From assembly GCA_913040915.1 (NCBI GenBank), contig CAJWHW010000012.1:1-52586 (forward strand): a stretch of 52,586 bases of DNA, read 5' to 3'. Of this stretch, positions 1 to 52,586 are shown in pieces (positions within the stretch are counted from its first letter, which is position 1; the number at the start of each line of letters is the position of its first letter). Origin of the DNA: an uncultured Fidelibacterota bacterium (lineage in GTDB: Bacteria; Fidelibacterota; Marinisomatia; Marinisomatales; UBA1611). Both the position numbers and the translations under genes were made by a program. The notes beneath the pieces were generated by a model. That model did not search any database, was not told the DNA's origin, and saw only the letters and a program-made list of their open reading frames with translations.

Positions 1-650
1 CGTACTGCAAAATTTCTTTCTTGAGGCGACTTATGGTGATTGTTTTGATACAATTCTCCCATCATTAAGATATCAACAGGAAGAGTATTTTTAGAATTAT
101 CCTTCTGCTCATTGAAATTTCTATAGCCCCACAAATGGCCAAACCAATTAACAATAAACCCATGTATAGGGCCCATAAGTATGTGCACAGGGATCAGTAA
201 ATAAAACCAAGGAGAAGGTGCATAAACAAGATAAATTAAAGTGTAAATAATAATAAAAATGCCCCGCATGACCATTGATTCTGCTAGGTTCTCTAAAAAC
301 GGCCATCGAGGCACATTCCGAGCTGTTATTTCATTTTTTTGAAATTGAGAAACTAAATCACGATATACAATAAATGTACGTTTCTGGAATTCAAAAATAT
401 TTTTTATTATATGAGGGGAATGAGGATCCTTTTTTGTATCTGCAAATTCATGATGACGTCTATGCAAAACAGCATAAGCAGCTGGATGGAGAAAGGATGA
501 CCCCTGAAAAATAAAAGTAAGTAAAAAGAAAACTTTTTCAACCCAAAGATTCATTTTAAACATATTATGAGATGCATATCTATGAAGGAAAAATGTTTGG
601 AAAAATAATGATAAATACCAATGACTAATAAGGAATACAACAATTACCAT
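1..650 (-). CDS. Delta-9-type acyl-lipid/acyl-CoA fatty acid desaturase (3' end runs off the window)
   Basis: Not in the ORF track. Translated by hand from ATG at 650: MVIVVFLISHWYLSLFFQTFFLHRYASH...LHRRHH..D...DPHSP...VNWFGH...GELYQNNHHK, giving three His boxes; frame stays open to the window edge. Confidence 0.9.
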   Translation of the reverse strand, partial: MVIVVFLISHWYLSLFFQTFFLHRYASHNMFKMNLWVEKVFFLLTFIFQGSSFLHPAAYAVLHRRHHEFADTKKDPHSPHIIKNIFEFQKRTFIVYRDLVSQFQKNEITARNVPRWPFLENLAESMVMRGIFIIIYTLIYLVYAPSPWFYLLIPVHILMGPIHGFIVNWFGHLWGYRNFNEQKDNSKNTLPVDILMMGELYQNNHHKSPQERNFAV

Positions 651-652
651 TA

Positions 653-1702
653 TTACTCACCAATAAGATTTTTATTTATAAATAGAAAATGTGACACACC
701 CCATTCCGTACCATCATTCATTCCAAACAGTTCTTCACAGGCCATGAAGAAAATACGCCATCTCTGGAACCACATTTTGGCATTATCATCACCATAAGTT
801 TTTGAAAAAATATCCAAAATTATTTTTTTATTTTTATCCATTTGATTCAACCAAGCTCGAGAAGTTTGTGAATAATGATTACCTGAAAATCGCCAAACTT
901 TCTCAATTTTTACATGATCCTGAAAATGAAGCAATAAACGGTGTGAAGGCATTTGACCACCACTGAAAAATTCTCTTGCCATCCAATCCCCAGGTCCATG
1001 ATCTTCAAATGGATAGGCCAAAGTCTTGTGAGAAAATATATGGATAAATATTTTGCCATCCGCAACCATAAAGCTACTGATTCGTTTTAAGAGTTCACCA
1101 TAATTACGCATGTGCTCAAACATTTCAACGGAAATAACACGGTCAAAAATTTTATCCGTATTAAAATTGTTCATATCCGCAGTGATTATTTCAATATTCG
1201 TTAAACCATTTTTTTCACAGCGCTTTTGAATAAACTTTCTCTGGTCACTAGAATTGCTAACTGCAGTAATTTGAGCATTTGGTAATTGCTGCGCCATGAA
1301 ACAAGTTAGAGACCCCCAGCCACAACCTAATTCTAGAATCTGCATACCATCTTTTAATTCTGCTCTTTGAAAGGTAGTCTCTAGCATAGCAGTTTCAGAT
1401 GAGTCCAATGATTGAGTTCCAACGGGCCAATATCCGGAACTGTATTTTAAATGTTTCCCAAGAACCTGTTCAAAAAATTCTGGAGGGACTTCATAATGCT
1501 GTTCATTTGCTTTTTCGGGAACCAGTGCGATTGGACTTGCTTTAAGTTCATCTACCCATTTTTGATGTAATTCTTCTGTGTTTTTAACTCCAGTACCTTT
1601 TACAATACTTAATCTTTTCAGATTTAAACTTCTAATGCCTTTTCGAATCAAAAAATCAGGCAGCATTCCTTTTTCGGCAAATGATATAAGTTTTTTTATC
1701 AT
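653..1702 (-). CDS. SAM-dependent methyltransferase, Cfa/coclaurine-N-methyltransferase-like family
   Basis: ANEQHYEVPPEFF..VLG..LKYS, ILELGCGWGS, FDRVISVEMFEHMRNY motifs. Confidence 0.88.
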   Translation of the reverse strand: MIKKLISFAEKGMLPDFLIRKGIRSLNLKRLSIVKGTGVKNTEELHQKWVDELKASPIALVPEKANEQHYEVPPEFFEQVLGKHLKYSSGYWPVGTQSLDSSETAMLETTFQRAELKDGMQILELGCGWGSLTCFMAQQLPNAQITAVSNSSDQRKFIQKRCEKNGLTNIEIITADMNNFNTDKIFDRVISVEMFEHMRNYGELLKRISSFMVADGKIFIHIFSHKTLAYPFEDHGPGDWMAREFFSGGQMPSHRLLLHFQDHVKIEKVWRFSGNHYSQTSRAWLNQMDKNKKIILDIFSKTYGDDNAKMWFQRWRIFFMACEELFGMNDGTEWGVSHFLFINKNLIGE

Positions 1703-1703
1703 A

Positions 1704-2963
1704 TCAATAATCTATCTGTATATTTTGTGAATCTGGTTTTGCAAAAATAAACTGGTAGTCACCAATATTACGCTCTCGGAATCCTGCTTCACAGTATACA
1801 AAATAGAATTCCCACATATTAATGAATTCATTTGAGAAGCCCAACTCTCTAACTTCTTCTAATTCATCTAAAAATTTTGTACGCCAACTTTTTAGTGTTG
1901 TAGCATAATGCAACGTGATATCTTCTAAATGAGCCAGGGAAAGATCTGTATGCTTTTTCATCGCTTCAGTCATTTGGGAAACAGATATAAGGCATGAACC
2001 TGGAAAGATATACTTTTTAATAAAATCAACCGAGTTCTTATATTTATCAAAATTTTGGTCATTATAAGTGATACCCTGCATGGCAAAAAGACCGTCATCT
2101 TTGAGTAATGATGTAACTTTTTGGAGGTATAGTGGTACAAATTGGTGCCCCACGGCTTCTATCATTTCGATGGAAACGATTTTATCAAACTGCCCCCTAA
2201 GGTTCCGATAGTCATCTTTTAATAAGGTAATTTTATTATCCAGGCCAGCTTCTTGAATCCTACTCTTTGCCACTTTATACTGGGCATCCGAAATAGTCGT
2301 AGTTGTCACGCGACACCCATAATGACTGGCAGCATGTATGGCAAAACTACCCCAGCCGGTTCCAATCTCCAAAATTGAATCTTCCGATTGAATATCCAGT
2401 TTCCTGCATATACGGTCTAATTTTTCAACCGATGCTTCTTTCATGGTGGTATTTTCATCTTTGAAAAAGCCACATGAATAGGTCATAGTTTCATCAAGCC
2501 ACAGTTGATAGAATTCATTGCTTAAATCATAATGGGCAAGAATATTTTGCTTACTTCCAGACAATGAGTTTTTTCGTAACCAATGTATAAATTTGTTGAA
2601 TGGCTTTGCTAATACTGCCCAGCCGGAATCTAACTGCCCTATCATATTTTTATTACGAAACAATGTTCTTAATAAAGCAACCAAATCATTAGATTTCCAA
2701 TGTCCAAGAGTGTAGGCTTCAGTTGCACCCATCAAACCACCACTTCCTAATAAGACATAAAATTCTGGAGAAAGGATATCCACTTTAACTGTTAATTCTG
2801 ATTCAGAATCACCGAAGGAGTAACTTTCATCTCCATCGGTAAGTTGGATATGACCAAATTGAATATTATCAAATCGCTTTAGAATAATTGATTTAAAAAT
2901 TCCGGATAAATAATTACCCTTCTTGTTTGCCTTTATCCTACCTGCTGCAATATCAACTCTCAT
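1704..2963 (-). CDS. cfa: Cyclopropane-fatty-acyl-phospholipid synthase family methyltransferase (UfaM/Cfa-like)
   Basis: NILAHYDLSNEFYQLWLDETMTYSC, LEIGTGWG, FDKIVSIEMIEAVG, FIKKYIFPG, WEFYFVYCEAGF. Start moved to ATG 2963 (MRVDIAAG), which overlaps the upstream stop. Confidence 0.9.
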   Translation of the reverse strand: MRVDIAAGRIKANKKGNYLSGIFKSIILKRFDNIQFGHIQLTDGDESYSFGDSESELTVKVDILSPEFYVLLGSGGLMGATEAYTLGHWKSNDLVALLRTLFRNKNMIGQLDSGWAVLAKPFNKFIHWLRKNSLSGSKQNILAHYDLSNEFYQLWLDETMTYSCGFFKDENTTMKEASVEKLDRICRKLDIQSEDSILEIGTGWGSFAIHAASHYGCRVTTTTISDAQYKVAKSRIQEAGLDNKITLLKDDYRNLRGQFDKIVSIEMIEAVGHQFVPLYLQKVTSLLKDDGLFAMQGITYNDQNFDKYKNSVDFIKKYIFPGSCLISVSQMTEAMKKHTDLSLAHLEDITLHYATTLKSWRTKFLDELEEVRELGFSNEFINMWEFYFVYCEAGFRERNIGDYQFIFAKPDSQNIQIDY

Positions 2964-3747
2964 TCTGTTTCCCTTTAAATTGTTCCTGCGATATCTTATC
3001 TGGATGTGTAAAAAACTGTGCACCCTTAAACCATATCTTCGCTGCATTCCAGTGTATCCGCCAAACTACCAGCGCTGTAATAAATGGATAGCGAAATGTC
3101 TTAAGCATCAAATTTGTTGCGTTCATCTCTTTTCGTTCCATGGATAAAGTAGCATCAAAAACTTTATTCCCATCTTTGAAATTTTTCATATTTACAAGTA
3201 AATTTTTTCCCGGTTGAGTAAACATCCATTCATAATCATGATCCATCCCCCAGAAAGGACTAACGTGGAATTCCTTTTTCATATTAGATATAAGATTTTC
3301 ATGCTTATTCAATCGATCTGAGATCATATAGGCGTGCCTTTCCTTCCATGGCGTATTTGTCACTTCTGCCATAATGAGTTCTATATCGGTATCCTTTTCA
3401 TTAAAGCAGTAATAAAAACTTACAGGGTTGAAACAGTGACCAAAATATCGTAAGTGGGTGAGTAATCGGATTGGACCTTTAAGATTTTTTCCAGTTTTTT
3501 TCTTAACCGTGGAGCGTACAGCAGCATCCAATGTTTGTTGTTTATCACCGTGGTAATCCTTTCTATAGAATGATACAATGGACGGTTTATTCGTATTCCA
3601 AAACCAAGATTTTTTGAGCATACTTTCTACTTTGGCAACATCAAAATAAGCCATAAAAATAGGGTAAGTAAAAAAATGGTCAAACGGACTAAAACGCCGA
3701 TGGCGAATTGTACCGCTGTAAATGTAATTAGCATTTGAAAGAGTCAT
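2953..3747 (-). CDS. DUF1365 family protein (UfaO-like)
   Basis: G.IRHRRF.P..H.F.Y, LLTHLRYFGHCFNPVSFYYC, AEVTNTPW.ERH.Y, KEFHVSPF motifs; typical position between the FAD oxidoreductase and cfa. Confidence 0.88.
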   Translation of the reverse strand: MTLSNANYIYSGTIRHRRFSPFDHFFTYPIFMAYFDVAKVESMLKKSWFWNTNKPSIVSFYRKDYHGDKQQTLDAAVRSTVKKKTGKNLKGPIRLLTHLRYFGHCFNPVSFYYCFNEKDTDIELIMAEVTNTPWKERHAYMISDRLNKHENLISNMKKEFHVSPFWGMDHDYEWMFTQPGKNLLVNMKNFKDGNKVFDATLSMERKEMNATNLMLKTFRYPFITALVVWRIHWNAAKIWFKGAQFFTHPDKISQEQFKGKQNES

Positions 3748-4985
3748 AGTGTGATTCCAAAATGGCTACAAACTTCCAGTGCACTGACAACACCGTCTTC
3801 ATGAAAACCATTTCGCCAATAGGCACCGCAATAAAATGTATTATTTAAACCACTGATTTCATGTTTCCTTTTCTGTGCATTGATCCCTTCCGGGGTGAAC
3901 AGGGGATGATCATAATGTAATGTTTTCAAAACTTTCTTATCATCTACAAAATCATTGTTATTCAGTGTAACACAGTAGGTATCTTCAGCGTCTAGAGACT
4001 GTAATATATTCATATTGTAGGTCATGGCCATTGGCTTATTTGGTTCCTGATCCAAATTATAATTCCAGCTAGCCCAGGCTAGTTTTCGCTTTGGTAAAAC
4101 AGATGAATCAGTATGAAGCAGTGCGTCATTGGATTGATAGGGTAATGCACCAAGAATTTCCCTTTCCTTTTTAGAAGAATCTTCCAGCAACTGTAATGCT
4201 TGATTGCTATGGGTGGCAATGACAACTGCATCAAAAATTTCTTCTTTATCGGCAGACTTAATCGTTACACTATCTTCTGAGCGACTGATAGACTGTACCG
4301 GGGAATTCAATCTAATCTTTGATTCAAATTCTACTATAATTTTTTTTACATATTCTTTTGAACCGCCTTTAATAACCCACCAACCACTACGGTTTTTTAT
4401 CTGCAATAATCCGTGGTTATTAAAAAAACGAATGAAAAATAATGCGGGCATATCTAGCATTGAATTTGCTTTAGTAGACCAGATTGCAGATCCCATGGGA
4501 ATAATGTAATGGTTAATAAATGATTTTGAATATTTATTATCATTTAAATAGTCCCCCAGTTTGACATCTACAGAAAGAATTGCCATATCCGCCTTACCCA
4601 TTTTGTTAAATCTTATAATGTCTCGTAGCATAATCCAGAATGAAGGTCTGAAATAATTCAAGCGCTGGGCGAAAAGAGACTTCATAGAATTACCGGCATA
4701 TTCAAAATTTTTGTTTACAGATTTAACACTAAATCCCATTGTCGTTTTTTGTCGCTTCACACCTAACTGATCTAAAAGTTTAATAAAATTAGGATAGGTA
4801 ACTTCATTATACACAATGAATCCAGAATCCACAGCATAAGTAGTCTGATCTGTTTTGATTGCATGAGTATGCGTATGTCCGCCAACATAATCATTTTTTT
4901 CAAAAACAGTTATTTCGTGCTTACGATTAAGTAAGTAAGCAGCAGTCAAACCTGATATACCCGTGCCAATAATTGCAATTTTCAC
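3744..4985 (-). CDS. FAD-dependent oxidoreductase, amine-oxidase family (UfaD-like)
   Basis: KIAIIGTGISGL Rossmann motif, GGHTHT, VDSGFIVYN..TYPNF, AWASWNY, YCGAYWRNGFHEDG. Confidence 0.9.
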   Translation of the reverse strand: MKIAIIGTGISGLTAAYLLNRKHEITVFEKNDYVGGHTHTHAIKTDQTTYAVDSGFIVYNEVTYPNFIKLLDQLGVKRQKTTMGFSVKSVNKNFEYAGNSMKSLFAQRLNYFRPSFWIMLRDIIRFNKMGKADMAILSVDVKLGDYLNDNKYSKSFINHYIIPMGSAIWSTKANSMLDMPALFFIRFFNNHGLLQIKNRSGWWVIKGGSKEYVKKIIVEFESKIRLNSPVQSISRSEDSVTIKSADKEEIFDAVVIATHSNQALQLLEDSSKKEREILGALPYQSNDALLHTDSSVLPKRKLAWASWNYNLDQEPNKPMAMTYNMNILQSLDAEDTYCVTLNNNDFVDDKKVLKTLHYDHPLFTPEGINAQKRKHEISGLNNTFYCGAYWRNGFHEDGVVSALEVCSHFGITL

Positions 4986-4991
4986 CTAGAT

Positions 4992-5531
4992 TTATTTCCA
5001 CTCCTGCATAATTTTTTGGACCTTGGATACATCATAACCAATTCCCGCTAATCTATTGATAATCTTTTCATAAATATCATTAGATAGTTTGGACTCACGG
5101 GCCATGATCCATACGTATTTACGATTGGGAACTCCAACAACAGTGTAACTATAATCATCAGCTAAATCAATAATGAGGAATGGTAACTTGAACGGCCAGA
5201 TAAACTGCATTCTCCATTCCGCATTTGTTTCCGTATTAAAAATGAATCCAATTGGATTGTATACTTTTTTCTTACCAGTTGGACTATCCTGGTAGAAAGT
5301 AAAGGTAGTCTCAACCTCTCCTTTATCATTAAGACGGTATGATTCAACAGCATTAGTAGCGCGCTTTTCAATAAAAGTAGGAATGTTAGCGATGACATAC
5401 CAATCGCCCATGAAGCGATGGATATCTACAAATGGTACTGTTTTCATGCTTTGATGGTTACTATTATCAATGGAATTACAGGCTACAAGAAATAATAAAA
5501 CGATTATAAGGTTAAAATCTCTTATTATCAT
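4992..5531 (-). CDS. blc: Bacterial lipocalin lipoprotein
   Basis: Lipobox LVAC; VD..RFMGDWYVIA, DYSYTVVG.PNRKYVWIMAR lipocalin motifs. Confidence 0.88.
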   Translation of the reverse strand: MIIRDFNLIIVLLFLVACNSIDNSNHQSMKTVPFVDIHRFMGDWYVIANIPTFIEKRATNAVESYRLNDKGEVETTFTFYQDSPTGKKKVYNPIGFIFNTETNAEWRMQFIWPFKLPFLIIDLADDYSYTVVGVPNRKYVWIMARESKLSNDIYEKIINRLAGIGYDVSKVQKIMQEWK

Positions 5532-5534
5532 AAA

Positions 5535-6233
5535 TCAACTCTCGAAATAATTTTTTGACATGACTTCATTTTGTACATCCCGGAATAACCCCACAATACT
5601 GTTTTTGTTGATCATTTCCACAAGGAAGGAAGGGATAGATCCGCCTGGGTGCATAGTGAGTATGTAGGATATTCTAATTCTTCCTGATTGTGCCGGTTCC
5701 CATTTCCACAATCCAGCACCATTTTTTAAATAGGTTGCATTTTCCGTAAGGTCATTTGTAGCCGGACTTTGACCTGGTTCCAGTAAAATCCAGTAACACA
5801 TTATATTTGAAGAGTGATTATCAAATGGTTTACGGCTCATGTAGAAATAGTATTCCCGGTCATCAAAAAATGGTAGATCAATTACAATCCGCTGGAAAGC
5901 AAGTAAACCATCTGATCTATTTTCAATCACTCTAGTATAAAGAGAATTAGCATTCGAAAGAAAAGAATCATAACGCTTTACATTCATAATGACATCTGTA
6001 AAATTTTCCGGATTTATATCATATAACTTTTCTACTTTAATAGCATTGAGTCTATAGTCCGCAATTATTTTCTCACTGATATAAATTGAGTCGCTAGTAT
6101 TTTCAATGATATTCCAGTCTGAGTTGTCATACAATATTTTGAGTAGAGACCGGTTCATTGAAGTAATTTCGTTAGCAAAACCGAGGGCCACCCAGAAAAT
6201 AATGGAATAAATAAAGCAGGGTTTAGATTTCAT
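5535..6233 (-). CDS. Exported START/SRPBCC-like lipid-binding protein
   Basis: Signal-peptide-like N-terminus; LPFFDDREY and ISYILTMHPGGSIPSFLV resemble START-domain motifs. Confidence 0.65.
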   Translation of the reverse strand: MKSKPCFIYSIIFWVALGFANEITSMNRSLLKILYDNSDWNIIENTSDSIYISEKIIADYRLNAIKVEKLYDINPENFTDVIMNVKRYDSFLSNANSLYTRVIENRSDGLLAFQRIVIDLPFFDDREYYFYMSRKPFDNHSSNIMCYWILLEPGQSPATNDLTENATYLKNGAGLWKWEPAQSGRIRISYILTMHPGGSIPSFLVEMINKNSIVGLFRDVQNEVMSKNYFES

Positions 6234-6750
6234 TACGAATAATTATTCTGTTTAAATGATATAAAAGAGGTACAGTTATACCCCAAACTAAAGCCAATAT
6301 AACTATTGTAAATACCGACATTTGAAAATTAATTGCTCCAAATTTTAACCCAGCTAGATAAGATAAAGGGCCAAATATGGCACCGAGAAGAAATGCAAAA
6401 AACCACTTACCATCTAGCCACCCAAGTGAATGATTAATAGTTGCAGCAAATCCTAACCACATAGAAATAATCCAAAGTGGTGCAAAAAAAGAAAGAGTAA
6501 GTCCTTCATAAATAATTAGAGATGATTGTAGAAAAATTGTATCGACAAATGATCCTAACAAACCAACAATAATGATAAAAATAATCTCCGATCGATTGTT
6601 ACCATTAAGCATTAAATGAGTAATTAGGAAAAAAACCATCATAATTGGGCCCAAGTAGATATATCCATTCTGTACACCTAGGACACATGCCCACCAGCTG
6701 CTCTGGAAACCAATGATGTTAAACAATTTTTTATAATTTGACATTTTCAA
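6223..6750 (-). CDS. DUF2878 family membrane protein
   Basis: NIIGFQ..WW..V, APLWIISMWLGFAATINHSLGWL, GPLSYLAG motifs; usual neighbour of cfa/DUF1365. Confidence 0.8.
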   Translation of the reverse strand: MKMSNYKKLFNIIGFQSSWWACVLGVQNGYIYLGPIMMVFFLITHLMLNGNNRSEIIFIIIVGLLGSFVDTIFLQSSLIIYEGLTLSFFAPLWIISMWLGFAATINHSLGWLDGKWFFAFLLGAIFGPLSYLAGLKFGAINFQMSVFTIVILALVWGITVPLLYHLNRIIIRNEI

Positions 6751-6840
6751 TATTAAGAATCAAAAAAGGGTATACACAAGCTTAATATGAGCGTTATGAG
6801 CGTTATTGATATATTTTAATAATTGGATTATAGTTATCTG

Positions 6841-8199
6841 TTAAATATAATTATTCAATCCAAAAATCGGTTTGTTTTTCTTCCATTTTCCACGCGTAAA
6901 ATCAGGGATTTTAACAGCAGCACTTCCCAACCGTATTGACTTTTCAGACAGGGGACAAATTACACTCATACTTACTGAATCATAAACATCAATGACAGGT
7001 TCAGCACCTTTTAATGCCTCAATAAATGCCCTGAAAATGAAAAAATCCATACCACCATGTCCTGACCCAGAAGCTTCATTACCAAAACGTTTCCAGAGTG
7101 GATGATCATATTTTTTCATATATGCTTCTTCTTTCTCCCATCGATGTGATTCAGGACTCAACCCTTCAATATAAATGGATCGGGCATCTTTTTGCCACAG
7201 TCCTTGGGTCCCCTGCACTCTAAAATTCAAGCTGTATGGCCTAGGGTTATTGGTATCATGACTAAGCATTATTGTTTGACCATTTTCACATTTTATTACA
7301 GTAGTCACAATATCACCACACTTGAATTCAATATCGGCATTAGGATGATTTGGCCCACTTTTATCAATAATATATTTGCTTAATCCACGGCTTTGTGTAG
7401 CGGTGGAGGTCAAGTGAACCATCTTATTTCCACGATTGATTCCTAGCATGGTGCTTACGGGACCTAATCCATGTGTCGGGTATAAATCTCCATTCCGATC
7501 TATAGAGTGCTGTGTACGCCACTTGGCTTCTGAATATCCTTTTTCTCCAAATTCAACACCACCGCCATAGGGCTGCTTCCCATCATTAAATTTCACATGG
7601 CGAAGATCATGTTGGTAACCACCTTGACAATGTATTAATTCTCCAAACAATCCCTGCCTAACCATATTTAATATTGCCATAACATCCCGACGATAACACA
7701 CATTTTCCATAATCATACATAATTTCCCTGTTGCTTCGGAAATATTGACCAAATCCCAACATTCCCGCACTGTTAATGCTGCAGGGACTTCTGTTCCAAC
7801 ATGGATTCCATTTTTCATTGCTGCAGTGGACATGGGGTGATGCCACTCCCATGGTGTAGCAATATAGACACCATCCAAATCTTCATTCTTGACCATATTA
7901 AGGAAATCATCATCCCCTTTATTATATACCCGAGGTTGAGGTTTGCCAGCATCATTTAATATTTTTAAAGCACTTTCAATCATTTTTTCATCAATATCAC
8001 AAATAGCAGGGATTTCCACTCCAGGATATTTACCAACAAGCCATAATGCCCACTGGCCTCTTAATCCGGTTCCAATGACTCCTAATTTTACTCGTTTTTT
8101 CTTTGTGGAAGCATACATTGACGATGGCATAAATGATAAAGCAGCACTGGCGGCTGATACAGTTTTAATAAAATTTCTTCTATTTAAATTTTTTGACAT
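6841..8199 (-). CDS. GH109 (Gfo/Idh/MocA-fold, NAD+-dependent) alpha-N-acetylgalactosaminidase-like glycosidase, Tat-exported
   Basis: NRRNFIK twin-arginine signal, IGTGLRG, ATPWEWH, ENVCY, GDLYPTHGLGP, GHGGMDF. Confidence 0.9.
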   Translation of the reverse strand: MSKNLNRRNFIKTVSAASAALSFMPSSMYASTKKKRVKLGVIGTGLRGQWALWLVGKYPGVEIPAICDIDEKMIESALKILNDAGKPQPRVYNKGDDDFLNMVKNEDLDGVYIATPWEWHHPMSTAAMKNGIHVGTEVPAALTVRECWDLVNISEATGKLCMIMENVCYRRDVMAILNMVRQGLFGELIHCQGGYQHDLRHVKFNDGKQPYGGGVEFGEKGYSEAKWRTQHSIDRNGDLYPTHGLGPVSTMLGINRGNKMVHLTSTATQSRGLSKYIIDKSGPNHPNADIEFKCGDIVTTVIKCENGQTIMLSHDTNNPRPYSLNFRVQGTQGLWQKDARSIYIEGLSPESHRWEKEEAYMKKYDHPLWKRFGNEASGSGHGGMDFFIFRAFIEALKGAEPVIDVYDSVSMSVICPLSEKSIRLGSAAVKIPDFTRGKWKKNKPIFGLNNYI

Positions 8200-8210
8200 T
8201 AGCTACCTCA

Positions 8211-9317
8211 TTATTTTAGCACTAAATCTTGAAGATCAATTCTAACTGATAAAATATAAGGGCTTTTATTATCTTCCCAGTGCCCATATGTTGTTGTTAC
8301 TATATAACCGTCCGATAAAATTTCAACTCCAGGATAAGCACAATCCCATTCATGTTTATTATCTTTAATACGGATTCGAAATTCACCAACCTTTCCAGAA
8401 AAAATATCTTCATATTTCCCTACCCATGCGACCCAATCTCCTTGTGTTGGGCTATCAGGTGCAGTGTCCCTAAATGAAATAAATAGACGACCATCAAGTA
8501 GATATTTCCCTGTATGGCGGTCACCTGTGAGTTCTCGTGGAAGTTCCATCGGTTCACTCCAGGAATTACCTTCATCATTTGAAAAGATTACATGTGAATT
8601 TTTGGACCGACTGTTTTCTCGCAGAAGGACTGCTAATTGTTTACCATTGGGAGAACGTATGAGGCTCGGCTCGCATAGATGAATTTTGTTATTCTGATAA
8701 ACTGGTAAAGGATGAGACCAGGTGAGTCCACCATCAACAGAATTAGTCTGGTATAACGTAAATACATCCGTTTTTTTTCCATCTTTGATAAAAAATCGAC
8801 CATCATCATGAAACATAGCAAGATAGTTTCCTGGTTTTTTCAGTGCTTCAACAAAACCCATGACAACAATACCACCCCAATTCCCTACTGGCTGTAGAGC
8901 AGACCATGTGATCCCATCATCATCTGAAACTGCGAGTCTTGCCGGATAAAGCCCTGACCAGAGAATGAGCCTTTTCATTCCTCTTTTATCAATTACACGG
9001 TGAATTGTCGGCACTTCTTTACTAGTTGACCAATTAGGCGGTACCGGCAGGCGCTCAGACCATGTTTTACCTCCATCCTTACTTTTTTTATATACTATCT
9101 CACCTTTACCATGACCTTTAGGATATACGATTAAAATCGTTTTCCCATCTTCTAATAAAACTGTGGATGGGTGACCTAAATAAACACCATCTTCCCGATC
9201 TACAATGGTCTGTAGATCTTTTCGATGATCAAGTTCGATGGTTGGAATTAAAAATCGCACTGGATTTGAACTGAATAGAAATGAATATAGAATGATAGTA
9301 ATTAATAAACGTGGCAT
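8211..9317 (-). CDS. Sialidase-fold (BNR/Asp-box) exported glycoside hydrolase-like protein
   Basis: Signal peptide; Asp-boxes SKDGGKTW, SDDDGITW, SVDGGLTW, SNDEGNSW; LCEP and DCAYP motifs. Confidence 0.8.
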   Translation of the reverse strand: MPRLLITIILYSFLFSSNPVRFLIPTIELDHRKDLQTIVDREDGVYLGHPSTVLLEDGKTILIVYPKGHGKGEIVYKKSKDGGKTWSERLPVPPNWSTSKEVPTIHRVIDKRGMKRLILWSGLYPARLAVSDDDGITWSALQPVGNWGGIVVMGFVEALKKPGNYLAMFHDDGRFFIKDGKKTDVFTLYQTNSVDGGLTWSHPLPVYQNNKIHLCEPSLIRSPNGKQLAVLLRENSRSKNSHVIFSNDEGNSWSEPMELPRELTGDRHTGKYLLDGRLFISFRDTAPDSPTQGDWVAWVGKYEDIFSGKVGEFRIRIKDNKHEWDCAYPGVEILSDGYIVTTTYGHWEDNKSPYILSVRIDLQDLVLK

Positions 9318-9378
9318 TTTTAATCCTAAAATTAACAGATTCGCATGAAACTGGTGAGAACGTTCATTATTAATTTTT

Positions 9379-11007
9379 TCATAAAGCGATAAATGTAAGA
9401 GCTAAGTAAATAAACAATGTAGTGCACATGATAGCATAGGAAGTTATTTTTGCGTGGGGCCAGGGAGTCATGTCAACCGGTTCGAAATCTTGTTCATCAC
9501 TAATTTCAATTTCTACAGATGTTTTAGGTTTTAACCTTCCAATTAATAACATAATACCTACAGATACAATAAAGCTGATAAAATATCCATGGAGCCAATG
9601 CAAATCACCATCACCATTGGCAAAAATCTCAGGGACATTCTTTATATTCACAAATGTGAAAAATGCATAAAAAGCCATTCCAACAATCATCCCAATTTTT
9701 GCTGCTATTGCAGGTACATGTTTGGTCCCTATCCCTAAAATAAATATGCCTATAATAGGGACACTATACAAGCCATTCACCTTTTGAAGATATTCGAAGA
9801 TAGACTGCATTTGTGCAAGCATTGGAGAAATCAAAATAGATGTTATAGCCAAACCAATACTGAACTTTTTACCAATCAAAACAATCTCTTTTTCGCTAGC
9901 TTCTAGGTTCATGTACCCTTTGTAAAATTGGAGAGAAAACAAGGTGGAAGCACTATTCAAGGTACTGTTGAATGAACTCAGGATTGAACCCATCAAAACA
10001 GCAGCAAATAGTCCGAGCGACCAGTCTGGGAGCACATGACGGACAATTGCGCCATAAACCTGATCTTGCTTCTCAATATCCAAATTTTTCATGTGAAGAG
10101 CAATGATGCCAGGTAGACACAACATGAGTGGCCCCACTAATTTCATAGCAGATGCAAATAAAACACCTTTCTGCCCTTCAGCTAAAGTTTTGGCAGCCAT
10201 AGCTCGTTGAACAATCACCTGGTTTGTTGACCAGTAAAATATCTGAATAAACATCATTCCGGTTAGCAAGGTTGGCCATGGGACAGAAACAACCTTATTA
10301 TCTACATTGGTTTGAATTATAACAGCCAGATAATCCGAGTTTGTTTTAAATAAAGTTGAAACACCCGAAATAAAAGACCCATCTCCCAATGCAATTAATG
10401 CCAAAATTGGAATAGTTAATCCGCCAATCAAAAGACCGATACCATTTAATGTATCAGATACTGCCACAGATTTCAAACCTCCAAATATTGCGTATGAGCT
10501 CCCTAATGTACCAATGGTTGCCACTACAATCCATAGAGGGAAATTCAAATCAAACATTCCAATTAGTGCTAAAGATCCAGTATAAAGAACAACGGGAAGT
10601 AGGACAGTAACATAGCCAAATAAAAATAGTCCCGATACCAAGGTTCGAGTGGTTTTATCAAAACGTTTTTCTAAAAATGCAGGAGTAGTTGTGAACCCGC
10701 TGCCAAGATATTTAGGAAGAAAAATTAAGGCAGTAGCAATCATAGCAAATGCTGCCAAAGCTTCCCAAGCGATACCAACTAAAGCTTTGTCACCAAAAAC
10801 AGCACCATTAAGTCCAACCAGTTGTTCTGTCGATAAATTTGTTAGTAATAATGATCCTGCTACTACAGGCCAACCCAGCGCACGACCACCCGTAAAATAT
10901 TCTTCTGCGGGACTATGGGATTTTTTCATCCCACTTACTATGATATAAGTGAAAATGGCCACGGCACCTGTGGCCAAAATGAAAGAAACAATTGAAATAG
11001 TATTCAT
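9379..11007 (-). CDS. Sodium:solute symporter (SSS family, YidK-like)
   Basis: YFTGGR, SLLLTNLSTEQLVGLNG, YAIFGGLKSVAVSD, FYWSTNQVIVQR, ILSSFNS.LNS; many TM segments. Confidence 0.92.
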   Translation of the reverse strand: MNTISIVSFILATGAVAIFTYIIVSGMKKSHSPAEEYFTGGRALGWPVVAGSLLLTNLSTEQLVGLNGAVFGDKALVGIAWEALAAFAMIATALIFLPKYLGSGFTTTPAFLEKRFDKTTRTLVSGLFLFGYVTVLLPVVLYTGSLALIGMFDLNFPLWIVVATIGTLGSSYAIFGGLKSVAVSDTLNGIGLLIGGLTIPILALIALGDGSFISGVSTLFKTNSDYLAVIIQTNVDNKVVSVPWPTLLTGMMFIQIFYWSTNQVIVQRAMAAKTLAEGQKGVLFASAMKLVGPLMLCLPGIIALHMKNLDIEKQDQVYGAIVRHVLPDWSLGLFAAVLMGSILSSFNSTLNSASTLFSLQFYKGYMNLEASEKEIVLIGKKFSIGLAITSILISPMLAQMQSIFEYLQKVNGLYSVPIIGIFILGIGTKHVPAIAAKIGMIVGMAFYAFFTFVNIKNVPEIFANGDGDLHWLHGYFISFIVSVGIMLLIGRLKPKTSVEIEISDEQDFEPVDMTPWPHAKITSYAIMCTTLFIYLALTFIAL

Positions 11008-11063
11008 TTTTTATTTTTTACTTTCTGGAAAGTTTAGATAAAGCGACTTCTAGTCCAATGATA

Positions 11064-12356
11064 TTACTTATTAGTCAATAGTAAAGCATTTTCCAATGTT
11101 TCCACAAGAAAAAGTGCATTATCTCGTGTAAAGACCATAGGTGGTTTTATTTTTAAAACATTGTGGTATGGACCGTCTGCACTTATTAAGACCCCCATTT
11201 CCTTCATAGCATTAACAATCTGGTGTGCTTCCTTATCAGCCGGCTCTAATGATCTATGGCTCCGTACCAATTCAATACCTAAAAATAAGCCATGCCCCCT
11301 CACATCGCCGATGATATCATAGTCTATTTTTAGCTTTTCAAGTAAATTTTTAAGATAATGTCCTACATCCAGAGCATTTTTTTGTAAGTGTTCTTTTTCT
11401 ATCACATCCAATACTGCATGCCCCACTGCACAGGAGACAGGATTTCCGCCAAATGAATTAAAATATTCCATCCCTGTATTGAATTTGTCTACAATTTCTT
11501 TAGTGGTAACAACCGCAGATAATGGATGTCCATTACCCATTGATTTCCCCATGGTCACGATATCTGGGATGACATCTTGTGTTTCAAATCCCCAGAAATG
11601 TGTTCCCATCCTCCCAAACCCAATTTGAACTTCATCAGTAATACAGATCCCACCAGCTTCTCTTACTATTTGGAATGCATCCTTTAAAAATCCATCCGGC
11701 AGAACTACCTGACCACCGCAACCCATTAGGGATTCTACTATAAATGCGGAGACAACTTTATTGGAAGAGTGTATTTCATCTATTATCATCATCACTTCAT
11801 TGATATATTTCTGTCCAGAATCCTTTCCTCGATATTTCCCTCTAAATTTATCTGGCATTGTTACAGTATGGACATATTCCGGTGCTCCAGAACCACCGGG
11901 GCCATTGTGCTTGTAGGGACTGATTTCAATCATCGATGATAAATTACCGTGATAGGCCCCATCTAAAACAATTGTCTCTTTAGAATCTGAAATAGTTCGA
12001 GCAATTCGCAATGCTAGGTCGTTAGACTCACTTCCAGAATTTGTAAAAAAACATACATCTAGTTTTTTTGGAAGTTTTTTTGAGAGTGCTGCTGCATAAT
12101 GGACAATTGTTTCATCCAGATATCTTGTATTGGTGTTGAGCTTTTCAAATTGATTCTGAGCCGCCTTAATTACAGTTGGATGGCAATGCCCTACATGCTG
12201 AATATTATTTACAGCATCTAAATATTGTCTTCCTTTTTCATCATACAGGTATTGACCATCCCCTTTAACAATATGGAGTGGTGAGCTATAAGATAGTCTT
12301 AATGAAGGCGGTAAATATTTTTTACGTAGAATTTCAATGGAATTCTTATCTACCAT
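11064..12356 (-). CDS. Class III PLP enzyme, ETNPPL/PHYKPL (amino-alcohol phosphate phospho-lyase)-like
   Basis: [80 protein letters not shown]. Confidence 0.85.
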
Positions 12357-12357
12357 A

Positions 12358-13359
12358 TTATTTTACAATGCTGATAAATTTAATGGATAATGCATCCAAA
12401 TCTTCTTTTTCCAATTTTCGCAAAAGATCCCATGCGGCTTTTTGAGATATAGATAAATACTGATTATCTGGAAATAACTTACATCGCCAAGCAGACATTG
12501 TTACTGAAATACATAGCCTGATACAGGATAGCCAAATAGCAGATTTTATTTCTGAATCATTCAGATGAAACACAGAATGATATCCTTTTAGTATCTGTGC
12601 CATGGTAGAAAATGGATTATCTTTTTCCAATCCTACATAGGCCATACATATGGCAGGTTCAGAAACCTGATAAGAATAAACCATATCTCCGAAATCAATG
12701 ATGCCTGTAGTCTCTCCTTTTCCATTCACCAATACATTATGATCATTACCATCATTATGAATCACTGCCATTCTTAAATCACTTATCAAGGGAATTACAT
12801 TTTTCTCATACTCATTTAAAAAATAAATGATAGTTGCCTTTTCAGACTCTGAGTTTAAATAATCAGACCTGGTTTTAATCAGGTCGATATTCCTAACGTC
12901 CCACTCAAAAATCCTGTCTGCTTTTAAATGAGAAAATCCATGCAATGCTAAGCTTAATCGTCCAAGAAAAGTACCCAACTGCTCATGAGATTTATCATCC
13001 AGTTTTTTATCTTTTAAGAATTTGTCCTTTAAATACTCCATTTTACGACAAAAATAAGAAATACCATCTTTTTCAATGGTGTGGATTTTCCCAATTTGTA
13101 AAGGTATGCCTAATTCTGGATCATTACGAGAGATAAACTTTGTTGCTACATCCTGCATCTCTATAATAGAACGCTTTTCTGCACAATTTGAAATTTTTAA
13201 TATGAATGGTTTATCTGATATTGGCCGAATCAAAAAATTTTGATCTCGATCGCTATAGAGCTGTTCTGCATCACTCGATAACCCAAAATGATTTAAAATA
13301 AATTCTGAAATCTCTTTTTCGGAAAAATCTGGCGGTGGTGTAGAAAATACTGAAGACAT
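12358..13359 (-). CDS. APH-fold phosphotransferase, hydroxylysine-kinase-like
   Basis: SDRDQNF, VIHNDGNDHNVLV, GIIDFGD; translationally adjacent to the phospho-lyase-like gene. Confidence 0.85.
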   Translation of the reverse strand: MSSVFSTPPPDFSEKEISEFILNHFGLSSDAEQLYSDRDQNFLIRPISDKPFILKISNCAEKRSIIEMQDVATKFISRNDPELGIPLQIGKIHTIEKDGISYFCRKMEYLKDKFLKDKKLDDKSHEQLGTFLGRLSLALHGFSHLKADRIFEWDVRNIDLIKTRSDYLNSESEKATIIYFLNEYEKNVIPLISDLRMAVIHNDGNDHNVLVNGKGETTGIIDFGDMVYSYQVSEPAICMAYVGLEKDNPFSTMAQILKGYHSVFHLNDSEIKSAIWLSCIRLCISVTMSAWRCKLFPDNQYLSISQKAAWDLLRKLEKEDLDALSIKFISIVK

Positions 13360-13437
13360 AAGTTAAAAAATTACATCGACCTGCTTATTGCTTCCACCTG
13401 AAAGTTATGAAATAATCCATAAATTGATAAATATTCC

Positions 13438-13467
13438 TGTAACACTCTGAAACAGTTAAAATTATTT
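13438..13467 (+). promoter_or_regulatory. Candidate activator-binding site upstream of the pilus machinery operon
   Basis: TGTAACActcTGAAACAgttAAAATTATTT; the same extended motif recurs at 26097 and 27102. Confidence 0.6.
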
Positions 13468-13570
13468 CTGTGTAAATAAATGTGACACTATAGATATTTT
13501 TTGTTAAGTTTAGATAATTCGAGGTAAGGGAATAGCATATCAACCTTTGACTTTTCCCAGATCTATTACT

Positions 13571-13954
13571 ATGTCAGAGAATAAGCAAAAATCTGTACTC
13601 ATCATTGAGAGTGATGAAATTATCCTGGAAAATTTGTCAAAACGTTTCAAAAAACAAGGCATGCTTGTAATCAGTGCTAAAGATGGTTATGACGGTTATA
13701 CACGTGCATGTAATGAATCTCCTGATTTTATTGTATCCGAAACTCTTTTGCCGAGCATGAATGGTTTTCGTATTTCTCGGTTATTGAAATTTGATGAACG
13801 ATTTAAAGACATTTTCATCATCCTTATTACCAGAAATGATGTAGGGGCTGCTCAGAATATGTTTGAAGCCAGTGGTGCAAACGAAATTTTGGCTAAACCT
13901 TTCCGATTTAAAGATTTAATCGAATTAATGATCCCAGTAGAGATAACTGAATGA
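13571..13954 (+). CDS. Single-domain response regulator receiver protein, atypical (Glu at the phosphoacceptor position)
   Basis: VLIIESD...PDFIVSETLLPSMNG...IILITR...GANEILAKPF; ATG 13571 preferred over TTG 13547. Confidence 0.85.
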   Translation: MSENKQKSVLIIESDEIILENLSKRFKKQGMLVISAKDGYDGYTRACNESPDFIVSETLLPSMNGFRISRLLKFDERFKDIFIILITRNDVGAAQNMFEASGANEILAKPFRFKDLIELMIPVEITE

Positions 13955-14751
13955 TCGATGTCCCACAAAACATACTTATTTTACTATTGATCATTATTGG
14001 TGCTTCTTTTGGCAGTTTTCTTAATGTGGTTATTTTGCGTGTGCCAAAAAAGATGAGTCTAATCAAGCCAAGCTCTCGCTGTACATCATGTGATCAAGCC
14101 ATCAAGCCCTACGACAACATTCCTATATTGAGTTACTTTTTATTGAGTGGGAAATGCCGTCATTGCGAAAATTCATTTTCGATTCAATACCCGCTAGTTG
14201 AATGTTTAACTGCAATTATCACAGTGGCTCTTTATATAATTTATGGCTTAGCAGAAAAATATTTAATGTACCTCATACTCTCCTATATCCTCATTGCAAT
14301 CACTTTTATTGATATAGAACATTTTATTATTCCAAATGGATTTATTTTATTTGGCCTTGCTATTTTAGCCATTGGGTTATTTATGAATTGGCTGCCTATA
14401 GATTGGATAGAAAGTGTTTCTGGTGCTTTTGTTTTTGGAGGATTTTTATTTGCTATAGGATTGATAGGTCAATTTATTTTAAAGAAAGAAAGTATTGGTT
14501 TTGGTGATGTGAAGCTTGGACTGGTCCTTGGCGGATTTCTTGGTGTTGAATATTCTGTATTGGCCTTATATCTTAGTTTTGCAATTTCAGCTATTATAGT
14601 ATTTCTTATGCTTGGTTCAAAAATGATTTCTAAAAGTCAAAAAATTCCTTTTGGCCCCTATTTAGCTGGTGGATCATTACTAACTCTAATAACAACTGAT
14701 CCTTTAGGTGGAAACGCTATTTTGAATTGGTATTACATTACAATGTTTTAA
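13951..14751 (+). CDS. pilD: Prepilin peptidase / N-methyltransferase
   Basis: GSFLNVVI.R.P, two CxxC pairs (SRCTSC, GKCRHC), FID.EH.IIP, GFGDVKL, IPFGPYL. Confidence 0.95.
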   Translation: MIDVPQNILILLLIIIGASFGSFLNVVILRVPKKMSLIKPSSRCTSCDQAIKPYDNIPILSYFLLSGKCRHCENSFSIQYPLVECLTAIITVALYIIYGLAEKYLMYLILSYILIAITFIDIEHFIIPNGFILFGLAILAIGLFMNWLPIDWIESVSGAFVFGGFLFAIGLIGQFILKKESIGFGDVKLGLVLGGFLGVEYSVLALYLSFAISAIIVFLMLGSKMISKSQKIPFGPYLAGGSLLTLITTDPLGGNAILNWYYITMF

Positions 14752-14752
14752 T

Positions 14753-16420
14753 ATGGCAGTCACTGGAAAACATTCATTGGGGCAGTTACTCATCCAAGCT
14801 GGTAAAATTGATGAGGATCAATTGCAAAAAGCTTTAAGTATCCAAAAAGAGAAAGATGTTTACATTGGTGTTATTTTCCGAGAATTGGGATATTTAGATG
14901 AGAGGGAATTAAATCGTTATATCAGTCAACAATTGAGGATCCCCTATTTACATTTAGGACATTATGATGTGGATAAATCCGTTATGGATCTTATTCCAGA
15001 ACGAACTATCCGCACTCAAAAAATGCTGCCCTTATTTCGGTTGAATAATACCTTGAATCTAGCCATCACAGATCCTTTGGATGCAGCTCCTATTAATGCA
15101 GCTAGAGATGTAACCGGAATGAAAATTGAACCGATCATCGTAACAGAATCTGAAATAGATAATGCCATTGATCTTTATTATGGCATATCTGGATTTGTAG
15201 ATGTTAGTTCATCCGATGAAGAAGTGACAGATATTTCTGATCTGTTTGATGAAACCAGGATTGTCGAATTGGTAGACAGTATCATAACACAAAGTCAGCG
15301 CTATCGTTGTTCAGATATCCATATTGAACCGAGGGAAAATGACATTCGTGTTCGCTTTAGAATTGACGGAAGACTGCAGGATTTTCAAGCATTGCCAAAA
15401 GATATACACACGGCTCTTATCTCACGGTTAAAGATTATGTCCAATATGGATATCGCTGAAACACGGCGACCTCAAGATGGCCGAATTCTATTCAATTCAT
15501 CCCAAGGGAGACTCGATCTTCGTATTTCAACTTACCCTACTCTCTATGGTGAAAAATCAGTTTTGCGTTTATTAAATATTTCTGAAGCACTCCATTCACT
15601 CCAAGACCTCGGATTTGAACCAGCGACTGATAAAAAATTTAACAGTATGCTTGTAGGAGGTGAGGGTATTATTCTGGTTTCTGGTCCAACCGGTAGTGGT
15701 AAAACTACAACTCTTTATTCTACATTGAATAAATTAGAGAAACCAGATGTTAATATTGTTACGGTTGAAGACCCCATAGAGTATGACTTGGGGAATATTA
15801 ACCAGGCACAAGTGAATACAAAATCTGGTGTTACCTTTGCATCTGCTCTGAGGTCCATTCTCCGTCAGGATCCAGACATTATTATGGTAGGGGAGATTCG
15901 CGATGAAGAGACAGTGGAGCTTGCGATTCGAGCTGCACTTACGGGCCATTTAGTCTTTAGCACAATTCATACAAATGATGCAGCTTCTGGTTTTACACGA
16001 TTATTGAATTGGGGCGTAGAACCATTTTTGATTGCTTCTACTGTTAAAGGAATATTAGCTCAACGACTGGTTCGAAGAATTTGTAAAGAATGCAGGGAAC
16101 CCTATAATCCAACTCCAACTGAGCTAAAGTTAACGGGATTAGATCCTGATAAACCATTAGAAGCCTATAAAGGGAAGGGATGTTTAGCCTGTCGTAACAC
16201 AGGTTATAAAGGAAGGATTGGAATTTATGAACTACTCCTCATGGACGGAGATATTTCTGATCTAGTCCTGCAGGAAGCACCAGGATACCAAATTCAGGAA
16301 TTAGCACGTAAAAACGGGATGGTTACTTTGTTAAATGATGGTGTGGTTAAAATTGAAAGAGGTGACACTACTTTATCTGAAGTTTATGAGACCTTAGGCA
16401 CTACACGGATTGCGATATGA
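14753..16420 (+). CDS. pilB: Type IV pilus assembly ATPase PilB/GspE/MshE family
   Basis: SDIHIEP, RPQDGRI, Walker A GPTGSGKTT, TVEDPIEY, LRQDPDIIMVGEIRD, AALTGHLV, tetracysteine motif; MshEN-like N-terminus. Confidence 0.95.
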   Translation: MAVTGKHSLGQLLIQAGKIDEDQLQKALSIQKEKDVYIGVIFRELGYLDERELNRYISQQLRIPYLHLGHYDVDKSVMDLIPERTIRTQKMLPLFRLNNTLNLAITDPLDAAPINAARDVTGMKIEPIIVTESEIDNAIDLYYGISGFVDVSSSDEEVTDISDLFDETRIVELVDSIITQSQRYRCSDIHIEPRENDIRVRFRIDGRLQDFQALPKDIHTALISRLKIMSNMDIAETRRPQDGRILFNSSQGRLDLRISTYPTLYGEKSVLRLLNISEALHSLQDLGFEPATDKKFNSMLVGGEGIILVSGPTGSGKTTTLYSTLNKLEKPDVNIVTVEDPIEYDLGNINQAQVNTKSGVTFASALRSILRQDPDIIMVGEIRDEETVELAIRAALTGHLVFSTIHTNDAASGFTRLLNWGVEPFLIASTVKGILAQRLVRRICKECREPYNPTPTELKLTGLDPDKPLEAYKGKGCLACRNTGYKGRIGIYELLLMDGDISDLVLQEAPGYQIQELARKNGMVTLLNDGVVKIERGDTTLSEVYETLGTTRIAI

Positions 16421-17850
16421 TAAAAATTTTATATGTTGGCGGTGAGAAGGTTAATATACCACAGTTAGCTGGCACCCAATCAAATGTGGACTATGTCCAA
16501 AATGGTATGATTGCTCTGAGCGCTGTACAAACACAAGGTTTTGATTGCATTATTATAGAAGATCAATTACCCTTAATGACTCCTGTTCAGTTAATCAAAG
16601 AGCTAATTTCAATTGATTCTACGGTCCCAGTTATAGCTACAATTCGTAGTAAAGAAACAGGTTTAAACTTGCTAGAATATTTTGGAGCAGGACTTTTTGG
16701 ATGTATAGAGCCAGATAAGGATAGTAATGAAGAAATACAAAACCTTATCAAATTAGCAAAAGGGTTTCACGATTTTCTCAGAAATGTTCCAAAAATATCA
16801 ATGCGCCATTTTTCATCAATAGGTTTTGAGAATATCGTTGGCGTGTCAAAGCCTATGCTCAAACTATATCACTTATTGAACCAAATTAAGAATAAAAATG
16901 TTACTACGGTTTTATATGGAGAGAGTGGTACAGGTAAAAATTTAGTTGCAAAGACTATTCACCAAATTAGCCCCAGAAGAGATCGGCCTAATATTGCGGT
17001 TAATTGTCCAGCTATACCATCTGAACTTTTAGAAAGTGAACTCTTTGGGCATGAAAAAGGCGCATTTACGGGTGCAATTGAAAGGAAAGATGGGAAATTT
17101 TTAGTTGCGAATTCTGGTACCATTTTTCTTGATGAAATTGGAGATATGAGTCCATCACTTCAAGCAAAAATTCTGAGGGTGTTAGAAAGTGGTGAAATTG
17201 AAAGAGTAGGTGGGGCAGAAACAATTAAGATTGATGTAAGAATAATTTCTGCTACAAACCAAAACCTTGAGCAAAGAATTAAAGATGGAAAGTTTCGGCA
17301 AGATTTATTTCATAGAATAAATGTATTTCCAATGAGAATTCCACCACTTAGAGATCGTAGAGAAGATATTCCTGCAACAGCAATGGCAATTTTAAAAAAT
17401 TTGAAGAAAAAACATAAATTATTAGCAGGTTGTTTTTCACATGATGGAATGAAATCCCTTATGTCACACGATTGGCCTGGTAATGTGCGGGAGCTAGAAA
17501 ATACATTGGAGCGAATAGTCTTAATTAACGATATACCAATTCTCACAGAAAATGAGATAAAACCTATTCTTGATGAATCGAAACAGTCGATGGAAGATCA
17601 AGGTTTGATTCAACCATCAACAAGTGCACCACAAACAACAACATCAGATTCAGTCCCCTTTGAGCAGCCTCAGGGTATTGCTATTGATACTTCTGATATT
17701 AAAACACTAAAAGAACTAGAATATGAAGCAATCTTGGCAGGTTTATCACGCACAAGTTGGAATATGACCCTTACCGCACGACAATTAGGTATTAGCAGAA
17801 TGACTCTTTACCGGAAATTGGATCAACATGGCCTCCGAAAAAAAGACTAA
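16417..17850 (+). CDS. Sigma-54-dependent enhancer-binding protein (degenerate REC + AAA+ + Fis HTH), PilR-like
   Basis: GESGTGK, ESELFGHEKGAFTGA, FLDEIGDM, WPGNVRELEN, TARQLGISRMTLYRKL. Confidence 0.93.
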   Translation: MIKILYVGGEKVNIPQLAGTQSNVDYVQNGMIALSAVQTQGFDCIIIEDQLPLMTPVQLIKELISIDSTVPVIATIRSKETGLNLLEYFGAGLFGCIEPDKDSNEEIQNLIKLAKGFHDFLRNVPKISMRHFSSIGFENIVGVSKPMLKLYHLLNQIKNKNVTTVLYGESGTGKNLVAKTIHQISPRRDRPNIAVNCPAIPSELLESELFGHEKGAFTGAIERKDGKFLVANSGTIFLDEIGDMSPSLQAKILRVLESGEIERVGGAETIKIDVRIISATNQNLEQRIKDGKFRQDLFHRINVFPMRIPPLRDRREDIPATAMAILKNLKKKHKLLAGCFSHDGMKSLMSHDWPGNVRELENTLERIVLINDIPILTENEIKPILDESKQSMEDQGLIQPSTSAPQTTTSDSVPFEQPQGIAIDTSDIKTLKELEYEAILAGLSRTSWNMTLTARQLGISRMTLYRKLDQHGLRKKD

Positions 17851-19075
17851 AAAGCCATCAATCTTTTCCTACATTGCCACGAACGCAGACAGCGGTGTGG
17901 TCCGAGGGGAGTTGAGAGCATTGGGCGAAGATGGCGCTCTTATGCAACTAGAGCGAATGGGGCTAGACCCTGTTTCTGTATCGGAGAAAAAAGAATCCAT
18001 TTTAAACATGGATATCACTTTTTTTGAAAAAGTTCCTCCTACAGATATATATAATTTTACTCGGCAGTTATCTGTAATGCTAAAAGCCGGTGTCCCATTG
18101 GTAGATGCATTGGATTCAGTTCATTCTGATCAAACCAACCCCTTGTTAAATAAAACGATCGATTCGGTTATAGCAGATGTCTCAGGTGGAATGGCGCTTT
18201 CCAAGGCCATGGATAAACATCCAAAAGTGTTTAATAATATGTTTGTAAATATTGTAAAAGCTGGGGAGAGTGCAGGTGTTTTAGATAAGGTATTGTTCCA
18301 ATTAGCAGATTTTATTGCCCATGATCTAAAACTAAAAATGGGTATCAAACAGGCCATCCGCTATCCATCTATTGTGATCGGTATCACAATGGCAGTGGGT
18401 GTATTCGCTGTTACTTATATTTTACCCCGATTCTCCACCTTGTTCAGCAATACCCGAATTGAACTGCCTTTGCCAACCAGAATCCTTTTGGCTATAGACC
18501 AATTCATGCAGGACAACTGGGCTGGCATACTCTTCTTTATTGCATTTTTTATTTTTGTCTTCTGGCGGGCATTAAAAACAAAGCAGGGATTATTTCAGTG
18601 GCACAAATTTGTTTTAAGCCTACCTATTTTTGGTCCGCTTGCCCAAAAGATGGCTATCTCCCGTTTTTGCCATGTATTGGATACTCTGGATCGAACAGGT
18701 GTTCCAATTCTAGAAGCATTAGATATTGCAGGTAGAACAGCGGGTAATGTATTCATAGAAGATCGTTTATCCCGTGTGCATTCAGATGTAGAAATGGGTA
18801 AAAAAGTAGCACTTTCTATCCAGCGCCATACCCATGATATATTTCCACCTCATGTCTTGAAAATGATTCAGGTTGGCGAAGATGCAGGTGCCATGGATGA
18901 TATGTTAAAAGAGATCGGTGATATGACCGATGCGGAAGTCCAAGATCGGGTTTTAAAATTGACAGCAACGCTGGAGCCACTTATAACAGTGGTCATGGGT
19001 GTGATGATTTTAACCTTAGCTTTGGCAATCTTTTTACCTATCTGGGATATGTACGAAGCACTATCCACTAGTTAA
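17828..19075 (+). CDS. pilC: Type IV pilus inner-membrane platform protein PilC/GspF
   Basis: FTRQLSVMLKAGVPL, AGESAGVLD, A.RYP, VGEDAG.MD.ML, LEPLITVVMG...AIFLPI. Confidence 0.95.
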   Translation: MASEKKTKKPSIFSYIATNADSGVVRGELRALGEDGALMQLERMGLDPVSVSEKKESILNMDITFFEKVPPTDIYNFTRQLSVMLKAGVPLVDALDSVHSDQTNPLLNKTIDSVIADVSGGMALSKAMDKHPKVFNNMFVNIVKAGESAGVLDKVLFQLADFIAHDLKLKMGIKQAIRYPSIVIGITMAVGVFAVTYILPRFSTLFSNTRIELPLPTRILLAIDQFMQDNWAGILFFIAFFIFVFWRALKTKQGLFQWHKFVLSLPIFGPLAQKMAISRFCHVLDTLDRTGVPILEALDIAGRTAGNVFIEDRLSRVHSDVEMGKKVALSIQRHTHDIFPPHVLKMIQVGEDAGAMDDMLKEIGDMTDAEVQDRVLKLTATLEPLITVVMGVMILTLALAIFLPIWDMYEALSTS

Positions 19076-19082
19076 TAATTAT

Positions 19083-19601
19083 TTATTGCAGAATTTTTAA
19101 TTCCTTTTCTTCCTGCCATTGATCTACACTTTCCTTTATTCCAAAGAATAAAGCTATAAGAAAAACAGCCTGAAATATCAGTTCATTAATCTGTAATACT
19201 GTTCCAGCCCAGTATTGACCTCGACAGAATAATATTCCCAAATATGGTGGGATAATTCCAAGGAAAAAGTGGTACCCTACCAAACCGAGCGCAGGCGATT
19301 TTTGTCTGGATATCAAAAAAATGGAAAAAGGTAACCAGAAATAACCACCAAAGGGTACACCAAAACCTCGTGGTGAACTATATCCATCAGACTGAATATT
19401 AATCCGTCTATTCTCTATGGTTAATTTTTTCTGGTTCTCTTCTTGAAGTGCCAGAAAATAGGGTGCAATTATTTGTTGGTTAAAGTGGGCTCGTACTGGC
19501 CTAATCAGTAATATATATAATAGGGGTATTAGGCTCAGGCAAAGGAGAGCACGGAATCGGAATGATTCGAGCCTTCGCTTAATAAGGTCCATCTGTACCA
19601 A
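19083..19601 (-). CDS. Hypothetical multi-TM membrane protein downstream of the exosortase
   Basis: 172-aa ORF with ~4 hydrophobic segments, overlapping the exosortase 3' end; start uncertain. Confidence 0.6.
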   Translation of the reverse strand: MVQMDLIKRRLESFRFRALLCLSLIPLLYILLIRPVRAHFNQQIIAPYFLALQEENQKKLTIENRRINIQSDGYSSPRGFGVPFGGYFWLPFSIFLISRQKSPALGLVGYHFFLGIIPPYLGILFCRGQYWAGTVLQINELIFQAVFLIALFFGIKESVDQWQEEKELKILQ

Positions 19602-20080
19602 ACCCAGAGTACGAACGGATAAAAGAATATAAATGGGCTGAATTCATGAAAAGTGTCCCAGTAAGGTTGGAAATATACTGTGGCAAGCGAAAAAGCCATA
19701 ATACGAATTATATTTAAAATATAGATCATCCCAATACCACCCAATAAATAAATCAATCTTTTTTGATTTGGACCTTTGAAAGAAATAATGAACCCTGAAT
19801 ACAGAGCCATTAGGCTAAGAGCATTACAACCATTTAAGACTTCTACCCCACGATATCCTTCAATAACGATCAATCTATCCGATGCGGAAATATTCCAGCT
19901 AAATAAGGATAGGGCATTTTTTGCTAGCACTGCAACAGATACAGAGAGAAAATGATCCAGACGGCCGTCCGGTAAAATGATAAGGTCATATATTACCTGC
20001 CAGACAATATAAAAGATGCTGGCCTTGACCATAAAACCCAAAAATGGATTTTGGGAAAATTTATTTTTCAGTATTTCCAA
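19535..20080 (-). CDS. Exosortase/archaeosortase family protein (short form, XrtF/XrtX-like)
   Basis: Cys-Arg-His catalytic pattern: VEVLNGCNAL, LNIIRI, DTFHEF; TM-rich. Confidence 0.85.
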   Translation of the reverse strand: MEILKNKFSQNPFLGFMVKASIFYIVWQVIYDLIILPDGRLDHFLSVSVAVLAKNALSLFSWNISASDRLIVIEGYRGVEVLNGCNALSLMALYSGFIISFKGPNQKRLIYLLGGIGMIYILNIIRIMAFSLATVYFQPYWDTFHEFSPFIFFYPFVLWVWYRWTLLSEGSNHSDSVLSFA

Positions 20081-20243
20081 AATACTTCTTAGCGGCTATT
20101 ATTAGACCGCTGAGAGCTAACCAAATCATGCCTGGAATCGGCCCCTGGTTAGGAGCACCAGGCAGATCCGGTGGATCCTGAGCTACAACAAAAGTCAACA
20201 TGCTTAAAGCAATAATAATGAGTGTGGTGAGGTTATTTTTCAT
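20061..20243 (-). CDS. 60-aa exported peptide with exosortase-type C-terminal sorting signal (PID-CTERM-like)
   Basis: From ATG 20243: signal peptide, Pro-rich QDPPDLPGAPNQGPIPG, TM segment MIWLALSGLIIAA, basic KKY tail; overlaps the exosortase start. Confidence 0.75.
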   Translation of the reverse strand: MKNNLTTLIIIALSMLTFVVAQDPPDLPGAPNQGPIPGMIWLALSGLIIAAKKYFGNTEK

Positions 20244-20253
20244 AATCTTGTTC

Positions 20254-23061
20254 CTACTTGATGAAAGTAATCTTTTGATTAAATGTTTCATTTCCGACAA
20301 CCATACTGACTAAATATATGCCTGATGAAATGTTGCCAGGGTTCCAGCTGATCTGGTGAGTTCCGGGAATCATGTATCCATTTGTGAGTGAAGCCACCTG
20401 CTTACCAGCAATATCAAATATGTCTAACGATACCATATTAGCATTTGGAAGATCAAAACTAATTAATGTACTTGGATTAAATGGATTTGGATATGCACTG
20501 TGCAGAATAAATTTTTCTGGCAGGATATGCTCATCTGTTGCAACTGATGTACCATGAACAGATAGAGTAAAGTGGGATTGGCCGACAACTGGATAAGTTG
20601 CCATAAAGTCTCCAGAAGTTGAGAAACTGCCTTTGCTAGAAAGTGTAATGTTTGCAGATGGATAGCCTGTTAAATTGATATTCTGTCCTGTTATGTTATT
20701 CCTTAGTTCCAAAGTAATACCTTCAGGGAGATTTGCAATATCCCAAGTTAAATCAACCTGCTCTGTCTGTGTAACATAGCCGTCATCTGTGGGATAAAGC
20801 ATCATAACATCCATGTCTATGAAAATATCAGTAGATAGATCATAAGGGAGATTATTAATAGCCAGAGATTTGTTTGACTCATAGATCATGCTAGTTAAAT
20901 GTTCTACTGGTGATAACGGTACAAGCCGATTTGCATCTGCTGGATCTAAATTAATCTCTCCTTCTGGAGTAAAAGATAAATAGGTCGAACTGCTATAGCC
21001 ACCATTAGTGAAAGTGAACACAACACTCCCGTTTGAGCCATCCGTGGTTATTCTGCCATTATTATTCATGTGCCCTCTGTGGATACTTTGCTCTGTAAAT
21101 TCAAAAACATCGCCATCCGTATCAGCCTGGATCCAAAAGCCATCAAAAGGTTTAATTTCATCATTCTCAATATTACCTACTACACCATTGTGAATCTTGT
21201 AACCTGGATTAGAGAGATCTAATACATAGACAGTTGAATTGAACCTGCTACTGTTATCTAATAACATTTGACTAATATCCACAGCAAGTCCATATGGATT
21301 TCCAATCAGGTTCCATTCGCTGGGTTCAGATACAACTGAAACAGCGGATTGATGTTGCACGCTATCAATGGAAATAGTAACTGGCAAATCATCTTCACCA
21401 TCAAAATCTGTATCAGCAAATATATAGATTAAAAAACCTTGTCCCGCGTTTAACTCATCATTGTATAAATCTGTAACAGGGTTCCAGCCGTTGTCGTAGG
21501 TCCATATATTTGGACTGGAATTCGCATTGTCTGACCCTTCTGCGCCCTGTGTCCATAATTCTTCTAAAAGGTCGCCGTAAATTGCACCCGAGACCGGGCT
21601 GGATAAGATACGAAATCCTGACTCTCCGGTTATTTCCAAACTGTGGAGGCTGACTGCAACCATATAACTCTGTGTTATAACACCGCCATTACCATCATTA
21701 GCAGTCAGAATAATCTCGTGCAAACCGCCATCTGTAGAACTTGGGGTACCGCTTAATATACTATTGCTTAAATTCAACCAGTCAGGTTTTAGAGTAGCTG
21801 TTATAGCTACATTATCTCCATCTTCATCATTCACAGAAATAGAATATTCATAGAGTGATCCATTTAGTGCATCCAGGACAGGTGTTGATAAAAATGTGGG
21901 GGATGTATTTGGAGCTTGCATGGGAGATATAATAACATATCCATTACCAGTATTTAAATCTGATGATATGTATGTTCCTCCTATATAATTTCCACCACCG
22001 CCACCGGAGCCTACGCGTGTATTACTTCCGCCACCACCGGAATAACCGCCACCACCACCGGCATTTGCTTCAAAGCTCGAATGTAGTCCAGCACCTGCTC
22101 CACCTCCAAATCCACCTGGAATATCTGTAGTAAAATTTCCATAAAAAACTCGATTAATTCCACCAGTTCCCCAGCCTCCATTAAGGTAACTATTCCCTGG
22201 AGTTCCAGCATAATAACTTCCTGAACCTGGGTTTGAGCCACTACTGTAAAATCCACCGCCTCCGGCACCACCATACTGACTGGCCCCTCCTCCATTTCCT
22301 TGGGTACCACCTGGGCCAACTTCATTCCAACTACCTGAATATCCAGTTCCATCGGATCCGTTAACGTTGTCATGGGCAGAACCATCAACACCTTGGAGTG
22401 ATACGTTCCAACTCCCTGAGCCTTGTGCGCTTCCACCGCCACCACCGCTGACCAATAAGGGTGCTCCTTCATTTCTAATAATAAATGTTCCACCACCGCC
22501 ACCGCCAGCATAGGCATTAGATAAATAACCACGTCCACCTTCTTGCCCAACTAAAATATCTAATACATCACCCTGAGATAAATATATTTCCATTGTAATT
22601 ATTCGACCTCTTCCACCAGGAGTATTCGGTGTATAGCCTCCTGATGCTCCTGCTGCAGTTATAGAATAGTCTCCCGATTGTGGAACAATCCATCTTTGGA
22701 TACCATTAGTCACTGTAACAGAGCCATCTAAACTAGTTCCAGCATATGTATTGTTTGCTTGTTCCTGTGTAGGACCATTTGTTCCAGTTGCACTACAATT
22801 GGTAAAAGTATATTCAGAGCCATTAAGATCTGTAATGGATAGAGCAATTGAATTGGAACCATCTTCTTTGAAAATATTACTTTCAAGTTTTGAATCACCT
22901 TGATGATTATTTTCTATAGTATTATCCGATAAATACAGGCCCTGTGGTATAAATGTTCCTGTGAGACCAGGCATATTCTGGCCCGCATTCAGAACAATAT
23001 TAAATGAATTATTTAATAAGAAAAATAATGTTAAAAGTGTTATTCTTTTCTTCAATTTCAA
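20254..23061 (-). CDS. Secreted T9SS type-A CTD protein with ALK/LTK-like glycine-rich domain and cadherin/Ig-like repeat
   Basis: Signal peptide; GIQRWIVPQSGDYSITAAGASGG followed by poly-Gly tracts; NTSPTF...D.DGD Ig repeat; C-terminal LHSAYPNPFNP...SSGIY...QKITFIK. Confidence 0.85.
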   Translation of the reverse strand: MKLKKRITLLTLFFLLNNSFNIVLNAGQNMPGLTGTFIPQGLYLSDNTIENNHQGDSKLESNIFKEDGSNSIALSITDLNGSEYTFTNCSATGTNGPTQEQANNTYAGTSLDGSVTVTNGIQRWIVPQSGDYSITAAGASGGYTPNTPGGRGRIITMEIYLSQGDVLDILVGQEGGRGYLSNAYAGGGGGGTFIIRNEGAPLLVSGGGGGSAQGSGSWNVSLQGVDGSAHDNVNGSDGTGYSGSWNEVGPGGTQGNGGGASQYGGAGGGGFYSSGSNPGSGSYYAGTPGNSYLNGGWGTGGINRVFYGNFTTDIPGGFGGGAGAGLHSSFEANAGGGGGYSGGGGSNTRVGSGGGGGNYIGGTYISSDLNTGNGYVIISPMQAPNTSPTFLSTPVLDALNGSLYEYSISVNDEDGDNVAITATLKPDWLNLSNSILSGTPSSTDGGLHEIILTANDGNGGVITQSYMVAVSLHSLEITGESGFRILSSPVSGAIYGDLLEELWTQGAEGSDNANSSPNIWTYDNGWNPVTDLYNDELNAGQGFLIYIFADTDFDGEDDLPVTISIDSVQHQSAVSVVSEPSEWNLIGNPYGLAVDISQMLLDNSSRFNSTVYVLDLSNPGYKIHNGVVGNIENDEIKPFDGFWIQADTDGDVFEFTEQSIHRGHMNNNGRITTDGSNGSVVFTFTNGGYSSSTYLSFTPEGEINLDPADANRLVPLSPVEHLTSMIYESNKSLAINNLPYDLSTDIFIDMDVMMLYPTDDGYVTQTEQVDLTWDIANLPEGITLELRNNITGQNINLTGYPSANITLSSKGSFSTSGDFMATYPVVGQSHFTLSVHGTSVATDEHILPEKFILHSAYPNPFNPSTLISFDLPNANMVSLDIFDIAGKQVASLTNGYMIPGTHQISWNPGNISSGIYLVSMVVGNETFNQKITFIK

Positions 23062-23102
23062 CCTTTTCGTCTGAACTATTTATTATAATTCATCTTTTAT
23101 TA

Positions 23103-23119
23103 AGCAAAAACTGTGCCTA
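23103..23119 (-). promoter_or_regulatory. Sigma-54 (-24/-12) promoter of the T9SS cargo/exosortase operon
   Basis: Minus strand reads TAGGCACAGTTTTTGCT (GG-N10-GC), ~40 bp before the 23061 start. Confidence 0.8.
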
Positions 23120-23384
23120 GACATGTGCATATAAAATAAATTCAATATGAACCTGTCTATAAAAATGGAAAAGACACCCTGCATCATATTGATACATTTT
23201 CCATTAATGTCCAAAAATGATACAATGAAAAGTTTTTTTTGTAACAATATTAAATCTTTAGGATTTTTTGGAATAATTGAATTAGATAATGTTCAAAGTA
23301 CTTGGCATATAAATAAAACTTTCTTTCGGATAGACTGGCAAATAAAAGAAAGGTTTTTGTTTAAATTAGTAGGTACCTGAATAA

Positions 23385-25094
23385 TTAATCTTTTAGTAAT
23401 GAATGACTGGATGAACTGTTCTCAGTTGCATCCTGCCAGTTTAGATCTGGAAATAAATACCGAGCTTTATTATAAACAGCCCATCCTTTTTCCCGTAGAC
23501 CAACGGCTTCATATGCTTTCGCTAAATCATAATAAATAAACGAAAAGGGCGAATGCTGGATATAATCTTCTGCCCATTCAATATAATCCTGGAATTTATC
23601 TTTATCACCAGTTTTTTTCGCCAAGCTTAAGTGCAGGCTCATAGCCAACACATCATATTTTTTATTTAGGATTTTGGGATTCCATGCCGAGAATAATAAT
23701 TGAGGGTTTTTATAACCAGTACGTTCATACTTTGTAATCACACGGCCGGTCTGTAGGGCTGTAACCATTAATGGTATCACAATAGCAGGGATTAAGACTG
23801 CAATTATTCTAGGTGCGAAGTTCAGGTTTAACCTTTTTGTTTTCCATTCCCCGATTTCTTCATCTATAAAAGACAAAAGAAAAATAAATAAAAACCAATG
23901 AACCAGAGAAAGATAAAACGGCAATTCCAGTTGTGTATGAATCAGAATCGGTAATATTAGTCCGGCTATCCCAAAGGATTGTCTCCTATCCTTTGCCAGC
24001 CAAAGTATAGCTAGGAATCCGCCAGCAATAATTAATAGCCCAAATAGAGGTAAAATACCACCTTCTGTCATCCACAGTAATGTTTCATTGTGCGGGTGAT
24101 CCATATTACCAGATCCTACAAGGATAGTTGAGTCTGTACTGCTTATTTCTGCATAATTATGACGGAGATGGGAAAAATAATTACCGTACCCTACCCCCAT
24201 GAATGGTTGCTTTTTCCACATATAATAGCTCAGTTCATATAATACCATTCTGGTATTGACTGAACGATTCATATTTTCATCTGATCTGGAATTATATGAC
24301 GAATTTGCCCCAATGATAAAGCCTAAAATAGCAACGGCCAGCCATGTACCTAATTTCTTTTGTTGGTCCATGTTTCCAATGGAGATGATCAAAACAGAAA
24401 TAAAAAAGGTTATGTATCCGGTCCGGGATTGTAGCGGAATGTAGAGTATACTCGTTAGAAAGGGTGTGCCCAATACAAGTACTGCCTTGATCCAGGAATT
24501 TCTTATTTCATCATCTTTAATGAATAAATAAAGACTGATTGCAGCACCTGTGACCAAAAAAGTGGCCATGTTATTTTTCTGCATTAAAACAGCCAAGGGC
24601 CTTCCAAACCAGTCTTCCAATGGTAAAAACTTCTGGAAAAGGCCATAGCAAGCCTGTACTAAAATTCCCATCAAAATGATATAAAGCAGCTGAATACGAT
24701 CTGCTCTATTAAAGTGAAACTGCTGAAGACAGAAAAAAAGCAGTACACCAGCGCATAAACCTAAAATACGCTGAATAGCTAAATGGCTATGCTCATTATT
24801 GGGGTAAATTAATGGCAGCAGCAGCATGACCAACCCAACCAGACAATAGAGCATAAACTGGCTGTATTCTACTATTCTCTTTGAAGCCATATGCCAAAGG
24901 CCGATTCCAATCATGAGAGAAATAAACATCCACCCTATTGCATTAAACGGTAAATAAAGGCCGTAGCCGCCCATGTGATCTATATTGATATGCATACCAA
25001 CCAGTATGTACAGACTGAATATGATCTTAAATAAATTTCTGGTGTTTAATCTGCTAATTTGCATTTCCATGGGTTGCTGGAAATTAAGAATCAA
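23385..25094 (-). CDS. pglL: PglL-type protein O-oligosaccharyltransferase (Wzy_C / O-antigen-ligase superfamily)
   Basis: N-terminal GGYGLYLPFN.IGW, QKNNMATF, SRTG, PFMGVGYGN, DHPHNE.L.W..EGG, PILIHTQLELPFY.SL.HW; divergent from the pilin array; start uncertain. Confidence 0.8.
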   Translation of the reverse strand: MILNFQQPMEMQISRLNTRNLFKIIFSLYILVGMHINIDHMGGYGLYLPFNAIGWMFISLMIGIGLWHMASKRIVEYSQFMLYCLVGLVMLLLPLIYPNNEHSHLAIQRILGLCAGVLLFFCLQQFHFNRADRIQLLYIILMGILVQACYGLFQKFLPLEDWFGRPLAVLMQKNNMATFLVTGAAISLYLFIKDDEIRNSWIKAVLVLGTPFLTSILYIPLQSRTGYITFFISVLIISIGNMDQQKKLGTWLAVAILGFIIGANSSYNSRSDENMNRSVNTRMVLYELSYYMWKKQPFMGVGYGNYFSHLRHNYAEISSTDSTILVGSGNMDHPHNETLLWMTEGGILPLFGLLIIAGGFLAILWLAKDRRQSFGIAGLILPILIHTQLELPFYLSLVHWFLFIFLLSFIDEEIGEWKTKRLNLNFAPRIIAVLIPAIVIPLMVTALQTGRVITKYERTGYKNPQLLFSAWNPKILNKKYDVLAMSLHLSLAKKTGDKDKFQDYIEWAEDYIQHSPFSFIYYDLAKAYEAVGLREKGWAVYNKARYLFPDLNWQDATENSSSSHSLLKD

Positions 25095-25181
25095 TCGTTA
25101 ATATTGAAATCTTACCTAATTGGAATACTCATTAAACGAACATTTCGTAACATAATGATACAAATAATTTAAAATAGATGA

Positions 25182-25198
25182 ACGGCACATTTTTTGCT
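25182..25198 (+). promoter_or_regulatory. Sigma-54 (-24/-12) promoter of atypical pilin A
   Basis: ACGGCACATTTTTTGCT (GG-N10-GC); CGTAACAtaaTGATACA upstream at 25146-25162. Confidence 0.75.
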
Positions 25199-25258
25199 TT
25201 AATCAATTGACAAAACATAGCAAGGGTAATTAAGCCTCCCATAAAATTTGGAATAAAA

Positions 25259-25897
25259 TTGAAAAAAACACTCATAAAATATCTCGGTAAAAATTCAGGA
25301 CAGTCTCTGGCTGAATTTGCAGTCATCACAGCCATGATGGCTACTTTTATTGCTACGGCCAGTGCAAAACTCTCTGACATGATGGAAGGCAGTAAGGTCC
25401 GTAAGGCGGAAGAAGAAATGGATAAAATTTTGATTCAGGCACAGAATTTTTATCAGGAGACAGCAACTCAAGAAGGTCGTGGGCGTTTCCCAGGGCAGGA
25501 CAAATACAATATGGCAGTAGGTGGCTACACTAGTGAACTTGAACTGATAGATGATATTCAATTATTTGAAACTTTTGACAGCGAAATCGGGGAAAACTGG
25601 TGTTCCATTTTTGGGGTTGACCATGAAAATGCCCCCATGCCCGCAGGTGGCTTTTTTGAGAATGACACAGTAGTGGCTGAAGATGTATGCAATGCCTGTC
25701 CAGAGACCCGGTTTCCAGGCCATGAAGACTGGCTCTACAAATTTGGTGGAGAAGCCATGGGAAGCCCCTTTCAGGATGGCCATTTTATCTACGCAGTCAT
25801 TCCTGGCAGTGGCTCCGGTGATGATGCAGAACCACCTATTTTATATATAGCGGATGCTGAAAATCCAAAATTTCTAAATAAAATGCTCCAGTTCTAA
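25259..25897 (+). CDS. Atypical type IV pilin-like protein A
   Basis: Basic leader, G|QSLAEFAVITAMMATFIATASA (E at +5), NFYQ...GRGRFPG; paralog of the next three genes; TTG start. Confidence 0.8.
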   Translation: MKKTLIKYLGKNSGQSLAEFAVITAMMATFIATASAKLSDMMEGSKVRKAEEEMDKILIQAQNFYQETATQEGRGRFPGQDKYNMAVGGYTSELELIDDIQLFETFDSEIGENWCSIFGVDHENAPMPAGGFFENDTVVAEDVCNACPETRFPGHEDWLYKFGGEAMGSPFQDGHFIYAVIPGSGSGDDAEPPILYIADAENPKFLNKMLQF

Positions 25898-26154
25898 CTG
25901 GATCTCTCCCCGCTGTTACCCTATTGTGGTTACAGCCCAATTATCTTCGCATCGATACGCGAAAAAATTAATTCCTACGAAAAGAAAACTCAGTCCATAA
26001 AAACCCTTCAATATACTTAAGGGTTTGGACAAGATAATTAGAGCGATAGTCTATTTGACATTGTTTCATATTGTTACATCCGGTATTCAATCAAGGTGTA
26101 ACATTCTGATATTATAAAATTATTTATCGACGAAAACACATTTATTTAAAAAGT

Positions 26155-26171
26155 TTGGCACGTACTTTGCA
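26155..26171 (+). promoter_or_regulatory. Sigma-54 (-24/-12) promoter of atypical pilin B
   Basis: TTGGCACGTACTTTGCA, near-perfect consensus. Confidence 0.9.
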
Positions 26172-26232
26172 TTAGGGTAGTAATTAAACTTAAAAAAACT
26201 TGTTTCCAACTAAACTCGATAAGGAGATAAAC

Positions 26233-26901
26233 ATGAAACAAACACTGAAAAGAATCATCAGAAATGTAAAAAGCGTAAACGGGAACTCTCTCGCTGAATT
26301 CGCTACTACAACTGCTCTGATGGCTACATTGGCTGCTACAGCTGCTCCTAAACTTTCTGAAATGTCTGAAGGTACTAAAGCTGAAAAGTCAATGAACGAA
26401 ATTGATAAAATCTTAACTCAAGCACGTAACTTCTATCAAACAACTGCTGATGAAGAAGGTCGCGGCCGTTTCCCTGGACAGGATAAATTTGATGTTCCTG
26501 TTGGTGGTTATGGTGAAACACGTGGTACTTTAAATCAAGCTATCGAAGCTCAAGGCGATTTAGTAGCTGCTCTAGAAGCATGGACTGATTGGGATGCTGA
26601 CGAAGGCGCTAACTGGCGTTCTGTATTTGGCGTTTCTAATGAAGCTGCTAAGCAAGATGATGGCGGTAAAGTTATTGATGATACATACATAGAATGTGGT
26701 ACATGCCCAGGTGTTAATCCAGGTCACGAAGATTGGATAGAACTTTTTGCTGGTAATACACTTGCTAGTAAATACCAAGACGGACACTTCGCTTATGCAG
26801 TGATCCCAGGTGGCGGTTCTGGTTTAGACGCTTTCCCTCCAGTACTTTATGTAGTGGACGTGGAAAATGCTTCTCACTTTAACAACATTCTTGAGCCGTA
26901 A
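26233..26901 (+). CDS. Atypical type IV pilin-like protein B (candidate major subunit)
   Basis: AAGGAG RBS then ATG 26233; G|NSLAEFATTTALMATLAATAAP (E5, P22); own promoter and terminator. Confidence 0.85.
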   Translation: MKQTLKRIIRNVKSVNGNSLAEFATTTALMATLAATAAPKLSEMSEGTKAEKSMNEIDKILTQARNFYQTTADEEGRGRFPGQDKFDVPVGGYGETRGTLNQAIEAQGDLVAALEAWTDWDADEGANWRSVFGVSNEAAKQDDGGKVIDDTYIECGTCPGVNPGHEDWIELFAGNTLASKYQDGHFAYAVIPGGGSGLDAFPPVLYVVDVENASHFNNILEP

Positions 26902-26925
26902 AAACAATTGTAACTCTATAGTTAC
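26239..26925 (+). repeat. Direct repeat copy 1 (~687 bp), matching 27256-27942
   Basis: Offset 1017 bp; no differences found by eye, and both sense and antisense ORF translations are identical. Confidence 0.92.
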
Positions 26926-26935
26926 CCTTGTCGAT

Positions 26936-26974
26936 AAAAGCCCCGGCTCCCTAAAAGGATCCGGGGCTTTTTTT
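26936..26974 (+). terminator. Rho-independent terminator after pilin B
   Basis: AAAAGCCCCGG...CCGGGGCTTTTTTT. Confidence 0.9.
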
Positions 26975-27172
26975 ATTAAATATTTATTAGCTCCCACCCT
27001 ATTTACACCTACTCATTTAAATTAAAAATTGGTCCTGTATCTGAAAAACCAGATAGCGGAACAATCCCTGTATCCATATGTGACATGTTACAGATTCTAA
27101 ATGTAACACTTTGTTAACATGAAAAATTATTTAATGACGGAGAAAACAATTAATTATTACAAAATATCGATT

Positions 27173-27189
27173 TTGGCACGGCCTTTGCT
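27173..27189 (+). promoter_or_regulatory. Sigma-54 (-24/-12) promoter of atypical pilin C
   Basis: TTGGCACGGCCTTTGCT. Confidence 0.9.
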
Positions 27190-27249
27190 TTATAGCGGGT
27201 AGTTAACTAAAAAAACTTGTTTCCAAACAACCTCAAAAGGAGGAACAAA

Positions 27250-27918
27250 ATGAAGCAAACACTGAAAAGAATCATCAGAAATGTAAAAAGCGTAAACGGG
27301 AACTCTCTCGCTGAATTCGCTACTACAACTGCTCTGATGGCTACATTGGCTGCTACAGCTGCTCCTAAACTTTCTGAAATGTCTGAAGGTACTAAAGCTG
27401 AAAAGTCAATGAACGAAATTGATAAAATCTTAACTCAAGCACGTAACTTCTATCAAACAACTGCTGATGAAGAAGGTCGCGGCCGTTTCCCTGGACAGGA
27501 TAAATTTGATGTTCCTGTTGGTGGTTATGGTGAAACACGTGGTACTTTAAATCAAGCTATCGAAGCTCAAGGCGATTTAGTAGCTGCTCTAGAAGCATGG
27601 ACTGATTGGGATGCTGACGAAGGCGCTAACTGGCGTTCTGTATTTGGCGTTTCTAATGAAGCTGCTAAGCAAGATGATGGCGGTAAAGTTATTGATGATA
27701 CATACATAGAATGTGGTACATGCCCAGGTGTTAATCCAGGTCACGAAGATTGGATAGAACTTTTTGCTGGTAATACACTTGCTAGTAAATACCAAGACGG
27801 ACACTTCGCTTATGCAGTGATCCCAGGTGGCGGTTCTGGTTTAGACGCTTTCCCTCCAGTACTTTATGTAGTGGACGTGGAAAATGCTTCTCACTTTAAC
27901 AACATTCTTGAGCCGTAA
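27250..27918 (+). CDS. Atypical type IV pilin-like protein C (protein identical to B)
   Basis: AGGAGG RBS, ATG 27250; 222 aa identical to 26233-26901. Confidence 0.85.
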   Translation: MKQTLKRIIRNVKSVNGNSLAEFATTTALMATLAATAAPKLSEMSEGTKAEKSMNEIDKILTQARNFYQTTADEEGRGRFPGQDKFDVPVGGYGETRGTLNQAIEAQGDLVAALEAWTDWDADEGANWRSVFGVSNEAAKQDDGGKVIDDTYIECGTCPGVNPGHEDWIELFAGNTLASKYQDGHFAYAVIPGGGSGLDAFPPVLYVVDVENASHFNNILEP

Positions 27919-27942
27919 AAACAATTGTAACTCTATAGTTAC
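27256..27942 (+). repeat. Direct repeat copy 2 (~687 bp), matching 26239-26925
   Basis: See copy 1. Confidence 0.92.
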
Positions 27943-27950
27943 TTTAATTA

Positions 27951-27991
27951 AAAAAAGCTCCGGTTACCTAAAAGGATCCGGAGCTTTTTTT
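27951..27991 (+). terminator. Rho-independent terminator after pilin C
   Basis: AAAAAAGCTCCGG...CCGGAGCTTTTTTT. Confidence 0.9.
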
Positions 27992-28185
27992 ATGGGTATA
28001 ACCTTGAAATTAAATACCGTAACAAATTGTGACCCTGTATCGAAGATAGACAAACTGTATTAATACAATACAAAAGAAACCAAAAAATAAATATAAGATA
28101 ATAATGATTAAAAAAAAGTATTTCTCGACGAAGAATACAAAATAATTAACGAAAATGTTATTTATTATACTTCTCTCGGTATACT

Positions 28186-28202
28186 TTGGCACAGGAATTG
28201 CT
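28186..28202 (+). promoter_or_regulatory. Sigma-54 (-24/-12) promoter of atypical pilin D and pilA
   Basis: TTGGCACAGGAATTGCT. Confidence 0.88.
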
Positions 28203-28240
28203 AATAGTAATTAAATATTTTAATGAAAAAGGAAAATACA

Positions 28241-28876
28241 ATGAAAAATTTCTTAAAGTACATCAAAAGCACAAAGGGCCAGTCTCTTGCTGAATTTGCT
28301 GTAACAACAGCAATGATGGCTACGCTGGCAACCACAGCTGCACCAAAATTTTCCGGTGTTGGTGAAGGTGCTAAAGAGAAAAAAACATTGGCTGATATTG
28401 ATAAAATCATGAAATCTGCCAACAACTTCTACAATGCAAAAGTAACCACTGATGGTCGTGGCCGTTTTCCTGGTCAATCCAAGTATAACGAAACCGTACC
28501 CGATAATAATGGTGGCTATGCAACAGAAGATCTGCTTCTAGCAGGACTTGAAAACTTCACTACTTATGACGCAGAAGAAGCTGGTAAATGGGCATCTATC
28601 TTTGGCAGGAGTAATGATGAAGCGACTGCTCCAAGTGGCAATCAGATTAACCCATCAGAAGATGATAATGATAATGGTTCATTTGATCTTTACGTTGGCG
28701 CTGAAGAATTCCTAAACGAATTTGGTGGAAACGCTATTAAGAGCCCTTTCCAGGATGGTCACTACATCTATACAGTGATTGCTGGTTCTGGATCCGGGAC
28801 AAGCTCCGTTTCACCAATTCTCTACATAGCAGACTTGGAAAGTCCAAAGAACTTTAACAAAAAACTTCAACCGTAA
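28241..28876 (+). CDS. Atypical type IV pilin-like protein D
   Basis: AAGGA RBS before ATG 28241 (alternative start 28223); KG|QSLAEFAVTTAMMATLATTAAP; GRGRFPG and SPFQDGHY shared with A-C. Confidence 0.82.
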   Translation: MKNFLKYIKSTKGQSLAEFAVTTAMMATLATTAAPKFSGVGEGAKEKKTLADIDKIMKSANNFYNAKVTTDGRGRFPGQSKYNETVPDNNGGYATEDLLLAGLENFTTYDAEEAGKWASIFGRSNDEATAPSGNQINPSEDDNDNGSFDLYVGAEEFLNEFGGNAIKSPFQDGHYIYTVIAGSGSGTSSVSPILYIADLESPKNFNKKLQP

Positions 28877-28943
28877 ATCATTAAACAAACCAGTAACTTT
28901 GAAGCACACCACAACCAAAGGAAAAAATAACAAGGAGTCAAAA

Positions 28944-29378
28944 ATGAAAGACACTAAAGGATTCACCCTGATTGAATTAATTATGGTCACAATCATATTA
29001 GGTATTTTAGCTGCCGTTGCTATCCCTCGATATATGACATCCGTTGCAGCTGCTGAAGCTGCTGCTGAAGACGCAGTAATCTCGAGTATCAGAGCCGGTT
29101 TAGAAAACTATGCTACTGAACAGCTTATGAGTGGCGGCCGTCGTACATGGCCAACTAATCCGTTTGATGCACTGGATACAACACCATCCGGCTATTCAGC
29201 TAGTGATAGCGATGATGCAGATACCGATGGCGAATGGACCTTTAACACTACTACCAATAATATTACTCACCAACGTGATGATAATACCCGCTACCACTGG
29301 GATTACGAAAAAGGCGTACAGACTGGTGATAATGCGAATGTTGGTACCTTAGGTGCAAGAGAATCAGGCGTAAACTAA
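28944..29378 (+). CDS. pilA: Canonical type IV pilin (PilA/MshA-like)
   Basis: AAGGAG RBS; MKDTKG|FTLIELIMVTIILGILAAVAIPRY. Confidence 0.9.
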   Translation: MKDTKGFTLIELIMVTIILGILAAVAIPRYMTSVAAAEAAAEDAVISSIRAGLENYATEQLMSGGRRTWPTNPFDALDTTPSGYSASDSDDADTDGEWTFNTTTNNITHQRDDNTRYHWDYEKGVQTGDNANVGTLGARESGVN

Positions 29379-29443
29379 TCGCTGAAATTTTATATTAGTC
29401 CGAAAATTCTTATAGATCAGGAACTAATAGCAAAATAATCCAT

Positions 29444-29476
29444 AAAAAGGCTTCGGTTAATTCCGAAGCCTTTTTT
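29444..29476 (+). terminator. Rho-independent terminator after pilA
   Basis: AAAAAGGCTTCGG-TTAATT-CCGAAGCCTTTTTT. Confidence 0.9.
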
Positions 29477-29512
29477 AATTAATGGGCACACTATTTGTGG
29501 CTATATATAAAA

Positions 29513-29989
29513 ATGAAAAAATTTGTTAAATCAACAAAAGGTTTTACCATGATGGAATTCGTGGTTACTCTGGCCATTATGGGCATTCTCATGAGTGTAG
29601 CTGTCCCTTCCTTCTATAATGTAAGGATACAGCTACAGGAACGACAGGGAGTGACCAATATGAATATTATAAGGGAAACATTTTTCCATTATTTTTATCA
29701 GACTCATATGGCTGGAAATCCCCATTTTCCGCCAACACCCAATAATGAAGAGAAATTAATGGATTCGGACTGGGCGTCCACACCTATTGATTCCATCAAC
29801 TCACCGGTATCGCCAAGACAACTTTTTTCTAATGGGGAAATGCCCAGAAATTTAAACCGCCATCCTTTTGCCTATGAAACCTGGAATGATACAGTTAGGG
29901 CAACCGGTGAAATCATTTATTATATTAAAATTTCGGATGTGGATGAAGATAGTCCTTCTTTCGAAAAATCCTTTACTCATGCCATATAA
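29513..29989 (+). CDS. Type IV minor pilin
   Basis: KG|FTMMEFVVTLAIMGILMSVAVP; ATG 29513. Confidence 0.87.
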   Translation: MKKFVKSTKGFTMMEFVVTLAIMGILMSVAVPSFYNVRIQLQERQGVTNMNIIRETFFHYFYQTHMAGNPHFPPTPNNEEKLMDSDWASTPIDSINSPVSPRQLFSNGEMPRNLNRHPFAYETWNDTVRATGEIIYYIKISDVDEDSPSFEKSFTHAI

Positions 29990-30024
29990 ACTTGTATTCT
30001 TCTGGTTGGAAACGAAAACCGGCC

Positions 30025-30519
30025 ATGAAAAAAGAGTTAAAAAATAAGATAAAAAAATCTTTTCCCGGGTTCTCACTCACTGAACTCATAATTATTATTA
30101 TTCTCATCGGTATATTTGCTACCATGGCCATGACCCGTACCCGGACAGGGATGGCAACCATCCAGATGCAGATAGCCATCGATCAAATCACCAGCGATAT
30201 CGAACTGGCAAAATCAATGGCATTTGCAAAGCATGATACAATCACCCTTTCTTTTTCAACAGCACAAGATCACTATACCATTTACAGTGGGCCCGATGGA
30301 TCCCGATCAACCATAAGCGATTTTCCTAATAGCAATGGTGGTGTGATTTCCTTTAACAATGCAGATTTTAGAGAAGTGGATATTTCAGCTGCTAATTTTG
30401 GAGGCTCAGCGGAGCTTCAATTCCTCCCTCTAGGCGAACCTAAATCCGGTGGCAGTGTCGTGCTCAATTCAAAAACAATTTCGGTTGAGCCTGTCACAGG
30501 GAAATGGAGCGTAAATTGA
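30025..30519 (+). CDS. Minor pilin, FimT/GspH/MshC-like
   Basis: PG|FSLTELIIIIILIGIFA; DIELAKSMA, LQFLPLGEP, ISVEPVTG. Confidence 0.85.
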   Translation: MKKELKNKIKKSFPGFSLTELIIIIILIGIFATMAMTRTRTGMATIQMQIAIDQITSDIELAKSMAFAKHDTITLSFSTAQDHYTIYSGPDGSRSTISDFPNSNGGVISFNNADFREVDISAANFGGSAELQFLPLGEPKSGGSVVLNSKTISVEPVTGKWSVN

Positions 30520-31001
30520 ACAAATTAACATCAAGATCATTTACAGGATTCACTCTGATAGAGGTGATGGTGGTTTTGATTCTACTGACTCTCTCTTTCA
30601 TGGTATTTTTACAGGCCTTAAATACAGGAAAAACAGTTCGCAGCAATTCAGAATTGAGAACAGTTCAGGCTCTGATTTTAAACAGCCTTCAGCAGGAGAT
30701 TCGAGCACGAAAATATGACCACAATGATTCTAAACCGTGGTCCGGCGTTTTGGGCCCTGAGTCAGGTGAAAGTGCGATATCTTCTTTTAATGATATCGAT
30801 GATTTCCATCAATATGCAATTGCATCTGTTGATGGAAATGATGCCTACAGCTGCTTTGTGGAAGTAAGTTATGTTCAAGCAGCAGATGGTTTCCAAACAG
30901 AGCAATCCAACCCAACTGATTTTAAATCTGTACTGGTGAGAGTTTCCCACAAAACTCTGCCACCGTTAACCGATATAATGATTATTAGCTCTGGATTTTG
31001 A
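30504..31001 (+). CDS. Minor pilin, PilV/MshD-like
   Basis: TG|FTLIEVMVVLILL; FNDIDDFH motif. Confidence 0.85.
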   Translation: MERKLNKLTSRSFTGFTLIEVMVVLILLTLSFMVFLQALNTGKTVRSNSELRTVQALILNSLQQEIRARKYDHNDSKPWSGVLGPESGESAISSFNDIDDFHQYAIASVDGNDAYSCFVEVSYVQAADGFQTEQSNPTDFKSVLVRVSHKTLPPLTDIMIISSGF

Positions 31002-31002
31002 T

Positions 31003-31563
31003 TTGAAAAATAAAAAACAAAAAGGATTTACACTCATAGAAATGATTCTGGTCATCGTAGCCGTCGGTATTATTGGCTCTATGGCAGCAACCATGTTATT
31101 TCAGGGTGCAGATGTTTTTGTTTCAGAAACCAACCGTCAGGGATTCGTTAGCGCAAACCGGTCCGCTTTCTGGAAGTTAATGCGGGAAACACAAGGCCAA
31201 AACTCACCGAATGATTTTACACTATCGGATCATAACAGCCTTTATTTGAGAAATGTGAGCGGGGCGCAGAAGGAATATCAAACTTCTTCCCCAGGAACCT
31301 TTAATTATAGAGAAGGCTCGGGCAGTTATAATTCATTGTCTAATTCATATCATTATGAACTGTCTACAGGGTTTCAATTTTATAATTCTAATTTTTCACT
31401 CATTACTCCTTCAAGCGGCGGTCTGTCTCTCACGCAAGCAAAAACAGTTAAACTCTCGAAACTGGATATGTCATTTGTAAGTGATACTGATACATTGTCC
31501 CTATCAACATATGTTTATCCGCAAAATTTTCGATTCGGCACCAAAATGACTTTTCACGACTAA
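31003..31563 (+). CDS. Minor pilin, PilW/MshO-like
   Basis: KG|FTLIEMILVIVAVGIIG; TTG start. Confidence 0.85.
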   Translation: MKNKKQKGFTLIEMILVIVAVGIIGSMAATMLFQGADVFVSETNRQGFVSANRSAFWKLMRETQGQNSPNDFTLSDHNSLYLRNVSGAQKEYQTSSPGTFNYREGSGSYNSLSNSYHYELSTGFQFYNSNFSLITPSSGGLSLTQAKTVKLSKLDMSFVSDTDTLSLSTYVYPQNFRFGTKMTFHD

Positions 31564-33443
31564 TGAATAGAAATCACCATAGGAAAAGCGAATCAGGTGT
31601 AATCCTTATGGCATCTACCATGGGAATCTTTATTATATTAAGTATTTTTGCTTTTTATCTAGCAAGGTTCTCGGTAACAGAATCCAGAACCGGTGGATAT
31701 TACATGCTGGATATTAAGGCAAGGAATCTTGCTATGACCGGTTTGGAACATGGAATTCAGTCTTATAAATCGTCTCGAAGTCTGTCAAATATCAACGGCT
31801 CATTCAATAATGGGAATTACAAAGTTGAGTTTGATGATTCCAATGATGAATCAGGATCTCCCCTTCCTCATTCAAATTATATTATGATGAAGAGTAAGTC
31901 TACAATCAATGATGTAGAACGCAATTTGAGGATTATAATTTCTTCCATGCCAGAAGCATTCTGTTTCTCATACTATGGAAACAATGCGAGTAACCAGACC
32001 TTTACAGAACCAAATGGTAATATAAACGGAGACATGTTTTATAATGGGAATGTCCAATCTAACAGTGGAACAAATAGCGGTACAACCTATACCAGTACAG
32101 GTATTGGAGGAACACTACTGTCTTCCCCTCCATCATTCCCCGATCTGGATATAACTCTTTATGAAAATTTATTAAATGCAGCCGCAGCTGCTACGGGCGC
32201 ATATGTTAATTATGCTTTAGAATTTAATGGTAGTGATAATGTGCGTATTGAAAGCAGTTCAGATATTAATCTTGGCATTCATGGTCAGCGGACAATAGAA
32301 GCATGGTTTAATACAAACAACAAGAACAGTGGCACTAGACAGGTTATATTTGAAGAAGGCGGTGGTACTCGAGGCTTAAATATCTATATCGTAAGTGGTC
32401 GACTTTATGTTGGAGGATGGAATAGGAGATCAAACGAAAGTAATTGGACACCCGGTACATGGATGTACACGACAGCATTTAATAATAATACCTGGTATCA
32501 CGTTGCTTTAACACTCAACGGTGGTTCATCCGTTTCGGCTAATGCATTAAAATTCTATTTAAATGGTTCCTTGATTTCTAGTGGATCAGGGTCTCAGCTT
32601 TGGGGACATAATCCCGCCAATATTGGACGTACCATCAGCGGCTCCAGATACCACAATGGAACCGGGAATGGATATTCATTTAATGGGGAAATTGATGAAG
32701 TGCGCATTTGGAATGTCGAGCGATCTGCCAGTCAGATTGCTGCAAAAAAAGATACAATTCTCTCCGGGAATGAAACGGGATTAACAGCCTATTATAATTT
32801 TCAGGAAAATAATGATAGTAAAGCAAATGATACACAGACAGAATCAAATAATGATGGCACAATATCAGGAGCAACCTGGACAAGTGGACCAAATTTGGGA
32901 AAAATGAATAACTCTTTATTCTCAGGTGTTACAATTAATTTAAATAATTATCCTGATAATAAACTTCTGGTAAACGACGATTTAAACATTTCTAACTGTA
33001 CAATAAACGGACCGGGTTACATTGTTGCAGATGGCAGTATAAGCATTAGTACAAATTCAACAGTAAATGGTAATGTTTTTATAGTTAGTGAAGGAACAAT
33101 GGATATAGACAACTCTCAAGTCGGGACAAGTCTTAGTGCGTCGGTTATACTTTATTCAAAAGATGATGCTGAATACAGTAATTCAACCATCTATGGCTGC
33201 ATTATATCAAAGGGAGATGATTTAATCATAGATGGGTCTACTCTACGCGGTGCAGTTTTAAATTACAGCAGCAGCTTTTCTCTAAGGGGTAATACTAATA
33301 TTACAGGGTCTGTTGTATCCTACCATTCTGCAGAATTTGTAGGTGGCTCTATCTCAGTCTCAAAAGGTGATTTACCTCTGTTTGCAGGGTATGATATTGG
33401 TCTGGACCCAATGGTTATCCCGGGTTCGTATTTAGAATATTAA
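31563..33443 (+). CDS. PilX/MshP-like pilin fused to a LamG (concanavalin-like) domain and a beta-solenoid-like C-terminus
   Basis: SG|VILM (no E5, PilX-type), KARNLAMTGLE.G; RTIEAWF, WYHVALT, KFYLNG, FNGEIDEVRIWN; ends IPGSYLEY. Confidence 0.82.
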   Translation: MNRNHHRKSESGVILMASTMGIFIILSIFAFYLARFSVTESRTGGYYMLDIKARNLAMTGLEHGIQSYKSSRSLSNINGSFNNGNYKVEFDDSNDESGSPLPHSNYIMMKSKSTINDVERNLRIIISSMPEAFCFSYYGNNASNQTFTEPNGNINGDMFYNGNVQSNSGTNSGTTYTSTGIGGTLLSSPPSFPDLDITLYENLLNAAAAATGAYVNYALEFNGSDNVRIESSSDINLGIHGQRTIEAWFNTNNKNSGTRQVIFEEGGGTRGLNIYIVSGRLYVGGWNRRSNESNWTPGTWMYTTAFNNNTWYHVALTLNGGSSVSANALKFYLNGSLISSGSGSQLWGHNPANIGRTISGSRYHNGTGNGYSFNGEIDEVRIWNVERSASQIAAKKDTILSGNETGLTAYYNFQENNDSKANDTQTESNNDGTISGATWTSGPNLGKMNNSLFSGVTINLNNYPDNKLLVNDDLNISNCTINGPGYIVADGSISISTNSTVNGNVFIVSEGTMDIDNSQVGTSLSASVILYSKDDAEYSNSTIYGCIISKGDDLIIDGSTLRGAVLNYSSSFSLRGNTNITGSVVSYHSAEFVGGSISVSKGDLPLFAGYDIGLDPMVIPGSYLEY

Positions 33444-33580
33444 TTTTAGTTCGGCTATAGGGTTATCTTTCTCTCTAATTTTCATTAAATTTATCGGCAG
33501 ATGAACGGGGGTGTTAGCTCCGTTTTTCACCGGTTTTGGAAAAAATCGGATTTTATTGAATCGAATTCAGAGGTTTCAAC

Positions 33581-34009
33581 ATGGTAAATCCCATGATAAT
33601 TATCCTTGCAATCGGAGTAATATCCGCGGTTTTTGGCACCCTATTAATCTTCGCACCTGAAGCCATTTTAAAAGCAGAAAGACAGGCCAATCGTCTGTTT
33701 ATGACAGATACAGCATTTTTAAAAAACAGAATTCCCATTGGGATAGGTTTATTGGGAGCATCAGGTTTTTTAGGTTATACCTATGCTTCAAACCCAATAA
33801 ATGAATTAGTCTTTTTAGTGACTGCTATCATTGCCGGCGTCTTTGGCATATTGCTTCTCGTTTCACCAAATACAATACTGAAAGCAGAAAGACAGGCCAA
33901 TAAATTATATATGACAGATGCCTTCTTCTTAAGACACCGTATCGTAATAGGAATCGGGCTGCTGTTGGCATCGGTATTCATGGTGTATACCTACTTATCA
34001 TTCGCCTAA
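33581..34009 (+). CDS. Hypothetical 4-TM membrane protein made of two 70-aa repeats
   Basis: P..ILKAERQAN.L.MTD..FL..RI.IGIGLL.AS occurs twice. Confidence 0.75.
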   Translation: MVNPMIIILAIGVISAVFGTLLIFAPEAILKAERQANRLFMTDTAFLKNRIPIGIGLLGASGFLGYTYASNPINELVFLVTAIIAGVFGILLLVSPNTILKAERQANKLYMTDAFFLRHRIVIGIGLLLASVFMVYTYLSFA

Positions 34010-34032
34010 CAATTTAGACTGGAGAATTTTCA

Positions 34033-36903
34033 TTGAATCTATTTGATTCAATCGGACTAAAAGCAGATCCTTTTTCAACGTCGCCCAACGTTGATCTTTT
34101 TTATCCTGCTGTACAGCATCGCCAATGCCTTGAAGGCCTAGAATTGGCAGTTAGAATGCGTCGAGGATTATCTGTAATCAGGGGTGGCATCGGTGTAGGG
34201 AAAACCACCATAAGCCGAAAATTAATCCAGAACTTCAAAGCTGAATCTGATGATTTTGATTTTTATCTGATTCTAGACCCAAAATTTGAATCGGAGCTCA
34301 TTCTTTTAAAATATATAATTAAATTATTTGGCATTACAAATTCCGGTGAATCTGTCCAGGAGTGCAGAAATATCATTGAAAACTATCTTCTAAAAGTTGG
34401 TGTTGAGCAGGGAAAAACACTGGTTTTAATTGTTGATGAAGGACAAAACCTTCCCGGTGAAATGCTCGATGTCTTCAGAACCCTCTTAAATTTTGAAACA
34501 GATGAGTTCAAACTTCTACAGCTCATTATATTTGGTCAGCCTGAAATGGGAACCATGATCCATGAATATCCAAATTTCGAAGACCGAATTTCTTTTGATT
34601 TTGAAATAGGTCCCATTGGATTGGAAGATATGAAAGGTATGATTGATCACCGTATTGAAATTTCAGGCGGAGAACCAAATAGTTGGTTTACGGAGAATGC
34701 TATTTTAAAAATCCATAAAAATACCCAAGGCTATCCACGTAAAGTAACACAACTTTGTCATCAGCTTTTACTAACTATGATTAGTGAAAATAAGACTGAA
34801 ATTAGTACGGAGATGGTTCAGAGGGTCATCTCCGGAAAAGTGAATACTGGCGGGCTATTGCAACAAAAGAAAAAGAATTACAGTGAGATTGCAGTCAATA
34901 AACTATTAGATGTTTTACGAAAAGATCAACCAGATAAAGAAGATCAACCAGAGCCCGTCTTTGAAGATGGGCAGGATGACGATTGGATTGGCGGAGGTAA
35001 AGAACAACCTGTCCCTGAACAAGAAATCGAAGAAACCAAGCAAGAGCTAGATCCTGTAAACACTCCTGAGCAAAACCCAATTGAAAAGCCTATTGTAACA
35101 GATAGCAAAGATGAAACTGTTGATCAACCAGTTTTAAATCCAACAGAAGATGTATTACCAAGACCTGGAAAATACCCAAGTAATATTCCTCCAAAAAAGA
35201 TTCCACTAGATAATACTATATTGGGCATTGGTGTTGATAGCGGCAGACTAACATCTGTTTTGATTGAAGAAGTAAAAGGAATTAAAACGCTATTAGCGTA
35301 TAATATCCATTCATCAAAATCACGAAACCTGGATCCTGCAAAAAACCCAACTGAGTTTTCTTCAAGCTGCGATGAAGCACTGATCAAACTGGATGACCAT
35401 TTTTCGGACAGATTGGAACTTTATAAATCAGCTGCTAAATCTTTAAAATCCAGAAATACCATTTCTCTCAATATAAATGATGATCGTATGTTGATGAAAC
35501 TGGTTGAAATTCCTAAAGAGAATAATAAAGATAAAAAACAAATCATCGAATGGGCTATCCGCAAAGGGTTACCCTTCCCAGCAGAAGATGCAATCTTTCA
35601 TTACACAGCAGGTTACAAGGAGCATATGAATGTGGGGATTGGTGATAAAAGTGCGCTGGTAGGTACAAGTACATTATTAAATGATTTAGAATGGGAAGTG
35701 CGGTGGTGGCACCCAACGGCGCAGGCAGTTTACAATGCATTCATCTGGAATTATCCAGAGCATCGTCAAAAAACCACCCTAATTCTTCATATTGGTGAGA
35801 ATTCGAGTGTCTTGATTGGCTGTGTTCGCTCTACAATACGCGTTGTCGAAACTCTTCGCATTGGTTTACAAAGCTTGACTGATTCCATGAGAGACCAAGG
35901 ACATTCGACAGAAAACTGGCACGAACGAGATAAATTTCAAGTCCCAGAATCATTTCTTAGGGCTTTTGGAAAATCTGTAAAATCTGGAGAATATGACGAT
36001 ATTTTCCGCCCTGTATTTGACAGTTGGCGTCAAGAAATTGATCGTACAATTAATAGTATTAGGAAAGACTTTATCATTTCTGAAGATACGGAAGTCCTGC
36101 TTAGTGGTTCTGCAGGTGATATACAATATTTTGATCAATTTATCTCAGGAAGCCTGGGCCTGCAAACCCAATTTTTGAACCCGGTTCGAAACCTCGCTAT
36201 TTCACCTAGTGAAGACGCGCGAAATAATTTCGCCTTCCACCCTACTCTACTTACTTCTGCAATCGGATCCGCCCTTACTCTCCCAGGTTCAGTCAATGTA
36301 TTGCCGATGACATTAAAACAAAATGAAATCTTTCGTTGGGCAAATAGGATTAGCGCCCCCTTGGCAGCTGCACTTTTGGTTATTTTATTTGGTGTCACAG
36401 GAACTACAAAAGTGGATTTTAATTCAATCAACTCTGATATAAAACCGCTTCAAAATGAGACAAATGATTTATCTTACGTACAGGAAGAGCATTCCCTGCT
36501 GACCCGAAATAAAAATAATGTTAGAGACCAACTAGACCTGCTCAGTTATGATACTGAATATTTTAAACGTGTTCTGGCTATCACCCGATTTTTGAGTTAT
36601 AACACGCCGAAAGAAATAATAATGGAAAGGATTAGTTACCAGCAGGGCTGGGAAGTAAAAAAATATAAGAAGATGGGCCGCGATTTAGTCCAGTTAGTGG
36701 AAATGGAAGATGAAGATAAACGCACATTGAGATTAATTGGTGATTTAAAAGCAAATCCCGCATTAAAAGATCGATATTTCAATAATTTTATTTTGCAGCT
36801 AGAAGAATCTGGGCTATTCCAGACAGTAGAAGTAGTCTTTCAAAATTCACAAGCCAGCATCGGAACGGATCATTTACAATTTGAACTGAAGTGTATCATA
36901 TAA
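34033..36903 (+). CDS. Fusion of ExeA/MshM-like AAA ATPase, PilM-like actin fold and PilN-like TM/periplasmic domain
   Basis: GL..DPFSTSP, GGIGVGKTT, LIVDEGQNL, FGQPE, GYPRKV..LC; acidic Pro-rich linker; LGIGVDSG, LHIGENSS, VLLSGSAG, AIGSAL; VNVLP plus TM helix. Confidence 0.8.
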   Translation: MNLFDSIGLKADPFSTSPNVDLFYPAVQHRQCLEGLELAVRMRRGLSVIRGGIGVGKTTISRKLIQNFKAESDDFDFYLILDPKFESELILLKYIIKLFGITNSGESVQECRNIIENYLLKVGVEQGKTLVLIVDEGQNLPGEMLDVFRTLLNFETDEFKLLQLIIFGQPEMGTMIHEYPNFEDRISFDFEIGPIGLEDMKGMIDHRIEISGGEPNSWFTENAILKIHKNTQGYPRKVTQLCHQLLLTMISENKTEISTEMVQRVISGKVNTGGLLQQKKKNYSEIAVNKLLDVLRKDQPDKEDQPEPVFEDGQDDDWIGGGKEQPVPEQEIEETKQELDPVNTPEQNPIEKPIVTDSKDETVDQPVLNPTEDVLPRPGKYPSNIPPKKIPLDNTILGIGVDSGRLTSVLIEEVKGIKTLLAYNIHSSKSRNLDPAKNPTEFSSSCDEALIKLDDHFSDRLELYKSAAKSLKSRNTISLNINDDRMLMKLVEIPKENNKDKKQIIEWAIRKGLPFPAEDAIFHYTAGYKEHMNVGIGDKSALVGTSTLLNDLEWEVRWWHPTAQAVYNAFIWNYPEHRQKTTLILHIGENSSVLIGCVRSTIRVVETLRIGLQSLTDSMRDQGHSTENWHERDKFQVPESFLRAFGKSVKSGEYDDIFRPVFDSWRQEIDRTINSIRKDFIISEDTEVLLSGSAGDIQYFDQFISGSLGLQTQFLNPVRNLAISPSEDARNNFAFHPTLLTSAIGSALTLPGSVNVLPMTLKQNEIFRWANRISAPLAAALLVILFGVTGTTKVDFNSINSDIKPLQNETNDLSYVQEEHSLLTRNKNNVRDQLDLLSYDTEYFKRVLAITRFLSYNTPKEIIMERISYQQGWEVKKYKKMGRDLVQLVEMEDEDKRTLRLIGDLKANPALKDRYFNNFILQLEESGLFQTVEVVFQNSQASIGTDHLQFELKCII

Positions 36904-37940
36904 TGCCTGAACTTTTGAAAAACCAACGCAACCTTTTTATCGTTAGCGTCAGCGGTATCATCCTATTGGTATGTATATGGTATTATGGTTTCCATCAAGG
37001 ACTGTCTTCCGCATATAGTGATATGAAAAAATCCCAAAAAAGCCTCATATCAAAGCGGAATAAATATAAGCGCATGAAGAATGAAATTATAAACATTCAA
37101 AATGATTGGGATATCCTAAATGAGGAGTTTGAAACTGTCATCCAGCGAATACCGAATAAATCATCTTTTGACCGAGTCTCAGATGCCGTATACATCATGC
37201 TGAAGAATAATGGATTATCTATCATTAATTATTCAGCTTCCAATGTTGCCATTGATAAAAAAACCATTTTAATTCCTGACAGTGATGATGAGATTATTAT
37301 TGAAAAAATTCCTATAGATATCGAAGTAAAAGGCTCTTTTGTAAACTTCGGGAAATTTTTAGAAAAAATGGCTAGCAACCGTTACAGACTTACAGCGTCT
37401 AATATTGATATCAAACAAATGGGGAAATCGTCTACTCAGATTATTAAATTTATTTCGTACGCATATTTTCAAACAGAAGTGAATAAAAAGTCCATAGCAA
37501 AAGTCAGTAAACCAAAAACACCAAAGAAAAAAGCGACACCATCAGTCAAGAAAATAGACCGGCCGGATGATGCGCCGGACGATGTGCCAGACTGGATGTT
37601 TGAACCAATTACAGAAACAGAAAAATCAACAAATATTTTGTCTGAGAAAAATAGTAAACCTGCAAAAATTAATAACGAATGGCTTGCACCTGAAAAAGTG
37701 GATAAAAATAAAGATGATATTTTCCCCAATTCTGCTAATGACCGTGAAGTAGAAATAACAAATAAAATTATCACATTATTGGATTCTGGCCCATATACGC
37801 TGGAAGATTTAAAATTTATGATAGATGATTATGATTCTGAGTATTCAATTATATTACAGTATCTTATTGATAACAAATCTATTGCATATAATGATAATGA
37901 CGAGTTGGTTCTCTTGAATACAGAGAAAAACAAGGAATAA
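36903..37940 (+). CDS. PilO/MshJ-like protein with long C-terminal extension
   Basis: N-terminal TM, coiled coil, QRIP, KIPIDIEVKGSFVNFGKFLEKM; ATG 36903 overlaps the upstream stop. Confidence 0.78.
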   Translation: MPELLKNQRNLFIVSVSGIILLVCIWYYGFHQGLSSAYSDMKKSQKSLISKRNKYKRMKNEIINIQNDWDILNEEFETVIQRIPNKSSFDRVSDAVYIMLKNNGLSIINYSASNVAIDKKTILIPDSDDEIIIEKIPIDIEVKGSFVNFGKFLEKMASNRYRLTASNIDIKQMGKSSTQIIKFISYAYFQTEVNKKSIAKVSKPKTPKKKATPSVKKIDRPDDAPDDVPDWMFEPITETEKSTNILSEKNSKPAKINNEWLAPEKVDKNKDDIFPNSANDREVEITNKIITLLDSGPYTLEDLKFMIDDYDSEYSIILQYLIDNKSIAYNDNDELVLLNTEKNKE

Positions 37941-38035
37941 TAGCAATTAATTCTTCCATAAAGGTGAATTTATTATTGACCACAAAAAGATTTTAGTTAC
38001 AGTAAATTTCTGGGTAGTTTAAGGTGTAATCCATT

Positions 38036-38584
38036 ATGACCCCAAGACTCAAAATTCTAACTGTAGGACTTGTTTTGTCCTTGATTTATGCGATCAGTGA
38101 TTACATTGCTCGTAATAGGGATGAAAAACCTGTTGAAGTAAGAAGAGAAGTAAAAGAGCGTCCGAAGACTGCTCGAGTAGACGTAAATCGAATAAAACGA
38201 CTTAAGGAAAAAAGTGCAAAGATTAAGAAGTCTAAAGAAAGACGACAAGAAATTGTCCCGGAAGATGATTTTATTCCCATACCAGAAAATATAGAAAGTA
38301 TGCAGGGTTGGGGAAGAAATCCATTTATCGTAACCAAAGAAAAACCTTTGGAAACACCAAAAGAAACAACTTCAGAAATAATTCAGGAATCTTCCTTTTC
38401 AGATTTGGAAGAATTAAAAATTGAGTCAGTTGCAAAACTTGGTGATAAAGTATTTGTAATTATAAATGGGCAGAGATTTCGTCAAGGAGATTTAATCAAT
38501 AATATGAAGATTGAATTAATTGAAAGTCAGAAAATTACCTTTCTAATGGGTAAGACAAGGATCATTAAAGACGTTGGCACATAA
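38036..38584 (+). CDS. GspB/MshK/PilP-like accessory protein
   Basis: N-terminal anchor, GRNPF, VFVIINGQRFRQGDLI..MKIELIE..KITF; located between pilO-like gene and secretin. Confidence 0.7.
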   Translation: MTPRLKILTVGLVLSLIYAISDYIARNRDEKPVEVRREVKERPKTARVDVNRIKRLKEKSAKIKKSKERRQEIVPEDDFIPIPENIESMQGWGRNPFIVTKEKPLETPKETTSEIIQESSFSDLEELKIESVAKLGDKVFVIINGQRFRQGDLINNMKIELIESQKITFLMGKTRIIKDVGT

Positions 38585-39878
38585 ATTTAGTATTATTCTT
38601 TTATTTCCATTATTGTTGGCCGGGCATCTCATTGGTCAAGATACACCTGGCTATATACCTTTAACCAAAGATGGTGAACAGTATAATTTAAATGAAAAAA
38701 TGTCAATCAACATGAAGGAGTCGGACATTAAAAATGTCCTCATGTTGATTGGTGAGTTAACCGGTTTGAATATTGTAATCAGTCCTGCAGTTAAAGATAC
38801 AATAACCGCAACTCTCGAAAATGTTTCGGTTAAGGCTGCACTAGATGCGATTTTGAAGCCAAATGGTTACAGTTATTTTGTGCAGGAAAATATCATTATT
38901 GTGAAAGGCAGCGATATTGAGATGGTCGGCGAATTGGAGACCAAAGTGGTTAAGTTAAAATATATTAATTCCGATGATTTGCAGGCACCAATGCAAGCTG
39001 TCATGTCTGCTAGAGGCAAGATTACATCATTTACACCCCTGGTTACTACTTCTAGTACTAAAGGTGCATCAAATATTGTTATCGTATCTGATATGCAGGA
39101 AAATATTCCCCATATTCTGAAAATGATTCAACTTTTAGATGTGCCCATACCTAATATCAATATTGCTGTTCGGTTTATCGAAACAAACCTAGATACTACC
39201 AGAGGAGATGGGATTGACTGGACTAAAGCACCTGTACAATTTGGAGGCTCTGCTGATTCAATTTCCATACCAATCAATCTTAGTAATATTACCATTGCTA
39301 CTTTGAACCCCATCCAGCTATCAGCTGCATTACGGGTAATGCAAGCGAGAGGGCAATCCAAACTTTTATCAAGTCCACAAGTAACCACATTGGATAATCA
39401 TGAAGCTGAAGCTGAAGTTGTGACTACTGTTTACATCGAAGGGAATATTAATAATTCGCAAAATCAATATCGACAGGGGAATCAACAAGCTCAAACTAAC
39501 AGCCCTTATGGAAACATCCTTGCCAATCAGGTTCAGGAAAAAGATATTGGAATTAAATTAAAAGTCACTCCAAGAATCAACGAAGCATCAAAGATTACCC
39601 TTTTAGTGGATGCAACGGTTGAAGCACTCCTCTCCGCTGCAGAAATCAATACAGATAAACCACGCTCAACAAAACGGACAGTAAAAACCCAGGTAACTGT
39701 AAGTGATGGGGACACAGCAATTATCGGTGGTCTCATTGCAGAAAATGTACTTGAAAACAAAAAATTTATTCCTATTATTAGTAATATTCCTCTTCTTGGT
39801 CAGATATTTCAATCCACATCTATTGAAAAAGAACAACGGGAATTACTGATCTTCATTACACCTAACGTAATCGGTTAA
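38574..39878 (+). CDS. Secretin (PilQ/GspD/MshL family)
   Basis: DIKNVLMLIGELTGLNIV N-domain, LLSSPQVTTLDN, GIKLKVTPRIN, DGDTAIIGGLI, IPLLGQIF, ELLIFITP. Confidence 0.93.
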   Translation: MAHKFSIILLFPLLLAGHLIGQDTPGYIPLTKDGEQYNLNEKMSINMKESDIKNVLMLIGELTGLNIVISPAVKDTITATLENVSVKAALDAILKPNGYSYFVQENIIIVKGSDIEMVGELETKVVKLKYINSDDLQAPMQAVMSARGKITSFTPLVTTSSTKGASNIVIVSDMQENIPHILKMIQLLDVPIPNINIAVRFIETNLDTTRGDGIDWTKAPVQFGGSADSISIPINLSNITIATLNPIQLSAALRVMQARGQSKLLSSPQVTTLDNHEAEAEVVTTVYIEGNINNSQNQYRQGNQQAQTNSPYGNILANQVQEKDIGIKLKVTPRINEASKITLLVDATVEALLSAAEINTDKPRSTKRTVKTQVTVSDGDTAIIGGLIAENVLENKKFIPIISNIPLLGQIFQSTSIEKEQRELLIFITPNVIG

Positions 39879-39885
39879 CAACCTT

Positions 39886-42735
39886 ATGCAGAAACACCTA
39901 CCTTACATTATTATTGCCTTTGGAGTTGCAGCCATAACCTGCATTTTATCTATTTTTGATCTCTATGATAATTTTGAGCATAATCTGTTGGATATGAGGT
40001 TCAAGAGCCGAGGACTTATTGATACAAGAACTGATATTGCAACAGCTGATATTGATGTAAGGGCTCTGCAATCGGAAGGGAAATGGGATCCTTGGAGCAG
40101 AGAAAAGCATATCCCAATGATAAACCTTGCTGCTGAGCACGGACTTGATGCATTTATTTTTGATATTTATTTTATTGAAGATAGTGAGCGAAAGCTGGAA
40201 TATAAAGTTCTTACCAGCATTACTGACAGCACACTAACAATGGAGAGCGTGAAAGATCTTTTTCCCGACCCTGATAATGATCTCGCCGATGCGGCAAAAC
40301 GTGCTGGGAATATCTTTTTTGCCCAAAGTTTCAAGCCTATGCCCAAGAAAAAGGGACCGGTGAAAAAACGGTCAGAAGTGATGGAACGAAGATTAAAACT
40401 ATTAGAAGAATATAAATTATTCCGTACTGTAGATCGGGAAAAGTACTCTACTCTATTTGATTTCTATGATATTGAAACAGCGGTAGATACATTGATAAAA
40501 AATTCTGCTGGTGTTTATTTCTTCCAATCAGACCCAGATCCAGATGGGTTACAGCGTAAGTACCCTTTGGTTGGAATCTATGAAAATAGAATCTTTCCTG
40601 CGGCTTCCCTGGCCATGGCGTTAAGACATTATGGCGTTTCCTTTGATGATGTAGAAATTGTACCTGGTAAATATCTTCGGTTTGATCTACCTGAAGCAGA
40701 TGAACACGGTCGCACAGAAATCTCAATCCCAATCAACGACAAAGGACAGATGCAGGTCAACTGGGCAGGAAACTGGGAAGATAAAGAAACTGGTGAATTT
40801 GATCTGATGCATTATCCCTATAATGTATTGAAAGAATTTCAGAAAAATGAATACTCCAACTATATTCTTGCTGAATTTAAAAAACTCATGAATCAATCTT
40901 TTGATGGGGATGTTAAAGCGGCCTATAAACCCGCTTTAGGCTATATTGATGCTTCTAAAAAAGATATTCTAGCAGCTGTAAAACAAGTAATGATGATGGG
41001 AGCATTAGAAAAATGGATTATGGCAAATCCCAATGGCACAGCAGCCGATTTTAAAAAAGCTCCTCCATTTGTTTTTAATGAGATTAAGAATAATAATACT
41101 ATAGCAAGTGCATTTTTAGATAAGAATCGGGAGAAAGATCCAACCCTGGATGAATTGATATCTAATGGTTCATTATTATTTGATCATGGACTGGATGACA
41201 ATTATCAGTTTTCTACTGTTCAACAGCTCCAGAAGGATCTACGAGATGCCAATTTGAAAAAAGCGGAGGCTAAACTTTCTCTGATTGAGCGAAATTTCAT
41301 GATTATATCTAATCTAAATCGTAATAACATGATCGCTGAGCAACGACCTCTGTATTTTTTCCCCAACTCGGAGAGACTGATCTACGGTAGTGAAGACAAA
41401 GGAACAGCGCGACTAATAGTTCCTTTTGAGTTCGTTGGAAAAAAATTATACTACGGCCTTACAGCAACCGGAACATCAGACTTGAACCCCATGCCCTTTG
41501 ACCCTAGATATCCTATGGTGGGTCTGCATGCAAATGCACTGAATACAATTCTGGATAATATAATTATATATGAAATTCCTAAAGCTCAGATTACTCTTAT
41601 CATTATTGTTTTAGGTATGTTGCTGGCTTTTGGAGTTCCAGCATTAAGTGCCGCTATGGGTGGTCTGGCAATAGGTATCCTTGTTGGTGCCTATGGCTGG
41701 CTCTCATTCTGGCTTTTTTCAACGCAGCATATCTGGCTGGATATGGTAGGCCCCTTATCTACATTGTCAATCGGATATCTAGGAATTACTGTATACAATT
41801 ACATCCAGGAAGAAAAGAATAAAAATTTCCTTAAAGAATCTTTTGGTACTTATGTTTCTCCTGAACTAATTGACCAAATGTACGAAAGCGGCGAAGAACC
41901 TTCGCTTGGTGGCGAAGAAGGATACCATACTGCTTTCTTTACTGACATCCAGAGCTTCTCTGCTTTTTCTGAAAAATTAACTGCTAGTGAACTTGTAACT
42001 CTTCTAAACCAATATCTGACAGATATGACCGATGTACTTCTTGAAAATAATGGAACCCTTGATAAATACATCGGAGATGCTATTGTTGCTTTTTATGGCG
42101 CACCCATAGAAGTAGATGATCATGAACTCTGGGCTTGCAGAACGGCCATCAAAATGCAAGAAAATCTAGCGATACTTCGAAAAGGCTGGCAGGAAGAAGG
42201 GGATCGATGGCCGGAAATCGTCCACCATATGCAAAATAGGATTGGTATAAGTTCTGGTCAAATGGTTACCGGTAATATGGGTTCAGAGGCTCGAATGAAC
42301 TATACCATGATGGGCGATAATGTCAATACAGCTGCTCGTTTAGAATCATCTGCCAAGCAATACGGTATCTACATACAGATCGCTGATAGTACCTATCAAC
42401 CAGTAAAAGATAGAGTTGTTATTCGTGACTTAGATAATGTCCGTGTCATGGGTAAGGAAGAACCAGTTAAGGTTTATGAATTAATATCAGAAATAGGGCA
42501 AGAGCCTGAACAATATAAAAAGATTTTACCAGCCTATCATGAAGCACTTGAACTTTATAAAAACCAGGAGTGGACAAAAAGTATAGAAGCGTTTAAGGCT
42601 TCAGATGCTCTGGAAGATATGTTCCCAGGCCGAAAAACAAATCCAAGTAGAATTTATATTCCTCGTTGCGAGCACTTTTTGGCCAACCCACCCGGTGATG
42701 ACTGGGATGGTGTCTGGACACTTACCAGCAAATAA
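39886..42735 (+). CDS. CHASE2-domain class III adenylate cyclase
   Basis: LDMRFK.RG, W.R..H, DPDG..R, PMVGLHANAL, 3 TM; FFTDIQSFS, LDKYIGDAI, NYTMMGDNVNTAARLE (Lys/Thr ATP-specifying pair); WDGVW.LTSK tail. Confidence 0.92.
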   Translation: MQKHLPYIIIAFGVAAITCILSIFDLYDNFEHNLLDMRFKSRGLIDTRTDIATADIDVRALQSEGKWDPWSREKHIPMINLAAEHGLDAFIFDIYFIEDSERKLEYKVLTSITDSTLTMESVKDLFPDPDNDLADAAKRAGNIFFAQSFKPMPKKKGPVKKRSEVMERRLKLLEEYKLFRTVDREKYSTLFDFYDIETAVDTLIKNSAGVYFFQSDPDPDGLQRKYPLVGIYENRIFPAASLAMALRHYGVSFDDVEIVPGKYLRFDLPEADEHGRTEISIPINDKGQMQVNWAGNWEDKETGEFDLMHYPYNVLKEFQKNEYSNYILAEFKKLMNQSFDGDVKAAYKPALGYIDASKKDILAAVKQVMMMGALEKWIMANPNGTAADFKKAPPFVFNEIKNNNTIASAFLDKNREKDPTLDELISNGSLLFDHGLDDNYQFSTVQQLQKDLRDANLKKAEAKLSLIERNFMIISNLNRNNMIAEQRPLYFFPNSERLIYGSEDKGTARLIVPFEFVGKKLYYGLTATGTSDLNPMPFDPRYPMVGLHANALNTILDNIIIYEIPKAQITLIIIVLGMLLAFGVPALSAAMGGLAIGILVGAYGWLSFWLFSTQHIWLDMVGPLSTLSIGYLGITVYNYIQEEKNKNFLKESFGTYVSPELIDQMYESGEEPSLGGEEGYHTAFFTDIQSFSAFSEKLTASELVTLLNQYLTDMTDVLLENNGTLDKYIGDAIVAFYGAPIEVDDHELWACRTAIKMQENLAILRKGWQEEGDRWPEIVHHMQNRIGISSGQMVTGNMGSEARMNYTMMGDNVNTAARLESSAKQYGIYIQIADSTYQPVKDRVVIRDLDNVRVMGKEEPVKVYELISEIGQEPEQYKKILPAYHEALELYKNQEWTKSIEAFKASDALEDMFPGRKTNPSRIYIPRCEHFLANPPGDDWDGVWTLTSK

Positions 42736-42748
42736 TTAATCCAATCGG

Positions 42749-45700
42749 ATGAAGTGCTGTAAGCGATTCCTGTTTTATCTGGCTATAGGGGTGTCTATCT
42801 CTATTCTTTCAGCGCAGGATCCCTTTGAATTAGACTCGGCACTTACCGAAACAGTTCCTCGTTCAATTTCTAATTCAATTCAGATAGCCGACTTAAATAA
42901 TGATGGCTATTCGGATATCATCTTATCAGGCTATGACTCAACACGTTTTGGTACTTTCTTAGATGTGATTTTAGGCAATGGTGATGGCATACTTTCTCAA
43001 GGATATGAAATATACTTTAACCAAGGTGATATATCCTTTGCTGAGTATTTAGGTGGCTTAGGCAATAGTACTATAGCAGATGTGGACCTTGATGGAGACA
43101 TTGATATATATATAAATGGATCTGATATATCAAAACTTCTATTTAACAATTCATCTGCATCTTTTAGTGAGTCTTCATGGCTTGAAAGTCTGGATATGAC
43201 ATACAGTAATGGTCAATGGGGAGATGTAAATATGGATGGTCGTCCAGATCTTTTTTTAATGGGATTAAATACAAATTATATTCTTAATGAACTATATATC
43301 AATACTGGTAATAATCTTCAGAAAGATCCAAGTACAATCTTTCCATCCTTACTTACAGGAAGCAGTACATGGGGTGATTATGATAATGACGGCGATCCTG
43401 ATCTTATTATTGGTGGAAGAACTGCGAATGCGATTTCATCTGTAACTAGGTTATATCAAAATGATCCAATAGGTCGACTCACAGAAGTTACTACAGCAGA
43501 TGCTATAATTGGTCTTAAGGCTGGAGCATCTAAATTTATTGATCTTGATTCAGATGGAGATTTAGATCTGATTACCACTGGTTGGAATAAAATAGATGGA
43601 AAACTCGTAACCTATATTTTTGAGAATGAACCTCTCGGAACATATTCGTTAGCTTCAGGTCAGATCAATTTTGCTGTTGCACATGGTACAATAGATGCCA
43701 TTGATTTTAATCTGGACGGTCTAAAAGACCTTGTTATAGCAGGCGCAGATTCAGTTACAAACTATGCTGAAACTGTGCACTCATTATCTGCAAAGGTATA
43801 TGTGAAAAACGTAGATGGGACTTTTACTTCTATCAAACATATTCGTGGTGCTCGTACCGCACGGTTTGTTGATATCAATCAGGATCGTATACCCGATATG
43901 ATTGCCGTTGGTACAACAGAGATAGGAAATTCTGATAGCACCTTTAGTAACGTATATCTAAATACGAATCCAGGGGTTAATGATTCGCCTGAACCTCCAG
44001 ATGCTTTAACAGCTTTCGCTGTAAGCACACGTGCTATTTTCACATGGGGGTCTGGATCAGATGATATTGACGGTCCTGCAAATCTATCATATAATGTACG
44101 TATTGGTACAACTCCAGGTGGGAATGAACTTATGTCCTCATCAGTACCATATAATTCTTCTAATGTAGGGCAGAGACTTATTCGAGAGTTTAACGAAATT
44201 CCTCATGGTACCTATTATTGGGCAGTGCAGACCGTAGACGGTTCTGGTAATACATCACAATGGTCCCAAGAAGATACTTTATTTATTGCAAGACTTGTCT
44301 CATCTACACAATCCTTGCCAGGCGTTTTTTATTCTTCAGCTGGTTGGGCAGACTATACTGAAGATGGTTTGCTAGATCTTGCTCTAACAGGAGTAACTTT
44401 TTCTGGTGCAAGTATTACAAACTTATTTGAAAATACTGATGGCTTATTATCGCAAGACTTAAGTCAGAATATTGCCGCGTTCTTTGGAGGACATATTTCT
44501 TGGGTAGACTATACCAATGATGGTCACCTTGATCTAGCCATGACGGGGTTCTCAGTTATTGATTTCTGTGGCTACTACAATACTAGCTTTTATAAATATG
44601 AAAATGGCTACTATATCAAAGACACTCAATCAGATTTTAATACTATTGATAAAAATAATGATAATACTCCAGATTATTGGGTCAACGGAGGAGTAAATGG
44701 TCATCACTGGGGTGATTATGATGATGATGGTGATTTAGACTATGTCCAAGGAGGATTTAATAACGCTTATTTACATTGTTATTATCCAGGTGTGTATCCA
44801 AATATCAGACATTTAGATGTTTTTTATAATGATAATGGAATAATGCGCCTTGATACCAACCAAGTCTTTCTTGTTCCAATAAATCCTGCGATCGTGCAAT
44901 GGGTGGATATTAATAGTGATGGAAGACTTGATCTTGTTACCATTGGTTCTGATAGCACTGAATCTCTTAGAATGCGTGTTTATACAAATAACTCTAATCA
45001 TATTTTAACCCCATCAATAGGATGGGATTCAGAGATGTTTGGTGTTACTGCTGGTGCAATTGCATTTGCTGATTATAATAGTGATGGATATTATGATTTT
45101 GCCTTAACAGGTAAAAACAATAATGAAGAATTAATAACATATATTGTTGAAAATTCTTTTAATCGTTTTACATTAAAATATTCTCTTCAGGGAATTTATT
45201 TTGGCAAACCTGCTTGGGGAGATTATGATGCAGATGGGGATCTTGACCTTGTTGTTACAGGTCAATCAAGTACAGAAGGAGAACTGGGCTTGGGTTCTGT
45301 ACCAGTAACTAATTTGTATTACCAAAAAGAAGATGGGACATTTGATATCGATACGACCTTATCAATTGATAGTGTTGGTATCAGTTTCACTCAATGGGGG
45401 GACTATGATGCGGATGGAGACCTTGACCTTTTTCTATCTGGCTTTAAAGCAAATGAAGATGTTGTTGCACAGGTATATGATAACCTAGAAGGCATAGAAA
45501 ATGCAAATAAACCACCAAATCCTCCATATTCTTTAGATGATTCTAATATTAATAATAACGAAGTCACTCTTACATGGAGTGCTCCAATGGATCCCTATAA
45601 TGCGAGTGGTGGCTCTACGGAAGAATTAGGACTTCGTTATCAGATCCAGATCGGATCTGATGATCAAAATAATGAACATGCTATTAGTACAGGGCACTAT

Positions 45701-47029
45701 GGAGTCGATGAGATAGGTACACTTAATAGGACTGAAAAAAGACTCGTGAATATTCCAGAAGGGGCATACAGTTGGAGAGTAAGGGCAATTGATAACGGGC
45801 ATGCTCACTCAAATTGGTCAAATTTTAACTACTTCTATATTGATGTTACAGCGCCAAGTGTAGATACAATACGTGCAAACTATGTCTCTGATGAACAGAT
45901 TATTCTCGTAGTCAAATTTAAAGAAGATTTTTACATTGATTTGAATATAGATCCAACAGTATCTGTCACACATCCTGATAATGCAGATTTAAATAATGAT
46001 GGGAAAAATGATACTCTCAAGGTAGAAAAACAAAGCTTTAATGGTGATGAGTGGACTGGTGTACTTATTCTACCTGATAATGATTCTTTAAGATATACAG
46101 GAAAAGCTATTCATATTCATGTAAGAGGTGCTCAGGATGAGCGCGAAAATAAAATGAACACTGTTTCTATTTTCAAAACACCTGAAAGTATTATATCACA
46201 ATTTGGTGGAACAGCTATAAGTGAAGATGGAAATGTATCCGTGCTTCTTCCTCAGAATGCTGTAACTGGCGATGTTTCACTTTCTATTAAAGGTTGGAAT
46301 TGGTTTCCCGATACTACCCTTTCACTTATTGATCCAAATGATTTAGAAAGAAGAACCTATCTTATTTCCGATATTTATGATATTAAACCATTTGATGTAA
46401 GTCTAAATAAACCTGGTATTCTTCGGATTGCCTATATGGACTCTATTTGTTCTTTCCTTTCTAATGGGTATGAATTTTATGATATAAATAAAAACACCTG
46501 CGATTCTCTTGGTGGAAGTTGGATTGCACTATCAGATTCGGGGCTTGTTCCATTCATTGGAAAACAAGATACAACAATACCTGTAGGGATAATGCCTATC
46601 CAAAAATTAGGTGGATCTGAAGTACAAATAAATAATAAACCTTATGTGCAAATCCAGATTGATACACTTGGAACCTATGGTGTGTTTATATCACAAGATT
46701 CATTATTGCAAAGAGACTCTTTGGAAATTGAAAAAGTTGTTTGCCAACCACGAATTTTTTCTCCTGCAGGATCCATTTTTGATTTTACACAAACTAATAT
46801 TCTCTATGATTTAGAGGAACCGGAAGATGTTACTGCAAGAATCTTTAATTTATCAGGAAGACTGAAACGCACTTTGAAACCTGAAATCGAAGGTCAGGCT
46901 GGACATCAAGTTATAAATTGGGATGGAAAGGATACCAATGGGAATGTAGTTCCCAGTGGACTTTATATAGTCACTTTAGAAAAAAGTGATACCATTCTTC
47001 GGACAACAGTAGGTGTTTTGAATCGATGA
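42749..47029 (+). CDS. Large secreted FG-GAP/VCBS beta-propeller + Fn3 protein with FlgD-Ig/T9SS-like C-terminal domain
   Basis: Signal peptide; >10 WGDYD.DGD.DL repeats in two blocks, each followed by Fn3 (YYWAVQTVD, YSWRVRAID); C-terminal PRIFSP...IFNLSGRL...WDGKD.NG..VPSGLY. Confidence 0.88.
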   Translation: MKCCKRFLFYLAIGVSISILSAQDPFELDSALTETVPRSISNSIQIADLNNDGYSDIILSGYDSTRFGTFLDVILGNGDGILSQGYEIYFNQGDISFAEYLGGLGNSTIADVDLDGDIDIYINGSDISKLLFNNSSASFSESSWLESLDMTYSNGQWGDVNMDGRPDLFLMGLNTNYILNELYINTGNNLQKDPSTIFPSLLTGSSTWGDYDNDGDPDLIIGGRTANAISSVTRLYQNDPIGRLTEVTTADAIIGLKAGASKFIDLDSDGDLDLITTGWNKIDGKLVTYIFENEPLGTYSLASGQINFAVAHGTIDAIDFNLDGLKDLVIAGADSVTNYAETVHSLSAKVYVKNVDGTFTSIKHIRGARTARFVDINQDRIPDMIAVGTTEIGNSDSTFSNVYLNTNPGVNDSPEPPDALTAFAVSTRAIFTWGSGSDDIDGPANLSYNVRIGTTPGGNELMSSSVPYNSSNVGQRLIREFNEIPHGTYYWAVQTVDGSGNTSQWSQEDTLFIARLVSSTQSLPGVFYSSAGWADYTEDGLLDLALTGVTFSGASITNLFENTDGLLSQDLSQNIAAFFGGHISWVDYTNDGHLDLAMTGFSVIDFCGYYNTSFYKYENGYYIKDTQSDFNTIDKNNDNTPDYWVNGGVNGHHWGDYDDDGDLDYVQGGFNNAYLHCYYPGVYPNIRHLDVFYNDNGIMRLDTNQVFLVPINPAIVQWVDINSDGRLDLVTIGSDSTESLRMRVYTNNSNHILTPSIGWDSEMFGVTAGAIAFADYNSDGYYDFALTGKNNNEELITYIVENSFNRFTLKYSLQGIYFGKPAWGDYDADGDLDLVVTGQSSTEGELGLGSVPVTNLYYQKEDGTFDIDTTLSIDSVGISFTQWGDYDADGDLDLFLSGFKANEDVVAQVYDNLEGIENANKPPNPPYSLDDSNINNNEVTLTWSAPMDPYNASGGSTEELGLRYQIQIGSDDQNNEHAISTGHYGVDEIGTLNRTEKRLVNIPEGAYSWRVRAIDNGHAHSNWSNFNYFYIDVTAPSVDTIRANYVSDEQIILVVKFKEDFYIDLNIDPTVSVTHPDNADLNNDGKNDTLKVEKQSFNGDEWTGVLILPDNDSLRYTGKAIHIHVRGAQDERENKMNTVSIFKTPESIISQFGGTAISEDGNVSVLLPQNAVTGDVSLSIKGWNWFPDTTLSLIDPNDLERRTYLISDIYDIKPFDVSLNKPGILRIAYMDSICSFLSNGYEFYDINKNTCDSLGGSWIALSDSGLVPFIGKQDTTIPVGIMPIQKLGGSEVQINNKPYVQIQIDTLGTYGVFISQDSLLQRDSLEIEKVVCQPRIFSPAGSIFDFTQTNILYDLEEPEDVTARIFNLSGRLKRTLKPEIEGQAGHQVINWDGKDTNGNVVPSGLYIVTLEKSDTILRTTVGVLNR

Positions 47030-49761
47030 ATAAGATTCTGTGGAATTTATTGATTGTTTCTGTTTTGTTCGGGCAGTATGATCAATTATTCGTTGGGACT
47101 CGTCCCTTGAGCATGGGCGGTGCTTTTATCGCTGTTGCGGATGATGCAAATACGATTACCTGGAATCCCGCCGGTTTACCTGGTATGAGGAGAACAGAGT
47201 TTACCACAACTTATGCTGACCTTTATGCTATGGGAATCACTCAATCCTATCTTGGCTTCGTAAGACCATTTTCTGACCGTGTAGCTTTGGGATTCGATTG
47301 GTCTAATGTGGGATATGACGATAAAGAATTACTTTATTCTGAAAATAAATTAAATCTGGCCGTTGGTATTCAGCCACATCGACGGATCTCATTTGGCCTG
47401 ACATTGAAATACCTTATGAGAGATATGCAATTAGATGGTACTTCTTATGGAAAAAGTTCTGGCTTGGGATATGATGCAGGATTGTTAATCCAACCTTTAA
47501 AAAATCTTAGATTTGGTATTGGACTTTATGACCTAGGTGGAACCCAAGTTGCATATAAAGATAAAACATTCGAAACAATTCTGGGGCAGGCATTCAAGTT
47601 GGGAATCAGTTACATGCCAATAGATGGCTTAATCCTTGCAGCGGATTACGGTGACAGATTACATTTAGGCGCTGAATACGTTTTAAAAAACAGATTGAGT
47701 CTCAGAGCCGGTGTCCAGCAGGATATTAGTGGTGATGAAATAATCATAGTTCCTTCCGGTGGTATTTCCATCAAATTCAAAAGTATTATTATTGAGTATG
47801 GTTATGAAAGTCATCCTTATCTTGAGCCTACTCATCGCATGTCTCTGGCTTTGCAGTTTAGCCCTGCTGTTGTAAGTATAACATCTACAGTCATCAGTCA
47901 TAACCCTATTTTCCGCTCACTACACAGATATTACGAATCTGAACCATTTCTAAAAGTTGGGTTAAAAAATATTTCTGATGCAGACTTGCCCGTTGACGTA
48001 TCCTTATTCCTACCAACTATGATGGATAACCCTCATTCTGAAACTGTTACTTTGCCACCTAAGTCAGAAGAAGAATATGATATTGGTATCTCTTTTTCCA
48101 GCGATGTACTTACATCTAAGAAAGCAACATTTGATAATCTCGTTCAACCAGAAGTAAAAGTTACTTATAAGCAGGGTGGTGAGGAAAAACTCGCTCAAAA
48201 GAAAATGGAATCGGCCTATGTTCTTGGGAAAGGAAAACTAACCTGGAGTAATCCGGACATGATTGCCTGTTATGTAACGCCTGCGGATGCTGTTGTTGAT
48301 AAATTCGCCCGAAACTTCATTCAATATTATACTCCAGTTTTAAATGAATATTTTGGACGTAGTAATCTGGGAAGAGCTATCATTTTATATGATGCGTTAG
48401 GGACGCACGGACTGGTTTACAATATTGATTTAGAAACACCTTTCTTAGAAATTGCCGATGATAAATCTACTTTTGATTCTGTAAAATATCCTGGAGATAT
48501 GCTTCGTGATAAAATTGGTGATTGCGATGATCTAACGGCGTTGTTTGGGTCACTTATGGGGAATTTGGGAATTGAGACCATGTTTCTTGATGTATTTAAA
48601 CCGGGAGCAGGGCATATTTTCTTAATGTTTGATAGCGGTGTAAAACCAGATGAATTGGGAAAATATTTTCTGGATGAATCTGAAGTAGTTGTTTTAAATG
48701 ATAAAGTTTGGATTCCTGTAGAAGCAACTCTGGTAGGTAAACCATTTTTCAGTGCATGGAAACAGGGTGCATTGAAATATCATGAGATGAAAGATGGTAA
48801 TTTTGTAAATGAAATATCTGTTAAGGAAGCATCAGCCAAATATCTTGCAGGCTCCCATATTACACCAGATATGCCAATGCCGGAGATCGATGGAATTAAT
48901 GATCTTTTAAAAGAAGATATTCGACAATATGGTTTATGGCTAGAACAAATTGTGTTTAATGCTGTAGGAAATAAATTGGATGCTGCTGAAGACTATTATG
49001 ATGCTGGAGTTAAATACATGGAATTTGGCCGCTATAAAGAAGCCATAGAAATGTTGGAAACAGCTATTAATATGAAACCCGTTTTCCCTGATGCTATAAA
49101 TACACTTGGTGTATGCTATACAAAAAAAGAGGAATATCAAAAAGCAATCGAATTTTATGAAAAAGCACTTGAGCAAGGAGGCGAACATCCTGGTTATATA
49201 CTAAACATTGCTATTTCACATTTCATGATGGGAAATAAAGGAATGGCTAAACAAAAATATGATGAGGTTGTTCTTTTAGATCCTGTATTTGGGGGAAAAT
49301 TAGATAAAGTTTTTGGTGCAGCAAAAGCGTCAGCAGCTGGCGGTGTATCATCTGGACCAAAACTTGAACTCTCTGATGATCTTGAAGCTGAATTAGCGGC
49401 AGGAGCTACCAAGGGTTTGGTGGCAATTGAAGAAGCGCCAAAAGATGTACAACCGGAAGATATCCCAAAGATTTCATTCCGTAAAAGAAGGGCCCGCAGC
49501 GATAACACTGTCGGTATCACTTTTGCACGCCTAGGTAATTATTCAATGGCTATTGATTATTTCAGAAAAGCAGTGGAAAATGACCCGAATGAATTGGATT
49601 ATAAAATCAATTTAGCAGTGGCATTATACCGCATGTATAAATATGAAGAAGCGATTATCTTTTACGATGAAGTGAAGAAAGCAAAACCAGAATTAGTGAC
49701 CCAGCTAGACTTTATTGAAAGTATGGGCGAAATCACACCAAAATTCAAAAAATTTGATTAA
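47026..49761 (+). CDS. PorV/PorQ-like beta-barrel + transglutaminase-like domain + TPR repeats
   Basis: G.RPLSMGGAFIAVADDA..ITWNPAGL; GDCDDL..LF.SL...GHIFLMFD...WIPVEAT; C-terminal TPRs. Confidence 0.8.
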   Translation: MNKILWNLLIVSVLFGQYDQLFVGTRPLSMGGAFIAVADDANTITWNPAGLPGMRRTEFTTTYADLYAMGITQSYLGFVRPFSDRVALGFDWSNVGYDDKELLYSENKLNLAVGIQPHRRISFGLTLKYLMRDMQLDGTSYGKSSGLGYDAGLLIQPLKNLRFGIGLYDLGGTQVAYKDKTFETILGQAFKLGISYMPIDGLILAADYGDRLHLGAEYVLKNRLSLRAGVQQDISGDEIIIVPSGGISIKFKSIIIEYGYESHPYLEPTHRMSLALQFSPAVVSITSTVISHNPIFRSLHRYYESEPFLKVGLKNISDADLPVDVSLFLPTMMDNPHSETVTLPPKSEEEYDIGISFSSDVLTSKKATFDNLVQPEVKVTYKQGGEEKLAQKKMESAYVLGKGKLTWSNPDMIACYVTPADAVVDKFARNFIQYYTPVLNEYFGRSNLGRAIILYDALGTHGLVYNIDLETPFLEIADDKSTFDSVKYPGDMLRDKIGDCDDLTALFGSLMGNLGIETMFLDVFKPGAGHIFLMFDSGVKPDELGKYFLDESEVVVLNDKVWIPVEATLVGKPFFSAWKQGALKYHEMKDGNFVNEISVKEASAKYLAGSHITPDMPMPEIDGINDLLKEDIRQYGLWLEQIVFNAVGNKLDAAEDYYDAGVKYMEFGRYKEAIEMLETAINMKPVFPDAINTLGVCYTKKEEYQKAIEFYEKALEQGGEHPGYILNIAISHFMMGNKGMAKQKYDEVVLLDPVFGGKLDKVFGAAKASAAGGVSSGPKLELSDDLEAELAAGATKGLVAIEEAPKDVQPEDIPKISFRKRRARSDNTVGITFARLGNYSMAIDYFRKAVENDPNELDYKINLAVALYRMYKYEEAIIFYDEVKKAKPELVTQLDFIESMGEITPKFKKFD

Positions 49762-49786
49762 ATTTTCGTATATTTAACCTAAGAAC

Positions 49787-50239
49787 ATGAAGAAGTTACA
49801 CATTATATTAATAGCACTTTCATTTTCCATTGTCTGGGCCCAAGATGAAGACCTTGATCTGGATATGGATGCCATGTGGGACAATACCGTATGGAATGAG
49901 ATTGAAGAAGTCACCACTAAAGAATATGAAGTCGAAAAAGTGACTGCTGTAGCAGGGGTCCGTGGTGCTGAAGCAGAAGATGAAGCGCTCCATCATCTTT
50001 ACTATCGTCAATCAATGAAAGGGCCGAGTCAAGTGGAACTAAATAAAGCACTGGGCAAACTATTAAATACCCTTACTGCTTTAAAAGAAAAAAACCCAAG
50101 CCATGAAAAAATTCCAGAAGTAACTCATTATGTAATCCAGATATATAAAAAGCTGAATAATAATTCGAAAGCTAAAGAAATGGAAGTTGATCTATTGGCT
50201 ACTGCCCCTGACTCAAAATGGGCAAAATTTTATAAATAA
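49787..50239 (+). CDS. Exported hypothetical protein
   Basis: Signal peptide (VWA|Q), acidic N-terminus, AVAGVRGAE motif, TPR-like end (PDSKWA). Confidence 0.72.
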   Translation: MKKLHIILIALSFSIVWAQDEDLDLDMDAMWDNTVWNEIEEVTTKEYEVEKVTAVAGVRGAEAEDEALHHLYYRQSMKGPSQVELNKALGKLLNTLTALKEKNPSHEKIPEVTHYVIQIYKKLNNNSKAKEMEVDLLATAPDSKWAKFYK

Positions 50240-50246
50240 GATTTTC

Positions 50247-50293
50247 TGATTAAACAAAAAAGCCCCTTAATAAGGGGCTTTTTTGTTTAATCA
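50247..50293. terminator. Bidirectional terminator between convergent genes
   Basis: Perfect inverted repeat TGATTAAACAAAAAAGCCCCTTA-A-TAAGGGGCTTTTTTGTTTAATCA. Confidence 0.9.
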
Positions 50294-51063
50294 CCATTAA
50301 AGAATGTTTTTTCACCACCCATTTCTTCCATAATCCAGCCTCCCCCAGGAATTTCATCCCTAATAACTCCTTCTCCCTGAAGAGTACCATCTTCAAACCA
50401 GAATTTAGCTGTACCCCAAGCAACACCATCTACATATTCAATGGCCATCTCCTTGTTACCATTTTCATACCACTGTATCCAAAGACCATTTTTTTTACCA
50501 TTTTTATATTCGATATTTAAGCTTTTATTTCCATTTTCATGCCACTCTTCATATCGCCCAAAGGTAGTAAGATTTTTTTGAATAGAACCTTCTTTATAAG
50601 TTGTACGAACCGCTTTCATACCATTCTCATACCATTCAGTATACAAACCATCTTCTAATCCATTTTTATACTTTGTTTTCATAGCTTTTTTCCCGCTTTC
50701 ATACCACTCGGTATATTTGCCATGATATTCATTACGATAAAAATTTGCAAGGATTTCTCGATTTCCATTTTCATACCACTGTTCCCATTTACCCTCTAAT
50801 TCCCCATTAACATAATTCCCTTTTATCAAAACCTTACCTTTAGAGTTTGATGTTTCCCAAGTCCCATGTGGCAATCCATTTTTGAATTCAGCTTTCAAAT
50901 TTCCACTACTAAGTTTTTTAACTGAAACACCAGTAAATAACTCATCATTTTTATAATATTTTCCATCAAGAGAGTCTAATAATTTCCAATCAGTAGGATT
51001 ACTCCCGTAAAGAAGAGTTAAAAGAAAAAAGGGTAATCCAATATATTTATTAATAGTTTTCAT
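50287..51063 (-). CDS. Exported MORN-variant repeat protein (YwqK-like)
   Basis: Repeats of Y.NG..(H/E/N)G.(W/Y)..WYENG; signal-peptide-like N-terminus. Confidence 0.85.
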   Translation of the reverse strand: MKTINKYIGLPFFLLTLLYGSNPTDWKLLDSLDGKYYKNDELFTGVSVKKLSSGNLKAEFKNGLPHGTWETSNSKGKVLIKGNYVNGELEGKWEQWYENGNREILANFYRNEYHGKYTEWYESGKKAMKTKYKNGLEDGLYTEWYENGMKAVRTTYKEGSIQKNLTTFGRYEEWHENGNKSLNIEYKNGKKNGLWIQWYENGNKEMAIEYVDGVAWGTAKFWFEDGTLQGEGVIRDEIPGGGWIMEEMGGEKTFFNGD

Positions 51064-51121
51064 AATTATTAATTGATTTATTTTAGATTACTGAAAGTTA
51101 ATTATATACAGCGATAAGATA

Positions 51122-51159
51122 TATAAAAAAGGGTTTCGAAAAAGAAACCCTTTTTTATA
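51122..51159 (-). terminator. Rho-independent terminator after the lectin gene
   Basis: TATAAAAAAGGGTTTC-GAAAAA-GAAACCCTTTTTTATA. Confidence 0.82.
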
Positions 51160-51185
51160 AGGAAAACGTAAGTTTTTAAGTACAA

Positions 51186-52586
51186 TTATTTCAGAAGGAT
51201 CATCTTCTTCACATCTCTGAATTCACCCGCCTGTATCATATAGATATAGACACCAGCTGAGACAGGGGATCCTGATTCATTCGTAGCATCCCAAACTACA
51301 GAATGGTAGCCTGCTGATGCTTTTCCATTGACCAGATCTCGTACCTTATGTCCCATCAAATCATAAATCATAATAGATACATTGGTTTGTCCAGGTAAAT
51401 CAAAATGTATACTCGTTTCAGGATTAAATGGATTTGGATAGTTTTGATGGAGTGTGAATTCACCAGGAAGTCCATGAACATCTTCAAGATTGAGCAAGGT
51501 TACATTAACGTAATTAGATGGATCACCCTCATTTTCATTTATGTCAAGAGCTGTGATTACATAAAAATAATCACCGAGTTCTTCCACATCATCAGCAAAT
51601 TCTGAATTCTCACTAGTACCAACCCTATTATCTTCATTAGGAATAAAGTCTGGTTCCATACTGCGATAAACGGAATAATAATCTAGATCATTAGCATCTG
51701 ACTCAGACCATTGAAGATAAACTATTCCATCAGTAACTGCTGCATAGACATTAGCAGGAGCCCCTGGCGCAATATTATCGACTGAATATCCAGATTCTGG
51801 TTCACTTGCAAAATTACCTTCATCCATGGCTGCAATAATACGATAAGTCATAATTGCATCATTCTCACTTGTTGAATCAGCTAGAGTAGTGGCTTCAACA
51901 ATATACACATCGTTACCATAAGCTGATACGGAACTTAAACCTACCCAACCTTCACCATCTAGCCTTTCAATTGTATACATCTCGGGAGTTCGTAACTCAT
52001 CTGTATCATACGAAGATCGTGCAAATCTCACATAGACTCTGCCACCCTGGTCATCTGGGATATCATATACATCTAAAATAGTCGCTGATTCGGGTCCGGG
52101 ACGCTCTAAAACGAAGTACATTTCTTCATTATATGCGCCCACATCATTCCAAGAGCCATCACCCCACATTACTGCAAAGTGCTCTGACTCATCCTGATTA
52201 TTTGGTTCACCTTCTGCCCAATTTGTGAAAACTACTTCTTCACCAGTAACCCAATTCCAGACTCCTTCTTCATATTGATCTGTGAATCCCAGCCATACAC
52301 CACCACCTGTATTTTCAGCAACAAAATCATTTTCTTCTTGCGAAGATATGGTAACTAAGTGACCATCTCCATGATCATTGATCCAATTATTAGCTTCATT
52401 CCAAGACATTACATCTCTGGAAATAAAGTAGTCTGAACCATTAAAAGAACCTATATATGTTAAAGGTCCTTCTTCATCACCATCTTCTAGGGTAATATTG
52501 TATTCTAGATCTCCTTCAACATAAACATAGCCGTTGAATGATGAATATCCTTCTGACCATGCTTGAACATTATATTCATAACCACT
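51186..52586 (-). CDS. T9SS type-A CTD protein with C-type lectin and Fn3-like domains (5' end outside the window)
   Basis: Frame is open from 52409 to the window edge; SWNEA..., GHLVTISSQEEN, WLGFTD, W..GEPNN, WNDV; C-terminal LHQNYPNPFNP...SAGVY...KKMILLK. Confidence 0.88.
   Translation of the reverse strand, partial: SGYEYNVQAWSEGYSSFNGYVYVEGDLEYNITLEDGDEEGPLTYIGSFNGSDYFISRDVMSWNEANNWINDHGDGHLVTISSQEENDFVAENTGGGVWLGFTDQYEEGVWNWVTGEEVVFTNWAEGEPNNQDESEHFAVMWGDGSWNDVGAYNEEMYFVLERPGPESATILDVYDIPDDQGGRVYVRFARSSYDTDELRTPEMYTIERLDGEGWVGLSSVSAYGNDVYIVEATTLADSTSENDAIMTYRIIAAMDEGNFASEPESGYSVDNIAPGAPANVYAAVTDGIVYLQWSESDANDLDYYSVYRSMEPDFIPNEDNRVGTSENSEFADDVEELGDYFYVITALDINENEGDPSNYVNVTLLNLEDVHGLPGEFTLHQNYPNPFNPETSIHFDLPGQTNVSIMIYDLMGHKVRDLVNGKASAGYHSVVWDATNESGSPVSAGVYIYMIQAGEFRDVKKMILLK

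Follow-up and report, generated by a model that had tools for sequence, protein, structure and literature searches.

A divergent family of predicted type IV pilins encoded in tandem by an uncultured marine SAR406 bacterium

Four neighbouring paralogous genes, A–D, encoding proteins of 211–222 amino acids, lie at 25259–28876 of a 52,586-nt stretch of DNA (the window) from an uncultured marine SAR406 bacterium. Are these proteins type IV pilins, and would they make up the main filament of the pilus locus in which they lie? The open reading frames and the alignment agree with the initial annotation in giving all four a basic leader (13–17 residues; a class III signal peptide of type IVa register) with invariant Gly at −1 and Glu at +5, in giving B, C and D a Pro at +22 (Ala in A), and in placing Asn (B, C) or Gln (A, D) rather than Phe at +1. 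The motif FY..EGRGRFPGQ is invariant across A–D, as is the C-terminal motif QDGH..Y.V..G.GSG..P.LY..D.E, which had been described as common to the paralogs. The mean column identity of the four is 71%, with A 50–51% identical to the other paralogs. C is one synonymous base apart from B, and a 687-nt block at 100% identity (26239–26925 and 27256–27942) extends over the coding sequence plus 24 nt only, with upstream regions at 24–40% identity. Gene D, which has an alternative start at 28223, encodes no Cys. Features of the locus are collected in Table 1.

Table 1. Genes and regulatory features of the locus, in window coordinates (a slash separates positions −1 and +1)
Feature	Position	Strand	Description
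Prepilin peptidase PilD	13951..14751	+	A24_N_bact and Peptidase_A24 domains
Assembly ATPase PilB	14753..16420	+	MshEN / c-di-GMP-binding N-terminus
Sigma-54-dependent transcriptional activator	16417..17850	+	AAA+ domain and HTH_8
Platform protein PilC/GspF	17828..19075	+	Pfam and NCBIfam
Wzy_C / Wzy_C_2 (PglL-like) ligase	23385..25094	-	adjoins A
Sigma-54-like -24/-12 box before A	25183..25197	+	CGGCAC-N5-TTGC, 1 mismatch
Gene A	25259..25897	+	212 aa, TTG start; leader MKKTLIKYLGKNSG/QSLAEF; Ala at +22; A-type
Sigma-54 box before B	26156..26170	+	exact match
Gene B	26233..26901	+	222 aa; G/NSLAEFATTTALMATLAATAAP; AAGGAG ribosome-binding site; B/C-type
Intrinsic terminator 3' of B	26936..26975	+	hairpin-plus-U, -24 kcal/mol, z -4.0
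Sigma-54 box before C	27174..27188	+	exact match
Gene C	27250..27918	+	222 aa; protein identical to B; coding region homogenised with B
Intrinsic terminator 3' of C	27949..27992	+	hairpin-plus-U, -23.3 kcal/mol, z -5.1
Sigma-54 box before D	28187..28201	+	exact match
Gene D	28241..28876	+	211 aa; G/QSLAEFAVTTAMMATLATTAAP; D-type, subfamily common to phages
Canonical type IV pilin (pilA)	28944..29378	+	MKDTKG/FTLIELIMV; second cistron behind D
Intrinsic terminator 3' of D-pilA pair	29444..29476	+	hairpin-plus-U, -20.9 kcal/mol, z -5.3
Four further canonical G/F-type pilins	29513..31563	+	second pilin, GspH/FimT-like, PilV-like, one more
LamG-domain protein	31563..33443	+	626 aa, after minor pilins
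AAA_22-PilM-like fusion, PilO-domain protein, GspB-like protein, secretin	34033..39878	+	Pfam, NCBIfam

A–D are unrecognised by Pfam and NCBIfam models. The N_methyl, TIGR02532, TadE and archaeal class III models gave no match, those of Pfam even with the E cutoff relaxed to 10, and the suspicion that N-methylation HMMs would miss the family was thus justified. When a family profile was compared with solved structures, the first matches were type IV pilins, namely Geobacter PilA-N (2.6e-5 and 7.7e-5), with further matches to Myxococcus PilA (1.3e-3) and MshA (3e-3), and Gly−1, Glu+5 and Pro+22 fell in exact register in the alignments to solved type IV pilins. Searched against the whole genome, the profile recovered these four family copies only, and two canonical pilins of the locus (2.2e-8 and 6.9e-5). 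The family also aligned by hhalign with the adjacent PilA-type family (90.7% probability, E = 1.3e-6, 84 columns). The first ~84 residues of A–D are homologous to the adjoining canonical pilin. Among 270 homologs retrieved, 214 include the N-terminus and form the basis of the motif counts: Gly−1 is present in 212 and Pro+22 in 206, Glu+5 is nearly invariant, and +1 is Asn in 174, Gln in 29, Ser in 6, Ala in 4 and His in 1, with Phe or Met in none. The family is large and unnamed, with its centre in one Marinimicrobia clade, and a literature search found no description of it, as had been supposed possible. By sequence and predicted structure, A–D are a new, divergent and lineage-restricted type IV pilin family.

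The +1 residue raises the alternative that A–D are Tad-type (TadE/TadF-like) pseudopilins or archaeal-type pilins, cut by a protease-only peptidase. TadE and TadF (PF07811) carry a G/x..EF motif with non-Phe +1, to which the G/Q..EF motif bears a superficial likeness, and the genome does encode a second prepilin peptidase, a protease-only A24. A review gives Gln at +1 as typical of the EppA-dependent pilins of Methanococcus maripaludis, with a pyroglutamate N-terminus; on that basis, such an N-terminus is chemically possible in A, D and the 29 Gln+1 homologs. However, the new family mostly has Asn at +1, Gly−1 and Glu+5 follow the bacterial rule, the register and Pro+22 fit type IVa pilins, the machinery is bacterial, and neither TadE nor Class_IIIsignal matches. 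The proteins are much larger than TadE/TadF, with a predicted pilin-type head. A pilT-family search of the genome returned only PilT, which lies outside the locus, and two PilB/GspE-type ATPases; Tad-type components were found neither by that search nor by domain models, and a genome-wide motif scan found no Flp/Tad-like pilin in a genome of which 15% is unassembled. The protease-only peptidase itself belongs to a separate GspE/GspF/secretin cluster. A Tad or archaeal affiliation is therefore considered extremely improbable.

The helix core was claimed to be polar, and indeed it is 41% Ala and 29% Thr across the family, with a mean Kyte-Doolittle value of 1.3–1.8 in A–D and 1.41 family-wide, markedly below the 2.1–3.6 of the other pilins in the genome. 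Because the core is so weakly hydrophobic, membrane insertion is an assumption. AlphaFold2 (pLDDT 84.8) predicted a single 58-residue N-terminal helix (residues 18–75) plus a head, and a model cut at +28 reached pLDDT 91.8. By VIA-align against 48,161 chains, the best 19 for the AlphaFold2 model and the best 18 for the truncated model were all pilins or pseudopilins, at Z ≤5.1, which is under the tool's safe level, and over ~70–124 residues only; most alignments of the truncated model begin at chain residue 28, in line with the cut. Foldseek gave no match at E ≤ 0.001 with either model. The predicted structure is thus a pilin-like lollipop, as the pilin reading anticipated, with a large insertion of ~100 mostly helical residues in the head that aligns to no solved pilin. 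The head has a conserved core and a variable centre, a pattern perhaps to be expected of filament subunits that are exposed. Type IVa major pilins (PilA/PilE; PF07963, TIGR02532) share with A–D the short basic leader, Gly−1, Glu+5, Pro+22, a ~55-residue alpha1 helix on a C-terminal beta-sheet (predicted in A–D) and genes alongside PilB/C/D, PilM/O-like proteins and a secretin, whereas the new family never has Phe or Met at +1, has an Ala/Thr-rich core, is negative for N_methyl and TIGR02532, and has the head insertion but no conserved C-terminal disulfide.

By gene content, the A–D locus is a complete T4aP/MSH-like one. Pfam and NCBIfam agree with the initial annotation on machinery of PilB, PilC, PilD, PilM-like, PilO and secretin type rather than Tad. 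MSHA-type pili are alike in the MshEN / c-di-GMP-binding N-terminus of the ATPase and in a GspA/MshM-like AAA_22 ATPase, and MshA appears in both the sequence and the structure matches of the family; unlike here, MshA has a canonical G/F-type signal, and the secretin of the locus has a higher score for PilQ/GspD than for MshL, with the true PilT elsewhere. The ligase next to A is a candidate pilin glycosylation enzyme, and the LamG-domain protein a candidate tip protein. The predicted linkage of homologs to T4P loci across MAGs was also found, since family genes lie beside pilBCD in other Marinimicrobia MAGs: one has the order pilD-pilB-activator-pilC-family gene, four host loci (L001–L004) have tandem arrays of 2–4 family copies followed by canonical pilins, and the contigs of 3 further genomes stop within a family gene just past pilC. 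Such arrays recur in several host genera. An alternative is that A–D form no long filaments, the signal only anchoring or exporting a surface protein, or that they build a short pseudopilus of the kind known from type II secretion and the archaeal bindosome. In its favour, GspE and GspF models match the PilB and PilC homologs nearly as well, the locus includes a GspB-like protein as well as a GspA-like AAA_22 ATPase, the weakly hydrophobic helix might fail to sustain a filament core, and the same review allows that class III signal peptide proteins do not necessarily form pili. Nevertheless, the full minor pilin set, PilM/O-like proteins and secretin, the head pattern, and the tandem multi-copy arrays, which suit a structural protein, make this reading improbable.

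Which pilin would be the bulk subunit? It was claimed that each of the four genes has its own sigma-54 promoter, which stands for B, C and D with exact boxes, while the box of A has one mismatch. TGGCAC-N5-TTGC occurs exactly three times in the window, 40–63 nt 5' of B, C and D, and 8 sites occur at ≤1 mismatch against 2.17 expected (8 reached in 0/100 shuffles); rpoN is present in the genome. Pseudomonas pilA likewise has a sigma-54 promoter and a dedicated activator. B and C are monocistronic, each with its own promoter and, as proposed, a strong terminator, and without partner pilin. The gap between D and pilA has neither terminator structure nor promoter, and a terminator follows pilA, in keeping with pilA as second cistron. 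The skewed codon use is also real: in B, GCT makes up 88% of Ala codons (34% genome-wide), AAC 54% (18%) and TTC 56% (21%), and for C-ending two-fold codons B, C and D take ranks 1, 2 and 4 among 1,467 ORFs, with pilA at rank 10. This is not the standard high-expression signature, because the ribosomal-protein genes of this genome lack the skew, and by CAI with those genes as reference B is only at the 28th percentile. In all four marine RNA libraries (4 studies), contigs cover A, B/C, D and pilA, some at 0 mismatches, but their depths are unfit for ranking genes and the libraries may contain DNA. The codon bias of B/C, their identity over the coding sequence only and the RNA-library coverage are hints of abundance for A–D.

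Being present, codon-biased and covered by RNA-library contigs, the canonical pilin could itself be the real major subunit, with A–D accessory or alternative, at low stoichiometry or in a second filament. D and pilA are one transcription unit bridged by RNA-library contigs and may act as a two-component unit, and a pilA homolog stands behind a D-type gene in 73/80 phage loci and in L001–L004. Solved structures include both heteropolymeric type IV pili and pairs of distinct filaments from a single organism, to go by the titles of PDB entries 8pfb, 6xxd and 6xxe. Against it, B and C are duplicated, homogenised and independently transcribed with no partner, and exceed all other genes of the genome in codon bias. 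We consider this reading unlikely, though the most serious of the alternatives.

Members of the D-type subfamily also occur in large ocean phages, some T4-like. Of 238 pattern-matched stretches on IMG/VR viral contigs, 198 encode a D-type relative; flanks are phage-like, none of the 80 loci kept has PilB, PilC, PilD or secretin homologs, and Gp23 capsid genes are on 2/5 records. The canonical pilins 3' of the phage gene match phrog_3433 (PHROG 3433 'pilin', moron/auxiliary category), phrog_27437 and phrog_11596, while the D-type member had no PHROG match in 3/3 loci tested, and a search of 50,697 deposited phage genomes gave no match. D shares 73% identity with its closest phage copy, and phage and host D-type sequences interleave in an unrooted tree, compatible with transfer in either direction. 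D-type genes, perhaps the whole family, might primarily be a phage weapon, the host copies being domesticated; phage pilins would enter the host machine and block, cap or remodel the pilus, e.g., excluding other phages. Yet every A-type and B/C-type copy sampled comes from a host (12/12 rows); these copies lie in the pilus locus of the host, with sigma-54 control of host type, and host arrays recur in several genera. This reading is, if anything, slightly less probable than that of a surface protein or pseudopilus.

A–D very likely form a type IV pilin family whose members this locus assembles; cleavage, polymerisation and main-subunit status we infer, and we lean slightly toward a main over an accessory role in the filament. 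In the explanation that we find reasonably probable as a whole, four separate promoters would be fired by sigma-54 RNA polymerase together with the activator whose gene lies between pilB and pilC, and the prepilins would enter the inner membrane via the Ala/Thr-rich helix. The locus PilD would cleave them after Gly, so that the mature proteins begin with Asn or Gln, although the protease-only peptidase could be an alternative processing enzyme; N-methylation would be possible, as would pyroglutamate formation where +1 is Gln. PilB, PilC, the PilM/O-like proteins and the secretin would polymerise A–D, primed by the G/F-type minor pilins, into a filament that has the conserved helices at its centre and turns the variable middle of each head outward. 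B/C would most likely be the bulk subunit, and D would act as a pair with its co-transcribed canonical pilin.

Berry and Pelicic (2015; PMC4471445), in their passages on class III signal peptides, define the type IV pilin superfamily by a hydrophilic leader, 6-26 residues long, whose last residue is Gly, followed by Glu+5 and a "predominantly hydrophobic" tract, by a lollipop fold in which an alpha1 helix of ~50 residues is joined to a globular head with an antiparallel beta-sheet, and by a dedicated prepilin peptidase that cuts after the Gly, the pilin being encoded alongside this peptidase, an assembly ATPase and a platform protein. All the sequence features that the initial annotation had listed for the array of four pilin-like genes (A-D) were found to be present. 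The leaders of A-D are 13-17 residues long and bear Lys/Arg. Among 270 homologs retrieved, the 214 retaining the N-terminus were used for motif counts; Gly-1 is found in 212 of these, with a median leader of 17 residues. Glu+5 is invariant in a 33-sequence alignment, and aligns to Glu5 of solved pilins and of the neighboring canonical pilin. The peptidase, the ATPase and the platform protein are all encoded with the family, and contig stubs in three further genomes add to this linkage. By the definition as worded in those passages, the leader, Gly-1, Glu5 and the predicted helix and fold of A-D are those of type IV pilins, and the hydrophobic tract agrees at most weakly.

Curated models do not detect the family. 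As the initial annotation had expected of N_methyl and TadE, no match of A, B or D to the Pfam models N_methyl (PF07963), TadE (PF07811) or archaeal class III (PF04021) was found at E up to 10, nor to any NCBIfam model (including TIGR02532) at E up to 1; matches to N_methyl / TIGR02532 models were obtained for the five neighboring canonical pilins. A profile built from 33 family members nevertheless finds pilins. Its best matches among all PDB sequences are Geobacter PilA-N (2.6e-5 and 7.7e-5) and Myxococcus PilA (1.3e-3), followed by MshA (3e-3) and a PilA (3.9e-3), with Gly-1, Glu+5 and Pro+22 in register in the alignments. Searched against the whole genome, the profile returns the four copies first and then two adjoining canonical pilins (2.2e-8, 6.9e-5). 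When the profile was compared with that of the adjacent PilA-type family, the two aligned over 84 columns at 90.7% probability (E 1.3e-6), and the alignment runs through the helix to a common GR-x-[FW]-P motif at the helix exit.

The predicted structure is pilin-like, as had been anticipated from the sequence. The AlphaFold2 model of B (pLDDT 84.8) consists of a single helix at residues 18-75 (18 being +1) and a head ending in the only three long strands predicted (186-191, 204-209, 217-220); a model cut at +28 reached pLDDT 91.8 and pTM 0.89. Foldseek returned no PDB match at E <= 0.001 for either model, its best rows being unrelated hydrogenases at TM about 0.1, but in exhaustive structural alignment against 48,161 chains the leading matches were all pilins or pseudopilins: the first 19 for the full model (Z 5.1-3.6) and the first 18 for the truncated one (Z 5.0-3.6). 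The truncated-model alignments span 67-97 residues at an rmsd of 2.4-5.5 Å, and most start at chain residue 28, matching the cut at +28. Because every Z score lies below the aligner's caution level, weight was placed on the enrichment and the register and not on single matches. A lollipop fold is predicted, with structural neighbors at Z 5.1 or less. For ~100 residues of the head of B, including helices around 100-127 and 164-171, no solved pilin gave an alignment. A complex prediction for three copies of mature B (score 0.00, mark 0.42) gave no answer, and speaks neither for nor against self-assembly.

A relation of A-D to Tad-type (TadE-like) pseudopilins was considered and rejected: besides the missing TadE match, no Flp-like motif was found in a scan of the genome, whose 85% completeness leaves Tad absence unproven, and a pilT-family search recovered no Tad ATPase, only PilT and two PilB/GspE-type ATPases. 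The earlier view that the machinery is not of the Tad kind is upheld within that scope. An archaeal-type pilin was rejected on the missing PF04021 match. On these searches A-D are neither Tad-type nor archaeal-type; they are related to, and probably work like, type IV pilins of the IVa/MSH kind, and we hold it very probable that they are pilins of this locus's machine.

Compared with type IVa/N_methyl pilins, the family fails the curated models and the Phe+1 rule, and is distinctive in its helix composition and head. Pro+22, which with a short leader marks type IVa pilins, occurs in 206 of the 214 homologs (A carries Ala). Position +1 is Asn in 174, Gln in 29, Ser in 6, Ala in 4 and His in 1, with none having the Phe (or Met) of the narrow type IVa rule. 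The helix tract has the right length and no charge except Glu5, and is weakly hydrophobic. Across the 214 homologs, Ala makes up 41% and Thr 29% of residues +6 to +21, and the mean Kyte-Doolittle value is 1.41; the tracts of A-D average 1.3-1.8, against 2.1-3.6 for the genome's other pilins, in line with the unusually polar core first noted in A-D. Conservation lies mostly in the N-terminal ~90 and C-terminal ~45 residues, and the middle is variable and indel-rich. Full-text literature searches found no description in print of the family or of SAR406/Marinimicrobia pilins, in keeping with the suggestion that it is undescribed; the pilus passages of PMC5596340 refer to another bin.

The window that holds the array is contig C12 of a 1.86 Mb genome, and the closest public relatives of its genes are in Marinimicrobia / Neomarinimicrobiota (SAR406) MAGs. 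B and C differ by a single synonymous base within a 100% identical 687-nt block that ends 24 nt beyond the stop codon, and their promoter regions are unrelated. The confinement of identity to the coding sequence, together with the unrelated promoter regions, suggests that B and C are independently driven copies homogenized by gene conversion. Immediately beside A sits the Wzy_C / Wzy_C_2 protein, which matches PglL_A weakly; this position suggests O-glycosylation of one or more pilins. Several neighbors of the pilus genes were also noted. A split exosortase may be represented by two overlapping ORFs, one of which matches Exosortase_EpsH. Next to the AAA_22-PilM gene, both in the window and in a distant MAG, lies a conserved membrane protein of 142 aa that has an internal duplication and no reliable family match; it ranks 6 of 1,467 ORFs in C-ending codon index. 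The AAA_22 protein is also similar to the PEP-CTERM-associated ATPase, below the family cut-off.

Positions of pilus genes, neighboring features and phage cassettes
Feature	Position	Strand	Remarks
Response regulator			upstream of array
PilD	13951-14751		upstream of array
PilB	14753-16420		MshEN/c-di-GMP domain
Sigma-54 activator	16417-17850
PilC	17828-19075
Two overlapping ORFs	19083-20080	-	one matches Exosortase_EpsH
935-aa glycine-rich protein	20254-23061	-	T9SS sorting domain
One-mismatch sigma-54 box	23104-23118	-	AGGCAC-N5-TTGC
Wzy_C/PglL-like ligase	23385-25094	-	upstream of array
Array of four paralogs	25259-28876	+	same strand
A	25259-25897	+	212 aa
B	26233-26901	+	222 aa, protein identical to C
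C	27250-27918	+	222 aa, protein identical to B
D	28241-28876	+	211 aa; start ATG at 28241
B/C identical block	26239-26925 = 27256-27942		687 nt
pilA (canonical G|FTLIE pilin)	28944-29378		directly after array
Four more G|F-type pilins			downstream of pilA
LamG-domain protein			after these pilins
AAA_22-PilM-like fusion			further downstream
PilO-domain protein			further downstream
GspB-like protein			further downstream
Secretin			further downstream
142-aa membrane protein	33581-34009	+
142-aa membrane protein, distant MAG	L006:1392-1820	-
Second type IV filament / T2SS-like cluster	contig C3, L011:9775-17784		A24 peptidase, GspF, GspE with MshEN, Big_1 protein, secretin
True PilT flanked by three pilins (G|F, G|V, G|I)	C3:67501-69542		about 10 kb from cluster
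Example phage cassettes	L035:8004-9911; L054:7989-10057
Phage promoter elements	L035:7905-7925; L030:7905-7925		mostly TGGTAC-N5-TTGT

The genome encodes two A24 peptidases. The locus enzyme has A24_N_bact and protease domains, and the second, in the other filament cluster, is protease-only and 29% identical to it; three canonical pilins and the true PilT lie nearby on the latter's contig. Linkage favors the locus PilD as the processing enzyme of A-D, which it would cleave after the Gly. The second cluster adjoins a C25 (gingipain-like) peptidase with dockerin.

Each pilin gene was previously proposed to have its own sigma-54 promoter. The exact element TGGCAC-N5-TTGC occurs only three times in the 52.6 kb window, once ahead of each of B, C and D at 63, 62 and 40 nt from their starts, which bears out the proposal for these genes, and A has a site with one mismatch 62 nt upstream. 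Sites with at most one mismatch number 8 in the window, as compared with 2.17 expected, and 8 was reached in 0 of 100 shuffles; matches to sigma-70 in a simple scan were at chance (14 vs. 13.7). Sigma-54 itself is encoded in the genome (399.8 bits), and its activator lies within the pilus locus. Folding showed strong intrinsic terminators, missed by a simple terminator scan, after each of B, C and pilA; the D-pilA interval had no structure that would separate the two genes. Given the separate boxes, the terminators after B, C and pilA, and the lack of one between D and pilA, B and C each make up a monocistronic unit, and D shares a unit of two genes with pilA, confirming the terminators of B and C and the place of pilA as second cistron that had been read from the sequence. 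The one-mismatch box on the minus strand lies ~45 nt upstream of the 935-aa protein with the T9SS sorting domain, which may be co-regulated with the pilins.

The question of whether A-D form the main filament subunit was approached indirectly, through codon use and RNA libraries. In the proportion of C-ending two-fold codons, B, C and D take places 1, 2 and 4 among 1,467 ORFs (0.49, 0.47, 0.42; genome median 0.19, 99th percentile 0.36), and pilA ranks 10; the pilin genes are the codon-usage outliers of the genome. In B, two-fold codons are shifted to C while Ala, Gly and Arg are shifted to T-ending codons. Such opposite shifts are not expected from a plain shift in GC, and thus the skew of B probably reflects translational selection. 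The skewed codon use reported earlier is real. Against its reading as a sign of high expression, codon use in the ribosomal-protein genes (C17:66-14153) hardly departs from that of the genome (e.g., AAC 14% vs. 18%). A codon adaptation index based on 25 ribosomal-protein genes did not separate highly expressed genes (median 0.68 vs. 0.66 genome-wide) and was replaced by the direct NNC/NNT index; EF-Tu was unusable as a reference, its gene being cut by a contig end.

Twenty-three marine metatranscriptome runs (18 studies) contain 21-40% of a 6.5 kb stretch of the locus. In all four runs examined, from 4 studies, A, B/C, D and pilA are each covered by contigs; several contigs match exactly, and some bridge D and pilA; such contigs indicate presence, not levels. 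Contig depths, only a hint, are 144-314 for B/C, 40-75 for D and D-pilA, and 7-15 for A in single exact or near-exact contigs. Contig cover of the ligase gene (24600-25067) and most minor-pilin genes (29982-31600) is nil or nearly nil, which is not evidence of silence. We lean slightly toward A-D being the main filament subunit of this machine.

The family comprises 1,864 clusters at 90% identity, nearly all unnamed (a few are labeled "FimT" by one source), none with a Pfam domain and most on contigs of ~1 kb; an exhaustive search gave 296 representatives at 50% identity. Full-length matches were found in 16 of 301 sampled genomes of the phylum, a tally that is an underestimate: 12 are from the window's family-level clade, of which 25 genomes were sampled, and three other families are represented by single genomes; copy number is 1-5. 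The tally is too low because short-read contigs break just after pilC. In five of five "negative" relatives checked (G047, G241, G217, G218, G244), the orthologous pilC contig stops 160-800 nt downstream of pilC, and in three of six such stubs (L114-L119) the end falls within the opening codons of a family gene. Presence or absence of the family in MAGs is consequently unreliable. The predicted linkage of homologs to type IV pilus loci was recovered in these stubs and in loci of other genomes, one of which (L006) has the order pilD-pilB-activator-pilC-family gene, as in the window, and four of which (L001-L004) carry arrays of 2-4 copies, each preceded by a sigma-54 box, and then two canonical pilins.

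Relatives are also found in phages. An ESM Atlas look-up returned only unnamed clusters and one N_methyl-bearing cluster (rank 16), with look-alike clusters labeled "Viruses." In IMG/VR, 198 stretches encode a family relative, of which 80 were kept (L029-L108). Each has exactly one family gene, followed directly by a pilA homolog in 73 of 80 (41-80% identity) and by one to three G|F-type pilins in 70 of 74; the G|[NQA]SLAEF motif was found in an ORF of 76 of the 80 loci, always with Pro+22 (76/76). No pilus machinery gene was found within 8 kb in any of the 80 (tblastn with 14 other window proteins). The flanks of three loci encode PhoH, CobS/CobT-like, MazG-like and Hsp20 proteins, peptide deformylase, DNA ligase, HNH endonuclease, exonuclease and head-maturation protease, and two of five viral records checked encode the T4-type capsid protein Gp23 (E about 1e-76). 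A tblastn search with D of 50,697 deposited phage genomes gave no match.

A tree was built from 51 rows (18 host and every second of 66 unique phage rows). One branch, with 100/99 support, sets 12 rows of A-type and B/C-type, all from hosts, apart from a D-type clade where 33 phage rows interleave with 6 host rows. At its closest, a phage D-type copy shares 73% identity with D, and one phage pilA shares 80% with that of the window. The D-plus-pilA module is thus a unit common to SAR406 and an uncultured T4-like phage group. Among 73 phage copies, 64 have GG[CT]A[CT]-N5-TTG[CT] 35-68 nt upstream (1.9% of random windows), mostly with GT for GC at -12. A changed -12 element is said to make a promoter less dependent on its activator, and thus the phage might bypass the host activator. 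In a wider reading, T4-like ocean phages carry the D-type-plus-canonical-pilin cassette behind an altered sigma-54-like promoter, and phage-made subunits would be fed into the host machine during infection, rebuilding or disabling the pilus, for instance so that competing phages are shut out or the infected cell is kept on particles. Taken as a whole, a SAR406 main surface filament of pilins with Asn/Gln+1 and an Ala/Thr-rich, barely hydrophobic core, missed entirely by standard annotation and rebuilt or disabled by phage-made subunits, is a speculative proposal that we rate as rather unlikely.

Few uncultured bacterial lineages of the dark and low-oxygen ocean are as abundant as SAR406 (Marinimicrobia), and to our knowledge almost nothing is known of its cell surface. 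The family appears to be a dominant, transcribed component of this surface that is unseen by current pilin models, and surveys of type IV filaments therefore undercount it. The array also breaks metagenome assemblies, making MAG presence/absence tables misleading at this locus. Asn/Gln at +1 and the Ala/Thr core test current ideas of the properties that let a pilin be inserted into the membrane, extracted from it and packed in a filament core. The D-plus-pilA cassette provides a gene-level link of an uncultured phage group to its probable host, and the matched pilin cassettes on many T4-like marine phage contigs point to a little-explored interaction, in which a phage would supply filament subunits for its host's machine.
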